Part shown: piece after piece, positions 1 through 64,000 of the stretch | How the letters are laid out: every line of letters begins with the position of its first letter | Position numbering within the stretch: position 1 is the first letter of the stretch | Notes under the pieces: model-generated | Seen by the model: the letters and a program-made list of their open reading frames with translations, nothing else | Database searches by the model: none | Told to the model about the DNA's origin: nothing | Program-made: the position numbers and the translations under genes | Origin: an uncultured Planctomycetia bacterium | Lineage (GTDB): Bacteria; Omnitrophota; Gorgyraeia; 2-02-FULL-51-18 | Reading direction: 5' to 3' | Length of the DNA stretch: 64,000 nt | NCBI GenBank assembly: GCA_964606485.1 | Contig: CAZSGP010000004.1 | Location: 92,365 to 156,364 of the forward strand

Positions 1-353
1 ATGAGATTCAGTCTCCGCGCTTCGCCGATCATGAATTCCATATCAGAGCGGCGGTCAGCGACCGGGTTCGTGTTCGGCATCGGGCAAACACCGGTGAAAC
101 CGCCTTTGACTGCTGCCCGCAAACCCGTTTCAATGGTTTCTTTGTATTCGTAACCGGGTTGTCGCAAATGAACGTGAATGTCGATTAAGCCGGGTGTCAC
201 AATTTTATTTTTCACGTCGATTTCGTGATCGGCTTTATCGGTAATTTTTTTAGCAATGCTTTTTACTTTCCCGTCTTCAATCAGAAGATCGAGAATTTCA
301 TCGATTTTATTTTTTGGGTCGACTACATGACCGTTTTTAATTAGAGTTTTCAT
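1..353 (-). CDS. pyrC: Dihydroorotase, N-terminal part; the gene runs off the window start
   Basis: Reverse translation from the ATG at 353 gives [13 protein letters not shown]...[14 protein letters not shown], containing the DxHxH metal-binding motif of dihydroorotase. An AGGA ribosome-binding site lies upstream. It is the third gene of a pyrR-pyrB-pyrC operon. Confidence 0.8.
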
Positions 354-370
354 ATCATCCTATCCAAACT

Positions 371-476
371 ACCTCCCCGGCACTTCGTGTCCACCCCTCC
401 TTGGTAAGGAGGGGAAACTTCGTTTTCCTTTCCTCCCCTTACTAAGGGGAGGTGTCCACCTCAGTGGACGGAGGGG
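371..476. repeat. Family-B structured palindromic intergenic element, copy 1, with an extra inverted hairpin
   Basis: It contains the hairpins CCCCTCC..GGAGGGG, CCTCCCCTT-ACTA-AAGGGGAGG and GTCCAC-CTCA-GTGGAC followed by GGAGGGG. It fills the pyrB-pyrC gap. A near-identical ~47 nt core recurs at 25822-25868. Confidence 0.5.
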
Positions 477-1400
477 TTATCTCTCAACCATTGTCGTATG
501 AAACAGCACGGCCATCCTCACCGCCACGCCGTTTGTCACCTGATCCAAAATCACCGACTGCGGACCGTCCGCCACTTCGGCGGCGAGTTCCACGCCACGG
601 TTAATCGGACCCGGATGCATAATCATGCAATCGGGCTTAGCGCGTTTAAATCTTTCTTTTGAAATGCCATACTCAGCGGCGTATTCGCGAATCGAGGGAA
701 AGAACGCTCCCTTTTGGCGCTCGAGCTGAATGCGTAAGATATTCAGCACGTCCTGTTCGGCAATCACTTGGTCTAAATCGTAACTGACTTTCACGCCTAA
801 TTTTTCAATCTGCGGAGGAATCAAGGTCGGAGGCCCGCACACCGTCACTTTGGCGCCCAGTTTCGTGAGTCCCCAAATATTCGACCGCGCAACGCGCGAG
901 TGGAGAATATCACCCACGAGACAAACTTTAATACCTTCCAATGTTTTTCGTTTTTCGCGGATGGTGAAAATATCTAAAAGCCCTTGGGTTGGGTGTTCGT
1001 GAATCCCGTCACCCGCATTGATCACGCCCGCCTTCACGCACTTGGCCAAGTATTCGGCAGATCCGGAGGAGGAATGACGCATCACAATCGTATCGACGTG
1101 CATGGCTTCAATATTTTTCGCGGTATCTTTTAAACTCTCACCTTTAGAGGTGCTCGAGCCCGAGGATGAAAAATTGATGGTGTCCGCCGAAAGACGCTTA
1201 GCGGCAAGCTCAAAACTCGTGCGCGTGCGGGTGGAAGATTCGAAAAATAAATTGGCAATGGTTTTTCCGCGAAGGGCGGGAACTTTTTTCACGTCACGGC
1301 TCGACACTTCTTTAAAAGATTCAGCCGTGTGAAGCAGAAGCTCGATCTCTTCTTTAGAGAGCTCTTCGAGCGATAAAAGATCTTTCCGCGTCCACGTCAT
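477..1400 (-). CDS. pyrB: Aspartate carbamoyltransferase catalytic subunit
   Basis: The 307-aa product carries the STRTR carbamoyl-phosphate motif and the HPTQ and HPGP motifs. It sits in operon context with pyrR and pyrC. Confidence 0.95.
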
Positions 1401-1416
1401 ATTAGAACTTCCTTTA

Positions 1417-1496
1417 CGACGGGTCCTGCCAGCGGTTGTCCGTTCGGACTCGCTTTCAGCTCGCCAAGACGGACGCCTACCGCCGTCACCCGTCGT
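1417..1496. repeat. Family-A long imperfect palindromic element, copy 1 (REP/MITE-like)
   Basis: The arms GGGTCCTGCCAGCGGTTGTCCGTTCGGAC ... AGACGGACGCCTACCGCCGTCACCC can pair as GGGT/ACCC, GGCGG/CCGCC and GTCCGT/ACGGAC. It occupies nearly the whole pyrR-pyrB gap. Related copies lie at 5181-5268 and 32321-32412. Confidence 0.6.
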
Positions 1497-2030
1497 CTAA
1501 TGTTTCTCGCTAACAACGACTTCCTCCGATCGATCTGTTTCACTAAATTTCACGTGAACAATTTCATTTTCACTGGTTGGAATATTTTTTCCGACAAAAT
1601 CGGCGCGGATCGGGAGTTCGCGGTGTCCGCGGTCTATCAAAACGGCAAGCTCAATCCGCTTCGGCCGGCCAAAATCAATCAGCGCGTCGAGAGCCGCGCG
1701 AATCGTGCGCCCCGTGTAAAGCACATCATCCACGAGCACTACAATTCTGTCGTTTAAGTCGAAGCTGATCTCGGTTTTATGAATCACCGGTTGTTCGGCG
1801 ACTAGGGTGAGATCATCGCGGTAGAGATTAATATCTAAGATGCCTAATGGCAATGGGTTACGAGAAATAGATTCAATGGTTTTTTGAAGGCGATTGGCCA
1901 AAATAACGCCGCGGGTGTGAATACCCACCAGACATAGTTTTTCCGTACCTTTATTTTTCTCTAAGATTTCATGCGCCATGCGGACGATGGCGCGGTCGAT
2001 TGAAGGTTGGTCTAAAACAAGCTTTGGCAC
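1497..2030 (-). CDS. pyrR: Bifunctional pyrimidine operon regulator / uracil phosphoribosyltransferase PyrR (GTG start)
   Basis: The 177-aa product has a PRTase motif [12 protein letters not shown] and the C-terminal [20 protein letters not shown] region, and aligns end-to-end with PyrR. Confidence 0.9.
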
Positions 2031-2090
2031 TTTTTTCCTTTTTGGGCCTCTCAGGACCCATTTAAAAGAGACTTTTGGAAGTATACGCTT

Positions 2091-2122
2091 AAAAATTCAG
2101 CCTGTCAAATGAGAGGCTGAGC
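2091..2122 (-). terminator. Putative intrinsic terminator downstream of the large secreted-protein gene
   Basis: On the minus strand the stem CAGCCT..AGGCUG is followed by AAUUUUUA. Confidence 0.3.
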
Positions 2123-2125
2123 CCT

Positions 2126-5100
2126 TTACGCCGCTACACCCACCGCTTCTTGCATGGTTTGAAACGCAGAAAGTCTGCTTCCTACGACTTCGAGCACTGA
2201 TCGAAGCGTATAAGCCGGAGCCACTGAAAAATTTTGTCCGGTCACAAACTCAATCAGGTCTTTCGCGGACCGCGGCGAATTTTTATCCAAAGCGCAAACC
2301 GAAAGGACTTTTAAATACTGACTGTCTTCAACCGCTTTTAAGAGGTCTTCGTAACGATTACCCAGATGAATTTTTCCATCTCTCCGTACGCTTTGGCTAT
2401 TGGCGCGGAAATAATCCGTAAAGTCGTGCGCCAATCCGCCCGCCATCGCAAGGCCCGTTAAAATATTGGGAATGCTGTTTTCGCCCACTTCCACAAAAAC
2501 AGCCAGCTCATTGGGAGCTAATTTCACGTCTTTCTTCAGTTGTTCGACATTGCGAATTTCGGAGGCACTTTTAAAAAGAACTTTGGTAACCACTTCATAC
2601 CGATGACTTTTTCCGATAATTCGATAATTGTCTTGATCTTCTCTCTTGCTCGATTTTTTATTTTTATCAAAATAACTCTCAACTGCGTTGATGCTTTTTT
2701 GACGATTTGGTGGAACCGTTTCGGAAAGAACTCCCGTAAAAACAAATCTTCTGGAGCGATTCGCCTCGATATAAGTTTTAATCACCTTAACAATTTCAAA
2801 AAATTCCTCATCAGAGGCGACGAGACGGCTCAGCACGTCGAATTGGATTTCTGCTCTTCCTTCTTGTTTTCTTTTGCGCGGAGCCACTTGAATCTGTTTG
2901 GCCGTTTCACCCGATTGATCAATAATAAACGCATTCGCCCTCGCTTCCTGCTCAGCCTGAGCAGTGACAGACAAATCTTTTTTAAATAAAGTGAGCGCTG
3001 ATTGCACATCCGGAATTTCCAGCTCTTTTACTTCTTCACCGGAAAACAAAACCGTTAGCTTGTTGTCTTTAAATAGGGGCACAAACACATTTGTGTTTTT
3101 AAATTCATCTTGAATCGCCAAAGCGTATTTTGTAGTTTGGTTCAGACGGCCCGAAAAAATCATTCCTAAAAATAAATCTTTCACCGCTTTTGCATCAACC
3201 GGATCAATGGGCAGGCGTGCCCCGCGTATGTACCGACTAGTTCCATCTTTAATGGAACCTAAAACCTGAATCCAGTCGAACGTCTCGCCTCGCTTTGATT
3301 CTAATGTTTGGTACGTAGCCTTTTCTCTTCTGGGAAAATATACAAGCTTAAGACTTGGCGTAGGCTCTCCATCAAGCTTGCTTGTTTCAAATCCGTAATA
3401 GAGCGCCTTGAAAATTGTGGGTGTCGTTCGACCGCGCTCGCGGCGTGAGATGAGTAGCATCGTATCGAGTGAGATGAGTTGATCTCGAATTTGATACAAC
3501 TGATCAAACGTTAGACTACCCTTAGGCCGAGCCTCCGAAGAAACGGAGGACTCCACTTTAGGATTTTGAGGAACCGGTGTGGCGGCCTGCAAATCAAGCG
3601 GGACTGGAGTTTTTTCGGTCGGTTCGGGAAGCGAAAGACGTGCACCGGTACCAATTTCGGCGTATTCGGGAAATACCGTGAGAACGGTTCCGATGACATC
3701 GGACTTAAAGCTCTGGGGCAAGCGAGGACTTTGCTCATTATCCGCATACTGCCAAACTCTATCAAAAAATTCGTCTATCTGTTTATGGAGATCCTGGTGA
3801 GTGATCATGACATGCTCGTAACTCTTCTCCTTCAATCCGGGTTCTTCGTAAAGAAGCGCGGTCAAGTAATATCCAGACTCATACCGCTTCATGATTTCCT
3901 GGCGAATCGTTTGAAGATCCGCCTCGAGTTTGGCGTACTGCGGCAGATCTCTCCACAATTTTTTGACATATCGGTAAAAATCCCGTGTCACGTGACTCAG
4001 AGTCCAAGCGGATATTCCCAGCGCTGCAGCCATTGTGGATAGGTGTGTCAGTATTTCTGTGGTGCTCGCTAGGCGCGCTCCTAAACTTCCGCCTTTTAAA
4101 CCACCCGCATTCGGGTTTGTTGGGGGATAAATTCTTTCGATCCAGATCACCCGATCACGGCGCTTTGAATAAAGACCCATATCCCCTTCGTCCGGAGTTT
4201 TAGAATAATAGGAAATTTCATCCCTCTTTATCTCAAGGTAAACCACCTTAACGGTTTGCACCTTATTTCGGTTGCCTTGCATAAAGGTAATGTGCACAGG
4301 CTGAGGCCCCTTAAGCTTGAGATTTAAAAATTCATCAAAAGTGTAGTGATTGTCGGAGGGTCTATGAAAAATAGGTGCTGAGTCGGATGCACGAACAGCC
4401 CCTTTTTTAACTTCCGCAAGAGGTGTTTTTTCTGTCCGGTCAAAAGTGTTGCGTGCGGGAGTTTTTTCCGTGTAATCAAAATTAGCTAATCGGGCGCCTT
4501 GAGTGCGAGCGGTTAAAATTTCGGTAATTTCGTCATAAGCCGCGCGATTTTTTCTTCGCGTCACATTAAAAACAATCGGCGTAAAGTCTGCCGCGTAAGA
4601 AGGGTAAAATACGTCTAAAGATTCAAGCCCCACGTCGTGCCGGATCTTGATAAAACGCCCTGAGGCTACTCTAAATGCGTAAAAGAATAAATTCTCTCCG
4701 GACTGCTCTTTTAAAATGGCAGCGTCCGGGTTGTGGCGCAAGTCTTGGGCGAGACGGTTGGGAAAATAAGACTGTCCGGGTTCTTCCGGTTCCCCGATAA
4801 GATCATCAAATGCATAACGCTGAAGAATAAAATCAACAAACTCTTTCCAGCGAAGCCTTATCTGTGAAAGCGTCTCTGACACGTACCCCTTCCCTAAACG
4901 AGCCCCCGCCCCACTACGCTCGACCCCTAGCCGTTTTGTGAGCGGCCCAATCACGTTTGGCTCCATAGCAATGGATACCGTTCGCGACAGATTTTGCATG
5001 GGCGAAAGCACACTGCGCTCCTCAAACTTTTGACCAAGTAAAATTTTCTCGTAACGCGCTTGATTCGTCTCCTGGTAGACCTGCGGACGAATCACAAAAT

Positions 5101-6487
5101 AGGAAATGCCTTTTTGCCGAAGCAAGCTCTTAAGATTGGGTGTGTGATAACCGCCAGCAATCAAAATAGCCGAAAACCCAGAACGGGTCCTGCCGGCGGT
5201 TGTCCGTTCGGACTCGCTCGCGTTTAACCGCGGCTCGCCGAGACGGATGCCTACCGCCGTCACCCGTTTTGGGTTTTCGTAAAGCTTAGACAACATATTT
5301 TCAACAAATGCTTCATCGCGAGCGCACGTTAATTCATAAAATCGCTCCGCTTGCTCCACGCTTTCATCGAACCCTTTTTCCAAAAATAGCGCTCTCTCGT
5401 AAAATGCGTGCTGTTCTGTGATTTTTTTATTTAAGAAAGCCGTGAGTTCCGTAAGTTTCCAATTTTTGGAAAGGGCGCGGTACTCGCTGTACTCTTCGGG
5501 ACTCAGAGTCAATTGAAACAGCTTCTTATAAAGCTTCAGTTGCCGCTCGCAGATTCGCAGATCTTTTTCGTCAGCGGATTGCGCTAAAACCGAGAAAACA
5601 AGCTCCTCGAGTGCTTTTTCTTCCTTGAGAACTTGCTCGGGCCCCAGTCGTTTAGAGGCTTTGAGATAATTAAAATAAGCTTTCTCGTGTTGCGCTTTTT
5701 TTACATCAATTTTGGATTCTAATTGCCCAAGCGCCCGTAGCCGTTTTAAGTGCGTGAATTTTTCGGTAGGAATTTCTAAAAATTCAGCCTGGACGAGCAA
5801 TAATTTTACAAAATCGGTGAATGCCAGTAACCCGCTATGGTAGGCATCCGCCTTTGCCTGAAACGCCAAAAGGCGCGGACGGTAAAGACGCGGTTTTAAA
5901 ACGTCAATTGCGGTTTGAATTTGAGAAAGATAGGCCCCGAACTTTTCGCGCTCGGCGGCCACGGCGCGGTAAGATTCGATCGCTTCCTTATATAAGGCGA
6001 AGTTTTCCACGCCCCAGATTGTGAAATCGAGATTTGAGGTGAGGTCCAGATATTCTTCGCCGTGGAGCAAGCCTTGCTTCAAATACGATTGGGCAACTTG
6101 TTGTCTCAGTGCAGTACTTCCGTGCGTACGAAGCGTGGAAAGCGAAACGTTTCCGGATCCGGCTTCGACGAAAATATTCGCGGCGTTTCCATTCCCACGT
6201 ATGCGCGAATCGTTCTTGAGAATAATTTCCAAGGTCTTCGCTAGATTCATCTGTCCGGAAGTGTTGGTGTGCGCGTCTTCGAGTAAATACACTGTCATTC
6301 CCGCGGAAGCGGGAATCCAAGCATCCTCAACACTGGCTACACTCTCCGGAATTTTAAATGAAAGTTTCGCCTTCTGTTCTAAACCAAGGTCAGATGGCCG
6401 CAGCTCTCCGGCCGCAAAAGCAACTGGCTCCGCTAAAAGAGCCAAGATAAGCGCCAGTGAAATGGTTCTTAAAAAACGAAAATTCAT
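2126..6487 (-). CDS. Large secreted hypothetical protein (1453 aa) with N-terminal signal peptide
   Basis: The long ORF begins MNFRFLRTISLALILALLAEPVAFAAGE, a cleavable signal peptide. I recognised no catalytic motifs. TEKTP tripeptide-containing repeats occur. A family-A repeat is embedded in-frame at aa ~408-434. Confidence 0.6.
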   Translation of the reverse strand: MNFRFLRTISLALILALLAEPVAFAAGELRPSDLGLEQKAKLSFKIPESVASVEDAWIPASAGMTVYLLEDAHTNTSGQMNLAKTLEIILKNDSRIRGNGNAANIFVEAGSGNVSLSTLRTHGSTALRQQVAQSYLKQGLLHGEEYLDLTSNLDFTIWGVENFALYKEAIESYRAVAAEREKFGAYLSQIQTAIDVLKPRLYRPRLLAFQAKADAYHSGLLAFTDFVKLLLVQAEFLEIPTEKFTHLKRLRALGQLESKIDVKKAQHEKAYFNYLKASKRLGPEQVLKEEKALEELVFSVLAQSADEKDLRICERQLKLYKKLFQLTLSPEEYSEYRALSKNWKLTELTAFLNKKITEQHAFYERALFLEKGFDESVEQAERFYELTCARDEAFVENMLSKLYENPKRVTAVGIRLGEPRLNASESERTTAGRTRSGFSAILIAGGYHTPNLKSLLRQKGISYFVIRPQVYQETNQARYEKILLGQKFEERSVLSPMQNLSRTVSIAMEPNVIGPLTKRLGVERSGAGARLGKGYVSETLSQIRLRWKEFVDFILQRYAFDDLIGEPEEPGQSYFPNRLAQDLRHNPDAAILKEQSGENLFFYAFRVASGRFIKIRHDVGLESLDVFYPSYAADFTPIVFNVTRRKNRAAYDEITEILTARTQGARLANFDYTEKTPARNTFDRTEKTPLAEVKKGAVRASDSAPIFHRPSDNHYTFDEFLNLKLKGPQPVHITFMQGNRNKVQTVKVVYLEIKRDEISYYSKTPDEGDMGLYSKRRDRVIWIERIYPPTNPNAGGLKGGSLGARLASTTEILTHLSTMAAALGISAWTLSHVTRDFYRYVKKLWRDLPQYAKLEADLQTIRQEIMKRYESGYYLTALLYEEPGLKEKSYEHVMITHQDLHKQIDEFFDRVWQYADNEQSPRLPQSFKSDVIGTVLTVFPEYAEIGTGARLSLPEPTEKTPVPLDLQAATPVPQNPKVESSVSSEARPKGSLTFDQLYQIRDQLISLDTMLLISRRERGRTTPTIFKALYYGFETSKLDGEPTPSLKLVYFPRREKATYQTLESKRGETFDWIQVLGSIKDGTSRYIRGARLPIDPVDAKAVKDLFLGMIFSGRLNQTTKYALAIQDEFKNTNVFVPLFKDNKLTVLFSGEEVKELEIPDVQSALTLFKKDLSVTAQAEQEARANAFIIDQSGETAKQIQVAPRKRKQEGRAEIQFDVLSRLVASDEEFFEIVKVIKTYIEANRSRRFVFTGVLSETVPPNRQKSINAVESYFDKNKKSSKREDQDNYRIIGKSHRYEVVTKVLFKSASEIRNVEQLKKDVKLAPNELAVFVEVGENSIPNILTGLAMAGGLAHDFTDYFRANSQSVRRDGKIHLGNRYEDLLKAVEDSQYLKVLSVCALDKNSPRSAKDLIEFVTGQNFSVAPAYTLRSVLEVVGSRLSAFQTMQEAVGVAA
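5181..5268. repeat. Family-A palindromic element, copy 2, inserted in-frame inside the 1453-aa CDS
   Basis: GGGTCCTGCCGGCGGTTGTCCGTTCGGACTCGC...GAGACGGATGCCTACCGCCGTCACCC is translated on the minus strand as ...[24 protein letters not shown]... without a stop codon. Confidence 0.6.
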
Positions 6488-6621
6488 TCAATATCCTTTA
6501 GAGTAAGTGGGCACAAATTTCCCACGAAAAAACGATGTCAGAAGTGTACCTGAGGGGTTTGCCAAATACAAGGCGATGCAACGAATTTTATTTAATCAGA
6601 TTTAAATCTTTTTAAGCGAAA

Positions 6622-7455
6622 TTACTTCTGCGCCACGGCGTACGCCATGAACTTGGCTTCAAAGGACTTTTGGTCTACCCCATACACGCTTTGAAGTGCT
6701 TTGGAAAAAGCTGTCCCCTTGGCCGTGAGCTTCAAAAATTCAAACATTTTGGCGTTGCCGTGTTCCATAACCAGATACCGCACGAGAAGTTCGCTCTGCC
6801 GGTAAAATTCATCCACGTTAGCCGTCGGATAAGCGGTGATTTGTGTAAATTGGTTGAGCGGCACGTATTTGTCTTTGGGCAACAACTTGACCGTGTGAAT
6901 CAAATACTCATCTCCCCCAAACTGCGTGGAAATGGTGCGTAGACTCACGTACTCGGCAAAACCTTCGTTTAAATAAAGCGGCGGCACCGCGTCTAAAAAG
7001 CGAAATAAAATCAAGTGGCTCATTTCATGGGCCAAAACCTGCTGAGGAGACAACCAATACGACGGCCGGTACATAAAAAGCTCCTGGCCGTTGGTAAAGC
7101 CGCCCGCTTCAAATGAAAATTGTCTCGTTTTTGCGAGAAACTGTTTCCACAAGGCTTCATCGCTAAATACAAAAATGTGGCTTTTTTCTTTCGTTTGGTC
7201 GTTCTTAATTCCAAAGAAATTTTTGATCCATTCGTAATCATGCTCCGAATAAATCACGACGGTCTCCGCGTCTTTCGCGTTGAGGAAGTGGACAATAAAA
7301 TGCTCTGTTTCGGTTTGCTTCCAGGATTCCTTTTGAATTGAAGTTGCGTCTTGTGCGGTTTGGCTTAGCTTTGCGGCTAAAGCATTTACTGTAGAAAAAA
7401 TACTTAGAATTAAAAATAAAAATGCCGGACTAAATAATTTTTTTAACCGCATCAA
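6622..7455 (-). CDS. Secreted putative zinc metallopeptidase (HExxH...E gluzincin-like)
   Basis: Signal peptide MMRLKKLFSPAFLFLILSIFSTVNALA; the HEMSH motif is followed by NEGFAEY. Confidence 0.5.
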   Translation of the reverse strand: MMRLKKLFSPAFLFLILSIFSTVNALAAKLSQTAQDATSIQKESWKQTETEHFIVHFLNAKDAETVVIYSEHDYEWIKNFFGIKNDQTKEKSHIFVFSDEALWKQFLAKTRQFSFEAGGFTNGQELFMYRPSYWLSPQQVLAHEMSHLILFRFLDAVPPLYLNEGFAEYVSLRTISTQFGGDEYLIHTVKLLPKDKYVPLNQFTQITAYPTANVDEFYRQSELLVRYLVMEHGNAKMFEFLKLTAKGTAFSKALQSVYGVDQKSFEAKFMAYAVAQK

Positions 7456-8023
7456 TAAGCTCTTTCATTTTGTCTGAGTCATTCGCATCGTAATACCCGC
7501 GCACATTTCCCTCGCCGTCAACCAGCACAAAGCTTGCGCTATGAAACATGGGTTCGTCAACAGTGTTCATGTGAAAGGAAGTGGTGATGTGATTCAACAC
7601 GTCTCTGTCACCCGTTAAAAAAATCCATTTTGGATTTCCGGCGGAGTAAGTTTTGGAATATTCCTCGAGCACCGCAGGCTTATCAAAATCGGGGTCCACC
7701 GAAAACGAAACAAGCGTTACGCCTGGCAGCGCTTTTGCAAGTTGCGCCATTTGCTGACTCATAATCGGGCACTGGCCCTGGCAGCGCGTAAAAATAAAAT
7801 CGCCAATCCAGATTTTTCCATTGAGTTGGGACTTATTAAAAGCCTGGCCGCTTTTTTCAACGAGCGTAAACTCCGGCGCTTTTCCAAGATACGGCAAACT
7901 TTTGGCGGCCAAAAGAGGCACACCGGTTCCCGCGCGATTTGAGATTAAAAAAATATAAAACCCGATCACACCAACCGTTAGGACAGCAAAAAATAAAAGG
8001 ATATGTTTTTTAAGATTTTTCAT
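7430..8023 (-). CDS. SCO1/SenC family copper chaperone / thiol-disulfide oxidoreductase
   Basis: A TM anchor precedes a thioredoxin-like domain with a CxxxC motif (CQGQC). The ATG at 8023 (MKNLKK) is preferred over the TTG at 8035. Confidence 0.8.
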   Translation of the reverse strand: MKNLKKHILLFFAVLTVGVIGFYIFLISNRAGTGVPLLAAKSLPYLGKAPEFTLVEKSGQAFNKSQLNGKIWIGDFIFTRCQGQCPIMSQQMAQLAKALPGVTLVSFSVDPDFDKPAVLEEYSKTYSAGNPKWIFLTGDRDVLNHITTSFHMNTVDEPMFHSASFVLVDGEGNVRGYYDANDSDKMKELIDAVKKII

Positions 8024-8402
8024 AAATATTCCCAATAATTTCTATCTCTAAGTTTTGTGGGACTACTTTTAATCCATTCGCCTTAAAAACACTCTCCAAG
8101 GGATGTGCATTTTTATTTCCAAACGAGTCAGGGATGTACTCTACAGGTCCTTCGATGGTCTTTCCCTGAAATTTTATTTTTAAAATGTCCCCTTCGAAAA
8201 TTTCGGTCTGATTTTTATCGTACATGCCGGTGCTTTCTAAAAAAACGCAGTCGGCGTACTGACCTTTATTGACGGGCAAGCCCTTTCCCTCATTTTCACC
8301 CTTGTCATCGTCGCACAAGAGAACATTGAGGAATTTTTGGTACCCTCGGTAGTACATTTTCTTTTCTTTCACATGCCACACGCGGAATTTAATGTCTTTC
8401 AC
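8010..8402 (-). CDS. YopX-like phage-derived protein
   Basis: The N-terminus MKDIKFRVWHVKEKKMYY matches the hallmark M-x-IKFRAW start of YopX-family phage proteins. It is a 130-aa single gene overlapping both of its neighbours. Confidence 0.55.
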   Translation of the reverse strand: MKDIKFRVWHVKEKKMYYRGYQKFLNVLLCDDDKGENEGKGLPVNKGQYADCVFLESTGMYDKNQTEIFEGDILKIKFQGKTIEGPVEYIPDSFGNKNAHPLESVFKANGLKVVPQNLEIEIIGNIYEKS

Positions 8403-9502
8403 AAAAACGCTCCCGAAGAACCCGCAGATTTAAAGTGAGCATCTCTCCACCGGAGCAGAGGCTGCTCAATAAGCCACGCCGAGCATTTTCCCATGCCTAA
8501 GCTTCCGAGCATATACAAAATAAATTCCGCTCCCGGTGAGAGGGTTTCAAAACCCGGAATTTTTTGAATCATTAATATTCCGAACAATTTAAAAAATAGA
8601 TGCCAAATATAGATGGAGTATGAGTCCTCGCCGATTCTTGCTATCATTTGAGCGGCTTTCCCTTCCGGGCTTTTGCCGTGTACGAAAATCATTAGCAGTA
8701 TCCCAAAACCCAGATACAGCAGCGTAAGTCCAATGGTGAGCATCCAGCGGTTTTCCACCGGGAAAATGAGCGCCGGCGCAATAAGGCCGCAAGCCGCGAG
8801 GAGCCAACCCAAACGAAATGCTCTCATCCATCTTTCGAGTGTAGCGCCGTGATAATGGTAAAGGTAGGACAGAAATACTCCGAAAAAAAGCCCATCCAGG
8901 CGCATATGCGTCTGGAGCAGCGCCGGTGATGGGAGCCAGTTTTGCACGGGTGGCGGTGAAAAAAATCTAAAAATGAAGCAGGCGATGGCCAAGAACCCAA
9001 ACACAAATGGAATGCGGTTCATCTTTCCTCGGCTTCCAAACCACAAAATTAAAAGCCCAAGTCCCAGATAAAAATGTTCCTCTACCGCAAGTGACCAGGT
9101 GTGATCCCACAGACAAAACGTTGTGTAATTTTGAATAAAAAGTGCGTCCGATAAAATGTGTTTGAGCGACACTTCAAATCCAAATACCCAATAAAAAAAC
9201 GTTGAAACTCCGATCAGCGCGTAATAAGACGGGTATATCTTAAGACCTCGGCGAATAAAAAAACGAGTGAGGTTGATTTTCCCGTAGCGGATGGATTCTT
9301 TAAAAAGGAGCCCTGAGACCAAAAATCCGCTGAGAACAAAAAATAGATCAACCCCGATCCAGCCGGATTTCTGCCAGAGCGCTAAACACGAGCCTGCCCA
9401 TCCGGATGTTTTAAGAATCGCTTCGGGTAAATGACGCCCCAGCACTAAAAAAATTGCGGCGGCCCTTAAGAGATCAAGCTGCCGAACCCGCGTGTTAGGC
9501 AT
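8399..9502 (-). CDS. Acyltransferase family 3 (OafA-like) integral membrane O-acyltransferase
   Basis: MPNTRVRQLDLLRAAAIFLVLGRHL is the canonical AT3 N-terminus and the protein has multiple TM helices. The start is placed at the ATG at 9502, because the longer ORF overlaps rsmI. Confidence 0.8.
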   Translation of the reverse strand: MPNTRVRQLDLLRAAAIFLVLGRHLPEAILKTSGWAGSCLALWQKSGWIGVDLFFVLSGFLVSGLLFKESIRYGKINLTRFFIRRGLKIYPSYYALIGVSTFFYWVFGFEVSLKHILSDALFIQNYTTFCLWDHTWSLAVEEHFYLGLGLLILWFGSRGKMNRIPFVFGFLAIACFIFRFFSPPPVQNWLPSPALLQTHMRLDGLFFGVFLSYLYHYHGATLERWMRAFRLGWLLAACGLIAPALIFPVENRWMLTIGLTLLYLGFGILLMIFVHGKSPEGKAAQMIARIGEDSYSIYIWHLFFKLFGILMIQKIPGFETLSPGAEFILYMLGSLGMGKCSAWLIEQPLLRWRDAHFKSAGSSGAFL

Positions 9503-10178
9503 GAGATAGGTGGAATAAAACGACGAATTCGCCGCGTACTTTTTGCTCGGAGAAGCGCTTGAGCGCAGCACTGACTTTGCAGCGCACGACTTCTTCAAAT
9601 TTTTTGGTGAGCTCTCGCGCAACCACAATATCGATATCTCCGAGTACGGTCTGAATGTCCGCCAGTGTTTTTAAAATGCGGTGGGGAGATTCATAAAAAA
9701 CAATGGTGCGCTCTTCGTTTGCAATGGATTTTAATTTATTTTGCCGCTGGCCCGACTTGACCGGAAAGAATCCCTCAAAACAAAACCGGTCGGTCGGAAG
9801 CCCAGACAACACGAGCGCCGTGATAATAGCCGACGGCCCCGGCATGGCTTCGATGGGAATGCCTTCATTTAAAGCGCCTTGAATGAGTTTAAACCCTGGG
9901 TCGGCGATTCCAGGCGTGCCGGCGTCGGAGATGAGTGCAATATTTTGCCCATTCATGAGCTTTTGAATCATTTCCGGCACACGGCGCTTTTCATTGAAAT
10001 TAAAAAAACTCACCAAGGGTTTTTGAATGCCGTAATGATCGAGTAGAATTTTAGAGTGGCGCGTGTCTTCGCAGGCTATCAAGTCTACTTTCTTAAGCGT
10101 CTCGACCGCACGAACCGTCATGTCGCCCAGATTCCCAATGGGGGTCGCAACAATAAAAAGCTTTCCCTGATTATTCAA
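9495..10178 (-). CDS. rsmI: 16S rRNA (cytidine1402-2'-O)-methyltransferase
   Basis: Tetrapyrrole-methylase fold with LFIVATPIGNLGDMTVRAVETLKKVDLIACEDTRHS. Confidence 0.9.
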   Translation of the reverse strand: MNNQGKLFIVATPIGNLGDMTVRAVETLKKVDLIACEDTRHSKILLDHYGIQKPLVSFFNFNEKRRVPEMIQKLMNGQNIALISDAGTPGIADPGFKLIQGALNEGIPIEAMPGPSAIITALVLSGLPTDRFCFEGFFPVKSGQRQNKLKSIANEERTIVFYESPHRILKTLADIQTVLGDIDIVVARELTKKFEEVVRCKVSAALKRFSEQKVRGEFVVLFHLSHA

Positions 10179-12075
10179 CGGTGACGGACTTGGCTAAGTT
10201 GCGCGGCTGGTCAATGTCTTCGCCAAACTCCCGCGCGATACAGTAAGCGATGAGCTGAAGCGGCACGACAGTAAGAAAGGGAGAAAAAAGTTCTTCGACT
10301 TTCGGAATTTCAATCACGTAAGAGGGGCTGATCTTTTGAATTTCGGTATCCCCTTCGGTCACAATGGGGACGATAATTCCATTACGCGCCTTGATTTCTT
10401 GAATATTCGAAATCATTTTGTCGTAGGTCTTGGATTCCGGGCAAATACAGATCACCCACGGGTTTTCGTCGATGAGCGCAATCGGCCCGTGTTTCATTTC
10501 ACCCGCCGGATAACCTTCGGCTGGAATGTAGGACAATTCTTTTAATTTAAGCGCTCCTTCGAGCGCATTGGGCGTATTGATGTTGCGGCCCAAGTATAAA
10601 AAGAAACTATTCGGCGCGCGTTTTCGTTTTTCCGGTGCCAGAGAAAAATATTTCTCAAGACTCTGATGATAACGCTCGTTGAACTCCCGCGCGTTTTTAG
10701 CCCATTCGGCTTCACCGGCTTTGTAGTTGTTTAAAAATTTTTGCACAAGGCGCGGAACCCTTAAAAATTCTTTGAGCATTTTTTGAATTTCTTTGGGTGT
10801 CTGCGATTTTAAAATTCCGGCGAGATACAGTGAAAAAAGATACAAAATGGCAAGTTGCGCGGTGTAGGCTTTGGTTGAGGCAACAGCAATTTCAGGACCC
10901 GCGTGTGTGTAAATCACGCCTTGCGCTTCGCGGGCAAGCGAACTGCCGAGCACATTGCAAATCGTCATCGTGAGAGCGCCCTTGGACTTCGCTTCACGAA
11001 TACCAGCGAGCGTGTCAGCCGTCTCCCCACTCTGAGAAATGGAAATCACAAGCGTATCTTTAGAAATATTGGGACTGCGGTAGCGAAACTCGCTAGACGT
11101 ATCGACCCACACTGGAAGTGGCGTGAGTTTTTCGAGAACGTACTTGGCGGTCAACCCCGCATGAAACGACGTGCCGCAGGCAATAATGACAATTCGTTTA
11201 ATTTTTTTAAACGCCGCGTCTTTAATTTTTAATTCTTCGAACGAAACTTTCGAGCCCTTCACGCGCTCCTGGAGAATTGCGCTCAAAATATCGGGCTGCT
11301 CGAAAATTTCTTTGAGCATGAAATGCGGAAAGCCGCCCTTTTTGGCGAGTGCCGCGTCCCAATTAATTTTTGTCGTCACACAGGGAACACTTTTTCCAGC
11401 TAAGTCCGTAAGGCGCACCTCGTTTTCGGTGAGCGTAATCACCTGGGCATTTTCAATAAACACCGCATTCTTCGTGTGTTCTAAAAAAGCGGAAACGTCG
11501 CTCGCTAGAAAATTTTCATTCTTACCAAGCCCTATGACAAGCGGGCTGTCCATCTTGGCGGCCACAATTTTTCCCGGTTCCTGCGAGCAGATCACCGCAA
11601 TCGCGTAGCTTCCTTTTAAATCCTTCAGCGCGCGGCGAACGGCATTTTCGAGATTTCCTTTATAGTATTTTGAAATGAGGTGAACAATGACTTCGGTATC
11701 GGTTTGCGAACGAAACCGGATCCCTTCCTCTTCAAGCGTTTTCTTTAAATCAAAAAAGTTTTCAATGATTCCATTATGCACCACCGCAATTTGATCTTGT
11801 TTGTCCAGGTGCGGGTGCGCATTTTCAGGGGTGGGCGCGCCGTGAGTCGCCCAGCGCGTGTGACCAATAGCCACGTGGCCGGACAGCGGCCGCTTCTTTA
11901 GAAGCTCTTCAAGATTTTTAATTTTGCCATGCGTTTTTTCGATGGCAATGGCGTGATGGCCGTTCTGCACCGCGACGCCCGAGGAATCATACCCCCGATA
12001 CTCGAGTTGCTTAAGGCCTTGAATGACCAGATCCGGCGCTTTTTTAGGGCCGGTATAACCAAAAATGCCGCACAT
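10171..12075 (-). CDS. glmS: Glutamine--fructose-6-phosphate aminotransferase
   Basis: The MCGIFGY N-terminal nucleophile is followed by two SIS domains; 634 aa. Confidence 0.95.
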   Translation of the reverse strand: MCGIFGYTGPKKAPDLVIQGLKQLEYRGYDSSGVAVQNGHHAIAIEKTHGKIKNLEELLKKRPLSGHVAIGHTRWATHGAPTPENAHPHLDKQDQIAVVHNGIIENFFDLKKTLEEEGIRFRSQTDTEVIVHLISKYYKGNLENAVRRALKDLKGSYAIAVICSQEPGKIVAAKMDSPLVIGLGKNENFLASDVSAFLEHTKNAVFIENAQVITLTENEVRLTDLAGKSVPCVTTKINWDAALAKKGGFPHFMLKEIFEQPDILSAILQERVKGSKVSFEELKIKDAAFKKIKRIVIIACGTSFHAGLTAKYVLEKLTPLPVWVDTSSEFRYRSPNISKDTLVISISQSGETADTLAGIREAKSKGALTMTICNVLGSSLAREAQGVIYTHAGPEIAVASTKAYTAQLAILYLFSLYLAGILKSQTPKEIQKMLKEFLRVPRLVQKFLNNYKAGEAEWAKNAREFNERYHQSLEKYFSLAPEKRKRAPNSFFLYLGRNINTPNALEGALKLKELSYIPAEGYPAGEMKHGPIALIDENPWVICICPESKTYDKMISNIQEIKARNGIIVPIVTEGDTEIQKISPSYVIEIPKVEELFSPFLTVVPLQLIAYCIAREFGEDIDQPRNLAKSVTVE

Positions 12076-12139
12076 AGACTGGGTATTTTACCTCAAAACA
12101 AACACCGGCATCCATGGTAAACTATGCCCCAAAACTTCT

Positions 12140-13210
12140 ATGAAAAAGACGATTCTCTTAAATCCAGGCCCCGTCAATGTCACCCCCAGTGTGCGCCGCG
12201 CCCTTCTCAAGCCCGATATTTGCCACCGGGAACATGAGTTTTCCACACTTTTACAGTCTATCCGGACGCGGCTTCTCAAAATTTTCTCAGTGGAGCGCTC
12301 GCATACGGTTGCTTTTTTTTCGGGGTCCGGCACCACAGCGCTCGAAGCGATGCTCTGCGCCTCTGCCGCTGAAGGTAAAAAAGTACTGGTTCTCTCCAAT
12401 GGAGTTTATGGGGAACGCATCCAAAAAACGCTTCAAATTCACGAAATCTCGTCGATTGTACTAGATTCACCCATCGGGGAATTTCCAAATCTTCATTTGA
12501 TTGAAGAAACGCTTAAAAAAAATCCTGCCATTGAGTCGGTAGCGCTCGTGCATCACGAAACATCAAGCGGCATGCTCAACCCTCTAAAAGAAGTTTCGGC
12601 TCTTGCTAAAAAATACGGCAAGCTCGTTTTTGTAGACGCCATTAGCTCACTTGGCGCAGAAACCATCCATTTTAAAAATATCGATTACTTGGCGGGAACC
12701 TCGGGAAAATGCCTGCACGGCTTTCCAGGCGTTTCATTCGTCTTTATCGAAAAAAAGGCGCTCCCGAGACTGAAGAGCCTAAAAGTTCGCTCGCTGTCCT
12801 TCGATCTCTGGAATGCGTTAGAGCATCAATTGCAAAATGACACGCCGTTTACGCCGGTCGTTCAAATTTTTTACGCGTTCGATCAAGCACTCAAAGAACT
12901 CGAAAAGGAAACGTTGAGCCGGCGCATCCGCCGCTACGAAGAAAAAGCGACGCTTCTCGAAAAAGGTTTTGAAGAAATGGGGATTCAATTTTTAATTTCC
13001 AAAAAAAATCGCTCCCACGTGCTCACTGCTCTTTGGACACCGGCGTCCGTGTCCTACGCCACCCTGCACGATACGCTCAAGAAAAAAGGGTTTGTGATTT
13101 ACGCTGGCCAATCCTCGCTCAAAGGTAAAATTTTCCGTGTCGCGAATCTCGGTGATGTTTCTATCCAGGACTTAAGACGCTTTCTTGCTGCCTTCAAAAA
13201 AAGTTTATGA
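12140..13210 (+). CDS. Class V aminotransferase, 2-aminoethylphosphonate:pyruvate transaminase (PhnW)-like
   Basis: The ATG at 12140 gives MKKTILLNPGPVNV. The segments SNGVYGER, HHETSSGMLNP, VDAISSLGA, GKCLHGFPGVSFV and FRVANLGDV track the PhnW/AGXT-family conserved blocks. Confidence 0.65.
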   Translation: MKKTILLNPGPVNVTPSVRRALLKPDICHREHEFSTLLQSIRTRLLKIFSVERSHTVAFFSGSGTTALEAMLCASAAEGKKVLVLSNGVYGERIQKTLQIHEISSIVLDSPIGEFPNLHLIEETLKKNPAIESVALVHHETSSGMLNPLKEVSALAKKYGKLVFVDAISSLGAETIHFKNIDYLAGTSGKCLHGFPGVSFVFIEKKALPRLKSLKVRSLSFDLWNALEHQLQNDTPFTPVVQIFYAFDQALKELEKETLSRRIRRYEEKATLLEKGFEEMGIQFLISKKNRSHVLTALWTPASVSYATLHDTLKKKGFVIYAGQSSLKGKIFRVANLGDVSIQDLRRFLAAFKKSL

Positions 13211-13890
13211 GCGCACCGTCCGTCATTCCGCCGAGTGAGAGTTTTAAATTAAACCGTTTTTTGGCTGAGCCTTTTACGCGGCTTCTTCTAAAAACACCAC
13301 TAACGCCCAATCAAGTCACAATCCTGAGTCTAGCGTTTGGCGTCCTAAGCGGCTGGTTCATTTCATTTGGTAGCTTCATTGGTTTTGTCAGCGGAGCACT
13401 TGCATTTCAAATGGCAGCGGTGCTCGACAATTGCGACGGCAATATCGCCCGCGCAAAGAATATGCGGAGTGAGTTTGGCGGCTGGCTTGACGTGTTTTGT
13501 GACGTGCTCGTCGACATCGCCTTCTTTGTGGGTTTAACAGCCGGCGTCAAAGCGGCCGGGTTTCACGGTCCCATTTGGATAGCGGGATCGCTCTGCGTGG
13601 CCGGAAGTCTGATGAATTTTTGGGTGGTCGTCACCGAAAAATTAAAAGGGTTTGGTCCGGCCGTGTTCAATCAGTCTAACCCCAAGGAAGCTAAGCGCAG
13701 AAACTGGCTCTACAAAACTGCTGATGCCCTCCGCGAAGGCGATTCCTCCTGGTTTATCCTACTCTTTGCTCTTTTTTCAAAAATGGACTGGTTGTTGTGG
13801 AGCTCAGCGGTGTACATGCAGATTATTTGGCTGAGTTCTCTCATCATGAATTTCAAATACATTTTTCTTTCACCCAATGAAAATCGTTAA
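13207..13890 (+). CDS. CDP-alcohol phosphatidyltransferase family membrane protein
   Basis: The signature D-G-x2-A-R-x8-G-x3-D-x3-D is present as DNCDGNIARAKNMRSEFGGWLDVFCDVLVD. Confidence 0.75.
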   Translation: MSAPSVIPPSESFKLNRFLAEPFTRLLLKTPLTPNQVTILSLAFGVLSGWFISFGSFIGFVSGALAFQMAAVLDNCDGNIARAKNMRSEFGGWLDVFCDVLVDIAFFVGLTAGVKAAGFHGPIWIAGSLCVAGSLMNFWVVVTEKLKGFGPAVFNQSNPKEAKRRNWLYKTADALREGDSSWFILLFALFSKMDWLLWSSAVYMQIIWLSSLIMNFKYIFLSPNENR

Positions 13891-14866
13891 ATTTCTTCTC
13901 CTCGGACTCGGATTTTGGCTTCTTTATTTTACGATTCAAAAGGTCGGCTTTGGAAATATTGAAGGCTATCTGCGCCAAATGGGCTGGAGCGCACTCCCCA
14001 TTCTCATTATTTATCCGCTGATATTCTTTTTCGACACACTCGGCTGGCTTTACGCATTTCCCAAAAGCCTCCCCAAACACATTCCGTTTCTGGATCTTTA
14101 TTTTATTCGCATCATCGGTGAGACGATGAACTGCATCATCCCCTGGGCCGCGTCACTGGGAGGCGAGCCACTCAAAGTTCAGCTTTTAAAATCGCGTCAC
14201 GGCATATCCCTCGCCGAAGGCTACGCCTCGATTCTGATTGTTCACACCACGTTTTGGATTTCACTCAACTGTTTTGTGATTGGCGCCATCGTCTTTACGC
14301 TCAAATCGCTTCCGCTCACTCCCATTCTGTGGCACAGCGTCCTCATTTTTCTAGTGGTGCTGGGCGTAGTCGCAGCCCTACTCGTCGCGGGCCTTCACTG
14401 GGGAATTTTTGAAAGATTTCATTCGATCGGTGAAGCGTTTAAGTGGTGGGGGGAACATTCACACGAGAAAAAACAAAAATTTATCTCTCTCGATCGTGAC
14501 ATTAAAACATTTTACACCGAAAATAAATCGCGTTTTTTTCTTTCCAGTTTCTTTAACCTGCTGGGCTGGCTCATGGGAATGTTTGAAGTGTATTTTATTG
14601 GCCGCGCCCTCGGCCTGCCGATCGGAATTACCGAAGCGTGGCTTTTAGAAGCGCTGATTCAGGTTTTGCGCATCGTGACTTTTTTTATCCCCTCTTCGAT
14701 TGGAACCCAAGAAGGCGGAATCGTTCTTATCTTTTCTCAATTTGGATTCGCCGGGCCTGCGAGCCTTGCGTTTGCAATTGTGCGGAGAATCCGCGAAATG
14801 ATTTGGATTGGGTTTGGGCTCGTACTCTGGTCGCTTTTAAGCGATCGCTCAAAAACTACTTCGTAA
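13877..14866 (+). CDS. Flippase-like / lysylphosphatidylglycerol-synthase transmembrane-region family protein
   Basis: An ~8-TM protein of 329 aa, translationally coupled to the CDP-alcohol transferase; architecture typical of the UPF0104/TIGR00374 family. Confidence 0.55.
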   Translation: MKIVKFLLLGLGFWLLYFTIQKVGFGNIEGYLRQMGWSALPILIIYPLIFFFDTLGWLYAFPKSLPKHIPFLDLYFIRIIGETMNCIIPWAASLGGEPLKVQLLKSRHGISLAEGYASILIVHTTFWISLNCFVIGAIVFTLKSLPLTPILWHSVLIFLVVLGVVAALLVAGLHWGIFERFHSIGEAFKWWGEHSHEKKQKFISLDRDIKTFYTENKSRFFLSSFFNLLGWLMGMFEVYFIGRALGLPIGITEAWLLEALIQVLRIVTFFIPSSIGTQEGGIVLIFSQFGFAGPASLAFAIVRRIREMIWIGFGLVLWSLLSDRSKTTS

Positions 14867-16175
14867 AATCCCGCTCGTCGACTAAACGCGCGAGTTTCCG
14901 CTGGGTTCGAAGCGCGCCTCGTGCATGCGGAATAAAATCAATTTTACAAAATTTCATTTGATAAATATTCCACGCATCCGGCAATTCCTTTTTAAGACTC
15001 TTGAAAAAGGCTTCCGAAATTTGTCCGGGATCCCCCACAGCATCCGAGTGCTCCGCGTGGAATTCGATTAAATCCTTCCGGTCTTGTTGCTTGAGCACAA
15101 TTTGCCAGTCCGGTCCAAGCCCTGCGACACCGGAAAACACGGGTTCAAACATCCACGGCGCGATATTCCCAATCGCCGTCGGCACCCATTCATTCATTCG
15201 ACCCTTTAATTTTTCGATGCGGCGACCCGGAAGCCCACTCTTAGAAGGCGTATTGAGAAAGCGTGTCACGTCTCCTGAGCGGTAGCGCACAAGCGGCATC
15301 ACGCGGCGGTTTAAATTCGTGTACACAAGTTCGCCGTAACCTTGCGGATCGGGATTTAAAATTTCAAAAAAATTATGAAATTGATTGAGTTGGTAGCCAT
15401 CCTGCGCCAAATTTTCCATGCCGAGCGCGCCAAAGCCTTCGGTTTGCCCGTAACTTAAAAGAAACTGCGCTTTCCAAATTTTTTCGATGTATCGGCGCGT
15501 GGACTCTGCCATATTTTCGCCGCCGCCAATTAAAAGTTTTACCGGCCAAGCTCCATGCTTTTCGGCCACTTCGCTTAAACCTAGAATCCAGGAAGGGTCG
15601 CCAACAATCACCGTAATTTTATAATCTTTTAAGCGCTCATAAAAATCAGCCGGCGGAATACGCCCGGCTTCGACGTGAAAACAGCCCATCACTTTGCAAC
15701 TTGCTGAAAGCACGGGCCCTGAAACCCAAAACGAATAATCAAACGCACTGGCCACCCGGTCAGTGGGACGAACACCCACTCCCCAGAGACCCACCGCACC
15801 CGCCCAACCCGCCTCCTCAACTTCGTTTCGTGAAAAATAAACGCGCTTGGGCCGCTTGGACGTGGTCCCCGTCGTTTCGTAAGCAGTGTCCGCTTTGAGA
15901 CAAATAAATTCTTCCGGATTTTGACGAAGATCTTCAGCGGTCGTAAAAAAATCTTTTAGATCCTGCGGTGCTTTAACGGTAGAAGCGTCGATATTCAACT
16001 CTTTGAACCGCCTCTTATAAAACGGGGAGTGCTCCGCTACAAATTGAACCGTCTTTCTAAAATTATCTTCTTCGAGACGATGAAGTATTCCGTGGGGAAC
16101 ATTTTTATAAAGCCAAAATCCCCGCTCGGCAGGATTGCCGGCAGGGATTTTGTTAATAAGAGAAACGAGTGACAC
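14856..16175 (-). CDS. Adenylate-forming enzyme, phenylacetate-CoA ligase / coenzyme F390 synthetase-like (acyl-CoA or acyl-ACP ligase)
   Basis: An ANL P-loop variant TTGTTSKRPKRVYFS and a YGQTEGFG motif are present. It is the last gene of the FAS/PKS-like operon. Confidence 0.7.
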   Translation of the reverse strand: MSLVSLINKIPAGNPAERGFWLYKNVPHGILHRLEEDNFRKTVQFVAEHSPFYKRRFKELNIDASTVKAPQDLKDFFTTAEDLRQNPEEFICLKADTAYETTGTTSKRPKRVYFSRNEVEEAGWAGAVGLWGVGVRPTDRVASAFDYSFWVSGPVLSASCKVMGCFHVEAGRIPPADFYERLKDYKITVIVGDPSWILGLSEVAEKHGAWPVKLLIGGGENMAESTRRYIEKIWKAQFLLSYGQTEGFGALGMENLAQDGYQLNQFHNFFEILNPDPQGYGELVYTNLNRRVMPLVRYRSGDVTRFLNTPSKSGLPGRRIEKLKGRMNEWVPTAIGNIAPWMFEPVFSGVAGLGPDWQIVLKQQDRKDLIEFHAEHSDAVGDPGQISEAFFKSLKKELPDAWNIYQMKFCKIDFIPHARGALRTQRKLARLVDERDFTK

Positions 16176-17549
16176 TTATTTGGCGCACTTTTTAATCAAG
16201 AGATCAAACATCTCGCAAGCCAAATCCATCTCGGCTTCGGAGATATCAAACGCCGGCGCGATGGTGAACACGTTTTTGTAATAACCACCCACGTCGAGCA
16301 CCAAACCCATCTTGCCCTTGGAGGTTTGAATGCCTTGCATGCCCGCATGGAAAATGCGGTCTGTCATCTCGCGGTCCGGCGTGTAACCGTCCACCGGCGA
16401 GACAATTTCCATGCGAAGGGCCATGCCCATGCCATCGACATCGCCGATAATTTTCGGATGCTTCTTCTGCAAGTCTTTCAACTTACCTAAGAATATTTTC
16501 CCTTTTTTCTCAATGCCGCCTTGGAAATCGGTTTCCTCGGTCATTTTCATGAGCTCCAAACCCACGGCCGTGCCGAGTGTGTTGGACGAAAATGTCGAAT
16601 GCGTCGAACCCGCACCCCAAACTTTCGGGTTGATTAGCTCTTCCTTGGCCCAAATACCCGAAAGCGGGTTCAAACCATTGGTCAGCGCTTTGCCGAACAC
16701 GATGATGTCGGGCTTCACACCGAAATTGGCCATTGACCAAAGAGGCCCTGCGCGATGAAAGCCCATTTGGATTTCGTCATCCACCAAAAGCACTTTGTGT
16801 TTTTCGAGGATTTTCTTGATCGCTGGAAAATAATTTTTCGGCGGAATCACATACCCGCCGGTGCCTTGAATCGATTCGGCATAAAATGCGCCAAATTCCG
16901 ACTCACCCGCTTTAAAATCCCAGACACCGTTGTATTCGGTTTCAAATAATTTTTCAAACTGGTCCACGCAGTACATGCCACAATCCTCCGGCTTTTTGCC
17001 GTAGGGGCAGCGGTAGCAGTAAGGATACGGCACAAAATGCGCACGGTCCGAAAAGTGCCCAAAGCGCCTGCGGTACCGGTAGCTCGACGTAATCGCCGAA
17101 GCGCCCAGCGTTCTGCCGTGATAGCCGCCCATGAACGCGAACACTAAATTTTTCTTGGTGTGTTGGCGCACGATCTTCAGTGAGTCTTCCACTGCCTGCG
17201 CACCACCCACGTTAAAATGCACGCGGCCTTTTTCACCGAATAGTTTTTCTACCGAAAGCGCGATTTTTTCCGATAGTAGCACTTTTTCTTCGTGCAAATA
17301 CTGGCAAGCCAGCTGTGGCAATTTATCGATTTGCTTTTTTAGCGCCTCGCCTAAGCGTTTGTTGTTGTAGCCGAAGCTTGCGGCCGAATACCACATCTGA
17401 AGGTCGAGAAATTTATTGCCCTCACGATCGTAAAGATAGCTACCTTCACAGCGGTCAAAAAATTTCGGAGGTTCGAGGTAGTGCACGGTATCGCCGTACG
17501 AACAATATTTGGCTTCTTTCTCAAGAAGTTCTTTTTCAGAAAAGCTCAT
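16176..17549 (-). CDS. Class III (PLP fold type I) aminotransferase
   Basis: 457 aa, with the PLP-lysine context IVFGKALTNG and the conserved DDEIQMGF block. Confidence 0.75.
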   Translation of the reverse strand: MSFSEKELLEKEAKYCSYGDTVHYLEPPKFFDRCEGSYLYDREGNKFLDLQMWYSAASFGYNNKRLGEALKKQIDKLPQLACQYLHEEKVLLSEKIALSVEKLFGEKGRVHFNVGGAQAVEDSLKIVRQHTKKNLVFAFMGGYHGRTLGASAITSSYRYRRRFGHFSDRAHFVPYPYCYRCPYGKKPEDCGMYCVDQFEKLFETEYNGVWDFKAGESEFGAFYAESIQGTGGYVIPPKNYFPAIKKILEKHKVLLVDDEIQMGFHRAGPLWSMANFGVKPDIIVFGKALTNGLNPLSGIWAKEELINPKVWGAGSTHSTFSSNTLGTAVGLELMKMTEETDFQGGIEKKGKIFLGKLKDLQKKHPKIIGDVDGMGMALRMEIVSPVDGYTPDREMTDRIFHAGMQGIQTSKGKMGLVLDVGGYYKNVFTIAPAFDISEAEMDLACEMFDLLIKKCAK

Positions 17550-18184
17550 GAATTCTCCTTATTGGCGCTTAACCACTTTGTAATTTCTTTAAACGTTGAA
17601 TATTCTAAATGTTCGATTTTATTTTCCTGACAATACTTCAGTAGTTTCTTTTTCGCAAAAACAATATCCGCCGTGTGCGCGGCAAAGCGGTCCGAGAGTC
17701 CGTCGCCGATAAATACAGTCGTGTGCCCTGATTTTCGATGCTTCTCGATCACATCGACCTTGCAATTTGCACACCCATGTTTGCAGGGCGTCTTTTTATA
17801 AAAGGATATTTTGGGGCCTTGCGGAGTAAACAAAATGCTATTGGAGTAGATCGGCATAGTTTGGCCCATCACGCGCTGAATCACAAAATCAAGGCCGTCA
17901 CTGACAATGCTCGCCGGAATATGATGCTCTTCTATGACATTTAAAAAATCTTCAAATCCCGGATCAATCCGAACTTCCGTTAACATCTTCGCGAGCGACG
18001 CCTTATCCGCTTTCACAAGTTCAAATTGCCGCGTGAGGCATTCCCGCGAACCAATTTTCCCGCTCGCCCATTCTTCTTCGATGGTTTTCCACGAGGGGTC
18101 CGCAAATCTTTCTAAAATCATATCGATCACATCGTTTTGTGTGACCGTGCCGTCAAAGTCGATAAAAAATTGAATTTTTTCCAT
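17546..18184 (-). CDS. HAD-superfamily phosphatase, MtnX-like
   Basis: HAD motif I FIDFDGTVTQND; a Cys cluster CKHGCANCK; a C-terminal IGDGLSDRFAAHTADIVFAKKKLL block paralleling Bacillus MtnX. Confidence 0.65.
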   Translation of the reverse strand: MEKIQFFIDFDGTVTQNDVIDMILERFADPSWKTIEEEWASGKIGSRECLTRQFELVKADKASLAKMLTEVRIDPGFEDFLNVIEEHHIPASIVSDGLDFVIQRVMGQTMPIYSNSILFTPQGPKISFYKKTPCKHGCANCKVDVIEKHRKSGHTTVFIGDGLSDRFAAHTADIVFAKKKLLKYCQENKIEHLEYSTFKEITKWLSANKENS

Positions 18185-19453
18185 TTAATCCTTAAAGCGC
18201 TTCACAACCAGCGCCACGTTTTGACCGCCGAATCCAAAAGAATTACTCAAAACAGAATCGACTTTCGCTTTCCGCGCGTGATTGGGAACGTAGTCTAGAT
18301 CACAGTCCGGATCTGGGTTCTCATAATTAATCGTCGGTGGAATGATCCCTTCGCGGATCGTGAGCACGCTTGCGATGAGCTCCACCGCCCCCGCCGCGGC
18401 AATCATGTGTCCGAGCATTGATTTGATCGAGCTTACCGGAATCGACGAAGCACCCATTCCAAATACCTGCTTGATCGCCAAAGTTTCCACTTGGTCGTTG
18501 AGCTGAGTCGACGTCCCGTGTGCGTTGATATAATCCACGCCTTTTCCGGACAATTGCGCGTTTTCTAGAGCAAGCTTCATGGCGCTGATGGCGCCGCGCC
18601 CTTGCGAATGTGGATCGGTCAGCCGATACGCATCCGCCGTTGTTCCGTAACCGGCAAGTTCCGCATAAATCGTCGCCCCGCGTTTTTTAGCGTGCTCGAG
18701 CTCTTCTAAAATCAGTGCCCCCGCGCCTTCAGCAAGTACAAATCCATCCCGCGCTTTATCGAATGGTCTTGACGCTTTTTGAGGCGCATCATTTTGCGTG
18801 GAAAGAGCCGTTAAAAGATTAAAACCCGCGACTCCGAGCGGATGAATCATCGAATGCGCGCCACCCGTTAAAATCACGTCCGCTTCACCCCCGCGGATAA
18901 TTTCAGCGCTTTCCCCGATCGCTTGGCTCGACGCTGCGCACGCCGTTAGACAATTCGAAATAATTCCTTCCGCGCCGAAGTGATCCGCCAAATGCCGAAT
19001 CACCGCTTGAGGCTCTTGTTCGGCGAGAGACTGCGCATCCGCCATTTGAAGTGTGTTGCGAATATAAGACGCTGCGTCTACATGTTCGTGTCCGTTTAAA
19101 ATAGATTTTGAAATAATTGACGCGTAGCTAGGAAAATTAAACCCACCGTCTCCCGCCCCAAAATACACACCGAAGCGCTCAGGCTTAAAATGGTTTTTAA
19201 GTTTAGCGTCGTCGAATGCTTGCTGACTTGCCGCCAAAGCAAAATGACTATTGCGGCCGAGCTTCTTTTGTTTCGAAAAATCAAAATGCTTCACCTCACC
19301 GGCAATTTTGGTCGGAAACGATTTGGCGTTAAAAATGGAGATGGGCGCAATGCCGCTTTTTCCGTCAAGCAGTGCTTTCCAGGTTTCGGCCACGCTATTG
19401 CCAAGCGGTGTAACCGCTCCGATTCCAGTAATCACTACCCTTTTGAGAGACAT
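18185..19453 (-). CDS. Beta-ketoacyl-ACP synthase II-type ketosynthase (catalytically intact)
   Basis: The catalytic Cys is present in LTACAAS, and both His residues are present in NAHGTST and [11 protein letters not shown]; 422 aa. Confidence 0.9.
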
Positions 19454-19456
19454 CGA

Positions 19457-20704
19457 TTAACCCTTAAACGTTTCAATGATCACGGAAGAACTGGGTCCTC
19501 CGAGACCAAAACTTGTAACCAGCGCGCGCTGAAGCGGCACAGATACCGCATTTTGTTTCACCACTTTAAAATCAAATGGAATCGCCGCTTGTTCGAAATT
19601 TTGAATCGGTCCGATTTGTTGCGCGTTGAGTGCCTTCACGGCAATCAGAAGATCGAGCGCGCCGGATACAAAACCGGTAAATCCTGTCACAGGCTTCGAC
19701 GCGCTCACCCAAGTCTCTTTCGAATGGCTTCCAAAATTTTCAGTGAGCGCCTTCATTTCCTGCCGGTCATCGGCAGCAATGCCGATCCCCGACGCCTGAA
19801 TGTACGAAATATCTTTTGCGGTCAACCCCGACTTTTGAAACGCCGCTCGAATCGCATGCGACTGTCCGTCAGATGACGACGAACCGTATCCGGCCACTTT
19901 GGCGTAAATCGTCGCACCGCGTTTTCTGGCGTGTTCGAGTTCTTCAAAAACTAGAAAACAGGCGCCTTCACCCGGAACCAAGCCTTGTGCTTTGTGATCA
20001 AACGGCCGGTACAATTTTTTTGGATCTTTTTGGCCATTTTTTTCGGAGAGACTCTTCAAAGACGCGTACTGCGAATACCCAACCGGATTAATTTTTGATT
20101 CGGCACCACCGGCAAGCATCATGTTCGCCGTTCCGCGCTCGATAATCCGGCAAGCTTCTTCGACCGCTTGAAGGCCGCTCGACGCTCCCGTCGTGATGGT
20201 ATTGCTCGGACCTCTCAAATCAAAAAGAATTGAAATGTGACAAGCGGGCATATTGGGCAAATATTTTAAAAGCCAGAGTGGAAAAAGTGCGTGGAGCCCT
20301 TCTTCGCCAAATCGCTCTAAACTTAAATCACCCTTTTCGTCGTAGGAACTTTTAACCGATGACGCGAGTTCGTCTAGCTCGTGACTCAGGACACCGGCAC
20401 CGACCGTGATTCCCGCCTTGTCGTGATCGAGCTCTGAAAGATTAATCTTAGAGTCTTCCATCGCGAGTTTCGCAGCCCCCACGGCCATTTGAATATCGCG
20501 GGCCATGACTTTGATAGACTTGCGATTGGCAATGTAGCGCTCAGGATTAAAATCCTTGAGATACGCTCCCGTTGGATTCCAGCCGTCAAATGACAAATCT
20601 TCAATCGCAGAGCGCCCGGAAATCCACGCGTCCCAAAGCGGCGTAACCCCTTCACCAGCGGCGCTTAAAACGCCTAAGCCTGTGATCACCACTTCGCGCT
20701 TCAT
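19457..20704 (-). CDS. Ketosynthase homologue lacking the Cys-His-His triad (chain-length-factor / KS-beta-like)
   Basis: Full-length KS fold of 415 aa. The aligned positions read TITTGASSG (no Cys), IQASGIGIAADD (no His) and KPVTGFTGFVSGA (no His). Confidence 0.75.
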   Translation of the reverse strand: MKREVVITGLGVLSAAGEGVTPLWDAWISGRSAIEDLSFDGWNPTGAYLKDFNPERYIANRKSIKVMARDIQMAVGAAKLAMEDSKINLSELDHDKAGITVGAGVLSHELDELASSVKSSYDEKGDLSLERFGEEGLHALFPLWLLKYLPNMPACHISILFDLRGPSNTITTGASSGLQAVEEACRIIERGTANMMLAGGAESKINPVGYSQYASLKSLSEKNGQKDPKKLYRPFDHKAQGLVPGEGACFLVFEELEHARKRGATIYAKVAGYGSSSSDGQSHAIRAAFQKSGLTAKDISYIQASGIGIAADDRQEMKALTENFGSHSKETWVSASKPVTGFTGFVSGALDLLIAVKALNAQQIGPIQNFEQAAIPFDFKVVKQNAVSVPLQRALVTSFGLGGPSSSVIIETFKG

Positions 20705-21177
20705 CGGGCTTCACTCGCTTGGGCGACTTCCATGACTTGGTAATGCTCCATAAACCCTTCATTAAAAACAATTTTTTTGTCCTGCGACGCATCTAGCGAA
20801 TCAATGCTCATTAAAAGAATTTCGGCACTTGCCACTTTTTCGTCTTCGCACCAGACTTCGCCCCTGACCACCGCGCCGCTTTCGCTTTCTTCACGCAGTT
20901 CCACCTCGATTTCCAGTTTACAAGGAGGTGTCACCGCTTTATAAAATTTTGATTCCGAAATTTTCACCAAAATCACTTCTTTTTTAAATTCGAGCCCTAA
21001 CCCAAACAAAACGCCTCCCGTTTGCGCGATCATTTCTACAAAAAGCGGCTCGGGAACGCGTGGGTTGCCTGGAAAATGTTCAGCAAAAAAATCTTCTTGG
21101 CCCGAGTATGCTTTTAAAGCACGGGCGTAACTTCCCTTTTTTAGAACTTCAAACTTGTCGACTAAATGCCAGCGCAC
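20701..21177 (-). CDS. FabZ/FabA-like 3-hydroxyacyl-ACP dehydratase (hotdog fold)
   Basis: HFPGNPRVPEPLFVEMIAQ matches the dehydratase active-site motif HxxGxPxxPG. Confidence 0.75.
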   Translation of the reverse strand: MRWHLVDKFEVLKKGSYARALKAYSGQEDFFAEHFPGNPRVPEPLFVEMIAQTGGVLFGLGLEFKKEVILVKISESKFYKAVTPPCKLEIEVELREESESGAVVRGEVWCEDEKVASAEILLMSIDSLDASQDKKIVFNEGFMEHYQVMEVAQASEAR

Positions 21178-21479
21178 AAAGCCACCACATGGTCTTTGGA
21201 ATTGACGAAGCGGATTTTAAAATTTCTTTTACGCGAAGAAGATAGAATCTGAATATTTTTGAAGCCCTCGGTTCCCATCCAGGGTTCGTGTCCGGCTTTG
21301 AATGCCGCTTCTTTAGCGGCCAGAAGTTTGGCTAAATTTTTGTAAGGACTGCGGTGTCTTGAAATGAATCGGATTTCTTTGGAGTTAAAAAAGGATTCCA
21401 GGCGATTTTGGTGATTTTTGTAAAACTCGCGGGCTTTGCGGTATTCCACCAAATCCACGCCCAGAGAAATTTTTTCCAC
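21162..21479 (-). CDS. acpS: Holo-ACP synthase (4'-phosphopantetheinyl transferase, AcpS type)
   Basis: ISLGVDLVEY and LAAKEAAFKA match the AcpS motifs. The start is placed at the GTG at 21479, 5 nt after the ACP stop. The longer ORF reaching 21593 would overlap the ACP gene by >100 nt. Confidence 0.55.
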   Translation of the reverse strand: MEKISLGVDLVEYRKAREFYKNHQNRLESFFNSKEIRFISRHRSPYKNLAKLLAAKEAAFKAGHEPWMGTEGFKNIQILSSSRKRNFKIRFVNSKDHVVALCAGI

Positions 21480-21484
21480 TTTTT

Positions 21485-21883
21485 TTAGGACTTTGTGACG
21501 GCTAATTTCTCCGTAAGGTAATCCACAATCATACCGACCGTGAACACGTCGCCGAGATTGGCGACAACAGGATTTTTGGAAAATTCCGTCCATTTTCCAC
21601 TGGGAATTCTTTTTTTGAGTTCTTCTAGGCCTGCCGACGTCACACGCCCTTCTTTGACGAAGTTCGGATCCGTCAATAATTTCTCAGGAAAGAGCTCGCC
21701 CTTCGGAATTTTAATTTTAAATGCTTTTTCCAAACGAAAAACAATGTCCAGAAAATCAATGGACTCGGCGCCCAGATCTTTAATGAGCGAAGCTTCAAGT
21801 GTGATCTTGGCTTCCTCGGCCCGCAAGGCTTGGCCGATAATGTTTTTAACTTGTTTGATAATTTCTTGCTTATCGTTTGTCAC
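21485..21883 (-). CDS. Acyl carrier protein with ~55-aa C-terminal extension
   Basis: The phosphopantetheine attachment context DLGAESIDFLD lies in the first ~70 aa. The total length of 132 aa is unusually long for an ACP. Confidence 0.7.
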   Translation of the reverse strand: MTNDKQEIIKQVKNIIGQALRAEEAKITLEASLIKDLGAESIDFLDIVFRLEKAFKIKIPKGELFPEKLLTDPNFVKEGRVTSAGLEELKKRIPSGKWTEFSKNPVVANLGDVFTVGMIVDYLTEKLAVTKS

Positions 21884-21900
21884 GTGCTGAAAACTCCTTT

Positions 21901-22644
21901 TTATTTACGCCCCAGAAGGCTAATGCCCCCATCCACCGTAAAAATTTGTCCGGTGATGTAGCGCGCCTTTTCCGAAGCCAAAAAGCAAACCATGTCCGCT
22001 ATTTCCTGGGGCAATGCAAAACGCCCCAGCGGAATTCTTTCTTTAATCTTGTCCCCAAACGCGGAGCGCGCTGCTTCCGACATTTGCGTTTCCACCATGC
22101 CGGGCGACACCGCATTCACCGTCACGTTTTTCGAAGCCAGTTCCGACGCGAGTGATTTTGTAAACGCGTTGATCGCTCCTTTTGACGCCGCATAATTGGT
22201 CTGGCCAACTCCGCCAAGCTCTCCCACAATCGAGGAGAGATTGATAATAGCGCCTTGACGCTGAGAAACCATGGGCCGCGCTGCCACCTTACAAAACCGG
22301 TACACGCCGCCGAGATTGGTCTCCAGAACGTCCTGCCAATCTTCATCCGAGAGAGTTAAAAAAAGCCCGTCTTTGATGATGCCGGCATTATTCACCAAAA
22401 TATCGATCCGCTCTTCTTTCGATAAAATTTGATCCACACAATCGTCGACACTTTGAGCGTTTTTGACGTCACAAACGATGGCGCGGTCGAGCGGCAATTT
22501 CAATTTCTTTAAAAGAACTTCGGCGTCGGTCTTTGACTGACGCACCGTAAAATAAACTTTAGCGCCCTGCTCGACGAGGCCTTCTACAACCGCGGCGCCA
22601 ATTCCCTTCGAGCCGCCGGTCACAAGTGCCACGGCTGTACTCAC
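21901..22644 (-). CDS. fabG: 3-oxoacyl-ACP reductase (SDR)
   Basis: VALVTGGSKGIGAAV Rossmann motif, NNAG, and the YAASKGAI catalytic YxxxK. Confidence 0.9.
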   Translation of the reverse strand: MSTAVALVTGGSKGIGAAVVEGLVEQGAKVYFTVRQSKTDAEVLLKKLKLPLDRAIVCDVKNAQSVDDCVDQILSKEERIDILVNNAGIIKDGLFLTLSDEDWQDVLETNLGGVYRFCKVAARPMVSQRQGAIINLSSIVGELGGVGQTNYAASKGAINAFTKSLASELASKNVTVNAVSPGMVETQMSEAARSAFGDKIKERIPLGRFALPQEIADMVCFLASEKARYITGQIFTVDGGISLLGRK

Positions 22645-23039
22645 AGCGCTTCGAGCTCCAATGTTGCGACAAAAACCTTCGCTTTTGTCTCGGGCGCTAT
22701 CAAATCAATCCGCCCTTCAAACCGGGCTTTGGATTCCTTTTCGTCTATAAGCCGAGAAAAAATTTTAAGCGTACTGCCCGGTTTTACAAAATAACCAAAT
22801 TTCACGTCCATAGCCGACACTAAGCGAAAATGACTGTCGCTTGTCTGTTTTTTTTCGGCTAAAAATTTTGCTGAAACTTGCTTCACAGCCTCTAAAAGCA
22901 GAACGCCCGGCATCACCGGGAACGATTCAAAATGATCCTGTAAAAACTCTTCGGACCCTTTGAGTGTAAATAAAGCCGTCATCGAGTCGGCACTCGCTTG
23001 CTCGACCCGGTCCACAAACGTAAATACTTTCAAAAACAA
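22641..23039 (-). CDS. Second FabZ/FabA-like hotdog dehydratase
   Basis: DHFESFPVMPGVLLLEA dehydratase motif; 132 aa. Confidence 0.7.
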   Translation of the reverse strand: MFLKVFTFVDRVEQASADSMTALFTLKGSEEFLQDHFESFPVMPGVLLLEAVKQVSAKFLAEKKQTSDSHFRLVSAMDVKFGYFVKPGSTLKIFSRLIDEKESKARFEGRIDLIAPETKAKVFVATLELEAL

Positions 23040-23102
23040 GCCTTTTGGTTAGATTACAAACCATCAATATAGCATGGGTTAGGGGCCTTGCCAAGAGCCC
23101 GT

Positions 23103-23867
23103 TTAGGAGTCAGATTTGGACAGTTCAGCCCGTCTTTGGGCCCTTAAATCTTGAACAGGATTGCCGCCCCAGTAGCTTCGGGGGGGCACTCGCGTGCCTT
23201 TGGGCACAAAACTGCAGGGCGCAATGGTCGAACCATCCCCAATTTCCACGTCCGGCATGATCACGGAGTTGATTCCGATCGAAACGTTATTCCCAAGCTT
23301 CGTGCGAGCCAGACGAATAAAACCCCTCTCCGACGCATGGCAAATGAGGGCCGTTCCTCCACCCACAAGAACGTGATCTCCAATTTCCAGTAAGGATAGG
23401 TCCGCCAGTCCTCCGGTGTTGATATTCACGCCATTGCCGACTTTGGCGCCCATCAGACGGTAAAACAAAGTTTGGAACGGAGAGATGCGTAGAACATCTA
23501 AAAAGGCGGCATTCGCAATGAGAATCATCGAGTTGTAGCCCATCCAGCGCAAAGACTCCATAGCGTGGATCTTGTACAAACCCGGTTCGATTCTAAACCT
23601 AAAAACATTTTTGGCGAGTACACAAACAAAAATTAGCGTCGTTCCAAATAGAAAATAGCCAATCCCCAGGGACATCGAAAACGCCAAAAGCTTGACCCAA
23701 ACGCCGTAGACACCGGTCGCTTTCCACACCCAATAGAAAAAAGCGATCATGGGGAAAAAGCTAAATCCCAAGATAAGGGCTGCTAAGAGATGCAAGCCGT
23801 AAAGCCATTGCTGGAATCGCTTTTCATCGGCTTTCGCCTGCTTCATTTTTTCATCGGGGGTTGCCAT
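23103..23867 (-). CDS. Membrane-anchored left-handed beta-helix (hexapeptide-repeat) acyltransferase
   Basis: N-terminal TM helices are followed by hexapeptide repeats (VGNGVNINTGGLADLSLLEIGDHVLVGGG..., IGINSVIMPDVEIGDGSTIAP). The start is uncertain: GTG at 23885 or ATG at 23867 or 23846. Confidence 0.55.
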   Translation of the reverse strand: MATPDEKMKQAKADEKRFQQWLYGLHLLAALILGFSFFPMIAFFYWVWKATGVYGVWVKLLAFSMSLGIGYFLFGTTLIFVCVLAKNVFRFRIEPGLYKIHAMESLRWMGYNSMILIANAAFLDVLRISPFQTLFYRLMGAKVGNGVNINTGGLADLSLLEIGDHVLVGGGTALICHASERGFIRLARTKLGNNVSIGINSVIMPDVEIGDGSTIAPCSFVPKGTRVPPRSYWGGNPVQDLRAQRRAELSKSDS

Positions 23868-23912
23868 GAGTCTGGATTTTAACACATAGAGATGTTAAAT
23901 TAACGCCTGAAC

Positions 23913-24662
23913 ATGAGCTCTCACAAAAAAACAATCTTTATCAGCGGTGGCACTCGCGGAATTGGGCGCGCCATCACCCTTTCCCAGGCATCGGAAAAAA
24001 CCTGCCTTCTTTTGAATTATCTCCGCGACGAAGAGTCCGCGCTTCAAGTCAAACACGACGCCGAAAAAAAAGGCGCGGAAGTTCATTTGTACGCAGGAAA
24101 TGTCGGAGACACTGAGAATGTTAAATCCATCTTTGAACTGGTTGCGAAAGACCATCCCCGGATTGACGGCCTCATTCACAGCGCAGCACTCGGCGTCTTT
24201 AAACCGGTGCACCAATTGCGGGCCAAAGATTGGGACATTTCGATGGACGTAAACGCTCGCGCGCTTTTAACGCTGACGCAAAGCGCCCTGCCGCTCATGA
24301 AATCGCACGGCGGAAAAATTATTGCGATTTCCAGTCTCGGCGCCGGTCACTACACACCAAACTACGGCGCAATCGGTATTTCAAAAGCGGCTATGGAAAA
24401 TTTAGTGAGGTATCTGGCCGTCGAACTTTCGGTATTTAAAATTCAAGTCAATGCGGTCTCTGGCGGCCTTGTCGACACAGAGTCTCTCAAGATGTTTCCG
24501 GATTCCGAGAAAATGAAAAAAGAATACCTCCAAAAAACTCCCGGTGGACGACTTGGTCAACCCGAGGACATTGCGAGCGTCGTCTCCTTTCTTCTCAGCG
24601 AACAAAGCAACTGGATCATGGGCCAAACGTTGATCGCGGACGGTGGCTATTCTCTCTCCTAA
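23913..24662 (+). CDS. SDR-family oxidoreductase (ketoreductase or enoyl-reductase-like)
   Basis: The FISGGTRGIGRAI glycine-rich motif and the YGAIGISK YxxxK context; 249 aa. Confidence 0.8.
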   Translation: MSSHKKTIFISGGTRGIGRAITLSQASEKTCLLLNYLRDEESALQVKHDAEKKGAEVHLYAGNVGDTENVKSIFELVAKDHPRIDGLIHSAALGVFKPVHQLRAKDWDISMDVNARALLTLTQSALPLMKSHGGKIIAISSLGAGHYTPNYGAIGISKAAMENLVRYLAVELSVFKIQVNAVSGGLVDTESLKMFPDSEKMKKEYLQKTPGGRLGQPEDIASVVSFLLSEQSNWIMGQTLIADGGYSLS

Positions 24663-25818
24663 TTTGATCTGGGACGTTCTTTTAAGTCTCATTGGCCTTG
24701 AGTGGTTGAGACGTGCGGTTTGGGTTTCACTTCTTAAAAAATCTCATCCTCCCCTCGAAGCGCGGCGATTTTTAAATCCCACGGCACCGTTTGTCTCCAT
24801 CATCGTTCCGGCAAAAAACGAAGAAGCCAATATCGAAAAATGCTTAAGCTTTCTTTTTAAACAAGATTACCCTAACTTTGAAATTATCGTCGTTAATGAT
24901 CGTTCAACTGACCGCACGGGTCAGATACTGGAAAGTCTTTCTAAAAAATCTCCGGTACCCATAAAAGTATTAACGATTGAAAAATTACCTCCTGGCTGGA
25001 CAGGTAAAAATCATGGCATGTTTGCCGCGTCAAAAGCCGCGCAAGGTGAATGGATTTTATTCACAGACGCGGACACTACCCATGAGCCCCTGTCGCTTGC
25101 CACAGCTTTGGATGAAGCTCTCACCAAAAAAATAGATTTTTTAACACTGTCTCCTGAAACGGAGAGTCACTCGTTTTGGGAAAAAACGGTTCAACCTCTC
25201 GCGGCCTCAAGCCTCGCGCTGTGGTTTGACCCACACAAGGTGAATGATTCCAAAAACCCAGTCGCCTTAGCGAATGGTCAATTTATTCTCGTCAAAAAAT
25301 CGGTTTATGACGCTTCCGGCGGCAATGAAGCGGTAAAAACTGAAGTCGTGGAAGACGTCGCACTCGCGCGACGCACCCGCGCCATGGGCTACTCGGTGTA
25401 TTTCCTAAACGGATCGCGTCTATATTCGACCCGGATGTATTCGTCGCTTTCGGAAATCATCACGGGTTGGACGCGGATTTTGATTTATCTTTTTGATAAA
25501 AATATCCCAGCAATTTTACATAAAATATTTTTATTTTTATTTTTTTCGATTCTGCCTTTTGCAATCGCGCTCTTTGAAAGCATCGCATGGTTCTCCAACC
25601 GAAGCGCTTTTAACGCGCCTCTTTTTGTGGGAAGCCTGCTGGTTTGCAAACTGATTATTGCGCTCCGATTTATCGGAAATAAACTTGTGAAAACAAATCC
25701 CTGGTTTTCATTTCTGCACCCGGTCGGGTCGCTTGTGATGACGTGGATTTTACTGATTTGTATTTGGAGAATTCTTCTAAAAAAATCGTCAGTGTGGCGC
25801 GGAGATTTTTACAAGTAA
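24643..25818 (+). CDS. Family 2 glycosyltransferase with C-terminal multi-TM domain
   Basis: The GT-A features VSIIVPAKNEE, IIVVNDRSTDRT and FTDADT (DxD-like) are followed by several TM helices. Confidence 0.75.
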   Translation: MAILSPNLIWDVLLSLIGLEWLRRAVWVSLLKKSHPPLEARRFLNPTAPFVSIIVPAKNEEANIEKCLSFLFKQDYPNFEIIVVNDRSTDRTGQILESLSKKSPVPIKVLTIEKLPPGWTGKNHGMFAASKAAQGEWILFTDADTTHEPLSLATALDEALTKKIDFLTLSPETESHSFWEKTVQPLAASSLALWFDPHKVNDSKNPVALANGQFILVKKSVYDASGGNEAVKTEVVEDVALARRTRAMGYSVYFLNGSRLYSTRMYSSLSEIITGWTRILIYLFDKNIPAILHKIFLFLFFSILPFAIALFESIAWFSNRSAFNAPLFVGSLLVCKLIIALRFIGNKLVKTNPWFSFLHPVGSLVMTWILLICIWRILLKKSSVWRGDFYK

Positions 25819-25821
25819 CTT

Positions 25822-25868
25822 TCCTCCCTTTACCAAGGGGCGGTGTCCGCCTCAGCGGACGGAGGGGT
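25822..25868. repeat. Family-B structured palindromic element, copy 2
   Basis: CCTCCCTTTACCAAGGGGCGGTGTCCGCCTCAGCGGACGGAGGGG. Hairpin 2 carries compensatory changes relative to copy 1 (GTCCAC/GTGGAC becomes GTCCGC/GCGGAC). It sits between convergent stop codons. Confidence 0.5.
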
Positions 25869-25871
25869 GGT

Positions 25872-26675
25872 TTAGTCCGATGTGTTATACACTCTCATTA
25901 AATGCCGGTTAGCTACTTCTTTAAATTCCTCGTCTCTCTCTAAATCCACTCGCAACTCTCGATACGCGTAAGAACCGGTCAGCTGGTCATCCCAGTCGTA
26001 AAGCTTCATTTCCGACGGCAGTCCCGTTGTTTCCTCAAATACCGTCTCAACGCGGTAGGCAAAATAATCTTCGTCATCTGTCGTGTCCTCAAACGTCACA
26101 CGCGTCGCGGCTCCAGAGTGTTCTACTTTCAATTTATGCTGTTCGTACGCTTTTAAAACCGCCTTCGAAAAATCATAAAGAAAAGTTCCGATCCCTGCGT
26201 CTTCAATGTTATAAGAGCCGCTTCCTTCCCGAATCCACGGACTGTTCTGCTCTAAAAAAATCACCGGCGCAAACCCAAGCAATAGCCCTGGCTTGTGAAT
26301 GGCCAGTTTGTTGTCATGCTTTCCGCGCTCATAAACAACTTGCAGCCCTTTTTTGTGAGTATTCATCCAGCCCATAAAAAGTTTAAAGGGTTTTTCGAAT
26401 TTGAATAAAATTTTTTCAGTGGCTCCCATTTTTCCATCTTTGTCGAGCTCCGTTTTTTCAAAAAGCGCCTTATAATTTTGAAGTGAGTCGTAGCGCAGCA
26501 GTGCCTTCTCCAAGTTTTCTGCTAGACGGATCTCATCCGGATTCTGAGAAGATAACCTCAGCGCCGCAAGCCCTGCCGAGAGATCTTGAGAGGAAGACGC
26601 CAATACCGCCGGTACGCTCAAAAAAAGAAAGACTCCTAAAAAAATGGAAATCGTATAGGACTTTTTAGAGCTCAC
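25872..26675 (-). CDS. Secreted hypothetical protein
   Basis: Signal peptide MSSKKSYTISIFLGVFLFLSVPAVLASS; 267 aa; no recognisable motif. Confidence 0.4.
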   Translation of the reverse strand: MSSKKSYTISIFLGVFLFLSVPAVLASSSQDLSAGLAALRLSSQNPDEIRLAENLEKALLRYDSLQNYKALFEKTELDKDGKMGATEKILFKFEKPFKLFMGWMNTHKKGLQVVYERGKHDNKLAIHKPGLLLGFAPVIFLEQNSPWIREGSGSYNIEDAGIGTFLYDFSKAVLKAYEQHKLKVEHSGAATRVTFEDTTDDEDYFAYRVETVFEETTGLPSEMKLYDWDDQLTGSYAYRELRVDLERDEEFKEVANRHLMRVYNTSD

Positions 26676-27601
26676 TTTAATTTTTCCAGAAATTCGAAAA
26701 TTCTTTTTTCATACGCTTCGCGCGCCACAGCTACCGATTGATTGTGCCGCGCCTCCGGCACAAACAAGCGTTCGTACCCGGAACGCTGACCGGCAAAACG
26801 TTCGAGTAGCCGTTGATGGCTTGTCGTCACGTAGTCGTCATTTTCGCCATGAATGAGAAGAAGGGGTTTTTTTCGACGGCCTAGAAGGGACTCGGCATCC
26901 ACAAAACGGGTCTTAGATTGTTTTTGAGAGTACCAAAACCCCAGATTTGCGTACAAATTAACGACCCACTCCGGAAGTCGTTCGCCGATAAAAGCGGGTT
27001 TCACAAGCATCGGCGCCCAGCGGCGAATGTATTCTCTAAAAATTTCTTTCATCGAAAAAAGACCGTCACAGATAACACCTTTCACGCTCTCCTCCATACT
27101 CGCAGCGCCGAGTGCCATGTTCGAGCCGTTGGACACGCCAAACAAATAAATTTCCGATGACGCGCCGACCGCTTTTTTAGCCCATCGGATCGCCGTGACA
27201 AGGCGTTCGACATCGTCCTGGCAGGGCCACTGAGCGAGAGCTTGCGAAGGACTGCTGGGATCAGACGGTTTTAAATCAACGCTCAGAACATGAAATCCCC
27301 AGCCCGGAAAAAAGAAGGCGTATTTTTCCCAGGAATCTTTGGAGGCGCCTGATTCGGGACAAAAAATAAGCGCTTTCTGAGAGCCTTTATTTTCAACGAA
27401 GTGTGCCTGAATCTCATGACCTGCCGAATCCAAAATCGAAATTTTTTCGCCGCGGCTTGACGAAAAATTTTCTATTTGAGGCTCGTACACAAGCCCTAAA
27501 AAAATCCGGCTAATTAGACTCGTGTACTTAAAAAGAGAGTGGATGAAATAAATAGCCGGCACGAGGACTGCCACCGCGATTAAAATCCTAACCACGTTCA
27601 T
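26672..27601 (-). CDS. Membrane-anchored alpha/beta-hydrolase
   Basis: N-terminal TM followed by the GVSNG nucleophile elbow (GxSxG). The ATG at 27601 overlaps the tatC stop as ATGA. Confidence 0.6.
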   Translation of the reverse strand: MNVVRILIAVAVLVPAIYFIHSLFKYTSLISRIFLGLVYEPQIENFSSSRGEKISILDSAGHEIQAHFVENKGSQKALIFCPESGASKDSWEKYAFFFPGWGFHVLSVDLKPSDPSSPSQALAQWPCQDDVERLVTAIRWAKKAVGASSEIYLFGVSNGSNMALGAASMEESVKGVICDGLFSMKEIFREYIRRWAPMLVKPAFIGERLPEWVVNLYANLGFWYSQKQSKTRFVDAESLLGRRKKPLLLIHGENDDYVTTSHQRLLERFAGQRSGYERLFVPEARHNQSVAVAREAYEKRIFEFLEKLK

Positions 27602-28326
27602 GATGACCGTTTCCGCATAGACCCAGCGACCCACGATCCCGCCACGCCAATTTCATATAACACGAGAAGCGGCACCGCTAAAAGAATTTGGCTTGCAATA
27701 TCGGGGCCGGGTGTCAGAACCGCCGCCGCAATAAAAATCGCAAAAATCGCATGCTTGCGGAATTTATTCAAGACTTTCGCGTTTAAAATACCTGCCGCCG
27801 ATAGGCCGATCAGAAACACCGGAAGATTAAATGCCACCCCGAAGGCGAGCAACATTCCGAATATAAAATCGAGGTATTCGGAAAACGAAATCATGGGCTT
27901 TAAAAGTTCGTTTTGGGCGCCGATTAAAAATTGAAGCGCCGGAGGCAATACAACGTTGAAACAAAAAATTGCTCCGCCCACAAAGAGCGCTGAAATCACA
28001 CAAAGAAATGGCGCTAAAATTTTTTGTTCGTGTGGAAGTAGCGCCGGCTTGATAAAAAGCCAGCCCTGCGCGGCGATCACGGGAGAAGCCAAAAGTGTCG
28101 CCAAAAGAAGAGCGGCTTTCATCTTGATCACCAAGCCTTCGGCGGGAGAAAAGAAGTAAAATTCGCTCATGAGTGGGCGCATGGGATTCGCCAGAAAAAT
28201 GAGAATTTGATCCGAAAAGATAAAGGCCGCAACAAAAGCGGCCACAAAGAATATCGCGCACACCCATAGCCTGCGGCGGAGTTCTTCTAAATGTTCAAAA
28301 AATGTGAGATTTGAGTCTGAATTCAT
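27598..28326 (-). CDS. tatC: Twin-arginine translocase subunit TatC
   Basis: FFEHLEELRRRL N-terminal motif and 6 TM segments. The ATG at 28326 is preferred over the GTG at 28335. Confidence 0.9.
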   Translation of the reverse strand: MNSDSNLTFFEHLEELRRRLWVCAIFFVAAFVAAFIFSDQILIFLANPMRPLMSEFYFFSPAEGLVIKMKAALLLATLLASPVIAAQGWLFIKPALLPHEQKILAPFLCVISALFVGGAIFCFNVVLPPALQFLIGAQNELLKPMISFSEYLDFIFGMLLAFGVAFNLPVFLIGLSAAGILNAKVLNKFRKHAIFAIFIAAAVLTPGPDIASQILLAVPLLVLYEIGVAGSWVAGSMRKRSS

Positions 28327-28365
28327 GATAAACACGCATTATAACACCTCTGGAGGGTAAGCGCG

Positions 28366-28395
28366 TTGACGAGCGCCTAGTCGATCTGATAGCAT
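28366..28395 (+). promoter_or_regulatory. Candidate sigma70-type promoter for the 28402 gene
   Basis: TTGACG (28366-28371), an 18-nt spacer, then TAGCAT (28390-28395), just upstream of the ATG at 28402. Confidence 0.25.
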
Positions 28396-28401
28396 CCCTC
28401 T

Positions 28402-29301
28402 ATGCCAAATAACCCCTCTTCCTTTAAACCGCTTTACCCGATTCTCATTCTTCCGGCCATCGCCATTGTGGTGGCTCTCTTTATGGTGCAAACGGGGAAT
28501 CTCAAAAAGGAAAATAAGTCTCTCGTTGAAAAAATGAAATCACTCGAAAAAAACGTGGCTGTTCAAAAGGAATTTTTAGACAAGGTTGAGGGCCAAAAAA
28601 TTAAAATTATCAATTCCATGCGCAAAGTTCAGTCTGAAAACCAAGCGCTCGCCAAAGAGCTCGAGACCTTAAAAAATACGATGACCTCGACGGCGGATGA
28701 GAAAACTTATTTGGAAGACATTTTGATTCATAAAACAAAAGAAATTGAGTCGCTGTCCCGACAAGTGCAAAGCCAATCGGGAGCGACAAGCCCTGTACCG
28801 TCGAGCTCCATCCAGGAACTCGAAGCCCAGCTCAAACAAAAAAACATAGATCTAGCGCGGCTGAGCGAACAAAATCAAATCCTGTCGAAGAAAATGGAAA
28901 AATTATACAAAATGGCCAACGATAAAATTTCAGAGATCAATGTCGCAAAAATTGCGCTCGAAGATACGATTGCCAAAGCGCGTACAGGCCTTGAAAATGA
29001 ATGGTCCTCGGTGGACTTAGGATCGATTCAAACCAGTCCTAAAGAAAATGCAGCCCCTGCGGCCGCGAAAAAAGAAGGCAAGGTTCTCGCCGTCAATGAC
29101 GAACATGGATTTGTAGTGGTGGACCTCGGGAAAAATGACGGCATTAAACCCGGTGCGGTATTCACCGTCTCTCAAGACGGCGCGAGTGTTGCCACGTTAA
29201 ATATTTTAGAAGTTCGCGATGTGATGAGCGCCTGTAATGTTCAAAATCTTAGCTCCGGCCACAAGATCCGGATTGGGGACCCCGTTAAGATTGGGGGATA
29301 G
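28402..29301 (+). CDS. Membrane-anchored coiled-coil protein, function unknown
   Basis: N-terminal TM, ~180 aa of heptad-rich sequence, then a C-terminal ~70-aa beta-rich domain. Confidence 0.5.
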   Translation: MPNNPSSFKPLYPILILPAIAIVVALFMVQTGNLKKENKSLVEKMKSLEKNVAVQKEFLDKVEGQKIKIINSMRKVQSENQALAKELETLKNTMTSTADEKTYLEDILIHKTKEIESLSRQVQSQSGATSPVPSSSIQELEAQLKQKNIDLARLSEQNQILSKKMEKLYKMANDKISEINVAKIALEDTIAKARTGLENEWSSVDLGSIQTSPKENAAPAAAKKEGKVLAVNDEHGFVVVDLGKNDGIKPGAVFTVSQDGASVATLNILEVRDVMSACNVQNLSSGHKIRIGDPVKIGG

Positions 29302-31219
29302 ACGCGTTTCTTTGTAGGAGCGAGAGCGACCGCACAATTTCGCCCTTCATTTTGTCCGTTGAAAGTCCGATAGAGTCGAGCAAGTTCTCCCGTTTTCCGT
29401 GTGTCATAAAGGCGTCCGGAATGCCTAGCGTTCGAACGGTTGGTAAATTTAGACCCGTGCGGCTTGAATAATTCTGGAAAATTTCGAGAACGCCGCTTCC
29501 GAAGCCGCCGAGAAGAGCGCCTTCTTCAACCGTGACCACCAATTTTTTGCCGCGTGCTAAATTTAAAATTGTTTCTTCATCGAGCGGTTTCACAAAACGG
29601 GTATTGACGACCGTCGCCGCAATCCCTTCTTTTTCGAGTGCCTGTGCGGCTTCGTAAGCCGGATACACCATGCTTCCGAGAGCTAGGATCAGCACATCGT
29701 CTCCACCTCTTAGAATTTCGGGCTTCCCCCACACCAAGCTCGCAGGTTTAATGTTTTTAAGCTCACATGCGCTTTCCTCGGCAACCGCCCCGCGTGGGTA
29801 ACGCACGGCAATGGGCCCAGTGAGATGTTTTACCGCAAACTCCAACATAGCTTTAAGTTCACGGCCATCCCGCGGCGCCATCAGCGTCATGCCTGGGACT
29901 TTGCGCAAATAACAAATATCGAACACGCCATGATGCGTGGGTCCGTCTTCTCCGACGAGACCTGCCCGGTCGAGACAGAAAATCACCGGAAGCTCCTGAA
30001 GCGCCACGTCGTGAATCACTTGATCGTGTGCGCGTTGTAAAAAGGTGGAGTAGATCGCAGTTAAAGGACGAACACCTGCTTTCACAAGCCCTGCCGCAAA
30101 TGCCACTGCGTGTTCTTCGGCGATTCCCACGTCAAAGAAGCGATCCGGGAATTTTTGAGAGAATTCCACAAGTCCCGTTCCATCGCTCATCGCTGCCGTG
30201 ATCGCTACTACTTTTGAATTTTTTGAAGCAATCTCGGTCGCCGTTTCCCCAAATACCTGCATGTAAGACTTGGACGAAGATTTTTTCTTCAGCTCCCCCG
30301 TCTCGACACAGAATGGAGTCGAGGCATGCCACTTGGCAGGATTGGACTCCGCAATCGAGTACCCTTTACCCTTTTTCGTGATCACGTGAAGCAGCATTGG
30401 GCCTTTTAATTTTGAAACGTTCTTTAAAATTTGAGTGAGCTGTTCTAAGTTATGTCCGTCGAGTGGTCCAAAATACCGGAATCCTAATTCTTCAAAGAGC
30501 AGGCCCGGAACGAGCAGATTTTTTAACCCTTCGTCAATGCGCTTGGCCGCCGCGGCTACCGTTTTTCCGACGCGCGGCATTTTCTTTAAAAACATTTCAA
30601 TGTCGTCACGGACATGGTTATAGAAAGGGTTGGTGATAATTTTATTGAGGTGGCGGCTGAGCGCCCCAACCGTCGGAGAAATGCTCATTTCATTGTCATT
30701 TAAAATAACAATGAGATCGTCCTTCAAATGCCCGGCGTGATTCATGGCTTCGAATGCCATGCCGCTCACGAGTGACGCGTCACCGATCACGGCCACTACT
30801 TTTCGTTTGTCTTGAGCGAGAATCCGGTTGCCGGTGGCAATGCCGAGAGATGTGGAAATGGAAGTCGCCGCATGCCCCGTCGTGAAAGGATCGTGCTCGC
30901 TTTCGTCTTTATTCGAAAAACCGCTGAGTCCCCCTTCGAGGCGAAATGTTTTAAACGCGTCACGGCGGCCGGTTAAAATTTTATGCGCATGCACCTGGTG
31001 ACCCACGTCCCAGACAATCGTGTCTTTCGGGGTTTCGAAAACTGTGTGAAGCGCTAGCGTCAGATCGACCGAGCCGAGTGCAGCTCCTAGATGCCCGCCG
31101 TTTACCGAAACCACTTCCAAAATATACTCGCGCACTTCCTGAGCCAGCTGCAGAAGCTGAGAGTGGTCTAGTTTTTTGACGTCTGCCGGACTGTTAATTT
31201 TTTGAAGCAGGGGTCCCAT
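29285..31219 (-). CDS. dxs: 1-deoxy-D-xylulose-5-phosphate synthase
   Basis: 644 aa with a TPP-binding region GDASLVSGMAFEAMNHAG and transketolase-like domains. Conserved xseB-ispA-dxs context. Confidence 0.95.
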   Translation of the reverse strand: MGPLLQKINSPADVKKLDHSQLLQLAQEVREYILEVVSVNGGHLGAALGSVDLTLALHTVFETPKDTIVWDVGHQVHAHKILTGRRDAFKTFRLEGGLSGFSNKDESEHDPFTTGHAATSISTSLGIATGNRILAQDKRKVVAVIGDASLVSGMAFEAMNHAGHLKDDLIVILNDNEMSISPTVGALSRHLNKIITNPFYNHVRDDIEMFLKKMPRVGKTVAAAAKRIDEGLKNLLVPGLLFEELGFRYFGPLDGHNLEQLTQILKNVSKLKGPMLLHVITKKGKGYSIAESNPAKWHASTPFCVETGELKKKSSSKSYMQVFGETATEIASKNSKVVAITAAMSDGTGLVEFSQKFPDRFFDVGIAEEHAVAFAAGLVKAGVRPLTAIYSTFLQRAHDQVIHDVALQELPVIFCLDRAGLVGEDGPTHHGVFDICYLRKVPGMTLMAPRDGRELKAMLEFAVKHLTGPIAVRYPRGAVAEESACELKNIKPASLVWGKPEILRGGDDVLILALGSMVYPAYEAAQALEKEGIAATVVNTRFVKPLDEETILNLARGKKLVVTVEEGALLGGFGSGVLEIFQNYSSRTGLNLPTVRTLGIPDAFMTHGKRENLLDSIGLSTDKMKGEIVRSLSLLQRNASIPQS

Positions 31220-32055
31220 TAATTTTTTCTCTCGTAAACGGCGTCCGCAATTTCTAAAAGCCGATTGGCTTTGGATCCAAAAATTTTCAAGTGCTTTTTG
31301 GCATTCTTTAAATGCACTTGGGCATTTTCCCGGGTCTCGGAAGTGCCCACTATCTTAGCATACCCATCCCCGTCCAAGAGATCGTCAATGATCTGGAACA
31401 AAAGCCCTAAACTTTTACCGTATTGGAACAACGCTTCAATTTTTTGAGGACTGGCGCCCGCCAAATGCGCTCCCACGCGCGTCGATGCGGCAATTAAAGC
31501 ACCGGTTTTGTGGGTATGAATGTAATCGAGTGTTGGAAGGTCCGCCTCTTTGCCTTGGAACTCCAAATCAATCGCTTGCCCGCCGACCATTCCTGAAATT
31601 CCGGCGGAATAAGCAATAATTCCGCTCGCCTCTAGACAACGCTTGGCGTCCGTCGCCGAGTTCTTTGAAGCGTTCATGGCCAAAATTTGAAACGCGAGCG
31701 TCAAAAGCGCATCCCCCGCTAAAAGAGCCGTGGCTTCGCCGAATTTTTTGTGACAGCTAGGTTTTCCGCGGCGCTCGTCATCATTGTCCATGCAGGGCAA
31801 GTCATCGTGCACGAGCGAATAACTGTGAATGAGTTCGATCGCACAGGCGGCGCTCATCGCTTTTTTAGGATCTCCACCGGCCGCTTCGCAGGAAGCCAGT
31901 ACTAAAATGGGGCGAATGCGCTTTCCGCCGCCGAGCACGCTGTAACGCAAGGCTTCGCTGAGCGCTTTCGAGTGACCGCTCGCCTTTGGCAAACAATCCG
32001 CCAGCGCTTTTTCAATTTTCGTCGATTGTGTTTTTAAATACGAATTTAGATTCAA
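31219..32055 (-). CDS. ispA: Farnesyl diphosphate synthase / geranyltranstransferase (TTG start)
   Basis: First aspartate-rich motif LVHDDLPCMDNDDERRG and second motif IIDDLLD. Confidence 0.9.
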   Translation of the reverse strand: MNLNSYLKTQSTKIEKALADCLPKASGHSKALSEALRYSVLGGGKRIRPILVLASCEAAGGDPKKAMSAACAIELIHSYSLVHDDLPCMDNDDERRGKPSCHKKFGEATALLAGDALLTLAFQILAMNASKNSATDAKRCLEASGIIAYSAGISGMVGGQAIDLEFQGKEADLPTLDYIHTHKTGALIAASTRVGAHLAGASPQKIEALFQYGKSLGLLFQIIDDLLDGDGYAKIVGTSETRENAQVHLKNAKKHLKIFGSKANRLLEIADAVYERKN

Positions 32056-32310
32056 TTATTTTTTCTTCTTTTCCGGCTTTTCTTCAAACGCTTCCGCTTT
32101 AAACTTCCCGCCAGCTGTCTTCATGAGCACCTCCACGCGGCGCTCAGCTTCGGTGAGCTTCTTTGTGCAAATGTCGGCCAGCTTCACGCCTTCCTCGTAC
32201 TGCTTCAAAGCGTCTTCGAGCGGCATTTCGCCGTTCTCAAGCTTTTCGACAATGCCTTCTAACTTTTTCAGCGCCGCTTCAAACGGCATTTCTTTCGGGT
32301 CTTGTGCCAT
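32056..32310 (-). CDS. xseB: Exodeoxyribonuclease VII small subunit
   Basis: MAQDPKEMPFEAALKKLEGIVEKLENGEMPLEDAL is typical XseB. The start is trimmed to the ATG at 32310, because the longer ORF would read through the repeat. Confidence 0.85.
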   Translation of the reverse strand: MAQDPKEMPFEAALKKLEGIVEKLENGEMPLEDALKQYEEGVKLADICTKKLTEAERRVEVLMKTAGGKFKAEAFEEKPEKKKK

Positions 32311-32320
32311 ATTATCCTCC

Positions 32321-32412
32321 GGACCAAAGTGGGTCCTGTCGGCGGTTGTCCGTTCGAAAGCCACCTTCGGTGTTTTCGAGACGGACGCCTACCGCCGCCA
32401 CCCACTTTGTTA
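32321..32412. repeat. Family-A palindromic element, copy 3
   Basis: CAAAGTGGGTCCTGTCGGCGGTTGTCCGTTCG...GAGACGGACGCCTACCGCCGCCACCCACTTTG, with outer arms extended by AAAGTGGGT/ACCCACTTT. It fills the xseA-xseB gap. Confidence 0.6.
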
Positions 32413-32417
32413 GTGTT

Positions 32418-33632
32418 TTAATCCAATATTTCTTTTACGACTCCAAAGATTGAGCCCTTGCTCAGCCTTGTTTGAAAAATTTGTCCCGCTTTAAGAGCGC
32501 TTGCGTCTTTAATAATCTTACCGTCTGCGCTCGTCGTCATGCTAAATCCTCGTTTGAGAATTGCGAGTGGGCCGAGCGCTTCGAGTTGATGGATTAAGCC
32601 TGAAATTTTTTCTTTTTCAATTCCGATTTGGCCTTGCCACAAATGCAAAAGGTTTTTGCGGAGTTCTTCGAGTTTCTGCCCTTGAATTTCAAAAAAAGAT
32701 AACGGGTTTTTCAACGCGCGCGAATCCACAAGATGATCCAGTTCCTGACGCAGATTTTTGAGCTGAGCACTCAGCGCAACCGTAGCACGGGTTTTGAAAT
32801 CACCGATTGTCGCGAGTAGATCCTCTTTCGGAGGAAGCACGATTTCTGCTGCCGCCGAAGGCGTCGCTGCACGTAAATCCGCGACAAAATCCGCAATCGT
32901 AAAATCAACTTCATGTCCCACCGCGGAAATTATGGGAATCGTGGAATTAAAAATTGCACGTGCGACTATTTCTTCGTTAAACGCCCACAGATCCTCAAGG
33001 CTGCCTCCACCGCGGCCGACAATGATGACGTCGGCGGCACTCCAACGGTTTAAGTCTTCAATCGCTTCGGCAATCGACTCTGCCGCTCCTTTGCCTTGAA
33101 CTTGAACCGGAAGAATTTGCACATGCGCTCCGGCGTGCCGGCGTTCGATCACGTGCAAAATATCCCGAAGAGCCGCGCCGTCAATTGAAGTTACAACGGC
33201 AATGGTCTCGGGTAAAAATGGAATGGGCTTTTTATGCGCTTCGTCGAACAACCCTTCTTCGGCCAATTTTTTCTTGAGCTGCTCAAACTGAAGTTGGAGG
33301 GCTCCCACTCCCTGTGGCTCCGCCCGCTCGACGTACAACTGATACTGGCCCCTCAAGGGATAAACACTGACGCGTCCAAAGCAGAGCACTTTCATGCCTT
33401 CTTCCATACGGAAACTGAGTTTGGCGTTTTCGCCGCGAAACATCACGCACTGAATTTGGGAGAATTCATCTTTTAGAGAAAAATAATAATGCCCGGAACT
33501 ATGGGATTTGAAATTGGAAATTTCGCCTTCGATCCAAATACCCGAAAATTGTTGCTCGAGCGTGAATCGAATATTCCGCGTTAGATCGGATACGGAGAAA
33601 ACTTGGCGGTCGGCTTCTACGATGTTTTTCAT
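32418..33632 (-). CDS. xseA: Exodeoxyribonuclease VII large subunit
   Basis: OB-fold N-terminus and a long catalytic/coiled-coil region. The start is trimmed to the ATG at 33632 (MKNIVEADRQ). Confidence 0.9.
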   Translation of the reverse strand: MKNIVEADRQVFSVSDLTRNIRFTLEQQFSGIWIEGEISNFKSHSSGHYYFSLKDEFSQIQCVMFRGENAKLSFRMEEGMKVLCFGRVSVYPLRGQYQLYVERAEPQGVGALQLQFEQLKKKLAEEGLFDEAHKKPIPFLPETIAVVTSIDGAALRDILHVIERRHAGAHVQILPVQVQGKGAAESIAEAIEDLNRWSAADVIIVGRGGGSLEDLWAFNEEIVARAIFNSTIPIISAVGHEVDFTIADFVADLRAATPSAAAEIVLPPKEDLLATIGDFKTRATVALSAQLKNLRQELDHLVDSRALKNPLSFFEIQGQKLEELRKNLLHLWQGQIGIEKEKISGLIHQLEALGPLAILKRGFSMTTSADGKIIKDASALKAGQIFQTRLSKGSIFGVVKEILD

Positions 33633-33642
33633 ATTGTCGCTT

Positions 33643-33723
33643 TGCCAGCGGGTCCTGGCCTTCGGCGGGCGATTTCGCGTGCAGTTGCGCGCGAAATCAT
33701 CCCGCGCTCGGCCACCCACTGGC
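33643..33723. repeat. Variant palindromic element sharing family-A termini (GGGTCCTG...CACCCACTGG)
   Basis: CCAGCGGGTCCTGGCC ... GGCCACCCACTGG flank an internal palindrome CGATTTCGCG..CGCGAAATC, upstream of xseA. Confidence 0.4.
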
Positions 33724-33730
33724 TAATATT

Positions 33731-34522
33731 TTAATTTAATAGTTTCCGTTGTACTCTTTCAATCGCGGTCGCCCTACCGGTAATGTGATCGACGGTAATG
33801 ATCGCGCCGCACAGCTTCACGTCTCCGGTCGCCGGCTTTTTCCGCGTCGGTGTTTGAGTGAGAAATCGTTTCAAAATTTCATCTTTTTGGGCGCCGATGA
33901 TTGAGTCATACGGGCCTGTCATTCCAAGATCAGTCAAATAAGCTGTTCCGGCATCCGTCACTTTTTCATCAGCCGTTTGCACATGCGTGTGAGTCCCAAC
34001 CACAGCAGCCACGCGCCCGTCCACATACCAACCCATTCCCATTTTTTCGCTGGTGGCTTCGCAGTGCATGTCGACAATGATGATCTGCGCATCTTTTTTT
34101 TTCACATTTAAAATTTCTTCATCCACCGATAAAAAGGGAGAATTAAAGTGATAGCGCATAAACGCTTGGCCTGCGATGTGAATGACACCGATTTTAATGC
34201 CTTTGCACTCTACGACCGTCGAGCCGTAACCGGGATTGCCCTTAGGGAAATTTGCCGGGCGAACTAAGCGAGCGTCCGTTTGAAGCATGTTTTCAATATC
34301 TTTTTTTCGGTCCCAGACGTGATCCCCGCAGGTGAGCACGTCACAACCGGTTTTGAATAAATCTTTGGCGATGCTTTCCGTAATACCCGAGCCATCACTC
34401 GCATTTTCGGCATTGCAGATGACGAAATCCACTTCTCCCTTAGCTTTCATTTCAGGGATAAAGCGTTCAATGGCTTTACGGCCGGGGTCGCCGTAGGTAT
34501 CACCGATGCAAAGAATTTTCAT
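33731..34522 (-). CDS. ymdB: YmdB-type metallophosphoesterase (2',3'-cyclic-nucleotide phosphodiesterase family)
   Basis: MKILCIGDTYGDPGR, GDHVWD, NAEN and GTHTHVQTAD blocks collinear with Bacillus YmdB; it lies immediately downstream of rny as in Firmicutes. Confidence 0.8.
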   Translation of the reverse strand: MKILCIGDTYGDPGRKAIERFIPEMKAKGEVDFVICNAENASDGSGITESIAKDLFKTGCDVLTCGDHVWDRKKDIENMLQTDARLVRPANFPKGNPGYGSTVVECKGIKIGVIHIAGQAFMRYHFNSPFLSVDEEILNVKKKDAQIIIVDMHCEATSEKMGMGWYVDGRVAAVVGTHTHVQTADEKVTDAGTAYLTDLGMTGPYDSIIGAQKDEILKRFLTQTPTRKKPATGDVKLCGAIITVDHITGRATAIERVQRKLLN

Positions 34523-36090
34523 TTGGCGATATCTTCGATACGCGTTTCGCGAATTAGGATGACTTTGATCTGACCCGGATACGTTAGATTGTCTTCAATT
34601 TTTTTAGTGATTTCACGCGCCAGAGCCGGCAAGGATTCCTCCGACACGCGCTCCGGTTTCACCACCACACGGATTTCGTGGCCGCCTTGAATAGCGTAAG
34701 CCTTTTCAACGCCTGGAATTTCATCCGCCACTTTTTCGAGGGCATTTAAGCGTTTCAAATAGTTATCTAAGCTTTCACGGCGTGCTCCGGGACGCGCGGC
34801 ACTCACCGCATCAGCGGCTTGTGTGAGCATCGGCCACATCGACTGCATGGGAATATCTTCATGATGAGCTTCAATCGCATGCACGACATCCGGATGTTCT
34901 CCAAAACGCCGCGCTAGCTCTCCGCCAATCAGCGCATGCGGCCCTTCGATGTCATGCGAAACCGCTTTTCCTAAATCATGAAAAAGCCCGGCACGGCGCG
35001 CGAGCACCGGATCAATTCCCATTTCCCCAGCAATCGCGTTCATGATCCACGCGACTTCAATCGAATGATCCAACACATTTTGTCCGTAGCTTGAACGAAA
35101 TTTCATTCGTCCTAAAAGTTTTACGATTTCTGGATGAACATTTTGTAATTTTGTTTCTGCGAGTGCTCGCTCGCCTTCTTGTTTTAAAACTTCTTCCATA
35201 TTGCGCTTGGCTTTTTGAACCACGTCTTCGATGCGGGCCGGCTGAATGCGCCCATCGGTGACGAGTTCATCCATCGCCATGCGCGCAATTTCCCGCCTAA
35301 ACGCATCAAAAGACGAAAGCGTGACAACCTGAGGCGTTTCGTCGATGACGAGATCCACTCCGGTCAGCGTTTCAAACGTACGGATATTTTTTCCGTCTTT
35401 TCCGATAATGCGGCCCTTCATTTCTTCTGAGGGTAAATGCACGACGGTAACCGTGTTTTCGATGGTGTGCGCCGCTGCGAGCCGCTGCATCGCAAGACTT
35501 AAGATTTTTTTTGCTTTTTCATCCGCAATGGATTTAGATTCCGACTCTACCGACTTTAAAAGCTTTCCGGCTTCTGCGCGAGCATCTAGCTCCAAACGTC
35601 TTAAGAATTGGGTTTTTGCTTCATCGGCGTTGAGTCCTGAGATTTTTTGAAGCACTATTTTTTCTTCAGCGATCATTCTCTGAAGCGCTTTTTCCTGCTC
35701 TAAAATGTCTTTTTCTTTTAAGGCCGCTTCCTGAAGTTTGAACGCGGTTTCTTTTTCACGTTTTTCAACCAAGTCTAATTTCTGATCGATCGTTTTTTCT
35801 TTTTGTCCAAGCGACTTCTCAGAACCCTCCAGTTCGCGACGGCGGTCTCCGATTTTATCTTCGAAATCTTTTTGAACCTTCGCAAGATAGGACTTGGCTT
35901 CTTTTTCCGAGTGACGCTCGAGTTCTTCGGCTTCGCGTTTGGCAATCGTCAAAATTTCCCGCGCTTTGGATTCCGCCGTCCGGATCAAACGCTCGGCAAC
36001 GATTTTTCTCCAAAAGTACCCACCGAAAAAAAACCCGGCGCCCAGAACCAGTGCTCCGACTAAAAATGCAAGTGCTTCACCAAAATTCAT
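34519..36090 (-). CDS. rny: Ribonuclease Y
   Basis: N-terminal TM, a coiled coil, a KH domain (IGKDGKNIRTFETLTGVDLVIDETP) and an HD domain (HSIEVAWIMNAIA...FHDLGK). Confidence 0.9.
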   Translation of the reverse strand: MNFGEALAFLVGALVLGAGFFFGGYFWRKIVAERLIRTAESKAREILTIAKREAEELERHSEKEAKSYLAKVQKDFEDKIGDRRRELEGSEKSLGQKEKTIDQKLDLVEKREKETAFKLQEAALKEKDILEQEKALQRMIAEEKIVLQKISGLNADEAKTQFLRRLELDARAEAGKLLKSVESESKSIADEKAKKILSLAMQRLAAAHTIENTVTVVHLPSEEMKGRIIGKDGKNIRTFETLTGVDLVIDETPQVVTLSSFDAFRREIARMAMDELVTDGRIQPARIEDVVQKAKRNMEEVLKQEGERALAETKLQNVHPEIVKLLGRMKFRSSYGQNVLDHSIEVAWIMNAIAGEMGIDPVLARRAGLFHDLGKAVSHDIEGPHALIGGELARRFGEHPDVVHAIEAHHEDIPMQSMWPMLTQAADAVSAARPGARRESLDNYLKRLNALEKVADEIPGVEKAYAIQGGHEIRVVVKPERVSEESLPALAREITKKIEDNLTYPGQIKVILIRETRIEDIAK

Positions 36091-36647
36091 ATTTTGTCCG
36101 TTAAAATGTAGTCCAACCGAATATCATGTTTTTCGACCGGAACCTTCGGCACCATTTGCTCCGAAAACGCCAGGCCGACCTTTTTAATTTTTTTCCCAAT
36201 TTTCTTTAAAAACCGGTCATAAAACCCGGCGCCGCGGCCGAGCCTGTTACACTCGGCGTCAAACGCTACACCCGGCACCACGATTAAATCGATGTCTTTA
36301 ACATCCAGCAACTGTGTGCGCATGGGATCGGGTTCTAAAATTCCAAGCGAGCCCTTTTTTAAATCTTTCTTTAAATCGCTTATTTCGTAAAACCGCAACG
36401 CCCGTTTGCTCAAATCCGAAATAGGAACCGCCACACGCTTGCCTAAACCGAGGGCTTTTTGAATAAGTCCTCGCGTATCCACTTCCATGGGAAGCGAAAC
36501 ATAAAAGCAGACAGAGCGCGCTGTTTGGAACTCCGGAAGCGCTAAAAGCTTCCGATGAATCAGGAGGCTTTTCTGGCGTTTTAGCCGAGGGCTTTGGGAT
36601 TCTAATCTAGCGAGTACCGCCCGCCGTAGCGTAACCTTAGTGGGCAT
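36087..36647 (-). CDS. 5-formyltetrahydrofolate cyclo-ligase
   Basis: 186 aa with the C-terminal GRGAGFYDR motif. Confidence 0.8.
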   Translation of the reverse strand: MPTKVTLRRAVLARLESQSPRLKRQKSLLIHRKLLALPEFQTARSVCFYVSLPMEVDTRGLIQKALGLGKRVAVPISDLSKRALRFYEISDLKKDLKKGSLGILEPDPMRTQLLDVKDIDLIVVPGVAFDAECNRLGRGAGFYDRFLKKIGKKIKKVGLAFSEQMVPKVPVEKHDIRLDYILTDKI

Positions 36648-36671
36648 GGGAGGGAAATTATATCACAATTT

Positions 36672-37124
36672 CTAGATATGAAAGGTGATGTTTTGACTAC
36701 CTTTTGATTTGATTAACTTTCGTGTCTCATGGATCAAATCATGAAGCGTAGTGGACTGTAGACCCTCGTCCAATGAGGCTTTGAATCGCTTCCAGAATAA
36801 AAGCTCAGCCACTTGCGCCTCGCTGGGAGTATCGGTGGCTAGTGTGGGGCTAATTCCAGCAAAAGCTTTGGGAGTCAGCGTATAAAAAAGGGTTTCAAGA
36901 CTGATTTCGGACGGCTTTTTGGCAAGTACATAACCGCCTTGCGGACCGCGCAGGGTTTTAACCAGCCCCTTCTTCTTAAGCACATGCAGAATTTGCTCAA
37001 GGTAAGCCGGCGAAATATTTTCCTTTTTTGCAATTTGAGAAGCGGAAACCGAGCCCTCCGCGTAACGCCCGGCTAAAAAAAGAACGGCCTTTAAACCGTA
37101 AGTGGTGCGAGTTGAAAATTTCAC
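36672..37124 (-). CDS. Rrf2-family transcriptional regulator, cysteine-free (CymR-like rather than Fe-S IscR/NsrR-like)
   Basis: wHTH N-terminus MKFSTRTTYGLKAVLFLA...SQIAKKENISPAYLEQIL. There are no Cys residues anywhere in the 150 aa. Confidence 0.8.
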   Translation of the reverse strand: MKFSTRTTYGLKAVLFLAGRYAEGSVSASQIAKKENISPAYLEQILHVLKKKGLVKTLRGPQGGYVLAKKPSEISLETLFYTLTPKAFAGISPTLATDTPSEAQVAELLFWKRFKASLDEGLQSTTLHDLIHETRKLIKSKGSQNITFHI

Positions 37125-37312
37125 CGAGTCGATCGAATTTTAACGATGTTGATTTCTGTGCTAATCGACTCGAGCTTCTCGAGAATTTTTTCTTGGCTTG
37201 ATTCAATTTTATCAAGCCTTGAAAGAATGGCGGTGTTGTCCGCACTTTCCTCGGCGAACGTAAATGAAGCAAGCGACATTAAAGTGAGTGTTAAAAAAAT
37301 TGTTTTTTTCAT
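37121..37312 (-). CDS. Small secreted protein (63 aa)
   Basis: MKKTIFLTLTLMSLASFTFA signal peptide followed by an amphipathic helix. This is gene-caller-level evidence only. Confidence 0.35.
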   Translation of the reverse strand: MKKTIFLTLTLMSLASFTFAEESADNTAILSRLDKIESSQEKILEKLESISTEINIVKIRSTR

Positions 37313-37489
37313 TTTCGGGGTCTCCTTGTGAGAATTAAAATTCCGTAAAGAATAAAAATACTGGCCAGTGCCCATGCCAAACCAAATTTTTCAAATGGAT
37401 AGGGGATTTTTCGGATTCTAAAATACCGGTCCGTCAACCGGTACACGCCCAAAAAAAGACCGGCCGGTAAAAGACCGTACAGAAAAAAA

Positions 37490-38032
37490 TTAGTAGCTCT
37501 CGCCAGCCAGCGGTTCAACTTTGATGCCCCGCGATCTTAAGAATTTAATACCCGCTTCTAAATTTTTCTCGGTTCCTTCAAGCTCCAGCGTCATCTCCCC
37601 AATGGTTTCGGTGACACGCGCTTTACGGATATTGGGCATGATGTCGAATTTGGTCGCCATCAAAAACACAGCCGGTTCTTTGATTTGGTTTTGGGGAAAC
37701 ACGAGCGTCACTTGAGTTTTTACTTTTTTAGCTGTCTTTGATTTCGCGGGTTTTCCAGCACCACCAGCAATGGCCGGAATAATCGAAATGTCATCGCCAC
37801 TTTTAAGCGCCGTCTCTTGGCCTTGCAGAAAACGAATGTCTTCTTCATTGACGTAAACGTTTACGAAACGGCGAAGTTTTCCTTCGGCATCACAAATGCG
37901 TTCTTTGATACCTGGATAGGTTTTTTCCAGATGCGCGAGCATGGAGTTGATATCGGCCGCCTCGCAGAGCACTTCAGACTGGCCGGCGGTTAATTTTTGA
38001 AGCGGTGTAGGAATTCTTACTTTGACTGCCAT
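37490..38032 (-). CDS. MoaD/CysO-type sulfur-carrier domain (ending AIAGG) fused to a C-terminal NIL/ACT-like domain
   Basis: Residues 1-91 form a beta-grasp carrier ending ...[15 protein letters not shown] Lys-rich linker follows, then an ~70-aa domain ([12 protein letters not shown]...GIKVEP). Confidence 0.65.
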
Positions 38033-39279
38033 ACGTCCTCCTTGATCTTTTTTTCGCCTTTTAAAGCGTGTTCAAAAGATTCCAAATTTGCCTTAATCTT
38101 ATACGGCTTGCCGATGTGGTCCGTGATCGCTTCCTGGGTCTTGAGTCCATTTCCAGTAATGCAAATCACGACTGACTCATTTTTGGGAATGACCCCGTTT
38201 TCGATGAGCTTCTTCGTCACCGCGGTGGTCACACCACCCGCCGTTTCGGTAAAAATTCCCTCGGTTGAAGCCAAGAGCTTAATGCCATCAATAATTTCCT
38301 GGTCGGTCACCGTTTCGGCACAGCCGCCCGAGTCGCGCATGGCGTCCATCGCGTAAATGCCGTCAGCCGGGTTTCCAATCGCCAATGATTTGGCGATGGT
38401 CTTTGGCTTCACCGGTTTAATGATTTCGCTTTTGTCTCTCATCGCTTGTGCAACGGGAGAACAGCCCTCGGCTTGCGCGCCGTAAATTTTCGAATCGACT
38501 TCGTCAATCAAGCCGAGCTTTTTAAATTCTTTAAACGCTTTCCAAATTTTGACCAGCAGCGAACCGCTCGCGACCGGCACTACAATGTGCTTAGGGGTTT
38601 TCCATCCGAGCTGTTCCATCACTTCGTAGCCGTAGGTTTTGGAACCTTCAGCGTAATAGGGACGAATGTTAATATTTACGAACGCCCATTTGTAACGCGA
38701 AGCAATTTCCGCGCAGAGACGGTTCACGTCATCGTAATTTCCGTCGACGGCCACAAGATTCGGATTGTAAGCGAGCGCTCCGACGACTTTCCCCATTTCT
38801 AAATCAGAGGGAATAAAAATAAATCGATTGAGACCCGCCCAGGCGGCTTGAGCACTCACGGAACCGGCTAAATTTCCGGTCGAGGCGCAGGCTACGGTTT
38901 TAAAGCCAAGCTCTTTGGCTTTGGTGAGAGCGACGGCCACCACGCGGTCTTTAAAAGAAAGGGTTGGGTGACAAACGGAGTCATCTTTAATATAAAGCTC
39001 TTTAACTCCCAGCACTTTGGCGAGATTGTCCGCTTTAAAAAGCGGGGTGAAGCCTGCATGAAATCCGACCGTCGGGGCGCCATCAATCGGCAATAAGTCA
39101 CGGTAACGCCAAATCGACTGGGGGCCTTTTTCGATCGATGCGCGGCTAATCTTTTTCTTAATTTGTTCGTAGTCATAGTCGACTTCGAGGGACCCAAAGC
39201 AAAATTCGCAGACATAGGTTGCCGCAATCGGATAAATCCGCGAACATTCCCGGCACTTCAAACCTTTTACAAGACTCAT
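38017..39279 (-). CDS. Threonine synthase family PLP enzyme with N-terminal Zn-ribbon (ThrC or sulfur-carrier-dependent MetM-like)
   Basis: CxxC...CxxC ribbon (CRECSRIY...CEFCFG), the PLP lysine in PTLSFKDR, and a fold-type II Gly-rich loop. Confidence 0.8.
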
Positions 39280-39312
39280 AATCCTCTTTTCCTAATCAGA
39301 CTGACTAAGTTA

Positions 39313-40338
39313 TCACTTCTGGGGGGCTGATTCAACCTTGCCCGCGCTGAGCTCTTTGAGCAAACCGTTCTCAAAAAGTCCCGTCAAATCTGGCTCCTTT
39401 TTAAGAAAACCAGCTAGATACGCCGAATGCGCCTGCTGTTTCACCGTCTCGGCGAGGGGATCCGTCGTAAACGCCACCCGCTTCCAAGCCGAGTCGAGGA
39501 TGATCTGATCCATGGGTTTTCCGGTTTCTCGCTCGATTTCCTTTTTAAAAGCGGCCTTCGCCTCTTCGGGATGAGCGTTGATCCAAGTTGTGAGCTCCAC
39601 ATGAGTTTTTAGAAATTTTTTGACGAGTTCCGGATTTTTTTTCAGAAACTCGGTACGCACTAAGACCACCGTGGTGGCGTATTTCCCATCGGGCCAGAGA
39701 GAAGATTCCTCCAGATACACTTTTGCGCTAGCGGTTTTTTCTAAAATCGAAACCCAGGGCTCCACTGTCCAAGACGCTTCAATTTCTTTTTTAAGAAAAA
39801 GAGAAACGTGGTCGGAATTAGACACTGGCAGCACCGAGACGTCTCCCCCTTTTTCAGACAGTTTTAAATTATTTTGAGCAAGCCACGAACGAAGCGACAC
39901 GTCCTGGGTATTGCCTAGTTGAGGTGACGCGATTTTTTTTCCGTGAAAATCTTCAGGCTTTGTAATTCCAGAATCCGCTCGCACTAAAAGGGCTGCTCCA
40001 CCGGAACTCGCGCCCGCAACAATCCGCACCGCTTCCCCTTGGGATTTCACATACGCATTCACCGCGGGACTCGGTCCGATGTACGCAATATCAAGCTGTC
40101 CGGCAAATAGCGCCTCTACCGCCGAGGGTCCGGCATTGAACGTCTTCCAGTCAATCGGAGCATCCGGCGATAAGCTTTTTTCAAACCATCCCTCGCCGCG
40201 GCCGATCAGTGCTTGGGCGTGCGTGATGTTGGAAAAATGTCCAACTCGGACCGCAGTCCGTGACGGATCCGCTGACGTTCTAGTGGCGGACCCGACTCCA
40301 ATTATAAAAATAAAAAATAGCCCTAAGATTTTTTTCAT
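39313..40338 (-). CDS. ABC transporter substrate-binding protein, NitT/TauT (SsuA/TauA-like) family
   Basis: The ATG at 40338 gives MKKILGLFFIFIIGVGSATRTSA (signal peptide). The 149-aa upstream extension of the six-frame ORF overlaps the permease gene and is rejected. Confidence 0.75.
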   Translation of the reverse strand: MKKILGLFFIFIIGVGSATRTSADPSRTAVRVGHFSNITHAQALIGRGEGWFEKSLSPDAPIDWKTFNAGPSAVEALFAGQLDIAYIGPSPAVNAYVKSQGEAVRIVAGASSGGAALLVRADSGITKPEDFHGKKIASPQLGNTQDVSLRSWLAQNNLKLSEKGGDVSVLPVSNSDHVSLFLKKEIEASWTVEPWVSILEKTASAKVYLEESSLWPDGKYATTVVLVRTEFLKKNPELVKKFLKTHVELTTWINAHPEEAKAAFKKEIERETGKPMDQIILDSAWKRVAFTTDPLAETVKQQAHSAYLAGFLKKEPDLTGLFENGLLKELSAGKVESAPQK

Positions 40339-41093
40339 CGTCTTTCCAGCCCCCAAATAACCCGGACTTCTCGTTCCAAGCGTCCAAAAATAAAAATGTC
40401 CATAACCACTCCGATAACGACGATCACAATCATCACGGCAATCACCTGGCTCATATCGTTGAGCTCGCGGCCCATGTTTAAAAGATGTCCTAGTCCTAGG
40501 CTCACAAAAAGAATTTCTCCTGCCATCAGGGAACGCCAAGCAAAAGACCATCCCTGCTTGAGGCCCGCCAAAATGGACGGGAACGCGGCTGGTAGAACGA
40601 CTTCGGTGAAGAGCCGCATCCCTTTGGCGCCCATATTCACTCCGGCTCGCAAAAAAAGAGGTTGGATGGATTTGACGCCGCCGTCCGTCGCAATCGCCAC
40701 TGACAACATCGATCCCATCACCACGACGAAAATAATCGCGGACTCGTTTAATCCAAACCATAAGATAGCTAGGGGCAACCAACAAATGCTCGGCAAGGTT
40801 TGAAGGCCGACGAAAAATCCACCGAGCGTTTCATCTAAAATTTTAAATTTCCCGATCAAGAGACCTAGCAGCACTCCAAAAAAAACAGAGATGCCATATC
40901 CAATTACAAGGCGCTTCATACTGACACCGATCGCAATCAAAAACGAGCGGTCTGCGAAACCCAATTGCAGGGTTTCCAAAACCTGCCCGGGTGACGGGAA
41001 AAGATACGGAGGCCAGATCTTTAAATTATAAAAAAATTGCCAGCCGGCAATCAGCAGTCCATAGAACGCAAGTTGCCTTAAAATTTTGAGCAT
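40335..41093 (-). CDS. ABC transporter permease (SsuC/TauC-like)
   Basis: 252 aa with 6 TM segments and a binding-protein-dependent transport signature region. Confidence 0.8.
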   Translation of the reverse strand: MLKILRQLAFYGLLIAGWQFFYNLKIWPPYLFPSPGQVLETLQLGFADRSFLIAIGVSMKRLVIGYGISVFFGVLLGLLIGKFKILDETLGGFFVGLQTLPSICWLPLAILWFGLNESAIIFVVVMGSMLSVAIATDGGVKSIQPLFLRAGVNMGAKGMRLFTEVVLPAAFPSILAGLKQGWSFAWRSLMAGEILFVSLGLGHLLNMGRELNDMSQVIAVMIVIVVIGVVMDIFIFGRLEREVRVIWGLERR

Positions 41094-41102
41094 GCGTTCC
41101 TA

Positions 41103-42032
41103 TTAGATATTAAAATATGGTTCAAGACTCAAATAACGTTCGCCAGAATCTGGGAAAAGCGTCACGACGGTTTTTCCTGCGCCTAAACTCTTAGCCACCT
41201 TTAAGGCGCCTACACAGGCCGCACCACACGAAATACCGGCAAAGATTCCTTCTTCTTTCGAAAGCCTTTTGGACATCTTGTAGGCTTCTTGATCTTCGAC
41301 GGCAATAATTTCGTCTACAATCTTTCGATTCAGAACATCCGGCACGAAACCTGCGCCGATTCCTTGAATCATATGCGGACCGGGTTTACCACCGGACAAA
41401 ATTGCAGACGTTGCCGGTTCCACCGCCACGATTCGGATATTTGGAAATTGTTTCTTTAAAACTTCTCCCACACCGGTCAACGTTCCGCCAGTGCCGACTC
41501 CGGCCACGAACGCATGAATCTCACCTTCGACGTCGTGCAAAATTTCCTTAGCGGTCGTTTTTTTGTGCGCGCCCGGGTTGTCCGGGTTCATAAACTGTTG
41601 AGGCATAAAAGCACTCGGCGTTGCCGCGACAATCTCACGCGCTTTTTCGACTGCTCCGACCATGCCATCACGCGCCGGAGTCATCACTACTTGCGCGCCA
41701 AAACTTTCTAAAATTTGGATCCGCTCCTGGCTCATCGCTTCCGGCATGGTGAGAATAACCTTGTAACCCTTCACCGCTCCGACAATGGCAAGGCCGATGC
41801 CGGTGTTACCGCTTGTGGGCTCCACAATCACGCAACCCGGTTTCAGCAGTCCTTTTTTTTCAGCCTGCTCGACCATGTTGAAAGCAATACGGTCTTTGAC
41901 ACTGGCGCCCGGGTTAAACATTTCCAATTTCGCCAAAACAGTCGCCGAGTTTTTTTCCACGACTTTGTTGAGACGCACGATCGGCGTATTACCAATGAGT
42001 TCTAACGCGTTTTCGTAAACTTTGTTATTCAT
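41103..42032 (-). CDS. cysK: Cysteine synthase (O-acetylserine/O-phosphoserine sulfhydrylase)
   Basis: The PLP lysine in [21 protein letters not shown], and full-length CysK/CysM similarity. Confidence 0.9.
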
Positions 42033-42250
42033 TACGCTCCCCCACCCATATAAAAAATAAACTCCACTTTATCCCCGTTTTTAATTTCCGTCGTCTCGTA
42101 GTCGAGTTTCTGTAAAATATTTTCGTTTATTTCAACCGTCACAAGCTCCGGTTTCATTTTCCATTTCGTGAGTAGGGCTGTGACGCTTAGACCTGCCTGA
42201 ATTTCTTGGGGTTTTCCGTTCAGCGTAATCTTAATCAGTTGGTCGGCCAT
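42032..42250 (-). CDS. ThiS/CysO-like sulfur-carrier protein ending ...YMGGGA
   Basis: A 72-aa beta-grasp protein. A C-terminal Gly-Gly followed by one extra residue suggests protease maturation. It lies between the JAMM protease gene and cysK. Confidence 0.65.
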
Positions 42251-42262
42251 ATTTTCCTTTTC

Positions 42263-42664
42263 TTAATCGACGATATTAATTGTTTCTTCCGACACTTTTT
42301 CGTTTTCAATCTTAAATGAACGTAAAATGGGTTTTTGCATATCTGAGAGTGACACGATCAAATAACTGGGCTCTGGGTAAAACGCAAGGCGCACATCTTT
42401 TTGGGACGGAAATGCCTCACTCGCCACATGCGAGTGAAATATTCCCGTCAGTTCTAATTTCAAATCGCGCATTTCTTTAAAAACCTTGAGCTGTTCTTTT
42501 GGATCCATAAAGTAACTGACACTCGCCTCGTCCATGTTGCGCATGGGGAAATATTTTGAACCTTCCTTTTCCTTCGAACCCGCTAAAATGCCGCAGGCCT
42601 CGTTGGGAAATCCAGCCTTGGCGTGTGCGATCATGTCGTTGTAAACCGATTTTTTGAGTTTCAT
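42263..42664 (-). CDS. JAMM/MPN+ metalloprotease (Mec+ type sulfur-carrier C-terminal hydrolase)
   Basis: JAMM motif E..HSHVASEAFPSQKD (H-x-H-x7-S-x2-D). Confidence 0.8.
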   Translation of the reverse strand: MKLKKSVYNDMIAHAKAGFPNEACGILAGSKEKEGSKYFPMRNMDEASVSYFMDPKEQLKVFKEMRDLKLELTGIFHSHVASEAFPSQKDVRLAFYPEPSYLIVSLSDMQKPILRSFKIENEKVSEETINIVD

Positions 42665-43494
42665 TAGATATTGCTCCCCACGTTGCGCTCGGCAGCAGTC
42701 AGCGGCCGGTGCGTGGTTTCAATGTCGAGTTGTTCGCGCGCAACTTTGTCGATTTCGTCCTTCAACGAGGACATGATGCGCGCTTGTATCGTTAAAAGAT
42801 GCGGATCTTGTTCTGTGCGCGGTCGTGGCACGTGAATCGCGTACTCGCCTTTAATTGCACCAGGCCGCGCTGAAATTTCGAGCACGCGGTCGGCTAAAAA
42901 TGTCGCTTCGCGCACATTGTGCGTCACAAAAAAAATGGTTTTCTTCGTTTTCTGCCAAATATCCTGCAGTTCTTCCATCAGCATCTGGCGAGTTTGAGCG
43001 TCGAGAGCAGCAAACGGCTCATCCATGAGTAAAATTTTGGGGTCCATGACGAGCGCTCGCGCAATCGCCGCGCGCTGTTTCATGCCGCCGGAGAGTTCGT
43101 GAGGATGTGCGTTTATAAATTTCGACAGATGCACCATCTTGATCGCCTCCATCGCGCGCTCACGTCGTTCGGCTTCCGCGACACCCGCGATTTTCAAACC
43201 AAAACTCACGTTCTCTAAAACGGTGAGCCACGGAAAAAGAGCCGCTTCTTGAAAAACCACAAGCCGGTCTGGCGAGGGACCGGTCACGGCCTTGCCTTCT
43301 ACAAAAACCTCTCCAGAGTCGGGGAATTCCAATCCCGCGATCATCGAGATCAGCGTGGACTTCCCACAACCCGAAGGACCGAGCACGCAAATAAATTCTC
43401 CGTCCTCAATGCTGAAATTCACGTCCCGAAGGACCGATATTTTTTGGCCTTTTTGCTTAAAACTTTTATGAATGTGTTTTAAAGAAACTTTCAT
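42664..43494 (-). CDS. ABC transporter ATP-binding protein (SsuB/TauB-like)
   Basis: Walker A GPSGCGKST, the LSGGMKQR signature, and Walker B LLMDEPF. The ATG at 43494 overlaps the cysH stop as TAATG. Confidence 0.85.
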   Translation of the reverse strand: MKVSLKHIHKSFKQKGQKISVLRDVNFSIEDGEFICVLGPSGCGKSTLISMIAGLEFPDSGEVFVEGKAVTGPSPDRLVVFQEAALFPWLTVLENVSFGLKIAGVAEAERRERAMEAIKMVHLSKFINAHPHELSGGMKQRAAIARALVMDPKILLMDEPFAALDAQTRQMLMEELQDIWQKTKKTIFFVTHNVREATFLADRVLEISARPGAIKGEYAIHVPRPRTEQDPHLLTIQARIMSSLKDEIDKVAREQLDIETTHRPLTAAERNVGSNI

Positions 43495-44198
43495 TATTTT
43501 TTGGGCAAGTGCAATCCGCACTCTTTGTGTTCGGGGTTTTCCCACCACCAGCGACCCGCGCGCACATCTTCGCCAGACTTAACGGCCCGCGTGCAAGGCG
43601 CACAGCCAATGGACGGGTAGCCCAAATCATGCAGCCTGTTGTAAGGAACTTTATTGGCCTTGATGTAATCCCAAACTTGTTTTTCGGTCCAGTCTGCCAG
43701 AGGATTGATTTTAAAAATTCCTCCGTGCGATGCATCTGTTTCTACTTTTTGAACGTCCGCGCGCGTCACCGACTGTTCACGCCGCAAACCCGTGATCCAC
43801 GCTTCCAAACCGCTTAAAGCTCGATTGAGCGGTTCGACTTTGCGGATGCCACAGCACTCTTTACGGTTTTCGATGGACTCCTTAAACGAAAAAAATCCCT
43901 TCACACGTTCGAGCGTTTCCACTTTTACTGCGTCCGGAAAATACGACTCGATTGAAATTTTATATTTGCGTCGGATCGCGTCCATCACTTCATACGTTTC
44001 TTCGTTCAAACGGCCGGTGTCGAGCGTGAAAATGCGCGCAGACGGATCAATCTTTACTAAAAGATCAATGAGCACCACGTCTTCGGCGCCAAAGGAAGAG
44101 GCTAATGCAATCTTAGAACCGAATTGCTTGATCGCCCACCGCAAAACAGTTTGCGGATCTTGATTTTTAAATTCTGAATTTAATTTTTTAATATCCAT
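43494..44198 (-). CDS. cysH: Adenosine 5'-phosphosulfate (APS) reductase, Fe-S type CysH
   Basis: PAPS_reduct fold with the C-terminal ECGLH motif, a Cys-Cys pair (KECCGIRK) and a CxxC (CAPC), consistent with the [4Fe-4S] APS-specific subclass. Confidence 0.85.
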   Translation of the reverse strand: MDIKKLNSEFKNQDPQTVLRWAIKQFGSKIALASSFGAEDVVLIDLLVKIDPSARIFTLDTGRLNEETYEVMDAIRRKYKISIESYFPDAVKVETLERVKGFFSFKESIENRKECCGIRKVEPLNRALSGLEAWITGLRREQSVTRADVQKVETDASHGGIFKINPLADWTEKQVWDYIKANKVPYNRLHDLGYPSIGCAPCTRAVKSGEDVRAGRWWWENPEHKECGLHLPKK

Positions 44199-44202
44199 CG
44201 TG

Positions 44203-44260
44203 TAGGGGCGCGATTCATCGCGCCCTGTTTATAGCGGGCGCAATAAATTGCGCCCCTACG
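44203..44260. repeat. GC-rich nested hairpins in the cysN-cysH intergenic spacer
   Basis: GTAGGGGCGC GATTCATC GCGCCCT GTTTAT AGCGGGCGC AATAAATT GCGCCCCTAC. A 10-bp outer stem encloses two inner hairpins with alternative pairings. It is not followed by a U-tract. Confidence 0.4.
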
Positions 44261-44263
44261 TTT

Positions 44264-45544
44264 TCAAATTGCACTAAAATGTTCCGCTTTTTTTAGAATA
44301 ATCCCGCCGCCGCGCACGTCGTGCTCATGAACAATCACAAAGCGCCCGGTTTCAGGGACCACGTCAAACGTGTCGAATGCCACAGGCTTCTTCGTCGAAA
44401 AAATAATTTCCGCTACTTCATTCTTTGCGACTTCGGTGGCGTTTCTAGAAATTTCCTCGAGTGTCGAAGAGTTGATCACTTTCAAAATAGACTCCACCGT
44501 GCATTCGACTTCTTGAGTGCCCACTTTTAAAAGGTATTTGCCGGCTTTTTGGAGATGTTTATTGCCCATCCAAAATAAATTGGCGTGGAACCGATCGGAC
44601 ACATGCGGCGCCTGGGTTTTTAAAGCGCCGATTTCCCCGCGCTCCACAAAAATCTGATCTTCCATGGTAAAACCAACCGATTGACCCGCGTGGGCTTCTG
44701 ATTTAAGAGGCCCATTCCAGTTTTCGATGGTTTTAATTTTAACGTTTTTGCCTGACGGGTAGAACGCTAGCTCGTCGCCTACCTTGATGCTGCCGCTCTC
44801 TACGCGGCCGGCAATAATGCGTCGCTTGTCGAATTTGTAAACGTCCTGCACCGGGTAGCGAAATGGCGCCTTCGTGCGGTCGTCGCTCGTTGCAAAATTA
44901 TCGAGAATTTCAAGAATCGATTGACCCGTGTACCAATCCATTTTCGTGCTTTTTTGCATCACGTTTTCGCCGTGATACGCCGAAATCGGAACAAACACGC
45001 GGGGCTTCACGCCTATCGTCGACAAATACTGCGTGTACGTTTTTTTGGTGTTTTCAAATACTTCCTGAGAATAATTCACCAAATCCATTTTATTCATCAC
45101 AATCGCAATTTGTTTGATGCCGAGTAGCGACAATAAATACGCGTGTCTCCGGCTTTGTTCCTGAATCCCTTCTTCGGCGTCGATCATGAGAAACGCCACG
45201 TCCGCGTTAGACGCGCCGGAAATCATGTTCTTCAAAAATTCTTTATGGCCTGGCGCATCGATAATGACGTAATTGCGTTTTTTGGTTTTAAAATAAATTT
45301 GTGCCACGTCAATCGTAATGCCCTGATCGCGCTCTTCTTCGAGTCCATCGAGCAAAAATGCAAACTCAAAACCTTTGCCCTGGTCTTCGCAAACTTTTTT
45401 CACATGCGCAAATTTATTTTCAGAAATAAATCCCGTTTCATGCAAAATCCGTCCGACGAGTGTCGACTTTCCATGGTCGACGTGTCCGACCATGACAATT
45501 TTTAACGTTTCCCCGGTCAGCGTGTCTTCAGTGACTTTACTCAT
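44264..45544 (-). CDS. cysN: Sulfate adenylyltransferase subunit 1 (GTPase) without APS-kinase domain
   Basis: GTPase G1-G4 motifs: GHVDHGKST, DAPGH, NKMD. 426 aa. Confidence 0.9.
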   Translation of the reverse strand: MSKVTEDTLTGETLKIVMVGHVDHGKSTLVGRILHETGFISENKFAHVKKVCEDQGKGFEFAFLLDGLEEERDQGITIDVAQIYFKTKKRNYVIIDAPGHKEFLKNMISGASNADVAFLMIDAEEGIQEQSRRHAYLLSLLGIKQIAIVMNKMDLVNYSQEVFENTKKTYTQYLSTIGVKPRVFVPISAYHGENVMQKSTKMDWYTGQSILEILDNFATSDDRTKAPFRYPVQDVYKFDKRRIIAGRVESGSIKVGDELAFYPSGKNVKIKTIENWNGPLKSEAHAGQSVGFTMEDQIFVERGEIGALKTQAPHVSDRFHANLFWMGNKHLQKAGKYLLKVGTQEVECTVESILKVINSSTLEEISRNATEVAKNEVAEIIFSTKKPVAFDTFDVVPETGRFVIVHEHDVRGGGIILKKAEHFSAI

Positions 45545-46353
45545 TACATGTAACCTTTCGCTCTTAATTTCTGCATGGCGTACGTGTCTTCCTGGTCCTG
45601 CGCACGGCCCGCTCGTTCAGAGGACTTCGTCGCTTTAAGCTCTGTGATAATTTCATCGACGGTGCTCGCGTTCGAATCGATGGGAAATGTGCAAGGCGCG
45701 CATCCCAAACTCCGGTAACGCTTTCCGTTTTTGGAGTAGTACAAGTCCACAAACGGAATATTTTCGCGCTTGATGTACTCCCACACATTCACTTCGGTCC
45801 AGTGTAAAAGCGGATGAATGCGGATATGCGTATTCTCATCAAAATTGGTTTTGAACTGATCCCAGAGCTCCGGCGGCTGATCCTTAAAATCCCATTCGAA
45901 GTTTTTGTCGCGCGGCGAAAAGTAGCGCTCTTTGGCGCGAGTGGATTCTTCGTCGCGACGGATGCCTAAAATCAAACCCTTATAATCGTACTGTTCCATG
46001 ATCTGCTGGAGACCGGCGGTCTTCAACGCACTGCAGCAAACCATACGGCCCTTGGTGTGGTTCATTCCATCGGCCAAAGCCGCTTTGTTCTGACCGACAA
46101 TCAAATTAAGATTCCATTCCTTGGCGTACTTGTCGCGAAACGCGATCATCTCGGGGATTTTGTAACTCGTGTCAATGTGAACGAGCGGAATTGGCACGTG
46201 GCCATAAAACGCCTTGCGGGCGAGCCACAAAAGCACATTGGAGTCCTTGCCGATTGACCACAACATGGCCAATTTCTTAAATTTTTTGTACGCTTCGCGC
46301 AAAATGAACACCGATTGGTGCTCTAGCTTGTCTAAATGGTCTTGAGAATCCAT
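45544..46353 (-). CDS. cysD: Sulfate adenylyltransferase subunit 2
   Basis: PAPS-reductase-like ATP-PPase fold with SIGKDS in the P-loop context; 269 aa. Confidence 0.9.
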
Positions 46354-46445
46354 GGCTTCATCCTTATATGACTATTTTAGTAATGATTAGTTGTGAAATA
46401 TTAATAACATATATAACTATTACTGTCAAGTATAGAGCCCGCTGT

Positions 46446-47348
46446 CTAGACGGCTTCAACCTCGTGGATTTTATTCAGCTCGATATGCACTTTCCGGTCC
46501 GGGCGCCGGGTAATCATGTCCTTAAAACGAGCATTCCAGACAATATCTTCCGGCGTATACGAGAATCGGGCATTCACGGCTTCCCCCACCGTGTCATCAA
46601 CACCGGTCAGTGAGGCCAAAATTTCGATTTCAGCGTGCTGCATTTTCCCAGAGTCCATTCCGTAGAGAGGGCTCGATTCATCAATCGGGTGAACCGCCGT
46701 CCAGGTCAGTGCAAAAAGTGGTGAGCGGCTGCGCTCGAGTTTTAAATCATACAGGCGGCGAAATTTTTCACCCTCTTTTGTAAATTCGTTCTTAATGAGC
46801 ACCACATCCATGTGTGCTTCGACGATTTGGCTTAAACGTTTGTTGGCCACGCGAAAGATCAGCGATGCAACGCCGTCGTAAACGCCGATAATCGCCACAT
46901 TGCTAAAAATAACTCCAGCAGTGGGCTTTGAAAATCGCGCAAATAAAAGTCCGGTGATCATCGCCACGCTGAGAAGTCCGACAAACGCTTCCACGGTCAC
47001 AAGGAGATTGGGCACAAAAGCCAAGGGGCTGATGCGGCCGTACCCAATCGTCGCAAAAGTTTGGACGCTAAAGAAAAAGCAGTCCATGAAATGAAGAATG
47101 AGATTGTCGCGACGAATGCCCGAAAGCGCTGCTGGCCCACACAAAAAATAGGCAAAAGCGAAGAAGAGATTCACGGTTAAATACGTTCCGATCACAAGAC
47201 TAAAAAACTCCGTCCACGTCATCGAAAGTAAGCTGTGATACCCGTCCGTGCCGAAGCGCTTTTTATAGCCTTCGCGCGCAACGTTGAGTGTGCCGTCGCG
47301 GTTTAAAACGCGCCAGCTTTTGGGAGCGCTAGATCCGTTCGATGACAT
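46446..47348 (-). CDS. Inward-rectifier-type potassium channel (KirBac family)
   Basis: Two TM segments flank the pore helix with the selectivity filter TIGYG. A cytoplasmic Ig-like C-terminal domain follows. Confidence 0.8.
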   Translation of the reverse strand: MSSNGSSAPKSWRVLNRDGTLNVAREGYKKRFGTDGYHSLLSMTWTEFFSLVIGTYLTVNLFFAFAYFLCGPAALSGIRRDNLILHFMDCFFFSVQTFATIGYGRISPLAFVPNLLVTVEAFVGLLSVAMITGLLFARFSKPTAGVIFSNVAIIGVYDGVASLIFRVANKRLSQIVEAHMDVVLIKNEFTKEGEKFRRLYDLKLERSRSPLFALTWTAVHPIDESSPLYGMDSGKMQHAEIEILASLTGVDDTVGEAVNARFSYTPEDIVWNARFKDMITRRPDRKVHIELNKIHEVEAV

Positions 47349-47979
47349 CTTGAGCGGAATAGCGAACTTTTGGACTTGCAGCGTATTTATCAGTGGCAGA
47401 TCGATAGCCTGCCGCGCAGGACACGACCGTCGCGTACCCTTTCGAGGGCAGCCCTAAAATTTCATCGTATTGGGCCGGCACAATTCCCTCCATGGGGCAG
47501 GTGTCGACGCCGAGTAGGGCTGCGGCCGTCATAAAATTTCCAAGTGCGATGTAAACCTGCCGGGTTGCCCATTCATTCACATTGAATTGGCTCGGGTCCT
47601 TCGATAAAAATCCGAGCAGCACATTTTTGAAGCCGTCCAGTTTTTCGAGCGGCACGCCTTGAATTTTAGACATGCTCTGAATGTATTTTTCCGCGTCCTG
47701 GACGCCCGTGTTTTTTTTGATCGCAAAAACAACGTGATGCGAACAGTCTTCCGGTTGTTTTTGATTCCAAGAGGCAGCGACAAATTTCTTTTTGATGCCT
47801 GGGTCCGTCACCACAAAAAATTTCCAAGGCTGGAGACCAAACGAAGAGGGCGTTAGCACCAGCACTTCTTCGAGCGCTTTCCAAACATCCATTGGAATTT
47901 TTTTGGTGGGATCAAAAATCTTTGTGGCATAACGCCATTTCATTTGTTCGAGTAAACTTTTAGTTTCAATCACGGACAT
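47329..47979 (-). CDS. Nitroreductase-family NAD(P)H-dependent oxidoreductase
   Basis: 216 aa with the RYATKIFD and PSSFGLQPWKF blocks of the nitroreductase fold. Confidence 0.75.
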   Translation of the reverse strand: MSVIETKSLLEQMKWRYATKIFDPTKKIPMDVWKALEEVLVLTPSSFGLQPWKFFVVTDPGIKKKFVAASWNQKQPEDCSHHVVFAIKKNTGVQDAEKYIQSMSKIQGVPLEKLDGFKNVLLGFLSKDPSQFNVNEWATRQVYIALGNFMTAAALLGVDTCPMEGIVPAQYDEILGLPSKGYATVVSCAAGYRSATDKYAASPKVRYSAQDVIERI

Positions 47980-47991
47980 TGTTTTCTCCCT

Positions 47992-48864
47992 TTAATTTAA
48001 AAAAATAATTTTGATTGGGCTTGGATCGCTGCTCACTTCCAGTCGGTCTCCGTAACGAAAAGATAAGTTTTCGTGAGCGCCGTCTAAAAAAATCATCCCT
48101 TCCTGCATTTTCGAAATAAAAACAATTTTTTGACTGGGCTTAATCTGCCCTCCGGTCATTTGGTAACTCACGCCGTGCGCCGGGTAGAGTTCACGCGGGC
48201 GGTACTGCAAGAGCGCGGAATCGATGGGGTACACTTTGCCACCGGCAGATTTCGAACCGGCCGTCGAACCCGCGGCCGTGCTCACCCACACTCCGGAACT
48301 TCTCTGTTGCTCCGCTTGCCCGGCCAGTTCCACCGCGTAGTGACTCATGCCTGCGGGGCAGGCGTGAGAAACAAGAATGTCATTCAATACCGGGTGGCGG
48401 TAAACAGCGCCGTTTAATTTTAATTTCATGCGCCGCACTGCCTCAACCCGAAAACGTCCGTCTAAAAGAGACTGCAACGCCTTCTCAAAATGTTTCGAGT
48501 CGGTCGAACAAAAACGACCCACACTGTGACGCGTGTCGGAGTTCACACCCAAAATCATTTTCTTCCGGGTAAAACGCGCCGCATCTAAAAACGTGCCATC
48601 TCCTCCGAGCGAGAGCACGAGATCAAAGGCATTCTCATTAAAGGACTTTCCGCGATAGACGTGCTGAAACTGAATGCCAGATTTTTTTAAAATTTTTTCG
48701 ATCGCCACAAGCGAGTCATAGTGCGTGTCATGCGCATGACGAATGTGCAAGAGCCCGTTGTCATTTTCCTTTAACAGGCCTTTTAAATGCTTCGCTCGGT
48801 ATTTTTTAAAATACGTCTCGTAAGCACTTTTTTTATAAACAATGAGAACTTTTTTGATGTTCAT
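47992..48864 (-). CDS. nadK: NAD(+) kinase
   Basis: GGDGT motif (LSLGGDGTFL) and NE/D short motifs. Confidence 0.85.
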   Translation of the reverse strand: MNIKKVLIVYKKSAYETYFKKYRAKHLKGLLKENDNGLLHIRHAHDTHYDSLVAIEKILKKSGIQFQHVYRGKSFNENAFDLVLSLGGDGTFLDAARFTRKKMILGVNSDTRHSVGRFCSTDSKHFEKALQSLLDGRFRVEAVRRMKLKLNGAVYRHPVLNDILVSHACPAGMSHYAVELAGQAEQQRSSGVWVSTAAGSTAGSKSAGGKVYPIDSALLQYRPRELYPAHGVSYQMTGGQIKPSQKIVFISKMQEGMIFLDGAHENLSFRYGDRLEVSSDPSPIKIIFLN

Positions 48865-48893
48865 GGCGTGTTAAAGATTCTATTATACCAGCT

Positions 48894-50174
48894 ATGAAAG
48901 CGCCAAAGACAATCGAACTCACTGTCGAAAAGCTAGTGCTGGGCGGCCAGGGCTTGGCACGGCAGAACGACAAAACCTATCTGATTTGGAACGCGCTCCC
49001 GGGCGAGACCGTGAACGCGCTGATTTTATCCAAGCGCGGTGGGATTTTTGACTGCATGGCGGTTCAAGTTTTAAAACCCTCTCCGGAAAGGATCAAGGCC
49101 GCCGAGAAACACTCGCTCTCCTGCAGTCCTTGGCAAATCTTGTCGTTTGATTCTGAAATTGAGTGGAAAAAAAAGATCGCGCTCGAAGCTTACCGTCACA
49201 TCGGAAAACTCGACGTGGAGTCTCTTGAGATTTTGTCGGATCAGCATTTTTTTGGTTACCGCAATAAAATGGAATATAGCTTTGTCTCCGACAATGGCTT
49301 GTCGCTCGCTTTCTTCGAGCGCAGTTCGCATCACCGCGCACCGATTGCGCCGTGTCTTTTAGCGCGTCCTGAAATCAACGAAACCGCGGTGAAAGTGCTC
49401 GACTGGCTCAAAAAAGAAAAGTACCCCGAGCCCTGCCTTAAGAATTTGATTGTCCGTTCAGGGGAAGATAAAAAAACAGTGGCGGCTCTTCTCATTCAAG
49501 AGGATTTGGCCATCACCGCGTCTCCGGAACTCGATGAACACTTCACCGGATTTGAAATTTATTATTCGAATCCTAAAAGTCCCGCCGCAGTGCCACACAA
49601 AAAAATCTTAAGCCGCGGATCGTTGATGCTAAATTGGAAATTGCTAAGCGCCGACTTTCGCTTTGGCGCGTTTAGCTTTTTTCAGATCAATCCACCGGTT
49701 TTCCAAATGGCGCTTGAGGCGATGCTTCCTTTTACAAACCCAGAGGATGATATCGTCGATTTTTACGGAGGGGTCGGTGCCATCGGCTTGTCGCTTCACG
49801 GCCGTTACCGCTCGAGTCTCATTATTGATAGCTCTGCCGATGCCATTACCTGCGCCAAAGAAAATATCGAGTGGAATCAGTTTTCAAATTGCAAAGCCGT
49901 ACTCGCGCCCTCAGAGAAAATGATTTCAGAAATCACCAAAGACCGGCTCGTGATTCTTGACCCGCCGCGCGCGGGACTACACGAGGATGTCGTCAAAAAA
50001 ATTCTATTGGAGAAACCATCGCGCGTGATTTATTTGTCCTGCAATCCGGCGACCCATGCGCGGGATTTAAAATTGCTTACTCAAGGGTACTCACTGAAAC
50101 TTCTGAAACTGTTTAATTTCTTTCCGCGCACACCGCATATCGAAGCACTAGCGGTGCTGGATCATCTCTCGTAA
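48894..50174 (+). CDS. rlmD: 23S rRNA (uracil-5-)-methyltransferase RlmD/RumA family
   Basis: N-terminal TRAM domain, and a C-terminal SAM-MTase with DPPRAGL and the nucleophile Cys in YLSCNPAT. Confidence 0.85.
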   Translation: MKAPKTIELTVEKLVLGGQGLARQNDKTYLIWNALPGETVNALILSKRGGIFDCMAVQVLKPSPERIKAAEKHSLSCSPWQILSFDSEIEWKKKIALEAYRHIGKLDVESLEILSDQHFFGYRNKMEYSFVSDNGLSLAFFERSSHHRAPIAPCLLARPEINETAVKVLDWLKKEKYPEPCLKNLIVRSGEDKKTVAALLIQEDLAITASPELDEHFTGFEIYYSNPKSPAAVPHKKILSRGSLMLNWKLLSADFRFGAFSFFQINPPVFQMALEAMLPFTNPEDDIVDFYGGVGAIGLSLHGRYRSSLIIDSSADAITCAKENIEWNQFSNCKAVLAPSEKMISEITKDRLVILDPPRAGLHEDVVKKILLEKPSRVIYLSCNPATHARDLKLLTQGYSLKLLKLFNFFPRTPHIEALAVLDHLS

Positions 50175-51781
50175 AGCATGTCATGAACTTTGAATTTTTG
50201 CTCAAGCAAAGGATCTTCGGCTTTCGGTAGCGTGTCGATATAATCGCTCCACTCTTTTTCAATTGTCTTCGCGTCTTTTCCGAGAGCTTCCAGAAGCCAA
50301 TTGTAGTCATCGGACTGCCCAGATTTTTCGGAACTGATTCGTTTTAAATATTTTAAAAATGGAGCGTGGTAGTTTTTCATAAGAAATCCTACAAACCCCC
50401 AGCTTTGGGCGTAGCCTGAAAGCATGGCCTCACTGCAAATGCCGGGAAAACTTCCCATTTTAAAAACCGTAAGCTGAGACAGCGGCCAGAGTTCATTTTT
50501 AGCTTTAGTTTCTTTGAGCAAGTACAACCGTTCGTCGTTCGGTAGTCCCGCCGCAGTGGTTGACGCGTACTCGGCGGTTCCTTCTACAAACCAGGAGTTA
50601 CTGGCCACGATATTTTCCGCCTTTGCTTTCTGCGAACGCGCTTCTAAAAGCGACATGATGAACTGTTTCTTGTCTTCACTAGGCGCTTCGTTTTTCGCAT
50701 CAACGCTGGATTTAGAAAGATCCACCGACTGAAGTCCAAAATTATTGAACACGCCATGCGTAATTTCATGTCTCAGCGTCACGACCGCAATGTCCGAAAA
50801 AATAGAGCGGATGTAACTCAGTGCACGCTCTACTCTCTCCTTTATTTCTTGAGAGAGTCCCTGCACGCGCAGCGCATAACTAGCATTTTTGGACTTCTCC
50901 GCAGTCTGGGACATGCTGTCCGCAAATTTTTGTACGCCCGCCACGGCTTCGGTGATATAACCCGAAAACTGGTCTCCCATAAAATTCATCATAAATAGCG
51001 TTTTGGCTTGCGGATCAAAAAACCCGGGGCACATTTGCGCTGGCACACCGTGAACGGCTGCTTCCTTGGCGTACTCTTCGTATTGATCAAACGCCACGAC
51101 AAAAATTTGACCTTGGGGCGAGCGATCTTTGAAAAGTTCAAAAAATTCACTGTAAATTAACCCGCATTGATCCGTAATCATTTTTTTAATTTCCTTAAGA
51201 GACGCGCCGTCCGTGTCCGTAAACAAGGTTACAAAGCCAAGTTCCGTCGACTTCATTTTCGGGAATGCTGCGGCGATCTCTTCTTGTCGCTTTTGATCTT
51301 CAGCGGCGCGCATCACTTTAAAATCCAATTTTTCTATTTTTTTCCATGGAATGTCCTGGTAAGCAAAAGCTCCCCCGCCCAAGTCTTGCGCGATGACAAC
51401 GACATCTTTTTTGATGTCCGAAATTTTCCCGTCTATGATCTGACCGTTTTGAAGATGAACCACTGGATTATTTTTATAAATTTTAGCGGCGGCGGCTTTA
51501 TCGACAATCACCATGCCATCGCCTTCTAGTTTTTTCCCGGTGTCGATGGATTTGATTTCGCTTCGCTTGAGCGTCATCTCCATGCCTTCCCAAATCACGG
51601 TCACCGAGGTTTTGTTTTCGGATTTAATCTGGCAGCTCATGCCGTTGCCGTTTTTAAGATAAATGGTTGCCGCGGCTAGAGATTTTTTTGGAGAAGCCGC
51701 CAAGCAGACGCTTTGAAACATAAAAAGAGTGAGCATTGAAATGATTAAAAGATTCTTAGGCTTGCTCATTTGGGGGGGCAT
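50162..51781 (-). CDS. Secreted hypothetical protein with an HExxH motif (HEITH)
   Basis: Signal peptide; 539 aa; LRHEITHGVFNNF. Confidence 0.4.
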   Translation of the reverse strand: MPPQMSKPKNLLIISMLTLFMFQSVCLAASPKKSLAAATIYLKNGNGMSCQIKSENKTSVTVIWEGMEMTLKRSEIKSIDTGKKLEGDGMVIVDKAAAAKIYKNNPVVHLQNGQIIDGKISDIKKDVVVIAQDLGGGAFAYQDIPWKKIEKLDFKVMRAAEDQKRQEEIAAAFPKMKSTELGFVTLFTDTDGASLKEIKKMITDQCGLIYSEFFELFKDRSPQGQIFVVAFDQYEEYAKEAAVHGVPAQMCPGFFDPQAKTLFMMNFMGDQFSGYITEAVAGVQKFADSMSQTAEKSKNASYALRVQGLSQEIKERVERALSYIRSIFSDIAVVTLRHEITHGVFNNFGLQSVDLSKSSVDAKNEAPSEDKKQFIMSLLEARSQKAKAENIVASNSWFVEGTAEYASTTAAGLPNDERLYLLKETKAKNELWPLSQLTVFKMGSFPGICSEAMLSGYAQSWGFVGFLMKNYHAPFLKYLKRISSEKSGQSDDYNWLLEALGKDAKTIEKEWSDYIDTLPKAEDPLLEQKFKVHDMLYER

Positions 51782-51785
51782 CCTT

Positions 51786-52871
51786 TTATTTTAGACCCTT
51801 TTTTAGGTCGGCGCTTTGCGTCAAACTTCCATAATAAAATACCACTGCCGAGCGGCTGTGGGAATCTTCGGCTATTTCAAATTGTCTTTGAAAGTCCCTG
51901 GGAGCGCCTAGAAACGAATAAGCGCCGACAGCGATATTTACTTTTTTGAGATTCTTGAACTGTCGTTTCGCGTCTTGAATGTATTTTGTAAATTGTGTTT
52001 CATCCACGGAGTAACACATCAGCGTTACAAAATCGATGGTGCCGTTTCGGATCCAACTTTTCCAATCCTGAAACGCCTCGAGATTCGCCCGCGAGTACGG
52101 CATTAGCCCCGTCGTTGACACCTGAAGCTTAGGCTCGATAGCCCGCGCTTTTCGGATAAGAAGTTTTAAAAGTCCGGTGACTTGATCGCGTTTCCACTGC
52201 TGCCATATTGGGTTTTCTTTTTCAATTTTTTTGAGACGAGTTTCTTTAAGAAATCGTCCGGCGTTGGCTTCTCCGTATCCGTAATCCGGGTGCGTGTCCG
52301 GGTAACGAATATAATCAAATTGAATGCCGTCCAGCTCCGGGTAACGCGCCACGAGTTCCCCTACCACTTGGCAAAGTGCCGTTCGCACGCGCGAGTCTCC
52401 CGGCTCTAAAAAATATTGTTCATCCACGCGGTAACTTTTAAGACTGTCTTTCGGTTCTTGGTTTCGCGTGAGAATGCTGGGTCCATATTTTTTGAGAAGT
52501 GGGGCATTTTCGTTCTGGCTGAGGCTTAAGAGATTGAGCCATCCGTGTACCTGAATCCCAGAAGCATGCGCTTCTTGAATGAGCTCCGCTAGGGGGTCTT
52601 TTCCATTTCTTTGGAGGGCTTCTTGATAAAAAGAATCATCGGCAACTTTTGAAGGAAACCAGGATTGATTGGCGCGATAGACCTGAACAAAAAGCGTTCG
52701 AATCCGGGCTTCCTTCGAAAATCGGACGAGCTCTTTAATTTGATCGCTACTCGACAACACCGGAGGCTCTTCAATCATCGAAACAAAAAGTCCGCGAGGA
52801 CTCTCATTTTGCCGGGCCCAAACCGGCTGAGTCAGCGTGAGTGCGGCTAATAATAAAAGCGCCGCTTTCAT
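51786..52871 (-). CDS. Glycoside-hydrolase-like family 10 (GHL10/DUF187) putative lipoprotein
   Basis: TIM-barrel-like blocks GIQVHGWLN and DGIQFDYIRYPD. The start is taken at MKAALLLL (52871). Confidence 0.5.
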   Translation of the reverse strand: MKAALLLLAALTLTQPVWARQNESPRGLFVSMIEEPPVLSSSDQIKELVRFSKEARIRTLFVQVYRANQSWFPSKVADDSFYQEALQRNGKDPLAELIQEAHASGIQVHGWLNLLSLSQNENAPLLKKYGPSILTRNQEPKDSLKSYRVDEQYFLEPGDSRVRTALCQVVGELVARYPELDGIQFDYIRYPDTHPDYGYGEANAGRFLKETRLKKIEKENPIWQQWKRDQVTGLLKLLIRKARAIEPKLQVSTTGLMPYSRANLEAFQDWKSWIRNGTIDFVTLMCYSVDETQFTKYIQDAKRQFKNLKKVNIAVGAYSFLGAPRDFQRQFEIAEDSHSRSAVVFYYGSLTQSADLKKGLK

Positions 52872-52878
52872 CTTTTTC

Positions 52879-53490
52879 TTAATTCCCGTCCCCGCTTTCC
52901 TGCTCATCCATCATTTGCTTGAGACTATTCATATCGGGCATTTGAGGCATTTCCATTTTTTGGTATCCCGCCGGTACTTCAAACAGGGACTCTGGTTGCA
53001 GGCCATTCTGAATGTTGCGGTACTCCACGGTCCAAGACCCGTCCGTCGCGGCCGCTTTTAATATTTCGCCGTGCGAACCTGACCATTGATAAAGCGTTTG
53101 TTGATCACCCTTTTCGGTGTAGGTAATTAAAAATTTTTCTGCCTTCTGGCCATTCACCAATTCGGTTCCCACGGATTTACGTTCAATTTCTCCGCCTGTA
53201 TCTTTGGAAGTCTGCGCCATCATTTTTGGGTCAATCGGCTGCTCCATATACATATTTTGAGAAGGCATTAAAATATAGGCCACGCCCCGGTCCACTCTGG
53301 AAATAACAATGGATTCCCCGGCTTCCATTCTGGATTTTTGTGGTGCGGCGTAAAACTTCGCTTCAATGGTCTGCCCTTGAGTGCGGGTGATCATGTCGGC
53401 CGAAAATGTATCGGAGTTCCCCGCCGAGACCGGTCTTGCCACACTTAATAAAATCGTGATAAGACTCGCACAATAAAATAACCGTTTCAT
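52879..53490 (-). CDS. Secreted hypothetical protein (DUF4412-like)
   Basis: Start MKRLFYCASLITILLSVARPVSA; the ATG at 53490 overlaps the upstream stop. Confidence 0.4.
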   Translation of the reverse strand: MKRLFYCASLITILLSVARPVSAGNSDTFSADMITRTQGQTIEAKFYAAPQKSRMEAGESIVISRVDRGVAYILMPSQNMYMEQPIDPKMMAQTSKDTGGEIERKSVGTELVNGQKAEKFLITYTEKGDQQTLYQWSGSHGEILKAAATDGSWTVEYRNIQNGLQPESLFEVPAGYQKMEMPQMPDMNSLKQMMDEQESGDGN

Positions 53491-53744
53491 GAAATCTCCT
53501 TTAGATAGCGCACTTTCTGCTCGCGCGGCCATTGTTTAATTGCGGCCTCCCGCTTCAAGGCCTTGCTGCGACTTGCACATTCTTCCCGGTAAACGAGTCT
53601 CACCGGCAATCGACTGCGAACGTACTTGCTGCCCTTGCCTGATCGATGCTCTCGGACACGGCGTGCCACGTCGAGCGCTATCCCCGTGTAAAGCGATCCG
53701 TCGCGGCAGCGCAACATATAGATAAACCATCGGGGCTGAGCCAT
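53487..53744 (-). CDS. GIY-YIG domain nuclease-family small protein (UPF0213/YhbQ-like)
   Basis: 85 aa with WFIYMLRCRDGSLYTGIALDVARRVREH...KALKRE. Confidence 0.8.
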   Translation of the reverse strand: MAQPRWFIYMLRCRDGSLYTGIALDVARRVREHRSGKGSKYVRSRLPVRLVYREECASRSKALKREAAIKQWPREQKVRYLKEIS

Positions 53745-53795
53745 CGAAAAATTCTACCACTAAGGACTTCTTTGGACCTATGTGAGTTTTATGAG

Positions 53796-54332
53796 ATGAA
53801 GCGGTACAATAGCTCCATGAGAAAATTGGTGTTTATCACCTGTCTTTTAATGGGCACTTGTCTAACCGCGCACGCTGTCGATGTGGAAACACTTCGCCGC
53901 TCGATCGCGGCAAACGAAAAGCAAATTGCCCGCTTTGAAAAAGCCAAAGAAACACTTCAGGTAGAATCCGCCGAAGCCCAAAAATTAGATCAAAAAATTA
54001 AACGGCTCGAACTTGAGAATCAAACGCTTTTCCAACAACTACCCGCGGAAAATATTCCGAAAGAGGAAAAACCTTTTTCTCAATTAAAAGGATCGGACTG
54101 GCCCGCTCTTTCGTCCGAAGAGAAAGAAAGCTTTATCCGAAAGGTCAGCCAAAGTCTAGGCGAAAGGGGCATCATCGTTCTCAAACCCTTTTCGTTTTAC
54201 ATTGAGGAAATGGACCGCGTCATCCAACTAGAACCCCGGTTTGGGCCAGAGTACTTGAGCGGCATTTTTGTTTTCTGCGTGCATCGCAATGAACCCGAAC
54301 TTCGCGAAGCCCTTAAAAAAATAAGGCCCTGA
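53796..54332 (+). CDS. Secreted hypothetical coiled-coil protein
   Basis: The ATG at 53796 gives MKRYNSSMRKLVFITCLLMGTCLTAHA (signal peptide). The six-frame ORF start at 53646 is rejected. Confidence 0.45.
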   Translation: MKRYNSSMRKLVFITCLLMGTCLTAHAVDVETLRRSIAANEKQIARFEKAKETLQVESAEAQKLDQKIKRLELENQTLFQQLPAENIPKEEKPFSQLKGSDWPALSSEEKESFIRKVSQSLGERGIIVLKPFSFYIEEMDRVIQLEPRFGPEYLSGIFVFCVHRNEPELREALKKIRP

Positions 54333-54333
54333 T

Positions 54334-54996
54334 TTATTTTAGATTTCTAGGATTTTCCCAGTTGCCCCATTTCATATTTTTAGGTAAGTGGTCCTCCGGA
54401 GATTTATGCAGCGCAAGTCCTGGATTTTTCTGCCACTCATCCAACAAAAGATTGAGCTTTAAAACATTCACGCGGGTCTCCCCAAAAATTCCCCACTGAG
54501 GCTCTTCGGAAATAAAATCAATGATGCGATTTAGTTCCGTTTCCTCGATGTTTCGCACACGCGCAATCCGCGGAGCCTGATAACGCGCCGCAGCCATCGA
54601 AATGTGCGGGTCGAGGCCGCTGCCGGAAGTCGTCACAAGATCCACAGGAATCAAAGTGGTATTGGAAGGATCGGCGTCTTTCAAGGCTTTCACACGAGCC
54701 GCCGCGGCGTCTTTAAGCGCCGGATTCATCGGCCCAAGATTGGAGCCGGACGACGCGGCCGCGTTATAAGCCGGTGCCGTCGCCGAAAGCCGGCCCCAAA
54801 AATATTTGGGATCATCAAAATTTTGTCCAATGAGCTCCGAACCCACAATTTTTCCGTTTTGACGAATCAAACTTCCGTTGGCTTCATGACTAAATGCATA
54901 CTGCGCCAAGAACGTCACAACGAGCGGATACGCAACGCCGGTTAAGAGCGTCATCACAGCGAACAATAAAATAGCCGATCTTAATTCTTTAAACAT
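54334..54996 (-). CDS. kdpC: Potassium-transporting ATPase subunit C
   Basis: Single N-terminal TM with KdpC similarity; the C-terminal ~30 aa are an extension. Confidence 0.9.
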   Translation of the reverse strand: MFKELRSAILLFAVMTLLTGVAYPLVVTFLAQYAFSHEANGSLIRQNGKIVGSELIGQNFDDPKYFWGRLSATAPAYNAAASSGSNLGPMNPALKDAAAARVKALKDADPSNTTLIPVDLVTTSGSGLDPHISMAAARYQAPRIARVRNIEETELNRIIDFISEEPQWGIFGETRVNVLKLNLLLDEWQKNPGLALHKSPEDHLPKNMKWGNWENPRNLK

Positions 54997-55005
54997 GAGT
55001 CACCT

Positions 55006-57081
55006 TTAGTTTAAGTGGAATGCGACAAGCAACAAGTCGATTAGTTTTATCCCGATAAACGGTGAAACAATTCCACCGAGTCCGTAAATCAAAAGATTGT
55101 CGCGCAAGAGACGGCTCGCCTGCACGGGACGGTATTTCACGCCGCGAAGTGCGAGCGGAATTAAAAAGATAATAACGAGCGCATTAAAAATTACCGCCGA
55201 TAAAATGGCGCTTCTTGGGGTCGACAAGCCCATGATGTTGAGCTTTGAAAGCGCCGGGTACGTTCCCACAAACGCCGCGGGGATGATTGCAAAATATTTC
55301 GACACGTCGTTGGCGATGCTGAACGTGGTCAGCGACCCGCGCGTAATGAGAAGCTGTTTTCCGATTTCTACAATTTCGATGAGTTTGGTGGGGTTGGAAT
55401 CAAGATCCACCATATTTCCCGCTTCTTTGGCGGCTTGCGTTCCCGTGTTCATGGCAACGGCAACGTCTGCCTGCGCCAAAGCCGGCGCGTCGTTGGTCCC
55501 ATCACCTGTCATGGCGACAAGTCGTCCACCGGCCTGCATTTTTCGGATGTATTCTAATTTCGTCTCGGGAGTCGCTTTCGCCAAAAAATCATCCATACCC
55601 GCTTCGGCCGCGATTGCCGCAGCGGTGAGCGGATTGTCACCTGTGATCATCGTGGTTTTGATGCCCATCTGGCGAAGCTGAGCAAAACGCTCTTTGATAC
55701 CGCCCTTCACGATGTCTTTTAAGCGAATCACGCCCAACACATTTTTGCGTTCGGCGACCACGAGCGGCGTTTCCCCACTTCGCGCAATCTGATCGACTGC
55801 ATTCTTTAATTCCTCTGGAAAATAACCGCCGCTTGATTTCACATACGCTTCAATGGCGTCCGCAGCGCCTTTTCGAATATGTCTTCCGTCAGCCAAGTCG
55901 ACACCGCTCATGCGCGTCTGCGCGGTGAACGGCACGAAGGTAGCCCCCAGTTCGTGTACATTTCGTTCGCGAATTCCGTATTTTTCCTTGGCGAGCACCA
56001 CGACACTTCGACCTTCGGGTGTTTCGTCGGACAACGATGAAAGTTGCGCGGCGTCGGCCAAGAGTTCAGTTGTCGTTCCTTCCGCCGGAATAAAAGCAAC
56101 GGCTTGGCGATTCCCCAGCGTAATCGTTCCGGTTTTATCTAAAAGCAAAACATCCACGTCGCCCGCCGCTTCCACGGCTCGGCCGGAAGTCGCAATCACG
56201 TTCGCTTGAATCATACGGTCCATACCTGCAATGCCGATCGCAGGCAAAAGCCCGCCGATGGTTGTCGGGATCAGACACACGAGAAGTGCGACGAGCACCG
56301 TCACTGTGATGACCTGGCCGTGACCGGACGTCGTTACAGCGTACATTGAAAACGGCAGTAGTGTCGCAGCCGTTTTTAAGAAAACAATGGTGAAACCCGC
56401 AAGCAAGATGCTGAGAGCGATTTCATTCGGCGTTTTCTGTCGCTTAGCGCCTTCAACCATCGCGATCATACGGTCTAAAAATGTTTCTCCGGGATTAGAT
56501 GTGACGCGCACGACGAGCCAGTCCGACAGAACGCGCGTTCCTCCGGTCACCGCGTCTCGGTCTCCTCCGGCCTCTCGGATCACCGGAGCGCTTTCCCCTG
56601 TGATGGCGCTCTCATCAACAGACGCAACACCCTCGACAACTTGGCCATCCATCGGCACAAAGCTTCCCGCCTCAACAAGCATTACATCTCCTTTTTTAAG
56701 GAGCGCTGAGGAAATAATTTCAAATGCGGCTCCATATTTAGGAGCTTTAAGTTTTTTTGCCGGAGTGTCTTTGCGCGCTTTGCGTAAGTTTTGAGCTTGT
56801 GCTTTTCCACGACCTTCGGCAACGGCTTCCGAAAAATTGGCAAAGAGAAGCGTAAACCAAAGCCAGACCGTGATTGCCAAAATGAATCCGGCGGGCTCTT
56901 CAGCTTGGCCCGTCAATGCTTGAATATAAAGCCCAGTCGTCAACACCGAACCGACCCATACGACAAACATCACCGGATTTTTAATCTGGTGTCTGGGGTC
57001 GAGCTTTTTGAACGAGTCGATAATCGCCGGCCCTAAAATGGATGCGTCTAAAATAGATTTGGATTTGTGATGCGTGCTCAT
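55006..57081 (-). CDS. kdpB: Potassium-transporting ATPase subunit B (P-type ATPase)
   Basis: DKTGTIT phosphorylation motif, TGDN and [10 protein letters not shown]. Confidence 0.95.
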
Positions 57082-58814
57082 GATGCCCCCACTGTCATAT
57101 TCAAATGCTCCACGATCGGACCCAAGGCCAGCGCCGGGAAAAAAGTCAGCGCCCCCACGATGATCACGATTGAAATTAGAAAAAAGATAAAAAGCGGCGT
57201 GTGCGTCGGCAAAGTGCCTGAGCTTATTGGAACAATTTTTTTCTTAGCAAGTGACCCCGCAATTGCAAGGGCTGGAATAGCCAGCCAATATCGCGAGACA
57301 AACATACAAATCCCAAGCGCGATGTTGTAAAAGGGGTTGTTAGCGCCAAGACCCGCAAAAGCACTGCCGTTGTTGTTTGACGCCGACGAAAATGCGTACA
57401 AAACTTCACTGAATCCGTGAATGCCCGGATTATAAATCGTCGCGGTGCCTCCTTTGGTGACGACGGCGACCGCCGTGCCGACCAAAACTAAAAAGCACGG
57501 TACCAGAATCATGATCGACGCCATTTTCATTTCGTACGCTTCTATTTTTTTGCCGAGATACTCGGGTGTGCGGCCAATCATAAGCCCCGCCACAAAAACC
57601 GCCACGATCACAAAAGCCAGCATCCCATAAAGACCGGAACCGACACCGCCGTAGATGACTTCACCAAGCTGCATCATCCACATGGGAACAAGTCCGCCGA
57701 GCGGCATAAACGAATCATGCATCGAATTGACAGACCCGTTGGACGCGGCCGTCGTGGCTGTCGCCCAAATCGTCGACTGCACAATGCCAAAACGTGATTC
57801 TTTTCCCTCCATATTTCCACCGCATTGCAGTAAATTTGAAGACTGATCAACGCCCATCGACGTGAAGGCCGGGTTTCCCGCTTGCTCGGACGCTGTGCAA
57901 ACCCAAAGACAAGGAACAAAAATCAGCGTCATGGCGAGAAAGAGTGCCCAACCCTGCCGCTTGTCCTTGACCATGTCGCCGAATGTAAAACAAAGGGCCG
58001 CCGCGATGAGTAGAATCGACAACACTTCCAGAAAATTTGAAAGCGGCGTCGGATTTTCAAACGGATGCGCGGAATTGACGTTAAAAAATCCACCGCCGTT
58101 GGTGCCCAGTTGCTTGATGGCAATCTGCGATGCCGCCGGACCCACGGCCAGCGTTTGTTCGGTAATGGCATTTCCACTACCATCTTTGGTCGTTTGCAAC
58201 AACGAAGCGGTGGCGCTGGGCTTAAACGTTTGCACCACGCCCTGTGAAACCAACACGACAGATAATAAGATTGAAAGCGGAAGGAGTATATAAAGTACGC
58301 TTTTAGTCAGATCGACCCAAAAATTTCCGATCGTATTAGCCTGCTTGCGTACGAATCCGCGAATGAGCGCCACTAAAACGGCCATGCCGGTAGCGGCCGA
58401 CACAAAGTTCTGCACTCCTAAACCGAGCATCTGCGTCAGATAACTCATCGTCGATTCACCGCCGTACCCCTGCCAGTTGGTATTCGTCGCAAAACTCACG
58501 GCCGTGTTAAACGAGCTGTCGGGCGTCACGGCCGGCATTTTCATGGGATTGAACGGGAGACTTGCTTGATACCGTTGTAATAAATAAACCACCAAAAGAC
58601 CGACGATGTTAAATAGCATCATGGCCAGAGCATACGTTTTCCAGGACATTTCTTTGGTTTCGTCGATGCCGCAAATTCGGTACAGCGGTTTTTCGATCCA
58701 TTCCAAAAAACGGCTCTTGCCTTCGTAAACTTGGGCCATGTAGGCGCCTAGCGGCACCGCACACGCCGTGAGGGCGATCATGTATAGCGCGCATTGGACA
58801 AAATTGTTTGTCAT
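57078..58814 (-). CDS. kdpA: Potassium-transporting ATPase subunit A
   Basis: 578-aa polytopic protein with KdpA similarity, including the selectivity-filter-like GGG segments (TNGGGFFN). Confidence 0.95.
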
Positions 58815-58901
58815 TTAAAAAATCTCCGGTTTCAACATTGCGATGATGAGATACACCAGCAATGCAATGGCCAGACTTCCGCCGATCCAATAAATTGTCA
58901 T
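58815..58901 (-). CDS. kdpF: Potassium-transporting ATPase subunit F (28-aa TM peptide)
   Basis: MTIYWIGGSLAIALLVYLIIAMLKPEIF. Its TAA stop overlaps the kdpA ATG, and its size and ...PEIF C-terminus match KdpF. It is not in the supplied ORF track. Confidence 0.6.
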   Translation of the reverse strand: MTIYWIGGSLAIALLVYLIIAMLKPEIF

Positions 58902-58911
58902 CGCTTTCTCC

Positions 58912-58992
58912 TTACAGTTTGTCGAACAAGCCGATCAGTCCGATCGTGCCGACCGACAGAATCACTATCAAACCCAGCATCCACGCTTCCAT
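58912..58992 (-). CDS. Second tiny TM peptide (26 aa) upstream of kdpF
   Basis: MEAWMLGLIVILSVGTIGLIGLFDKL, a single hydrophobic helix. It is speculative and not in the ORF track. Confidence 0.3.
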   Translation of the reverse strand: MEAWMLGLIVILSVGTIGLIGLFDKL

Positions 58993-59081
58993 AAAACACT
59001 CCTCGGCTGTTTGTTGTTTCTATAAGAAGTTTACGCGGGGCTTGTCTAAAAGGTTAGTCAATTAGACGTCAAAATTAAGAC

Positions 59082-59783
59082 TTAAGAATCGTACTTGAGG
59101 CGATACCCGACGCCGGGTTCAGTGAGAATGTACGTCGGGCGCGTGGGGTTAGGCTCGAGCTTACTGCGAAGATTGCTGATCGTGACGCGCAAAAGATGCT
59201 CTAGCCCTTCGACATTGTCCGGGTTTTTCCCCCACACTTTCTCGAAGAGCTGGCTATGCGTGATGACTTTTCCGGCACTTAATACCAAAATTTTTAAAAC
59301 GTCGTATTCGGTGGGGGTGAGCTGAATCTCTTTATCGGCCACTTTAATTTGTCTTCGTGAAAAATCAATGGCTAGCTTTCCACTTTTAAAAAGTGGGTCA
59401 TCTTCATTGCGCGCCAGACGTCTTAGAACGGCACGCAATCGCGCTAAAAGCTCCCCCGCACTAAAAGGCTTGGTGAGGTAGTCATCGGCTCCTGCATCGA
59501 GCGCCGAAATTTTGTCGGCTTCCTGCTCTCGCACCGACAAAATGATGATCGGCGTTTGTGTTTTTTTTCGGATAAGGCGCGTCACTTCAATTCCGTCTAT
59601 GTCCGGAAGACCCAAATCCAACACCACCGCATCCGGATGAAAACTAGAAAGCTCGGCAACGGCTTCTTTTCCATTCGACGCTTCAGACACCGTAAAGCCG
59701 TTAGATGTGAGCGTTGTTTTAAGAAAGCGGCGAATCGCTTTTTCGTCGTCTACAATTAAAATTCTAGGGCCTTGAGTGCTCAT
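59082..59783 (-). CDS. kdpE: KDP operon response regulator (OmpR family)
   Basis: Receiver domain (ILIVDDEKAIRRFL) and winged-helix output domain. The ATG at 59783 overlaps the kdpD stop as ATGA. Confidence 0.9.
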   Translation of the reverse strand: MSTQGPRILIVDDEKAIRRFLKTTLTSNGFTVSEASNGKEAVAELSSFHPDAVVLDLGLPDIDGIEVTRLIRKKTQTPIIILSVREQEADKISALDAGADDYLTKPFSAGELLARLRAVLRRLARNEDDPLFKSGKLAIDFSRRQIKVADKEIQLTPTEYDVLKILVLSAGKVITHSQLFEKVWGKNPDNVEGLEHLLRVTISNLRSKLEPNPTRPTYILTEPGVGYRLKYDS

Positions 59784-62437
59784 GGTTTTGGGGCCTTCGG
59801 CGAAGGAATAGAAACAGTTACGATTGTCCCTCCGCCGGAACGATTTTCGGCCCAAATTTTTCCGTGGTGCGCTTCGACAATTCCACGGCAAATTGAAAGC
59901 CCGAGCCCCGTGCCTTCAAAATTCTGCGGGCGCTTCACGCGATAAAATTTTCCAAAGACTTGTTCCAAGTCTGCTTCGGGGATTCCCAAGCCCCGGTCTA
60001 AAACACGGATTTCTATTTGACCCTTCGTTTGCCGCGCCTCGATGTCGACGGGAAGCCCGAACGGCGCGTATTTAATGGCGTTGTCGATAAGGTTCACGAG
60101 CACTTTCATCATGAGCCCAAAATCCATCGGAACATGCGGCAGATTTTCTTCGATTGTGACCGTAACTTTGCGATCCTCCAATCTATTTTCCAGTTCCTTA
60201 ATCGCCGAGCCGATCACGTCGCGAATTTCGCAAGGGTTTGGCGTGATTTTCAGCGCCGCCGCTTCCAGGCGCGCCATGTCGAGTAAGTTTCCGACCAAAC
60301 GATTGAGCCGCCCTGCGTCTTCGTAAGCGGTTTCTAAAAGCTCTTTTCGGGAAGCCTCATCGATCGCCGTGTTCTCAAGCATGCCGCTCAATGCGCCGGT
60401 AATCGAAACAAGAGGCGTTCGCAAATCATGGGAAATCGAATTAAACAACGCGGATTGCAATTTTTCCCGCTCCTCCAAAAATCGTGTTTTCTGAAATTCC
60501 TCGGTGAGCATTATTCGCTCAAGCGCCACGGCTGTTTGGCCGGCAAAAGATTCGAGAAGCCGCCGGTCTTCAATTCTCATTTTATAATTTTTATTCCGGC
60601 TTGCCACGCCGAGCGCGCCGTAAACAGCGCGGCTTGTTTTAAAAGGCAGGTAGTAACCCAGCGCGCCTGGAAGTGTGTCGGTTTGAGAACCCGCGGGTTG
60701 GCCATTTCGCACCACCCAGTCCGCCACAGCCGTCTCATGATCACTGACCGGAAAGTGAAAACTTTTTTTGCCAAGATTCAAAGCCTCGCCTTCTTTGACA
60801 AACACCGCGGACTCAGCGTCCATGGTTTCCTCAAGATGCTTGAGAAGAGATTGGTAAACCGTCTCAGCATCCGTCGCACTCGCCAAGTCGCGACTCAGTC
60901 CGTAAAGCGATGCGGTGTGAATTTCCCGGGCTCTTGAAAATTCAGCCTGCTCTTTCAAGCGCGCAGTGAGCGTGCTGATCACAAGCCCCACGGCAAACAG
61001 CACAAAAAAAGTGAGAACGTACTGCGTGTCGGTAACAGCAAACGTAAAGTAAGGCGGAACAAACACAAAATCGAAGATCAGCACGCTGATCACCGCCGTA
61101 AAAACCGACGGTCCTCGTCCGCAAAAAATGGCGGAAGCCACAACCGCCGCCAAATAGTACATCGCGATATTCGTGGGCTCTAAAAATGAACGGGTGAACA
61201 CTCCTAAGCCGGACGCCGCGGCGACAAATACCAAGCTTTCCAAATAGCCTTTTAAATTCAAACCCGGGCGCTCATCGGAAGGCGCCTTGTAGGGGCCCTG
61301 GTCTCTCAAAGTTCGATTGATGACATACACATCGATTTCGCCGCTTAAACGAATCAGCTGGTCTACTAGGGTCCCAAAAAAAATATCCCGTACTTTTCGT
61401 TTTGCAGTTTTTCCGACTAAAATTTTACTCACCTTGCGGCGACGTGCGAAATTGACAAGCTCTTCGGCAATGCTTTGACCCGATAAAAATGCCACCGTGG
61501 CGTCCAGTTCCTCGGCGAGCTTCAGCGTCCGGGCAAGTCTGTCTTTTTCGGCGGCCGATAATTTAGTTCCCGGGGTTTCCACGGTAACCACAAACCACTC
61601 CGCATCAAGACCCGCCGCTAAAAGCCGGCCCGCGCGCACAAGTTCCGCGCTCGACGCGTACGAACTCACACAAACCAGGAGTTTTTCACCAACCGCCGCA
61701 CGGCTTGTGCCGAGGCGCGAAAATCCCTGCATTTGAAGGTCCAAACGCTTCGCCGCTCGCCGCAGCGCCAATTCTCGCAGCGCGGTGAGATTGGATTCCG
61801 TGAAAAAATTTTGCATAGCGCGTTCGGCCGCTTCCGGGAAATAAATCCGCCCTTCGCGCAGACGCTTCAGGAGCTCTCCGATCGGGAGATCCACGACTTC
61901 GATTTCCCTGGCTTCATCAAACACTCGGTCCGGTACGGTTTCTTTCATCGACACACCGGTTACTTTCGCCACCACATCGTTTAAACTTTCCAGATGCTGG
62001 ATATTCAGTGTCGTGTAGACATCAATCCCGTGCGATAGCAATTCTTCAATATCTTGATAGCGCTTGGTGTGGCGGGATCCCGGAGCGTTTGTGTGAGCCA
62101 GTTCATCGATGATTGCAATTTTAGGTTTACGCGCAATCACCGCATCGAGATCCATTTCCTCGATTTCTGTATTGCGATAAGGTTGTTTTTTTCTAGGAAG
62201 AATTTCGAGACCCTCTAGAAGCGCTTGGGTTTCCGCGCGTTTATGAGTTTCGATGAGACCAATGGCCACATCCACGCCGTCTCTTTGAAGACGCCGGGCC
62301 GCTTCGAGCATGGTATAGGTTTTTCCAACGCCTGCGCAGTAGCCTAGAAATATCTTGAGCTTGCCGTTAGATGAATAGGTCTCTTCGGTTTTAGCGATTT
62401 TTAATAAATCATCGGGATTTGGACGCACCATATCCAT
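59780..62437 (-). CDS. kdpD: Osmosensitive K+ channel sensor histidine kinase
   Basis: N-terminal KdpD domain with a P-loop (GYCAGVGKT), a Usp domain, 4 TM segments, and a GAF/HisKA/HATPase region (H-box SISHDLRTPL). Confidence 0.9.
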   Translation of the reverse strand: MDMVRPNPDDLLKIAKTEETYSSNGKLKIFLGYCAGVGKTYTMLEAARRLQRDGVDVAIGLIETHKRAETQALLEGLEILPRKKQPYRNTEIEEMDLDAVIARKPKIAIIDELAHTNAPGSRHTKRYQDIEELLSHGIDVYTTLNIQHLESLNDVVAKVTGVSMKETVPDRVFDEAREIEVVDLPIGELLKRLREGRIYFPEAAERAMQNFFTESNLTALRELALRRAAKRLDLQMQGFSRLGTSRAAVGEKLLVCVSSYASSAELVRAGRLLAAGLDAEWFVVTVETPGTKLSAAEKDRLARTLKLAEELDATVAFLSGQSIAEELVNFARRRKVSKILVGKTAKRKVRDIFFGTLVDQLIRLSGEIDVYVINRTLRDQGPYKAPSDERPGLNLKGYLESLVFVAAASGLGVFTRSFLEPTNIAMYYLAAVVASAIFCGRGPSVFTAVISVLIFDFVFVPPYFTFAVTDTQYVLTFFVLFAVGLVISTLTARLKEQAEFSRAREIHTASLYGLSRDLASATDAETVYQSLLKHLEETMDAESAVFVKEGEALNLGKKSFHFPVSDHETAVADWVVRNGQPAGSQTDTLPGALGYYLPFKTSRAVYGALGVASRNKNYKMRIEDRRLLESFAGQTAVALERIMLTEEFQKTRFLEEREKLQSALFNSISHDLRTPLVSITGALSGMLENTAIDEASRKELLETAYEDAGRLNRLVGNLLDMARLEAAALKITPNPCEIRDVIGSAIKELENRLEDRKVTVTIEENLPHVPMDFGLMMKVLVNLIDNAIKYAPFGLPVDIEARQTKGQIEIRVLDRGLGIPEADLEQVFGKFYRVKRPQNFEGTGLGLSICRGIVEAHHGKIWAENRSGGGTIVTVSIPSPKAPKP

Positions 62438-62527
62438 TAATTTACCGCTTTTGGCCCAGCGAAAATAGTCAATTAATCGTCAAATCCAGACTTGGTTTGT
62501 GACGCGTTTAAAAGCTATAATTCGAGT

Positions 62528-63472
62528 ATGTCCACAGGCTTTGCCTACGATCCGACGTATCTTGCTCACAACACCGGCCCTCATCATCCGGAAAGCGCCG
62601 AACGTCTCATCCATACGCTAGCCTATCTTGAAAAACAAGCCGTTTTTAAATCTTTAAAGAAAATAAAGCCTAGAACCGCTGAACAAAAATGGATTCAAAC
62701 GATTCACGCTGAAAAATATTTGGACCGCGCCCGCGAAGCCTGCGCGCAAAATGAGCGCATGCTTGATACTCCCGACGTTCGCATTAGCACAGAGACTTAT
62801 CGCGCCGCTCTTCTTGCGGCTGGGGCTGCCCTCGAACTCTGCGATCACGTCATGGCAAAAAAAATTAAAAATGGTTTCGCGCTCGTGCGCCCTCCGGGCC
62901 ATCACGCTGAAAAAGATTTTGCCATGGGCTTTTGCGTGTTCAACAACGCCGCGATCACGGCGCGGTACTTACAGAAAAAACATTCTCTCGAGCGGATTCT
63001 GATTCTCGACTGGGACGCCCATCACGGCAACGGCACTCAACACACATTCGAAGAAGACCCAAGCGTGCTTTATGTCAGTCTCCATCAATACCCGTTTTAC
63101 CCGGGAACTGGTTCAGCATGGGAAAGCGGCGAAGGAAAGGGCGCGGGATTGACACTCAATTGTCCCATGAAAGCCGGAGCCGTTGACTCCGACTACGAAC
63201 GCGCCTTCACCGAAAAAATTATCCCCAAGGTTTCAGAATTTAAGCCAGACGCGATTATTATTTCGGCGGGCTTCGACGCGCACACAAACGATCCGCTTGC
63301 ACAGATCAATCTTTCAAGCGACGCCTTCCGCTGGATGAGCGAGCGCACGATGGAACTTGCCGAAAAATTTTCTAGTGGGAGAATTATTTCTCTGCTAGAA
63401 GGCGGCTATGATCTATCCGCTCTCCCCGAATGCGTGACTAAACACCTGGAAGTTTTGTCCCTTAAAAAATAA
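62528..63472 (+). CDS. Histone deacetylase-family (AcuC/HDAC class) zinc deacetylase
   Basis: The PGHHAE motif and the zinc ligands in DWDAHHGNGTQ. The ATG at 62528 (MSTGFAYDP) is preferred over the TTG at 62492. Confidence 0.8.
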   Translation: MSTGFAYDPTYLAHNTGPHHPESAERLIHTLAYLEKQAVFKSLKKIKPRTAEQKWIQTIHAEKYLDRAREACAQNERMLDTPDVRISTETYRAALLAAGAALELCDHVMAKKIKNGFALVRPPGHHAEKDFAMGFCVFNNAAITARYLQKKHSLERILILDWDAHHGNGTQHTFEEDPSVLYVSLHQYPFYPGTGSAWESGEGKGAGLTLNCPMKAGAVDSDYERAFTEKIIPKVSEFKPDAIIISAGFDAHTNDPLAQINLSSDAFRWMSERTMELAEKFSSGRIISLLEGGYDLSALPECVTKHLEVLSLKK

Positions 63473-63510
63473 AAAGACGCCCTGCAATTACACAGAGCGT
63501 CTTTTTAAAT
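63473..63510. terminator. Bidirectional intrinsic terminator between the HDAC gene and tRNA-Glu
   Basis: The stem AAAGACGC..GCGTCTTT is flanked by T-runs on the plus strand (TTTTTAAATTTTT) and by A-runs read as U-runs on the minus strand. Confidence 0.5.
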
Positions 63511-63513
63511 TTT

Positions 63514-63588
63514 TGACCCCAGCGGGATTCGAACCCGCGTCATCACCGTGAAAGGGTGATGTCCTAGGCCGGGCTAGACGATGAGGTC
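63514..63588 (-). tRNA. tRNA-Glu (anticodon UUC); CCA not encoded
   Basis: Reverse complement GACCUCAUCGUCUAGCCCGGCCUAGGACAUCACCCUUUCACGGUGAUGACGCGGGUUCGAAUCCCGCUGGGGUCA. It folds as a cloverleaf with a 7-bp acceptor stem, T-loop UUCGAAU, and an anticodon loop CUUUCAC with U33 and A37. Confidence 0.9.
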
Positions 63589-63635
63589 TAAAGCAACAAA
63601 CGGGCGTATACCATAACTTGAGGGCCGGCTCAGGC

Positions 63636-64000
63636 TCAAGCTTTTTTTTCGGGCGCCTCTGCGGACTCGGCACCCTCTTCTTCAGGCTCAACTCGAGCCA
63701 TCGTTGAAACTTTGTCGTTTTCTTTCTTCATGTTAATGAGGCGCACGCCTTGAGCGACGCGGCCGGTCTCGCGAATATCCTTCACCGAGCAGCGAACCGT
63801 CATGCCTTCTTTGGTCATCAGCATGAGATCGTCTTTATCGGTGACGCATTTAAGACCCACCACTTCGCCATTTTTCTCGGTAACTTTAATGTTGGTAACA
63901 CCCTTGCCGCCGCGGCTCGTAATGCGGTACTCATCAATCTGCGAGCGCTTGCCGAAACCCTTTTCAGTGACGGATAAAAGGGTCGCGTTCTTATTCACGA
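63636..64000 (-). CDS. gyrA: DNA gyrase subunit A, C-terminal end (the gene continues beyond the window)
   Basis: C-terminal beta-pinwheel blades (SRGGKGVTNIKV, GRVAQGVRLINM) and an acidic tail EEEGAESAEAPEKKA. Confidence 0.75.
   Translation of the reverse strand, partial: VNKNATLLSVTEKGFGKRSQIDEYRITSRGGKGVTNIKVTEKNGEVVGLKCVTDKDDLMLMTKEGMTVRCSVKDIRETGRVAQGVRLINMKKENDKVSTMARVEPEEEGAESAEAPEKKA

Follow-up and report, generated by a model that had tools for sequence, protein, structure and literature searches.

Palindromic elements with a conserved asymmetric foot at operon junctions and inside genes of Omnitrophota and Solirubrobacterales

Four hairpin elements in a compact Omnitrophota genome

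The stretch of DNA analysed here (64 kb, in the following termed the window) belongs to a compact genome with many gene overlaps. Its PyrB is about 90% identical to Omnitrophota proteins, and the best relatives of its xseA are found in Omnitrophota MAGs at no more than 66% identity. Nearly all window genes, including every gene that adjoins one of the elements described below, are encoded on the minus strand, and the GC skew of the plus strand is negative throughout, so that the window should lie within one replichore. Three near-identical imperfect palindromes of 71-81 nt (c1-c3, Family-A) and one variant (c4) are present in this region (Table 1). While c1, c3 and c4 occupy stop-to-start gaps within operons, c2 lies inside a coding sequence. 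The c1 element extends from the first base past the pyrR stop codon (1497-1499) to 3 nt short of the pyrB Shine-Dalgarno sequence, c3 is bounded by the xseA stop codon (32418-32420) and by the ribosome-binding site and ATG (32309-32311) of xseB, and c4 by the ymdB stop codon (33731-33733) and the xseA ATG (33630-33632), which results in the order rny-ymdB-[c4]-xseA-[c3]-xseB-ispA-dxs.

Table 1. Coordinates of elements, genes and other features in the window and in related sequences
Feature	Sequence	Position	Strand	Remarks
c1	window	1416-1496	-	between pyrR and pyrB; core 1421-1491; outer stem ACGAC/GUCGU
c2	window	5171-5279	-	inside 1453-aa ORF; core 5185-5265 (81 nt, 27 codons); 13-bp outer stem
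c3	window	32325-32409	-	between xseA and xseB; foot variant GGGUGGCG...CGACAGGACCC
c4 (variant)	window	33644-33723	-	between ymdB and xseA; same foot (GGGUGGCC...GGCCAGGACCC), unrelated core
pyrB	window	477-1400	-	downstream of c1; ATG 1398-1400
pyrR	window	1497-2030	-	upstream of c1; orthologs in L084-L086 with Pribosyltran domain
P0001 gene	window	2126-6487	-	host gene of c2; 1453 aa
xseA	window	32418-33632	-	Exonuc_VII_L; c4 on 5' side, c3 on 3' side
PyrR-site-like hairpin	window	2016-2073	-	GGGUCCUGAGAGGCC
sigma-70-like promoter (11/12)	window	2108-2080	-	upstream of pyrR
second-family hairpin	window	380-477		downstream of pyrB
second-family hairpin	window	25819-25868		between two convergent genes
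REP dimer	window	44202-44259		between PAPS-reductase and CysN-like GTPase genes
composite hairpin	L004	4262-4360		fills xseA-xseB gap
hairpin	L007	2953-3010		between xseA stop and xseB ribosome-binding site
hairpin	L011	1857-1885		between xseA stop and xseB ribosome-binding site
palindrome of another family, ~190 nt	L085	12460-12655		pyrC-carA gap
PyrB as annotated	L085	10001-11047		348 aa
insertion in P0011	L002	~11380-11455		same loop as c2
insertion in P0032	L003	~280-355		same loop as c2
inverted pair	L141	910-1267		E2
inverted pair	L150	1421-1809		E2
inverted pair	L152	119-483		
inverted pair	L186	8219-8471		DnaX

A preceding sequence-only reading of the window had placed three copies with shared arms and a fourth variant at these sites, and pattern matches as well as gene coordinates bear this out. 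Both arm patterns quoted there have three exact matches each in the 64 kb (1421-1446/1467-1491, 5185-5210/5241-5265 and 32331-32356/32379-32403; 0 expected in shuffles), and GGGTCCTG-N50-80-CACCC has four matches, including the variant at 33650-33717 (0.02 expected). Described on the minus strand, the elements read 5'-GGGUG(A/G)C...CAGGACCC-3', and each window copy folds as a single long, imperfect hairpin (z-scores from -3.6 to -7.4 for both strands). From the base upward, the stems of c1-c3 are P1 (GGGU/ACCC), P2 (CGGCGGU/ACCGCCG), P3 (GUCCGU/ACGGAC) and a variable tip, with GA opposite GCAGG between P1 and P2, and AGGC opposite A between P2 and P3. Outer stems are contributed by differing flanks (GAAAACCCAAAAC/GUUCUGGGUUUUC in c2, CAAAGU/ACUUUG in c3 and GCCAGU/GCUGGC in c4), and in all four copies the GGGTGAC arm is on the G-rich, presumably leading-strand, sequence. 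The arms of c1 and c2 are both 94-97% identical although the sites are unrelated, which at the sequence level is the mark of recent copying. A covariance model built from the three near-identical copies (R1) scores c1 with 99.2 bits, c3 with 97.2 bits and c4 with 16.5 bits (E 0.38), and it detects no additional copy in the 64 kb. Shuffles, folds and the related copies described below agree that this family of repeats is genuine, with unpaired loops that are conserved, and no chance palindrome, as had been claimed.

Two further kinds of repeats were noticed in the window. Hairpins of the type CCCCUCC-UUAC(C/G)AA-GGAGGGG, in which an anti-SD-like sequence is paired with an SD-like one, constitute a second family with two sites, and in the closest relative (L004) a related composite is enclosed by a GCGACGGGUGAC...GGCCCUGUCGC shell. 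In addition, there is one canonical GTAG-tagged REP dimer (GTAG plus GGGCGCGA-TTCA-TCGCGCCC, with a mirror copy on the other strand), which is the sole perfect one in the window.

In Bacillus, PyrR sites are found between pyr cistrons, and the position of c1 would agree with a PyrR-dependent attenuator between pyrR and pyrB. This position is the single argument for such a function, which we consider practically dismissed: the same element occurs at unrelated places, RF00515 does not match Family-A on either strand at E<=10, and no U-tract follows the hairpin. Instead, a PyrR-site-like hairpin is found together with a sigma-70-like promoter upstream of pyrR; it matches RF00515 with 34.8 bits, which is under the family threshold of 54, and the two are probably the real pyr leader. 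The view that the element is not pyr-specific had already been expressed in the sequence-only reading and holds. Intrinsic terminators are likewise rejected, as the U-tract is lacking, no full element was called and only two fragmentary stems overlap c2 and c4. Rfam 15 assigned the window copies to no family, not even weakly, and 34 metagenome loci (20 + 14) gave no match even at E<=1. A kink-turn does not agree with inspection of the consensus either, in which the GCA bulge precedes G.A and then G.G or a Watson-Crick pair instead of A.G.

A common foot and covarying stems in a metagenome-wide family

In a genome with a PyrB 90% identical to that of the window (L085, GCA_040960315.1), R1 found four elements, at the pyrR-pyrB, pyrB-pyrC, carA-carB and carB-pyrK junctions. 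Their cores differ from those of the window, and they have the same foot (CGGGUGACG...CGGCAGGACCCG) and variable outer stems. Copies 1 and 4 have one common core in opposite orientations, and one of the four copies is reversed and thus antisense within its operon. In 7 of the 8 copies of the window and L085, the GGGUGAC strand corresponds to the mRNA sense, a hint that one orientation may be preferred among Omnitrophota. The pyrC-carA gap of L085 contains a palindrome of another family (-85 kcal/mol), and hairpin elements are thereby present at all 5 pyr-operon junctions examined. The annotated L085 PyrB starts with MRVTAGGAPRGPQG... because the gene caller read through the element; its true start is probably MVAKSVRWTRK. 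PyrB homologs in the database range from 307 to 348 aa, and the extension was examined in L085 only. For annotation, this means that the elements cause false N-terminal extensions, such as that of the L085 PyrB, and altered operon junctions.

Window copies, L085 copies and hairpins from metagenomes have in common the foot 5'-CGGGU-GA-CG...CG-GCAGG-ACCCG-3'. A metagenome scan for this foot detected it in about 90 data sets, on at least 120 contigs whose GC contents range from 0.36 to 0.76, and folds with paired ends were obtained for 118 of the 125 pattern matches listed; foot variation is under-sampled in this wider family, because the search used the exact foot pattern. The Family-A core (GGTTGTCCGT-N20-50-ACGGAYGCCTACC) had no exact match among genome or metagenome contigs, and in the sequences covered by these scans the core is lineage-specific and the foot alone widespread. 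A second covariance model (R2), which was built from metagenome copies only, recognises c1 (40.9 bits, E 2e-7), c2 (41.1 bits) and c3 (23.7 bits, E 0.004) in the window, misses c4 at E<=1, and detects all four L085 copies with 43-51 bits and about 111 elements among the metagenome loci listed. In 67 genomes of other phyla (about 0.7 Mb of sequence), it detected no element. A viral collection contained two matches to the foot pattern, neither of which is a hairpin or was found by R2, and two subfamily sequences had no BLAST match among plasmids. Hosts could be named for two lineages, Omnitrophota and Solirubrobacterales (Actinomycetota; NCBI records), so the family occurs in at least two bacterial phyla, with a patchy distribution among close relatives. 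That the repeat might have neither further copies nor relatives, which the sequence-only reading had allowed for, is contradicted by the four L085 copies and more than 100 metagenome contigs.

The family members are rods of 70-110 nt that comprise three or four helices. At the base, a closing stem CGGGU/ACCCG, usually extended by 2-13 pairs, is followed by the asymmetric GA/GCAGG loop, a covarying stem, a purine-rich loop and a variable upper part. Covariation was assessed in an ungapped pseudo-alignment of 123 distinct elements among the matches listed. In the outer stem and P2, 79% of the cells are paired, compared with 34-42% in slid registers, 4-6 pair types occur at each position, and the covariation score of 0.341 (0.117 in shuffles) was reached by 0 of 500 shuffles. 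The search pattern fixes the foot only, and the adjacent stems still pair, so that the covariation that the sequence-only reading had proposed to look for is indeed present. Within the loop, positions 12 and 79 switch together, from A.G to G.A in five independent loci (c3, L108, L150, L158 and L186), and they are G-C in c4 and L088, which suggests a non-canonical pair beside a 3-nt AGG bulge. In 46 of the 124 copies listed (about a third), the motif of GCAG opposite GA is repeated near the tip in the inverse sense, and these rods have a pseudo-twofold symmetry.

Element lengths show no bias modulo 3. The sense frame that reads GGG-UGA is closed in every copy, and in 31 of 68 copies both other sense frames are open. 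All three antisense frames are open in 33 of the 68, and two or more of them usually are. An outer stem (U)AGCGAC/GUCGC is common to different loci (L004, L092, L138, L148), and outer stems therefore can travel with the element; they also differ between near-identical copies, and a simple copy-and-paste of a fixed unit thus does not explain them. The flanks of c1 and c2 are compatible with an insertion that produces an inverted flank duplication, and the flanks of the window copies are inverted, not direct, repeats. Target-site duplications were not detected: with either definition of the boundaries, direct repeats were no commoner than in shuffled pairings, self-complementary flanks being the sole exception. 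No protein and no transposase recurs beside about 70 elements, and the 58 window ORFs contain no transposase, RAYT or IS200.

Occupied and empty sites, coding copies and possible host functions

Comparison of orthologous sites indicates that elements were gained at pyrR/pyrB, in P0001 and at xseA-xseB. In two relatives with about 90% identical PyrB (L084, L086), there is a 4-nt overlap of pyrR with pyrB and no element, whereas the window and L085 have this junction occupied, by elements that differ in their cores. The N-terminus encoded by the window pyrB is about 9 residues shorter than in the element-free relatives, and it appears from this comparison that former pyrB coding sequence was turned into a new ribosome-binding site at c1. 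In most Omnitrophota, xseA and xseB are adjacent or overlap without an element, and unrelated hairpins occupy this junction in L004, L007 and L011.

What kind of host function could retain such hairpins? They could in principle be cis-acting RNA structures of polycistronic mRNAs that are selected by the host, be it as a shield against 3' exonucleases, as a site for RNase III or RNase Y, or to uncouple the translation of cistrons, with the GA/GCAGG loop binding an RNA-binding protein. Three of the four window copies lie exactly in the interval from a stop codon to the ribosome-binding site of the following gene, and the recurrence of unrelated hairpins at xseA-xseB, the prevalence of the mRNA sense in the window and L085, and the covariation of stems and of a non-canonical pair would all be expected for such structures, as would the fact that mismatches on the GGGUGAC strand are mostly purine-purine (58 versus 18). 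However, G.U is not in excess of A.C (30 versus 22), which gives no signal in this test for the folding strand, close relatives have the same junctions without the element, and Rfam contains no match. Family-wide, the orientation relative to flanking ORFs is unbiased (16 same-same versus 14 opposite-opposite), one L085 copy is antisense within its operon, and even copies in coding sequences occur in both orientations. As copies are thus found in both orientations relative to genes, including coding sequence, a function of the sense-strand RNA is disfavoured, and the mRNA stabiliser or processing role considered in the sequence-only reading is weakened for the same reasons. We regard host-selected RNA structures as an improbable primary explanation.

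The coding copies deserve particular attention. The c2 element is in frame and stop-free in the ORF of P0001, a protein with homologs solely in Omnitrophota-type MAGs. Thirty-four homologs align with residues 1-520, and in an alignment of 17 sequences about 30 residues at the c2 point are absent in 14 of the 16 homologs. The site lies between a conserved FY.LT..RD..F helix and a conserved AVLITGGYHTPNLK strand, and by this alignment c2 has truly been inserted in frame into a conserved domain. For residues 1-529, AlphaFold gives a mean pLDDT of 83.5, with values above 90 flanking the insertion and of 50-70 at residues 401-440, a dip that falls between the helix 373-403 and the strand 438-445; in this model, the insertion is therefore a surface excursion of a folded domain. 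This N-terminal domain of about 520 aa, which is conserved in Omnitrophota proteins, has no match in Pfam, and Foldseek detected no significant fold match to it in the PDB. P0001 also repeats a G(A/S)RL motif five times. Other palindromic insertions are present in frame in the same loop of P0011 and P0032; they are G-rich, heptad-like and unrelated to c2, and the loop may be either a hot spot or merely a permissive site.

In Solirubrobacterales, the E2 acyltransferase contains two copies of opposite orientation in frame, one in each flexible linker, so that the pair brackets the peripheral-subunit-binding domain, and two more in-frame copies are found in a DnaX linker. Such head-to-head inverted pairs, 80-210 nt apart, are frequent in GC-rich hosts. 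About 10-15% of the copies in low-GC contigs are inside long ORFs; in GC-rich contigs, ORF calls are unreliable except for those checked by homology. The predicted element-encoded peptides of P0001 or the Solirubrobacterales E2 include VTAVGIR, LGEPR and DAVGGTTPEEALATGR. Of 120 E2 orthologs, most contain peptides that derive from the element, some combine the same ends with different cores, and some are short alleles (PAAGPAG), which from their sequence are explicable as internal deletions between GCGG repeats. Pairwise identity is 0.76-0.77 in the element-encoded segments and 0.31-0.57 in the linker, in a sample that is somewhat biased because it was chosen by partial motifs.

One could imagine that coding copies are not translated at all, being removed as intervening sequences from the RNA, with the GCA(G) bulges as cleavage sites, either as a stretched bulge-helix-bulge intron or at an IRE1/RtcB-type splice site (CNGCNGN). 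CNG/CNGN indeed agrees with CGGCAGG in the 3' foot as well as with CCGCAGN at the apex, and the bulges are arranged in pseudo-twofold manner. On the other hand, these motifs are in internal loops and not in 7-nt hairpin loops, we know of no enzyme for such an RNA-level excision in bacteria, and c2, the E2 pairs of L141 and L150 and the DnaX pair of L186 all keep the frame and are stop-free in both orientations. In all coding copies examined, the TGA-containing frame is unused. Since a removal from the mRNA would make frame-keeping unnecessary, excision is very improbable.

Selection could also act at the DNA level, on a hairpin or cruciform recognised by some conserved host protein, be it a structure-specific recombinase or a nucleoid or topoisomerase-type binder of the kind proposed for BIMEs, or on a signal for replication or priming. 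Omnitrophota and Actinomycetota have an identical foot, the elements occur independently of orientation, the pseudo-twofold GA/GCAG loops of about a third of the copies would suit a dimeric binder, and in E2 orthologs the element is conserved above the linker background. Yet the elements are patchy among close relatives, have no fixed genomic position or neighbour, and are tolerated in E2 with internal deletions, and an insertion into protein-coding loops is hard to reconcile with a selected site. A DNA site kept by selection is therefore an unlikely reading, though a slightly better one than the RNA structure.

A probable insertion element and its comparison with known systems

Taking these observations together, we favour, with a probability of roughly 0.6, the explanation that Family-A is a local subfamily of a widespread, non-autonomous palindromic insertion element that resembles REP and Rickettsia palindromic elements (RPEs). 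The elements most likely spread as selfish DNA, as these do, because near-identical copies exist at unrelated sites, gains are seen at sites that are empty in sisters, both orientations occur without target-site duplication or associated gene, and copies survive only in intercistronic gaps and tolerant protein loops. As the asymmetric foot is invariant across at least two phyla and the stems covary, a trans-acting factor should read the folded foot. In such a mechanism, new copies would be made from existing ones as single-stranded hairpins, an enzyme acting in trans would recognise the conserved foot, and the new copies would land in either orientation without target duplication. They would persist only at harmless sites, i.e. 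stop-to-RBS gaps of operons, in-frame surface loops and flexible linkers, and would then be inherited with the host gene with their pairing retained, and a copy may double as a stable mRNA hairpin that uncouples neighbouring cistrons. We infer the mobility as single-stranded DNA, and likewise any effect on the mRNA. The lack of a transposase or RAYT in the 64-kb window and beside about 70 elements counts against the insertion-element explanation, and the identical foot in distant phyla, the strong covariation and the conserved peptides would also fit a host-selected function of RNA or DNA, which is possible as a secondary or alternative role.

More tentatively, the GA/GCAGG foot could define an undescribed superfamily of hairpins that crosses phyla and is read by a putative, widely distributed enzyme, which could be a transposase or recombinase specific for structured single-stranded DNA, or else a protein that processes RNA or DNA. 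If this were true, elements of the superfamily would remodel operon junctions and add peptides to essential proteins (E2, DnaX and the P0001 family) in uncultured bacteria at large. The invariant asymmetric foot and the covarying stems, as captured in R2, offer a handle for finding the recognising enzyme by phylogenetic profiling.

How do these elements relate to named systems? The literature searched, in which REP, RPE and MITE precedents were found, gave no description of this hairpin family, which apparently is undescribed so far, and membership in a named family is not supported because REP size, MITE repeats and duplication, and attC features all fail. Integron attC sites are similar in being imperfect palindromes of comparable length, in which structure is conserved over sequence, with conserved extrahelical bases and a site just downstream of ORFs. 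An assignment to attC is nevertheless rejected, as the RYYYAAC/GTTRRRY cores are lacking, the flanks are without AAC/GTT, and the elements are dispersed in both orientations without cassette arrays or an integrase, and also occur inside genes.

Bacterial MITEs (ERIC, Correia/NEMIS, RUP, Nezha) are likewise small, non-autonomous, structured and multi-copy, are intragenic at times and can form mRNA hairpins, but they have IS-matching terminal inverted repeats and target-site duplications. The elements described here have no such duplications, their ends have only CGGGU in common before they diverge into GACG versus CCUGCCG, and the window contains no IS, so that the MITE option of the sequence-only reading had to be abandoned.

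REP-like, in contrast, was the right general class. Like REPs, BIMEs and REPINs, the elements are imperfect palindromes that lie mostly downstream of genes and between co-directional genes, with some intragenic copies and no target-site duplication, and the head-to-head pairs in L141, L150, L152 and L186 resemble REPINs or BIME doublets. In some element subfamilies the upper stem begins with GUAGG, which the window copies also contain internally, and the other strand of the foot reads CGTC. However, GTAG- and CGTC-tagged REPs that are mobilised by RAYTs are single stem-loops of 20-40 nt with an unpaired terminal tag (PMC3733652), whereas the elements described here are multi-helix rods of 70-110 nt in which an internal loop is conserved. 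Nor do the tag positions match: GACG (CGTC on the other strand) reaches from the loop into stem 2, of which it takes up the first two pairs, and GUAGG is internal, so that neither is terminal and unpaired. As to the idea of a RAYT substrate, no RAYT/IS200 is encoded by the 58 window ORFs, and none recurs beside about 70 elements.

For the in-frame copies, there is precedent in intragenic REPs and RPEs (PMC3733652, PMC10969869). According to the work of Ogata et al. (2000, 2002; summarised in PMC10969869), the RPE is a dispersed palindrome of about 100 nt that is found in intergenic regions or in frame in unrelated housekeeping genes, where it adds a peptide at tolerant sites. Neither kind of element encodes a transposase. 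In-frame insertions of this type are found in c2 of P0001 and in the linkers of E2 and DnaX. RPEs, as described there, are set apart by their own sequences and their confinement to Rickettsia and relatives, whereas the present elements occur in Omnitrophota and Solirubrobacterales, have coding copies in both orientations and a modular interior. In-frame "coding palindromes" thereby extend past Rickettsia to core proteins of uncultured Omnitrophota and soil Actinomycetota, where they occupy loops and linkers, and a structured palindromic family that crosses phyla is added to a field of mainly lineage-specific REP, RPE and MITE families.

Follow-up and report, generated by a model that had tools for sequence, protein, structure and literature searches.

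The window analysed here, a 64,000-nucleotide stretch of an Omnitrophota genome, contains a gene for a 1453-amino acid protein with a signal-peptide-like N-terminus, whose coding sequence includes a long imperfect palindrome (copy c2; Table 1). Three related palindromes occupy spacers elsewhere in the window: c1 between pyrR and pyrB, c3 between xseA and xseB, and one copy of a sister family, A2, between ymdB and xseA. The inverted-repeat arms of c2 comprise positions 5171-5207 and 5243-5279. A preliminary description had placed the repeat at 5181-5268 and reported its translation without stops within the open reading frame 2126-6487; the sequence and the stop-free translation are as described, but the palindrome is longer and measures 109 nt.

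Table 1. Positions of the host gene, of the parts of copy c2 and of the other element copies in the window
Feature	Position	Strand	Remarks
Host gene	2126..6487	-	1453-aa protein, signal-peptide-like N-terminus
c2, whole imperfect palindrome	5171..5279	- (mRNA-sense strand)	109 nt; delimited by inverted-repeat arms and fold
c2, conserved core	5185..5265	-	81 nt; GGGTCCTG...CACCC on the + strand
c2, outer stem, left arm	5171..5184	.	CGAAAACCCAGAAC; pairs with 5266-5279; locus-specific, absent from other copies
c2, outer stem, right arm	5266..5279	.	GTTTTGGGTTTTCG; partner of 5171-5184
Extra 90 nt relative to homologues	5177..5266	-	residues R408-G437; one possible placement
c1	1417..1496	-	fills the spacer from the pyrR stop codon (1497-1499) to the pyrB ribosome-binding site/ATG (1400); outer stem ACGAC/GTCGT
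c3	32325..32409	-	xseA-xseB spacer; outer stem CAAAGT/ACTTTG
A2 copy	33640..33723	-	ymdB-xseA spacer; outer stem GCCAG/CTGGC

A conserved domain with an additional segment

Residues ~1-520 of the host protein constitute a domain that is conserved in Omnitrophota and adopts an EreA/ChaN/TraB-like fold, and a Pfam scan of the 1453-aa protein returned no hit. When the comparison with orthologues proposed in the preliminary description was carried out, BLASTP alignments opened 30-residue gaps at the c2 site, and the 30-aa segment was absent from 25 of 30 homologues, in which the loop at this point comprises seven residues compared with 37 in the host protein; another four carry unrelated long inserts of their own in the same loop. 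On this comparison, the c2 segment is an insertion that added 30 amino acids (90 nt), and not the ~27 residues first estimated. The placement of the extra 90 nt given in Table 1 and the alternative 5184-5273 are equally good by symmetry. Since the closest homologue is only ~40% identical, there is no nucleotide-level empty site for this coding copy, and we therefore infer both the boundaries of the insertion and the origin of its outer stem. Five of the six reading frames of the c2 core are open, so that an open frame alone is weak evidence for insertion; what is informative is that the length is divisible by three and that homologues lack the segment.

With the intact frame as its basis, the insert is expected to be translated as a 30-residue excursion between a helix (373-403) and a strand (438-445). 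Structure prediction, previously suggested as a means to see whether the insert forms a surface loop, yielded an AlphaFold model with pLDDT values of 72/51/55/66 over residues 401-440 as opposed to ~95 on both flanks. The insert is thus a poorly modelled segment (pLDDT 51-72) between confidently predicted elements. A search of 1.84 billion representative proteins with the 34-aa stretch spanning the insert found no genuine relative; one match was the protein itself and the other (P0160) a chance repeat protein.

That the segment is native, a lineage-specific loop palindromic by chance, would agree with the variability of this loop in the family, as seen in the four homologues with inserts of their own. 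We nevertheless find this scarcely credible in view of the seven-residue loop of most homologues, a peptide without relatives elsewhere and, above all, the recurrence of the same 70-80-nt core in two intergenic spacers and three unrelated enzymes. No greater credence can be given to the idea that the element marks the junction of two ancestral genes, an alternative raised in the preliminary description, or a chimeric join made by an assembler at a repeat. Short-read assemblies do break at family A repeats, but ~30 homologues are collinear with the host protein from residue ~5 to residue ~520, across the insertion site, AlphaFold assigns the flanks to one domain with a helix before the insert and a strand after it, and both junctions are reproduced by two overlapping Logan contigs. 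These contigs, from an independent assembly of run SRR12487046, correspond to window positions 17452..5189 and 5211..1436 with 100% identity and a 23-nt overlap, and lead from the upstream coding sequence through c2 to the coding sequence that lies downstream. Collinear homologues and the same sequence in independent Logan contigs therefore indicate that c2 results neither from a fusion of genes nor from faulty assembly. All Logan contig ends mapped within the window lie inside an element copy, as expected because the repeat is multi-copy. ENA contig L092 contains copy c1 with the same sequence, and the Logan and ENA contigs are 100% identical to the window. The c2 insertion is not an assembly artefact.

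Related palindromes in spacers and enzyme genes

The three window copies of family A, with cores at 1421-1491, 5185-5265 and 32331-32403, share the conserved arms GGGTCCTGYCRGCGGTTGTCCGTTCG and RAGACGGAYGCCTACCGCCGYCACCC; the cores are near-identical, and shuffled sequences gave an expectation of 0 such matches. The c2 core is a c1-type core with ten extra apical nucleotides (TCGCGTTTAACCGCG replaces TTTCA), and the apical segment of c3 is unlike that of either. Family A2 has termini in common with family A (GGGTCCTG...CACCC, with a basal GGGU/ACCC helix and a 3-nt bulge), whereas its interior is unrelated. Two further GGGTCCTG octamers, at 2052-2059 and 10893-10900, were discarded as elements, one being located in a candidate PyrR-binding site and the other in the glmS coding sequence.

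In the same genome, family A is found in frame inside PrmC, PyrK and agmatine deiminase, where the element peptide corresponds to a gap or insertion relative to solved PDB homologues. The prmC gene on ENA contig L004 provides a fourth family A copy at the DNA level, and two more copies are known as peptides, in proteins P0036 and P0037. In exact-protein look-ups for P0001, P0036, P0037 and P0038, encoding DNA was not on record; the DNA of enzyme-gene copies is that of the ENA twin of PrmC only, and five copies in all were examined as DNA. Family A thus numbers six copies (four in frame in coding sequence and two intergenic), and A2 is represented by one intergenic and one in-frame copy. Both coding copies of known DNA sequence, c2 and that in prmC, lengthen their gene by a number of bases divisible by three, and in all six coding copies the frame is open and the downstream frame is kept; the intergenic copies c1, A2 and c3 measure 80, 84 and 85 nt. 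The initial proposal of a palindromic repeat inserted in frame in coding sequence is borne out by the absence of the segment from most homologues and by the copies in spacers and in three enzymes. In addition, the window contains a genuine REP doublet headed by GTAG (44202-44259), and such a doublet is found in frame in PyrK.

Copy c1 begins directly after the pyrR stop codon, c3 8 nt past that of xseA, and A2 7 nt past that of ymdB. Relatives with 66% identical XseA keep the gene order rny-ymdB-xseA-xseB-ispA-dxs. In these syntenic relatives the xseA-xseB spacer is 9-10 nt long compared with 107 nt here, and ymdB and xseA abut or overlap by 4 nt, compared with a spacer of 98 nt here; the sites flanking xseA are empty in the relatives. 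An interpretation of c1 as a PyrR attenuator was rejected.

An exact scan of GTDB representative genomes and JGI metagenomes for the two-arm core pattern found nothing, and neither did a scan of viral contigs (IMG/VR). A relaxed one-arm 19-mer matched 86 loci, all of them single chance matches in coding sequence (ETDAYRR peptide) from unrelated taxa, with no second arm beside any of them. Rfam gave no match within the element at the gathering score, and at a relaxed E-value returned only miRNA-precursor hairpin noise, with 16-20 bits against cut-offs of 79-95.

Architecture, flanks and orientation of the hairpins

Either strand of c2 folds into a long imperfect hairpin (-57.6 and -57.2 kcal/mol, z -5.6 and -5.2), and none of 200 shuffled sequences folds as well. 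The complementary outer stem, of 5-14 bp, differs from copy to copy. Comparison of the copies revealed that nine of 31 pairs are changed on both sides, that the core-closing pair varies among C-G, T-A and G-C, that the two unrelated apical segments are both paired, and that the asymmetric bulges are retained in every copy. As judged from these substitutions, the hairpin itself is the conserved feature of family A.

The long helix contains two 3-nt bulges on opposite strands, ~9 bp apart, a geometry that might suggest an element excised from the mRNA, either as an intron or by a bulge-helix-bulge type of processing, leaving a mature protein without the 30 residues. In the archaeal bulge-helix-bulge motif, however, the bulges are 4 bp apart, and excision would not impose a multiple-of-three length or the kept frames of the coding copies. 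An archaeal-type intron of this kind was rejected, and excision in general seems very improbable. CRISPR repeats were likewise considered and rejected. Integron attC sites have R''/R' core sites (RYYYAAC ... GTTRRRY) and lie in the context of gene cassettes; the elements end in GGGTCCTG and CACCC, with variable flanks, their copies reside in housekeeping operons and genes, and this assignment was also discarded.

No direct target duplication was found around c1, c2, c3 or A2, the flanks being instead inverted copies of each other; the prmC copy alone has the 4-nt sequence CGAG on both sides. These flanks weigh against a classical MITE, that is, a deletion derivative of an insertion sequence that has terminal inverted repeats and depends on a DDE transposase for its movement. 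A size of 75-110 nt and inverted termini would fit such an origin, and A and A2 share termini and differ inside, as do MITE families served by one transposase. Nevertheless, given the four copies without direct duplication and a window in which no parent insertion sequence with the same termini was seen, we consider a MITE of this type quite unlikely. A Pfam scan of 34 window open reading frames detected no transposase of any kind.

Seven of eight copies are oriented alike, on the G-rich strand and in the same sense as the mRNA, the exception being an A2-type copy in P0036. This 7:1 bias is weak, and is confounded with gene or replication orientation. On the mRNA-sense strand, an unpaired GTAG is located 5' of the inner stem in family A and is lacking in A2. 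The mRNA-sense terminus, (G/C/T)GGGTG(A/G)C, resembles GGGGWSAS, a motif present in the inverted repeats that adjoin TIRYT genes (PMC3733652), although an 8-nt match could be due to chance.

The hairpins might be primarily functional RNAs, acting as intercistronic mRNA stabilisers or as RNase III or RNase Y processing sites, roles that have been suggested for REPs, with the coding copies as by-products of their spread. In accordance with this, all four window copies lie within transcription units, three of them precisely in the interval from a stop codon to the ribosome-binding site or start codon that follows, the mRNA sense predominates, pairing is kept despite changes on both sides, and most REPs are transcribed according to Di Nocera et al. 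(PMC3733652). On the other hand, no Rfam family matches, neither strand folds better than the other, orientation cannot be separated from the replication strand, and the same operon in syntenic relatives has spacers of 0-10 nt without a hairpin; the structure is therefore not required there. Overall, a primary role as RNA appears unlikely.

Insertion and proposed spread of the element

The explanation that we favour, and regard as probable, is that c2 is a lineage-specific non-coding hairpin repeat, of the REP, REPIN or RPE kind, which was inserted in the gene of the 1453-aa protein with the frame kept. The repeat unit is a G+C-rich, hairpin-forming sequence of ~75-110 nt. Its insertion added 90 nt, a multiple of three, with the frame open throughout and at a permissive loop of the protein family; the host gene therefore stays intact. 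Insertions may land widely and persist only where no gene is destroyed. The copies in PrmC, PyrK and agmatine deiminase, together with those in operon spacers, form the pattern expected under broad landing followed by such a filter.

The element itself would be non-autonomous and mobilised in trans, at present or formerly, by an enzyme that recognises hairpins and takes a folded single strand as its substrate. The most plausible candidate, though with the odds somewhat against it, would be a Y1/HUH tyrosine transposase of the RAYT/TIRYT type. The clues that lead in this direction are the lack of direct duplication, the retained bulges, the orientation bias, the GTAG 5' of the inner stem and the GGGGWSAS-like terminus. 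The locus-specific outer stems could derive from insertion into small hairpins, or from a later step of template switching that lengthened the palindrome into the neighbouring sequence. A bolder version, which we hold to be rather doubtful, is that spread, in place of a direct duplication, deposits the neighbouring target sequence a second time in inverted orientation, or that intrastrand template switching extends the palindrome into its flank, the part shared between the families being only a small bulged basal helix (GGGU / AGG-ACCC) recognised by an enzyme; each copy would thereby gain its own outer stem of 5-14 bp. To our knowledge, such a combination of transposition footprint and recognition module has not been described for REPs, REPINs, RPEs or MITEs, and we know of no mobile hairpins in Omnitrophota.

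Selfish palindromes inside genes are familiar chiefly from Rickettsia and a small number of REP-rich bacteria, and these observations extend the phenomenon to Omnitrophota, of which almost all knowledge comes from metagenomes. A single genome of this phylum tolerates three or more palindromic repeat families in frame in essential enzymes (PrmC, PyrK). The elements mark permissive loops, the same loop holding independent inserts in five of 31 members of the protein family, and constitute a source of new peptide segments. In practical terms, they give rise to false N-terminal extensions in annotation (xseA, xseB), break short-read assemblies and add protein segments that structure and homology pipelines may misread. 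Locus-specific inverted flanks, if confirmed genome-wide, would provide new information on how hairpins insert or grow.

Comparison with other palindromic repeats

MITEs such as Correia/NEMIS, ERIC, RUP and Nezha resemble family A as small non-autonomous repeats found in transcription units and occasionally in frame, and the whole family A element is an inverted repeat, in agreement with their terminal inverted repeats. MITEs are flanked by target-site duplications in direct orientation and can be traced to a parent insertion sequence, whereas neither was found here, in the flanks of c1, c2, c3 and A2 and in the window respectively. REPINs, reportedly described by Bertels and Rainey in 2011 as REP doublets forming hairpins, and the inverted repeats beside TIRYT genes are similar to family A in size, long-hairpin shape, absence of target duplication and a presumed single-strand hairpin substrate; unlike in REPINs, the arms of family A are not self-palindromic REP hairpins.

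The GTAG/CGTC REPs are hairpins situated mostly between genes that are co-directional or convergent, near the upstream stop codon; c1, c3 and A2 similarly lie between genes and close to an upstream stop codon, and an unpaired GTAG precedes the inner stem of family A as it does in GTAG REPs. A minority of REPs are located inside open reading frames, where dimers encode 20-30 aa (PMC3733652). Family A differs in being a single bulged hairpin of 71-81 nt and not one unit of 20-40 nt or two self-palindromic units, in that the feature common to A and A2 is the bulged basal GGGU/ACCC helix and not GTAG, and in that no RAYT gene is linked to it within the 64-kb window. The earlier view that in-frame palindromes are rare outside Rickettsia was overstated, as intragenic GTAG/CGTC REPs have been reported in several species, most of them in Opitutus terrae and Rickettsia conorii (Di Nocera et al. 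2013; PMC3733652).

The closest parallel in behaviour is offered by the Rickettsia palindromic elements, RPE-1 to RPE-8 (Ogata et al. 2000, 2002; Claverie & Ogata 2003, as cited in PMC3733652). Like them, family A is a multi-copy palindromic repeat of ~100 nt found both in intergenic regions and in frame in genes of conserved proteins, adding tens of residues, presumably without disruption of the fold, in different genes and at different places. The host, however, belongs, as the names of its homologues indicate, to Omnitrophota and not to Alphaproteobacteria, and is a free-living organism or episymbiont known from metagenomes only; family A is G+C-rich in a genome of 48% G+C and carries locus-specific complementary outer stems. 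No sequence relationship to RPEs was found or expected, as judged from the host phylum and from the scans with the core pattern, which gave no true match in GTDB representative genomes, JGI metagenomes or IMG/VR. Family A is outside the Rickettsia RPE families, and what it has in common with them is behaviour alone.

Hairpin repeats in the window

The sequence at 5181-5268, re-read here, matches its preliminary description as a copy (c2) of hairpin repeat family A, whose two almost unvarying arms are GGGTCCTGYCRGCGGTTGTCCGTTCG and RAGACGGAYGCCTACCGCCGYCACCC; the stretch is indeed palindromic, but its true span is longer, 5171-5279. The window holds three family A copies, whereas dinucleotide-preserving shuffles contain none, and all three are long imperfect hairpins on both strands (-37 to -58 kcal/mol, z -4 to -7.5). 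When the whole window was folded by sliding window, the five most stable 100-nt windows were those of c2, c3, the hairpin of a sister family (A2) and two other repeat families. The family A sequence is a new family; it is absent from the genome, metagenome and viral collections searched and matches no Rfam family, and no report on such elements in Omnitrophota was found in the literature.

Hairpin elements and other features in the window and in related sequences
Feature	Position	Context or product	Size, energy or segment	Outer stem
c1	1421-1491 (core)	whole spacer from pyrR stop codon to pyrB ribosome-binding site		ACGAC / GTCGT
c2	5185-5265 (core)	host gene		CGAAAACCCAGAAC / GTTTTGGGTTTTCG
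c3	32331-32403 (core)	between xseA and xseB		CAAAGT / ACTTTG
A2 hairpin	33640-33723	between ymdB and xseA	-58.6 kcal/mol	GCCAG / CTGGC
prmC copy		P0038, PrmC/HemK	25 aa	essentially none
Element-encoded segment		P0036, agmatine deiminase	25 aa	
Element-encoded segment		P0037, PyrK	identical to that of P0036	
P0011 loop palindrome	L001 11372-11445	host-family gene	74 nt	
GTAG-headed REP doublet	44202-44259	between PAPS-reductase-like and cysN-like genes	-44.7 kcal/mol, z -8.1	
Third repeat family	381-480	directly downstream of pyrB		
Third repeat family	25819-25868	between two convergent genes		
Candidate PyrR-binding site	2016-2073 (-)	pyrR leader	RF00515, 34.8 bits, E 0.006	
YopX-family protein gene	8010-8402 (-)	between acyltransferase and SCO1/SenC genes		

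Copy c2 is an insertion in a coding gene

Copy c2 lies inside ORF 2126-6487 (-), the host gene, and its frame runs straight through without a stop, as first described. The host protein has 34 relatives, the best only about 40% identical, which share its first ~520 residues and, where named, belong to Omnitrophica/Omnitrophota. Thirty of these were aligned; the loop flanked by the conserved motifs K-[LM] and A-[IV]-L-I-x-G-G-[YF]-H measures exactly 7 residues in 25 of the 30, against 37 in the host protein, and the surplus coincides with c2. The extra peptide is in frame as proposed, although it comprises 30 residues (90 nt) rather than about 27, and the suggested comparison of orthologues found it missing from most homologues. 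That the segment is native sequence was rejected: 1.84 billion representative proteins were searched with the 34-residue stretch of the ORF across the insert, and none proved a true relative. The alternative that c2 marks the junction of two fused genes is excluded because both flanks align collinearly to the same proteins.

Mis-assembly was likewise rejected: two contigs from an independent assembly of run SRR12487046 (17452..5189 and 5211..1436), 100% identical to the window, jointly span coding sequence, c2 and coding sequence again, and these same two Logan contigs extend from c3 to c2 and from c2 to c1. All contig ends of this short-read assembly that map within the window fall inside element copies, as expected for a multi-copy repeat, and such ends could be used for counting copies elsewhere in the genome. 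We conclude that c2 is an insertion, neither native sequence, fusion nor artefact. Its 90 extra bases can be parsed as an 83-nt closed core and 7 nt, the latter being the reverse complement of the adjacent CCCAAAA; this parse would imply a native loop of YENPKFS or YENSGFS, with the seven residues typical of the family.

An AlphaFold model of residues 1-530, built with 30 homologues, has a mean pLDDT of 84, falling to 72/51/55/66 over residues 401-440 between a helix (373-403) and a strand (438-445) both at ~95. This low-confidence stretch would fit a tolerated loop in the predicted structure. Four other family members (P0011, P0005, P0016 and P0020) carry inserts of their own in the same loop; that of P0011, from another Omnitrophota MAG (GCA_016206805.1), is an unrelated hairpin with GTCGTGA heptamers (-62 kcal/mol). 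The P0011 gene also contains an extra copy of one palindrome arm and three tandem 21-nt repeats (L001 10245-10274 and 10414-10476).

The host protein family (P0002-P0035) is from Omnitrophota and has a signal-peptide-like start. Its common part has no Pfam match; the conserved ~520-aa domain has an EreA/ChaN/TraB-like fold with D71, H73, N75, E108, E145, G445-G446 and H448 invariant. The C-terminal parts diverge strongly, and their precomputed Pfam matches include kinase, DnaJ, WD40 and peptidase M23.

Insertions in other genes and spacers

Six-frame translations of the element, used as queries, identified three more proteins of the same genome with an element-encoded peptide, on contigs of 366,040 and 401,265 nt. 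In each (P0036, P0037 and P0038) the peptide is an insertion relative to solved homologues, in PrmC directly preceding the ILDLGTGSG strand. The DNA of the prmC copy, read from an ENA contig whose PrmC differs by one residue, consists of a 73-nt core and one closing base pair (75 nt, 25 codons). The agmatine deiminase P0036 carries, in addition, an A2-type peptide (RRVLSFGERARVQLRTSSSHLGHPS) inserted in the opposite orientation.

A2 shares with family A the termini GGGTCCTG...CACCC and a basal helix with a 3-nt bulge; its interior is unrelated. The gene order rny-ymdB-xseA-xseB-ispA-dxs is kept in relatives with 66% identical XseA. There, ymdB either directly adjoins xseA or overlaps it (at most 0 nt between them, vs 98 nt here), and 9-10 nt separate xseA from xseB (vs 107 nt here). 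No such hairpin occurs in ~58 kb of these syntenic relatives' sequence, and the intergenic copies are insertions as well.

The longest ORFs of xseB (32056-32364, 102 aa) and xseA (32418-33719, 433 aa) start within hairpins, which is possible since the frames of these elements are open; comparison with relatives and the ribosome-binding sites place the true starts at 32310 and 33632, respectively. The database protein P0040 (433 aa) bears the false xseA extension.

Anatomy of the element

The core is near-invariant across four DNA copies. This holds for its asymmetries, namely a mismatch, a single-base bulge and a 3-nt bulge on each of the two strands, as well as for a 7-bp helix, CGGCGGU/ACCGCCG. 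The apical segment exists in two unrelated versions, each base-paired, and the core-closing pair is C-G, T-A or G-C depending on the copy. Beyond the core, the complementary flanks differ from copy to copy, with at least five adjacent Watson-Crick pairs in four of five copies, against a chance expectation of about once in a thousand. No direct target duplication was found at c1, c2, c3 or A2. Two origins of the outer stems are conceivable: the element may have inserted into small hairpins, or template switching may later have extended the palindrome. The relatives' spacers of 0-10 nt argue that these stems are at least partly non-ancestral.

Other repeats and genes in the window

The REP doublet (GTAGGGGCGCGATTCATCGCGCCC and an inverted partner) is also translated in frame within PyrK (VGAQLIAPKKGRDESRPY). 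The third repeat family comprises short G+C-rich hairpins (CCTCCCCTTACTAAGGGGAGG, GTCCACCTCAGTGGAC) in terminator-like positions. The candidate PyrR-binding site scores below the gathering score of 54, and its GGGUCCUGAGAGG loop explains a stray GGGTCCTG octamer. The YopX-family gene, of a family of phage origin, lies amid housekeeping genes.

Possible mode of spread and comparison with known systems

The pattern most likely reflects a selfish, non-autonomous hairpin repeat. Its insertions would survive only where harmless, that is, between operon genes, or in a permissive loop if the added length were divisible by three and free of stops in the frame used; of the six core frames, five are open. 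The mobiliser may, tentatively and with rather less than even probability, be a hairpin-recognising Y1/HUH tyrosine transposase that uses single-stranded DNA, a mechanism also proposed for REPs. Weakly in favour are the lack of direct duplications, the conserved bulges, the GTAG 5' of the inner stem, the 7:1 orientation on the G-rich strand, and a terminus resembling the GGGGWSAS motif that adjoins genes of TIRYT transposases (PMC3733652). No transposase was found among the 34 window ORFs scanned.

Locus-specific inverted flanks are the sole feature that could set the element apart from known kinds. The RPE-like behaviour first proposed for c2, a palindromic repeat in frame within coding sequence, recurs in P0036, P0037 and P0038. 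Family A behaves in the same way as the Rickettsia palindromic elements and as the intragenic REPs that Di Nocera et al. (PMC3733652) listed, which are most numerous in Opitutus terrae and R. conorii.

Follow-up and report, generated by a model that had tools for sequence, protein, structure and literature searches.

Three overlapping genes at positions 12140-14866 of a 64,000-nucleotide stretch of DNA (the window) probably encode the late, membrane-directed half of the Group 1 phosphonolipid/CDP-OH-type pathway for 2-aminoethylphosphonate (AEP), with the early half located elsewhere in the genome. Phosphonolipids withstand phospholipases and phosphatases and keep their phosphorus locked in a C-P bond, and Group 1 clusters are the commonest phosphonate clusters in sequenced bacteria; to our knowledge, no enzyme acting in the late steps of these clusters has been characterized. 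The seven-gene core of this predicted cluster type comprises PEP mutase fused to a cytidylyltransferase (Ppm-PntC), phosphonopyruvate decarboxylase (Ppd), an AEP transaminase (AEPT), another PntC, an oxygenase of the 2-oxoglutarate/Fe(II) type, and a pair of genes for lipid biosynthesis, and the product has been chemically characterized for no member (PMC8942020). The trio is most likely a new example of this type, differing from Group 1 clusters in its host phylum, Omnitrophota, and in abutting a type II PKS-like operon.

All three open reading frames lie on the plus strand, as originally predicted. The first (12140-13210, 356 amino acids) encodes a class V aminotransferase resembling AEP transaminases, the second (13207-13890, 227 amino acids) a membrane protein of the CDP-alcohol phosphotransferase family (PF01066), and the third (13877-14866, 329 amino acids) a polytopic LPG_synthase_TM/HpnL-like membrane protein (PF03706). 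An upstream start at 12065 is possible for the aminotransferase, and its homologues begin at the MKK..LLNPGP that starts at 12140. The aminotransferase and transferase genes meet in an ATGA overlap, the transferase and LPG_synthase_TM genes share 14 bases, and the last 11 bases of the latter also form the 3′ end of a convergent AMP-ligase gene (14856-16175). Each protein scores above the Pfam cut-off for its family (Aminotran_5, 71 bits; CDP-OH_P_transf, 45 bits; LPG_synthase_TM, 108 bits). The AEPT, CDP-alcohol transferase, and HpnL-like gene of the Group 1 core are thereby all present and overlapping in 12140-14866.

The aminotransferase matches the PhnW-AepZ model TIGR03301 with 353.3 bits (E = 1.7e-105), 7 bits short of the cut-off of 360.8, and a PntC-fused homologue flanked by Ppd and Ppm scores lower still, at 320.6 bits. 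Its best solved relatives are the AEP transaminases 9kk8, 1m32, and 7e7g and the PntC-AEPT fusion of T. denticola, 6pd1 (E ∼1e-57). The original prediction held an AGXT or serine-glyoxylate assignment to be equally possible, a view that these comparisons do not support: solved AGXT/serine-type (SPT) chains match at only E = 1e-23 to 1e-46, and the BhcA model gives 122 bits (E = 2.7e-35) against a cut-off of 650. An AGXT/SPT identity was rejected in view of the much stronger AEP-transaminase matches, and by sequence comparison the enzyme is a member of the AEP-transaminase family and not of the AGXT type. The four peptide blocks on which the phosphonate assignment had drawn were located at residues 86, 138, 191, and 332. 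Residues K190, D166, and R333 are invariant in the homologue alignment and align with matching residues of 9kk8 and 6pd1; from the 1m32 structure, we take them to be the PLP lysine, the aspartate, and the C-terminal arginine, respectively. Family, fold type, and the positions of these three residues are common to the aminotransferase, PhnW/AepZ (1m32, 9kk8, 7e7g), and 6pd1 (PMC6697681). The window enzyme stands alone, whereas Omnitrophota homologues at 52-59% identity are fused to a cytidylyltransferase.

An AEP transaminase could also serve AEP breakdown or scavenging, in which case the enzyme would be a degradative PhnW and the two membrane proteins unrelated neighbors. The aminotransferase does match catabolic PhnW models, with 272.6 bits (E = 5e-81) for TIGR02326, but this falls far below the equivalog cut-off of 400.8, the window revealed no phosphonatase (PhnX), PhnA, or PhnY, and the three genes, which overlap, keep together as a unit across many genomes. 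A catabolic PhnW was rejected on these grounds, and breakdown is very improbable as the function of the trio; in contrast with catabolic PhnW, the setting of the aminotransferase is biosynthetic and lipid-linked.

The second protein carries the complete signature D-x2-D-G-x2-A-R-x8-G-x3-D-x3-D at residues 74-99 (DNCDGNIARAKNMRSEFGGWLDVFCD), which agrees with the x7-12 spacing of the CDP-alcohol phosphotransferase signature and bears out the full motif claimed for it; its PF01066 score is 45.1 bits against a gathering threshold of 22. That it might be an ordinary PgsA or PssA had been named as grounds for abandoning the phosphonate reading, and its scores against these models are 27.3 bits (cut-off 109.1) and 22.5 bits (cut-off 107), respectively. 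It likewise scores 54.6 bits against PIP synthase (cut-off 170) and 67.5 bits against AIP synthase (cut-off 180). PgsA, PssA, and PIP synthase identities were all rejected, every equivalog cut-off being missed by far. The closest solved relatives are the archaeal proteins AF2299 (E = 2.6e-15) and IPCT-DIPPS (E = 3.5e-09), which share the complete signature motif, but the transferase is remote from them in sequence, falls below every named equivalog cut-off, and lacks a fused cytidylyltransferase domain. Eukaryotic choline/ethanolamine phosphotransferases resemble it in logic, with a soluble CMP-activated head group donor. A literature search found no characterized CDP-alcohol transferase that acts on CMP-AEP.

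The third protein scores 108 bits against PF03706, 73 against TIGR00374, and 149.1 against the HpnL model TIGR03476, below its cut-off of 195.65; the counterpart gene in Ppm clusters reaches a matching 146 bits for HpnL. It resembles the flippase domain of MprF and HpnL in Pfam family, size, and number of hydrophobic segments, but lacks the aminoacyl-PG synthase domain of MprF, against which it scores 20 bits. By analogy with these proteins, it is proposed as a putative lipid translocase.

Relatives of the trio place it among phosphonate genes. The aminotransferase is 61-63% identical to transaminases inside phosphonate clusters of three Omnitrophota loci (L172, L008, and L009), and the transferase is 46-49% identical to transferases located between the AEP transaminase and PntC of the same loci. 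Locus L008 contains Ppd, the aminotransferase, the CDP-OH transferase, and PntC; L009 contains Ppm-PntC, Ppd, the aminotransferase, the CDP-OH transferase, PntC, and PhyH; and L172, reached through the transferase alone, contains Ppm-PntC, Ppd, the aminotransferase (63% identity), the CDP-OH transferase (49%), PntC, LPG_TM, and PhyH. In the full Omnitrophota clusters, the Ppm-PntC fusion, Ppd, second PntC, and 2-oxoglutarate oxygenase correspond to the Group 1 phosphonolipid core, and close relatives of the window AEPT and transferase lie within such cores in L172, L094, and L101. Group 1 cores in Nitrospira, Binatia, Scalindua, and others also contain the three gene families of the window. 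Among 80 relatives of the aminotransferase in species-representative genomes, most are adjoined by Ppd and PntC and many also by CDP-OH and LPG_synthase_TM genes, the latter family being found in most of the surveyed Ppm/Ppd/AEPT/CDP-OH loci. Each trio protein is homologous to the corresponding AEPT, CDP-alcohol transferase, or HpnL-like member of Ppm-containing Group 1 clusters, and the original phosphonate reading of the trio is upheld by the AEP-transaminase membership and by the close relatives within complete Ppm-Ppd-PntC clusters. The window LPG_TM protein itself shows only 25-28% identity to its counterparts in L005 and L172, and for some 20 aminotransferase homologues from Nitrospinaceae (∼50% identity) the neighborhood contains no phosphonate partner. 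Contexts were reached through the transferase itself in four cases only (L001, L007, L171, and L172).

The same three families are shared with Group 1 and Burkholderiales_CDP-OH clusters, and in the window they form one overlapping unit. A set of AEPT, CDP-alcohol phosphatidyltransferase, and hpnL appears in a published figure of Nostoc and Burkholderia phosphonate clusters, where it is also drawn at separate loci (PMC5987646). The split phosphonate cluster of lichen-associated Nostoc is a precedent for the distribution of this gene set over separate loci, albeit in a different phylum (PMC5987646).

Such a split would account for the four of seven Group 1 core functions that the window lacks. 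Neither Ppm-PntC, Ppd, a second PntC, nor a 2-oxoglutarate oxygenase was found in the 64 kb; the EDKxxxxxNS motif is absent from all of its frames, and tblastn searches with Ppm, Ppd, PntC, and PhyH from Omnitrophota reached only E = 0.13 at best, in keeping with the earlier statement that the window holds no PEP mutase or phosphonopyruvate decarboxylase. The contig from which the window derives is 366,040 bp long, and none of the best 120 of 1,759 Ppm-PntC matches came from a contig of that size. Omnitrophota-like contigs do, however, carry isolated pairs of Ppm-PntC and Ppd that have neither a transaminase nor a transferase gene within 10 kb, the Ppd of these pairs being 60-72% identical to that of L008. 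One such pair, with the motif EDKQFPKVNS, lies between leuS-comEC and spoVG-comM on contig CDKODX010000008.1 of assembly GCA_975752505.1, which also has a trio of the window type, with synteny preserved, on contig CDKODX010000013.1. Each half supplies what the other lacks: Ppm, Ppd, and a PntC domain, no more and no less, come from the pair, and the rest from the trio. In tetranucleotide composition the two loci correlate at 0.957. Their placement on separate contigs of GCA_975752505.1 divides the pathway between two loci in this closest syntenic genome, which was binned from a metagenome and belongs to a relative (54-81% protein identity), a different organism from that of the window. The source of phosphonate, originally described as unresolved, can therefore be named for this relative, and the answer extends to the relative only. 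We infer that the genome of the window also carries Ppm-PntC and Ppd; tblastx of the isolated Ppm-Ppd loci against the window found no common genes, which would put any such pair beyond the 64 kb. An apparent link between P0033 and P0243, both on contigs of 5,621 bp, was dismissed as coincidence, the P0033 contig being another trio-plus-operon locus without Ppm.

The same gaps could be read as loss of Ppm and conversion of the module to a use without phosphonates, in which the aminotransferase would act on a phosphate ester or another small carbonyl compound, and the transferase would combine the resulting amino alcohol with housekeeping CDP-diacylglycerol into an unusual aminophospholipid. 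Ppm, Ppd, and PntC are all missing from the window, none was found on the 366-kb contig among the matches listed, and no dedicated cytidylyltransferase adjoins the trio. The nearest named families of the transferase (AIP, PIP, and DIPP synthases) include users of CDP-diacylglycerol, and a PgpA-like role is possible for the adjacent HAD phosphatase. However, the PntC domain fused to Ppm makes a local cytidylyltransferase unnecessary, Ppm-PntC and Ppd are present in the syntenic relative, and the aminotransferase is equally close (61-63%) to homologues in Ppm clusters and to those without Ppm, which the trees do not separate. Neighbor-joining trees were built for each of the two enzymes, aminotransferase and transferase, and both place the window beside L001, L007, L010, and L011, which have no Ppm nearby and are interspersed with the Ppd/Ppm-bearing L008 and L009; because the loci in the transferase tree were retrieved by aminotransferase or Ppd queries, some of their phosphonate context follows from the sampling. 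Taken with the rest of the evidence, a use without phosphonates is improbable.

The preferred reading, a split AEP pathway, would run in five steps. Outside the window, the Ppm-PntC fusion and Ppd would turn phosphoenolpyruvate into phosphonopyruvate and this into phosphonoacetaldehyde, which the 12140 aminotransferase, judging by its family, would transaminate to AEP. The cytidylyltransferase domain fused to Ppm would activate AEP to CMP-AEP, from which the 13207 transferase may transfer the aminoethylphosphonyl group to the hydroxyl of a lipid with release of CMP; diacylglycerol would be the simplest acceptor. The HpnL/MprF-flippase-like protein encoded at 13877 may then carry the product to the outer leaflet. 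The expected head group is AEP and not 1-hydroxy-AEP, given that the 10-kb flanks of the two GCA_975752505.1 loci (L001/L002 and L088) revealed no oxygenase; a second PntC was likewise not seen there.

The operon that converges on the trio is encoded on the minus strand, and its final three genes, all candidate accessory genes, encode a PaaK/FlxY-like AMP-ligase (14856-16175), a class III aminotransferase (16176-17549), and an HAD-IB MtnX-like phosphatase (17546-18184). Searches of solved structures with these three returned generic relatives only (archaeal racemase/GABA-transaminase types, PaaK, and MtnX). The type II FAS/PKS-like set (18185-23885, minus strand), which provides context only, comprises a FabF-like ketosynthase, a dead ketosynthase partner without the Cys-His-His triad, two FabZ/ApeI-like dehydratases, AcpS, a 132-amino-acid ACP, FabG, and a membrane hexapeptide acyltransferase. 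An HpnB/CruG-like GT2 gene lies nearby at 24643-25818.

This arrangement allows a reading in which the AEP and CMP-AEP chemistry is unchanged but the acceptor is a specialized lipid made by the convergent operon, or one of glycan or hopanoid type, with 12140 to ∼25800 acting as one biosynthetic unit. In the window and in L001, L007, and L171, with transferase identity down to 44%, trio and operon run toward each other and share bases at their 3′ ends, and the HpnB/CruG-like GT2 is close by. In another Omnitrophota assembly (L173), orthologues of the HAD phosphatase (40% identity), class III aminotransferase (70%), and AMP-ligase (51%) occur in the same transcription order and are followed by a same-strand Ppm-PntC, and in L174 genes resembling those for hopanoid side chains are interspersed among the phosphonate genes. 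Against this, the three loci that retain the adjacency also share with the window the upstream housekeeping synteny GlmS-RsmI-YopX, so the adjacency may merely mirror lineage-level gene order. The trio of L011 occurs without the operon, no such operon lies within reach of the full clusters L172, L008, L009, L094, and L101, and the L173 link is a single locus. On balance, a specialized acceptor is unlikely. A stronger form, also rather doubtful, would make the trio and the operon a single supercluster for a new kind of phosphonate lipid, the hydrophobic part or starter unit of which would come from the type II PKS-like machinery instead of ordinary diacylglycerol; the HAD phosphatase, aminotransferase, and AMP-ligase would then be an unrecognized phosphonate accessory, a role suggested for them because the same-strand Ppm-PntC follows in L173.

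The transaminase, CDP-alcohol transferase, and HpnL-like genes, read here as the late half of a split AEP pathway, travel as a separable set of three. Genome mining guided by Ppm would miss this trio, because these Omnitrophota encode Ppm-PntC and Ppd elsewhere. The association of the HAD, aminotransferase, and AMP-ligase genes with Ppm in L173 provides a concrete candidate for a further branch of phosphonate metabolism. Omnitrophota are a mostly uncultured phylum of often very small cells, and their membranes are probably decorated with AEP.

Three overlapping plus-strand genes, as originally described, encode a class V aminotransferase (12140-13210, 356 aa), a CDP-alcohol phosphotransferase (13207-13890, 227 aa), and an LPG_synthase_TM protein (13877-14866, 329 aa), each with a Pfam match above the gathering threshold. 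The first junction is an ATGA overlap and the second a 14-base overlap, and the LPG_synthase_TM gene overlaps an AMP-ligase gene converging on it by 11 bases at their 3′ ends. The peptide blocks quoted for the aminotransferase in the original prediction occur in the translation, and the full CDP-alcohol transferase motif, D-x2-D-G-x2-A-R-x8-G-x3-D-x3-D, is complete at residues 74-99.

The aminotransferase scores 353.3 bits (E 1.7e-105) against TIGR03301, the 2-aminoethylphosphonate (AEP) aminotransferase model, whose cut-off is 360.8. Its closest solved structures are the AEP transaminases 9kk8, 1m32, and 7e7g and likewise the Treponema denticola PntC-AEPT fusion 6pd1, all at E about 1e-57, and the positions matching the PLP lysine, Asp, and C-terminal Arg are invariant among its relatives. 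An AGXT-type identity had been considered equally possible, but AGXT-like models are far weaker (BhcA, 122 bits) and solved AGXT/serine-pyruvate enzymes reach only E 1e-23 to 1e-46, leaving that alternative unsupported. Nor is the transferase an ordinary PgsA or PssA, an identity that would have counted against a phosphonate role: every score for PgsA, PssA, or PIP synthase lies far under its cut-off. Among named families the transferase comes closest to the archaeal AIP and DIPP synthases, and among solved structures to AF2299 and IPCT-DIPPS. Against HpnL, the membrane protein reaches 149 bits (cut-off 195.65), and it lacks an MprF synthase domain.

Relatives of the transferase form a tight, Omnitrophota-dominated family of about 85 clusters (44-62% identity), and the source names of homologues put the organism in Omnitrophota. 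Aminotransferase searches returned stand-alone proteins (57-65% identity) and fusions of about 600 aa with an NTP_transf_3 cytidylyltransferase (52-59%). In three loci from other genomes (L004, L005, and L006), the fusions lie within full phosphonate clusters, which comprise a CDP-alcohol transferase, a split phosphonopyruvate decarboxylase (Ppd), the aminotransferase-PntC fusion, a fusion of PEP mutase (Ppm) with the cytidylyltransferase PntC, a PhyH-type oxygenase, and, in L005 and L006 only, an LPG_synthase_TM gene. Each member of the trio has its homologue in these clusters (aminotransferase 54-55%, transferase 34%, and membrane protein 25% identity) with nearly identical NCBIfam match profiles, and the gene set is the seven-gene core described for the "Group 1 phosphonolipid / Burkholderiales_CDP-OH" families (PMC8942020). 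A published figure of Nostoc and Burkholderia clusters likewise includes AEPT, a CDP-alcohol phosphatidyltransferase, and hpnL, with a broken genome line denoting separate loci according to its legend (PMC5987646).

Scanning species-representative genomes with the aminotransferase alignment gave 80 loci, which were scored for marker genes, and neighbour-joining trees were built for the aminotransferase and the transferase. In both trees, the window groups with L001, L007, L010, and L011, all without Ppm, Ppd, or PntC nearby, and mixed in among them are two loci that carry phosphonate genes: L008 (Ppd, aminotransferase, CDP-alcohol transferase, PntC) and L009 (the same genes plus Ppm-PntC and PhyH). 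Proteins of the latter two are 61% (aminotransferase) and 46-47% (transferase) identical to those of the window. Because most loci were fetched by aminotransferase or Ppd queries, some of the phosphonate context in the transferase tree follows from the sampling itself; the transferase query reached just four loci (L001, L007, L171, and L172). L172, retrieved independently by that query, carries Ppm-PntC, Ppd, aminotransferase (63%), CDP-alcohol transferase (49%), PntC, LPG_synthase_TM, and PhyH. The family match and the relatives in Ppm clusters thus support the phosphonate interpretation. About 20 aminotransferase homologues from Nitrospinaceae (L012-L039, 47-52% identity) form an orphan AEPT-like clade, with no Ppd, PntC, CDP-alcohol transferase, or LPG_synthase_TM within 10 kb.

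As the original prediction held, the window itself contains no PEP mutase or Ppd: the PEP mutase motif is absent from all frames of the 64 kb, and Omnitrophota Ppm, Ppd, PntC, and PhyH queries gave a best tblastn match of E = 0.13. Searching metagenomes with the L008 Ppd recovered two full clusters (L094 and L101) and isolated Ppm-PntC and Ppd pairs (L088-L091, L093, L098, L102-L104, and L107), with no transaminase, transferase, or LPG_synthase_TM within 10 kb of the pairs. The L088 pair, whose Ppm contains EDKQFPKVNS, lies on CDKODX010000008.1 of assembly GCA_975752505.1, with LeuRS and ComEC to one side and SpoVG, UPF0102, ComM, and cytochrome oxidase genes to the other. The same assembly carries a window-type trio (L002, CDKODX010000013.1) in the order PyrB, PyrR, YopX, RsmI, GlmS, trio, and convergent operon, as in the window, with 54-81% protein identity. 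Tetranucleotide correlation between the two loci is 0.957, the top of the comparison set, and G+C is similar. The loci are complementary, the pair supplying Ppm, Ppd, and a PntC domain and the trio a transaminase, transferase, and membrane protein. As no oxygenase was seen at either locus or in the 10-kb flanks, AEP rather than 1-hydroxy-AEP is the expected head group. Another locus, L096 (8301-16795), is a different, probably hydroxyethylphosphonate-type cluster: after Ppm-PntC and Ppd (65% identity to the L008 Ppd) come genes for an iron alcohol dehydrogenase, GDSL-like lipase, fatty-acid desaturase, methyltransferase, and PMT_2 glycosyltransferase.

We therefore consider it fairly probable that the trio is the late half of a split AEP phosphonolipid pathway. 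Ppm would convert PEP to phosphonopyruvate, Ppd would yield phosphonoacetaldehyde, and the 12140 aminotransferase, on strong family evidence, would form AEP. The PntC domain fused to Ppm would then make CMP-AEP, shown as the product of PntC enzymes (PMC6697681); these Ppm, Ppd, and PntC steps are extrapolated to the source genome from its relative. By gene association and enzyme-family logic, the 13207 transferase would place the aminoethylphosphonyl group on a lipid hydroxyl, liberating CMP, and the 13877 protein is a putative translocator of the product across the membrane, by analogy with MprF.

The convergent operon (14856-23885, minus strand) has genes for a PaaK/FlxY-like AMP-ligase, a class III aminotransferase, a HAD-IB MtnX-like phosphatase, two ketosynthases (19457-20704 and 18185-19453), two FabZ/ApeI-like dehydratases, AcpS, a 132-aa ACP, FabG, and a membrane hexapeptide acyltransferase; beyond it, on the plus strand, lie a FabL-like reductase and then an HpnB/CruG-like GT2. 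The downstream ketosynthase is FabF-like (490 bits, cut-off 493.75), and the upstream one has lost the whole Cys-His-His triad (Cys to Ala, His to Ser, His to Phe), resembling the chain-length-factor-like partner of aryl-polyene/cispentacin-type type II systems. Weak matches to AmcE/AmcF/AmcB (cispentacin) and FlxY/FlxB (flexirubin) were also seen, and solved-structure searches of the AMP-ligase, class III aminotransferase, and HAD returned no specific function. Between the GT2 gene and tatC, genes for a DUF1571 protein and for an alpha/beta hydrolase (25872-27634, minus strand) may also be part of the lipid region. A minus-strand ORF of 1,453 aa (2126-6487), whose N-terminus resembles a signal peptide, matches no Pfam family at E ≤ 0.001.

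Adjacency of trio and operon is kept in L001, L007, and L171, but housekeeping synteny is also kept in L001 and L171, where the upstream region is present (the L007 contig begins at the transferase gene); L011 has BacA and the trio with unrelated flanks, and the full-cluster loci lack the operon, so adjacency alone is weak evidence for a functional link. A second, independent link, this one between the last three operon genes and phosphonate genes, comes from a single locus, L173 (2577-7880; Omnitrophota assembly GCA_016206875.1, JACQQR010000164.1), where HAD (40%), class III aminotransferase (70%), and AMP-ligase (51%), in the order of their orthologues at 14856-18184, precede Ppm-PntC on one strand; the 12-kb contig has no Ppd. 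Genes for a stand-alone PntC and for a small Rieske protein come next, on the opposite strand. Because of L173, the whole region may still be read as one unit, yet it seems unlikely that such a supercluster makes a non-canonical phosphonate lipid with HAD, aminotransferase, and AMP-ligase as a new pathway accessory.

AsmA/YhdP family members are linked to phospholipid movement to the outer membrane. An AsmA/YhdP-like gene lies a few kb from phosphonate genes in L001 (5648-7414) and L172 (11104-12711), in otherwise different arrangements, and the window showed no recognisable counterpart. In L174 (8001-16371, GCA_016196465.1), hopanoid-side-chain-like genes are mixed in among the phosphonate genes in the order Ppm-PntC, a PntC-CDP-alcohol transferase fusion (464 aa), Rieske, an SQHop_cyclase_C-like protein, PNP_UDP_1 (HpnG-like), an epimerase (HpnA-like), LPG_synthase_TM, CDP-alcohol transferase, and AEP transaminase, hinting that the acceptor may vary by lineage. 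Returning to the split AEP pathway, the locus adds a new, probably split member from Omnitrophota to a known, so far only predicted, cluster type.

Follow-up and report, generated by a model that had tools for sequence, protein, structure and literature searches.

A dedicated fatty-acid-building module with an active and a dead ketosynthase beside probable lipid-tailoring genes in an uncultured Omnitrophota bacterium

In the C-terminal polymerisation domains of Pls and PosA the amine of a diamino acid attacks a carrier-bound thioester, and these domains are the only characterised relatives of a membrane protein with a left-handed β-helix (LbH) that is described below. In an ornithine-lipid pathway described in 2025 and demonstrated by experiment the GH3-like enzyme OlsH, an ATP-dependent N-acyl-ornithine synthetase, works together with the α/β-hydrolase O-acyltransferase OlsI, and in planctomycetes both are always encoded in one operon (PMC12493201). 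The aryl-polyene (APE), flexirubin and cispentacin pathways begin with adenylating loaders, and the cispentacin system combines such a loader with a ketosynthase (KS) and its inactive partner, a hot-dog enzyme, an enoyl reductase, a hydrolase and AmcC, a class III transaminase whose action on a keto intermediate tethered to an ACP has been shown (PMC10698177). Here we describe a tight gene cluster from an uncultured Omnitrophota bacterium, in which a private fatty-acid-building machinery stands beside probable lipid-tailoring genes. The locus is uncharacterised and lies in a window of 64 kb, which is the whole stretch of DNA that was analysed.

ORF calls, Pfam and NCBIfam placed 13 genes at the positions and in the families given by the initial annotation, and the ORF coordinates bore out its minus-strand operon of 11 genes with two divergent genes (Table 1). 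Its gene order had to be corrected to DH2-FabG-ACP-AcpS-DH1, and its end at 25818 was too short, as the unit runs to 27634 and includes a DUF1571 protein and an α/β-hydrolase. Because the spacing within the operon is only -16 to +17 nt, with a 63-nt gap after the LbH gene as the sole exception, we regard the 11 genes as translationally coupled. An antisense ORF at 23895-24215(-) is spurious and was rejected as a gene. A convergent group encoding a PhnW/AepZ-like class V aminotransferase, a CDP-alcohol phosphatidyltransferase and an HpnL-like flippase-like membrane protein is possibly linked to the lipid locus; it is syntenic in Tier 1 of the related loci only, where unrelated genes such as glmS are equally syntenic.

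Table 1: Genes of the locus and the adjoining convergent group.
Feature	Position	Strand	Assignment
Three-gene group (class V aminotransferase, CDP-alcohol phosphatidyltransferase, HpnL-like)	12065..14866	+	Pfam, NCBIfam
PaaK/F390-synthetase-family adenylate-forming enzyme (AMPlig)	14856..16175	-	Pfam AMP-binding, AMP-binding_C_2
Class III PLP aminotransferase	16176..17549	-	Aminotran_3, 237 bits
MtnX-like HAD-IB phosphatase	17546..18184	-	TIGR01489, 104 bits (cutoff 81.55)
Active FabF-like KS	18185..19453	-	TIGR03150 fabF, 490.3 bits; Cys-His-His intact
Dead KS (FabF paralogue)	19457..20704	-	Cys, His, His replaced by Ala, Ser, Phe
FabZ-like dehydratase DH1	20701..21177	-	Pfam FabA; His and Glu motifs
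AcpS-type phosphopantetheinyl transferase	21162..21479	-	Pfam ACPS
ACP, 132 aa	21485..21883	-	PP-binding
FabG ketoreductase	21901..22644	-	TIGR01830, 278.8 bits; Y-x3-K motif
FabZ-like dehydratase DH2	22641..23039	-	Pfam FabA, NCBIfam FabZ; His and Glu motifs
Membrane LbH protein	23103..23885	-	TIGR02353, 99 bits
FabL-type NADPH enoyl-ACP reductase (SDR)	23913..24662	+	NCBIfam PRK08063 FabL; Y-x6-K motif
Membrane GT2	24643..25818	+	Pfam Glycos_transf_2, Glyco_transf_21
Secreted DUF1571 protein	25872..26675	-	Pfam DUF1571; LolA-type fold
Membrane-anchored α/β-hydrolase	26672..27634	-	Pfam α/β-hydrolase families; Ser-Asp-His triad

With an active and a dead KS, its own ACP and AcpS, a ketoreductase and two dehydratases the locus is indeed a specialised type II FAS/PKS-like one, as first annotated. 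Of the proposed KS/CLF pair the active KS with a dead, presumed partner holds, but the "CLF" proves to be a dead FabF of full length, 32.8% identical to E. coli FabF. The loss of all three triad residues recurs in the same form in practically all Tier 1 homologues, and the position of the Cys is occupied by Ala in 15 of 17 Tier 1 loci and by Val or Pro in the other two. Loci with a related dead KS number 591 across Omnitrophota and Planctomycetota, and in the KS tree the dead KS of both groups form their own monophyletic clade. The active cluster KS of Tiers 1–3 also form one clade across both phyla, apart from the housekeeping FabF of E. coli and of planctomycetes, the latter taken from fabD-fabG-fabF contexts.

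The ACP carries an insertion of about 45 residues between helices III and IV, which is kept in all tiers according to an alignment with E. coli AcpP, ApeE and ApeF, while AcpS, whose gene call on the Logan contig has 105 aa, was found in Tier 1, Tier 2 and the locus L041. DH1 is 34% identical to E. coli FabZ and reaches 72.6 bits with TIGR01750, below the cutoff. FabG, with 42% identity to E. coli FabG vs 35% to ApeQ, is optional, as it is missing from several Tier 1 and all Tier 2 clusters. The "SDR" at 23913-24662 was assigned to the right family and is more exactly a FabL-type enoyl reductase: PRK08063 scores 264 bits, an enoyl-ACP reductase family comes second with 172 and the best of the FabG families reaches 151, and in the PDB the B. 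subtilis FabL (3oic) scores 205 bits vs 120 for the runner-up, with the Y-x6-K motif aligned. The window and almost every Omnitrophota version that covers this side encode the enzyme, and its presence suggests that the acyl chain is probably saturated. Judged by their families, the KS pair, the two FabZ-type dehydratases, FabG and FabL make up a full reductive elongation cycle, which must borrow its malonyl-ACP supply (FabD, ACC) from primary metabolism.

Among the tailoring proteins the LbH protein consists of two TM helices (27-54 and 62-95) and the β-helix, with the TIGR02353 match covering residues 10-244. Its nearest non-stand-alone relatives in an exhaustive search are A-T-TIGR02353 NRPSs of about 1300 aa with three tandem matches. 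By sequence and in comparison with the domain architecture of PosA (PMC10522769) it is one unit of the Pls/PosA polymerisation domain standing by itself, and by analogy we propose that it may transfer the acyl group from acyl-S-ACP to an amine (or hydroxyl). The GT2, for which TM segments are predicted, matches CruG (155 bits) and HpnB (148 bits) in NCBIfam, both below cutoff, accompanies the core in three gene orders and appears to be of the lipid-glycosyltransferase type like HpnB, CruG and ceramide glucosyltransferase. The DUF1571 protein has a signal peptide, and its AF2 model (pLDDT 89.4) gave LolA, RseB and LolB as top Foldseek matches (E 3.7e-8, probability 1.0), which leads us to propose a putative periplasmic lipid carrier; it accompanies the core in Tier 1, L041 and Tier 3. 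In the α/β-hydrolase the GxSxG motif, Asp and His are invariant in an alignment with the post-KS α/β-hydrolases of L041 and Tier 3, and it is a candidate for an OlsI-like O-acyltransferase or a thioesterase. The thioesterase and exporter reported as missing have partial counterparts next door, in the hydrolase and the LolA-fold protein, and an MMPL transporter is present in relatives.

The planctomycete versions of the core resemble the OlsH/OlsI pathway in their partners. In L033 (Kolteria novifilia), L039 and L079 the order DH2-FabG-ACP-DH1-deadKS-KS is followed by an α/β-hydrolase of the same family as in the window and then a GH3-like gene, the type of pair that serves ornithine-lipid formation, with DUF1571 near the core; these genes are also found in L044, which the contig truncates upstream. 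The GH3-like copy that was scanned, from L039, reached 140.8 bits with OlsH_GH3_orni of NCBIfam, far below the cutoff of 620. No GH3/OlsH gene was found in the 64-kb window. L041 shows the order DUF1571-GT2-AMPlig-FabL-DH2-ACP-AcpS-DH1-deadKS-KS-α/β-hydrolase, and in Omnitrophota the PaaK-like ligase appears to replace GH3 and to hold its place in the planctomycete versions. The lineage of the window adds the class III aminotransferase, the HAD-IB phosphatase, the lipid-type GT2 and the stand-alone Pls/PosA unit. In Tier 2 Omnitrophota the same core is joined to a thioester reductase, a methyltransferase, a GT2 and an MMPL transporter, and as these clusters have no amine-related gene, aminolipid formation is not inherent in the core.

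All NCBIfam matches of the ligase are below cutoff, with the DVU_1553 family best (152 bits) followed by PaaK and FlxY, and the best PDB match is PaaK (4r1l, 119 bits). Two gene orders, those of Tier 1 and of L041, combine it with the core, and no core-bearing locus has both the ligase and GH3. We propose that the ligase activates a fatty acid so that an amide can be formed; it would then take the part of a GH3/OlsH-like enzyme, an equivalence drawn solely from this mutual exclusion. PaaK enzymes, where characterised, are CoA ligases acting on small or aryl acids, which counts against this role, the alternative being a loader of a starter acid. The aminotransferase retains the PLP lysine, and no other gene of the locus is as well conserved (77-84% identity across Tier 1). 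Its nearest NCBIfam families, the acetylornithine-AT family, GABA-AT and DABA-AT, are all below cutoff, and the nearest families in NCBIfam and PDB act on ornithine, acetylornithine, GABA and diaminobutyrate. We propose that the aminotransferase makes or modifies the amine partner, which may be a diamino acid related to ornithine or diaminobutyrate; otherwise it could transaminate an ACP-bound keto intermediate. The phosphatase shows the DxDxT motif and matches MtnX (2fea, 103 bits) and then phosphoserine phosphatases in the PDB.

From these data we infer the product and several of the enzyme roles, and our leading reading, which we hold at somewhat below even chances, is a dedicated FAS II-derived module feeding a glycosylated N-acyl (acyloxyacyl-type) envelope aminolipid. 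The module would build a probably saturated or 3-hydroxy acyl chain on the dedicated ACP, and this chain would be joined by an amide bond to an amino compound, either by direct transfer from acyl-S-ACP through the LbH protein or, after release, by adenylation through the PaaK-like ligase. The aminotransferase, possibly with the phosphatase, would supply or tailor the amine, for which a diamino acid of the ornithine or diaminobutyrate type is the best guess. The α/β-hydrolase might add a second acyl chain as OlsI does or serve as thioesterase, the GT2 would glycosylate the lipid and the DUF1571 protein may carry it across the periplasm toward the outer membrane. Further points count against this scheme: the phosphatase has no definite step in it, two stand-alone LbH homologues occur in contexts without any carrier protein and, to our knowledge, glycosylation is absent from every known ornithine-lipid pathway.

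Unlikely, but the first of the alternatives to be considered, is a specialised fatty acid or glycolipid built on an unusual starter acid. The aminotransferase and the phosphatase would help to make this acid, the PaaK-like enzyme would load it onto the dedicated ACP, and the KS pair and the full reductive set would extend it to an ω-substituted, saturated chain, which the LbH protein or the α/β-hydrolase would off-load and the GT2 glycosylate. The recognisable relatives of the ligase do activate small acids (PaaK, 2-hydroxyisobutyryl-CoA synthetase and FlxY of flexirubin biosynthesis), the adenylating loaders of the APE, flexirubin and cispentacin pathways are a precedent (PMC10698177), the ligase is linked to the core in both gene orders, and the Tier 2 relatives with reductive release and GT2 clearly make a non-amine product. 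However, Tier 2 and Tier 3 clusters work without such a loader, and as the GH3 amide synthetase and the ligase never occur together yet have the α/β-hydrolase and DUF1571 as common partners, a late role fits better than a starter role.

We consider it a little less probable still that the aminotransferase acts on an ACP-bound β-keto intermediate to give a β-amino (or otherwise aminated) fatty acid, with the Pls-type LbH unit condensing the amino-acyl thioester with an amine, possibly iteratively. AmcC of the cispentacin system, with the parts listed above, is a precedent (PMC10698177). The LbH protein belongs to a domain family that joins amines to carrier-bound thioesters, and the aminotransferase, the phosphatase and the LbH protein are always found together, although in one lineage only. 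Against this, the cispentacin models of NCBIfam stayed below cutoff (AmcF 230 vs 325, AmcE 29 vs 140, AmcB 26 vs 80 bits), AmcH is not among the families listed for the ligase, no Amc model is among the best 25 of 69 family matches of the aminotransferase, and the phosphatase is equally left without a role.

That the locus is the primary type II fatty acid synthase of the organism seems very improbable, even if its core parts are all FAS II-like, the active KS falls just short of the TIGR03150 cutoff of 493.75, the neighbourhood consists of housekeeping genes and the base composition is ordinary. No fabD, fabH, acc or pls gene was found in the locus or elsewhere in the 64-kb window, and FabG is missing in many close versions and the enoyl reductase in Tier 3, so that these steps must come from elsewhere. 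In addition, the cluster KS clade does not include the planctomycete housekeeping FabF, and the release and tailoring genes attached to the core vary from version to version.

The aryl-polyene-like pigment suggested by the initial annotation is the least credible reading and already largely refuted, since its parallels (an adenylating enzyme, a KS with inactive partner, ACP, KR, GT2, a LolA-fold protein, two dehydratases with weak ApeI-like matches in the precomputed Pfam table and the MMPL transporter of Tier 2) stand against core enzymes that all resemble housekeeping FAS II more closely than they do the APE proteins of E. coli (active KS 43.6% identical to FabF vs 35% to ApeR and 29% to ApeO), against the lack of any detectable homologue of ApeC, ApeH, ApeJ and ApeL in the locus, against a full-length dead KS without a match to the 240-aa ApeC in the sequence comparison, and against the FabL-type enoyl reductase, which disfavours a polyene.

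In summary, an "amino-lipid that is acylated or glycosylated", as worded initially, stays the best reading of this locus, and the lipid made by this Omnitrophota bacterium would probably be a new one.

ORF calling combined with Pfam and NCBIfam searches bore out the gene list that the initial annotation had proposed for 14856-25818, a minus-strand operon with two divergent plus-strand genes. Within it, adjacent genes share no more than 16 nt or lie no further than 17 nt apart, with a 63-nt gap after the gene of the left-handed β-helix (LbH) membrane protein as the sole exception, and one antisense ORF is an artefact. The gap, which lies between the LbH gene and that of the dehydratase DH2, holds the only near-consensus σ70-like site of the region, so that the LbH gene may be transcribed separately; match counts of the promoter and terminator scan were at chance level. 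Two further genes, encoding a DUF1571 protein and an α/β-hydrolase, join the unit beyond the operon and travel with its core in three independent arrangements. The closest named relatives of the locus belong to Candidatus Omnitrophota MAGs, and a matching locus is also present on a Logan metagenome contig.

In the rest of the window the Pfam scan found housekeeping genes only, tblastn no further fab paralogues and the Rfam scan one tRNA and nothing else. A convergent trio of genes may represent a phosphono- or phospho-head-group lipid module: its PhnW/AepZ-like aminotransferase scores just under the cutoff for 2-aminoethylphosphonate aminotransferase (352.9 vs 360.8 bits) and its gene shows translational coupling with those for a CDP-alcohol phosphatidyltransferase and an HpnL-like protein; neither pepM nor ppd is found in the window. 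The trio might contribute a head group or flipping to the lipid of the locus; its synteny was uninformative.

Features of the locus and of its surroundings (window positions)
Feature	Position	Strand	Remark
1453-residue ORF	2126-6487		no Pfam match whatever
PhnW/AepZ-like aminotransferase, CDP-alcohol phosphatidyltransferase, HpnL-like flippase-like membrane protein	12065-14866		convergent trio
PaaK/F390-family adenylating enzyme (ligase), MtnX-like HAD-IB phosphatase		minus	
Class III aminotransferase	16176-17549	minus	
FabF-like ketosynthase (KS), second KS-fold protein (dead KS), FabZ-like dehydratase DH1, AcpS		minus	
ACP	21485-21883	minus	
FabG, second FabZ-like dehydratase DH2, membrane hexapeptide-repeat (LbH) protein		minus	
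σ70-like site	23066-23094	minus	TTGGCA, 17 nt, TATATT, upstream TG
Antisense ORF	23895-24215	minus	artefact
SDR, membrane glycosyltransferase (GT2)		plus	divergent from operon
DUF1571 protein	25872-26675		
α/β-hydrolase	26672-27634		
Inward-rectifier-type bacterial potassium channel	46446-47348		IRK_C + Ion_trans_2; ~8 kb from kdp set
ORF (539 aa)	50162-51781		no Pfam match
ORF (228 aa)	53646-54332		no Pfam match
Complete kdp sensor + pump set	55006-62437		

The catalytic residues Cys-His-His are intact in the active KS; in the alignment of its partner they are replaced by Ala, Ser and Phe. The FabZ motifs with His and Glu are conserved in DH1 and DH2, and the serine in the ACP. PDB searches returned FabF as nearest for both KS proteins, the dead KS matching FabF with ~190 bits and the actinorhodin CLF with 111 bits. 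The CLF of aromatic type II PKS has a Gln in the active site, whereas the dead KS has Ala and is closer to FAS than to PKS. A plasmid collection queried with the dead KS gave ordinary fabF at 32–33% identity as best matches. Between its helices III and IV the ACP has an insertion of ~45 residues, which is kept in every tier of related loci (see below) and across two phyla but is missing from E. coli AcpP and the ACPs of aryl-polyene (APE) clusters. The divergent gene initially called an SDR does encode one, more exactly a FabL-type enoyl-ACP reductase (ER): NCBIfam gives 264 bits to FabL, 172 to the next family (another enoyl-ACP reductase) and 151 to the best FabG family, the PDB search 205 bits to B. 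subtilis FabL (3oic) and 120 to the next entry, and its Y-x6-K motif aligns with that of FabL. Besides the window, almost every Omnitrophota version whose sequence extends to that side encodes this reductase. As judged from sequence, the locus provides a private ACP and the AcpS that makes it holo, an active and a dead KS as partners, a ketoreductase (KR; FabG), two dehydratases and an ER, and this complete KS-KR-DH-ER cycle favours a saturated chain over the polyene that had been considered before.

To follow the distribution of the locus we searched species-representative genomes with a dead-KS profile, which gave 591 loci, and fetched 80 of them (L numbers) for synteny. The conserved core consists of DH2, the long ACP, often AcpS, DH1, the dead KS and the KS, and its surroundings vary; the loci fall into four tiers, with L041 standing apart. 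The locus is widespread in Omnitrophota: groundwater, sediment and other metagenomes yielded more than 120 protein clusters at ≥50% identity.

Groups of loci with relatives of the dead KS
Group	Phylum	Dead KS identity to window	Genes
Tier 1	Omnitrophota	50–57%	LbH, phosphatase, aminotransferase, ligase, FabL, GT2, α/β-hydrolase, DUF1571; order as in the window
Tier 2	Omnitrophota	40–43%	FabL, SAM methyltransferase, core, thioester reductase, GT2, MMPL/sterol-sensing transporter; sometimes B12 radical SAM protein
L041	Omnitrophota	40%	DUF1571-GT2-ligase-FabL-core-α/β-hydrolase
Tier 3	Planctomycetota, including Kolteria novifilia Pan216	36–40%	DH2-FabG-ACP-DH1-deadKS-KS-α/β-hydrolase
Tier 4	Planctomycetota	34–38%	dead KS by itself, Glu or Asp at the Cys position

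An in-cluster FabG is found in only a part of Tier 1 (the window, L002, L009, L014, L015 and L025); in the other members DH2 directly abuts the ACP, so that ketoreduction must come from elsewhere in the genome. The Tier 2 loci (L018–L036, e.g. L022:4843-17301) probably make a glycosylated fatty alcohol, and they show that the core is able to serve a product without an amine. In Tier 4 the dead KS, which keeps the first His, can follow directly after a housekeeping FabF (L078:8477-11290) or lie ~6 kb from a fabD-fabG-fabF set (L065:9992-20902), and a dead FabF partner may therefore also serve the primary FAS in Planctomycetota. In 11 planctomycete loci (L045, L047, L048, L052, L057, L064, L067, L069, L073, L080 and L081) genes of ~400 residues with a GNAT domain lie ~1–3 kb upstream of the stand-alone dead KS, as tandem pairs in L048, L057, L067 and L080; they may be another N-acyltransferase link. 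Homologues listed for the dead KS, for the ligase and for DUF1571 came almost entirely from close Omnitrophota relatives and gave no new contexts.

In NCBIfam the LbH protein is matched best, and nearly over its full length, by the terminal domain of the Pls/PosA enzymes, the ε-poly-L-lysine and δ-poly-L-ornithine synthetases; within this model (TIGR02353) it corresponds to one repeat, profile positions 460–695, with 99 bits against a cutoff of 423. An exhaustive HMMER search gave 3632 relatives, nearest among them a stand-alone set of ~250 residues, followed by proteins of ~1300 residues that match three times in tandem, and all four of the latter that we checked are bona fide A-T-TIGR02353 enzymes. 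The PosA domain has been modelled as three repeats of two TM helices and a β-helix, packed like an LbH acyltransferase trimer; the domain links the carrier-bound thioester with the amine in the side chain of a diamino acid (PMC10522769). With its two TM helices and one β-helix, the LbH protein is one unit of such a domain, homologous to one of the three membrane polymerisation repeats. It differs from Pls/PosA in being a stand-alone single repeat of 260 aa, presumably a homotrimer, to which no adenylation or thiolation domain is fused and whose gene belongs to a fatty-acid-type operon that also encodes an ACP. The contexts of three stand-alone homologues (two unrelated, one on a short contig) gave no independent support for a carrier-protein substrate.

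A link to aminolipids comes from the planctomycete relatives. A gene of ~570 residues follows the α/β-hydrolase in L033 (K. novifilia), L039 and L079 of Tier 3, and L044 has the same genes; the L039 copy matches OlsH (GH3-like lyso-ornithine-lipid synthetase) as sole NCBIfam family, with 140.8 bits against a cutoff of 620. OlsH forms N-acyl-ornithine from free fatty acid, ornithine and ATP, and OlsI is an α/β-hydrolase working as O-acyltransferase; together they make up the third ornithine-lipid pathway, shown in 2025 in Singulisphaera acidiphila, and in planctomycetes their genes are always in one operon (PMC12493201). That study did not settle where the free fatty acid comes from or what donates the acyl group to OlsI (see also the review PMC12971839), and neither text mentions an ACP/KS module adjacent to the OlsHI genes. 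The planctomycete relatives carry the same α/β-hydrolase family and then the GH3/OlsH-like gene right after the KS, and an ATP-dependent adenylating enzyme, a membrane α/β-hydrolase and an amine partner are common to the two systems; they yield an N-acyl lipid in the described pathway, as they would in the window locus. The α/β-hydrolase of the window has an N-terminal membrane anchor and aligns with the Tier 3 copies preceding GH3, with an invariant GxSxG Ser, Asp and His. However, tblastn found no GH3-like gene in the window, nor do the Omnitrophota versions have one; in its place they have the PaaK-like ligase with the same α/β-hydrolase and DUF1571 partners, and ligase and GH3 never occur together in one of the fetched loci. 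We read this mutual exclusion with shared partners as a putative non-orthologous replacement of GH3 by the ligase, which may instead be a starter loader. The relatives' GH3 is far under the OlsH cutoff, and the described OlsH/OlsI pathway contains no FAS-like module, class III aminotransferase, HAD phosphatase, Pls-type LbH protein, GT2 or LolA-fold protein. The last of these is the DUF1571 protein, which has a signal peptide and an AF2 model (pLDDT 89) that matches LolA, RseB and LolB in Foldseek (E 3.7e-8); a literature search for DUF1571 returned no papers.

The class III aminotransferase co-occurs with the LbH protein, and its nearest relatives are ornithine, acetylornithine, GABA and diaminobutyrate enzymes, along with PLP racemases of the same fold. 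In the cispentacin pathway an enzyme of the same class acts on an ACP-bound keto group (PMC10698177), and from this precedent and the ornithine/diaminobutyrate-type relatives both head-group supply and amination on the ACP are possible. No gene of the locus is more conserved across Tier 1 than that of the aminotransferase (77–84% identity; KS about 67%, housekeeping glmS 68–75%). MtnX is the closest match of the HAD-IB phosphatase, phosphoserine phosphatases coming next; the GT2 is similar to HpnB and CruG, which are lipid glycosyltransferases, and to the ceramide-glucosyltransferase family. The locus has these parts in common with the type II PKS-like system of the cispentacin/coronafacic-acid type (AmcB-H; PMC10698177): adenylating enzyme, ACP, KS plus inactive partner, hot-dog enzyme, enoyl reductase, class III aminotransferase and hydrolase. 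The Amc models of NCBIfam stay under their cutoffs (AmcF 230 vs 325, AmcE 28.8 vs 140, AmcB 25.7 vs 80), the locus has a full KR/DH/ER long-chain set and no cyclisation logic, and its membrane transferases and carrier protein suggest a lipid product instead of a small amino acid.

Another related system is the rhizobial AcpXL cluster for very-long-chain fatty acids, acpXL-fabZXL-fabF2XL-fabF1XL-adhA2XL-lpxXL, where the gene of a dedicated ACP precedes those of a FabZ-like dehydratase and of two FabF-like proteins in tandem, an order shared with the window locus (PMC11901934). Both are derived from FAS II and borrow the remaining FAS II functions; the window locus differs by the 45-residue insertion in its ACP and has neither an LpxXL-type lipid A acyltransferase nor AdhA2XL. 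Matches to the NCBIfam KS models PRK06501 and PRK06519, which we take to be those for FabF1XL and FabF2XL, are below cutoff. KS-CLF-like ('type II FAS-FAS') pairs have been reported from Candidatus Omnitrophica and Planctomycetes (PMC10132072) and antiSMASH 'ladderane' BGCs from Omnitrophota MAGs (PMC9902471); these catalogues probably include the locus type described here, and they give no gene-level analysis, product or mechanism. The papers we found on fatty acid synthesis in Omnitrophota and on long-chain hydroxy fatty acids of planctomycetes do not describe it either.

It is unlikely that the locus is the primary FAS of the organism, a reading which the initial annotation had tied to a grouping of both ketosynthases with housekeeping FabF/FabB and to synteny of the locus with the organism's only fabZ/fabG/acpP genes. 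In an NJ tree, calculated without bootstrap support values, the cluster KSs form one clade and all dead KSs another, and the housekeeping FabFs (from E. coli and two planctomycetes, L065 beside fabD-fabG and L078 adjoining a Tier 4 dead KS) fall outside both. The identity matrix agrees with 43–45% between the KS and housekeeping FabFs vs 51–69% inside the cluster clade, and with 490.3 bits the KS stays below the TIGR03150 cutoff of 493.75. Moreover, tblastn and Pfam detected no fabD, fabH, acc or pls/plsX in the 64-kb window, and many versions lack FabG or the enoyl reductase, so that the core is not self-sufficient.

The initial comparison to an APE pathway did not hold up, even though the part lists are parallel (adenylating enzyme, KS and non-catalytic partner, own ACP, KR, two hot-dog dehydratases, GT2, LolA-type carrier) and an MMPL transporter is found in Tier 2 relatives. 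When all locus proteins were compared by blastp with the APE cluster of E. coli CFT073 and the fab genes of K-12, the core proteins were nearer to FAS II: the KS shows 43.6% identity to FabF vs 35% to ApeR and 29% to ApeO, FabG 42% to its E. coli namesake vs 35% to ApeQ, the ACP 41% to AcpP vs 31% to ApeF, DH1 34% to FabZ with no APE match, and the dead KS (415 aa) 32.8% to FabF with no match to ApeC, a truncated CLF of 240 aa. No match at E 0.01 was obtained for the ligase with ApeH, listed as acyl-CoA synthetase in the CFT073 record, for GT2 with ApeJ, or for DUF1571 with ApeL, which have the LolA fold alone in common. APE biosynthesis includes no enoyl reduction and has no counterpart of the aminotransferase, the phosphatase or the Pls-type LbH protein, and the APE KSs are outermost in the NJ tree. 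Two other candidates were dropped, a BioC/BioH-like biotin/pimelate route prompted by the methyltransferase and α/β-hydrolase of the relatives, as BioF, BioD and BioB are absent, and a ladderane pathway, for which the sole pointer was the weak match of the Tier 2 B12 radical SAM protein to the 'lipid biosynthesis B12/radical SAM' family (73 bits vs a cutoff of 360).

A specialised lipid cluster derived from FAS II is a known type of system; what appears to be new is the gene composition, the ACP with its insertion, the occurrence of a single-unit Pls-type enzyme in a fatty-acid operon and the link to OlsHI-type genes. The most far-reaching reading is speculative and improbable: the locus would make an unseen Omnitrophota envelope lipid, in which a private chain built on the insertion-bearing ACP and a diamino acid are joined by a stand-alone, presumably homotrimeric, ancestor-like unit of ε-polylysine synthetase, then glycosylated and passed to a LolA-like carrier, and the same KS/dead-KS module would be the acyl supply of planctomycete OlsH/OlsI. 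In the mechanism that we propose as the best reading, malonyl units would be drawn from the primary FAS, and the finished chain would be amide-linked to an amino compound, which the class III aminotransferase would supply or tailor, either by the LbH unit directly from the acyl-ACP or by the ligase after release. The α/β-hydrolase could add a second acyl chain or hydrolyse the thioester, GT2 would add a sugar, and the DUF1571 protein would transport the lipid outward.

If the most far-reaching reading is true, the LbH protein would be the first Pls-type membrane condensation enzyme that uses a fatty-acid ACP and not an NRPS carrier, and the KS/dead-KS module would be the long-sought acyl source for the planctomycete OlsH/OlsI aminolipids. 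The locus ties together three subjects of separate descriptions, the 'FAS-FAS' ketosynthase pairs of the PVC group, the OlsH/OlsI pathway (2025) and the Pls/PosA polymerisation domain, for which the single LbH unit of 260 residues would be a far simpler model. As the planctomycete version is present in the cultured K. novifilia Pan216, this strain is a candidate for genetics. Omnitrophota are abundant, mostly ultra-small and nearly all uncultured; the locus offers a concrete and expressible route to one of their envelope lipids.
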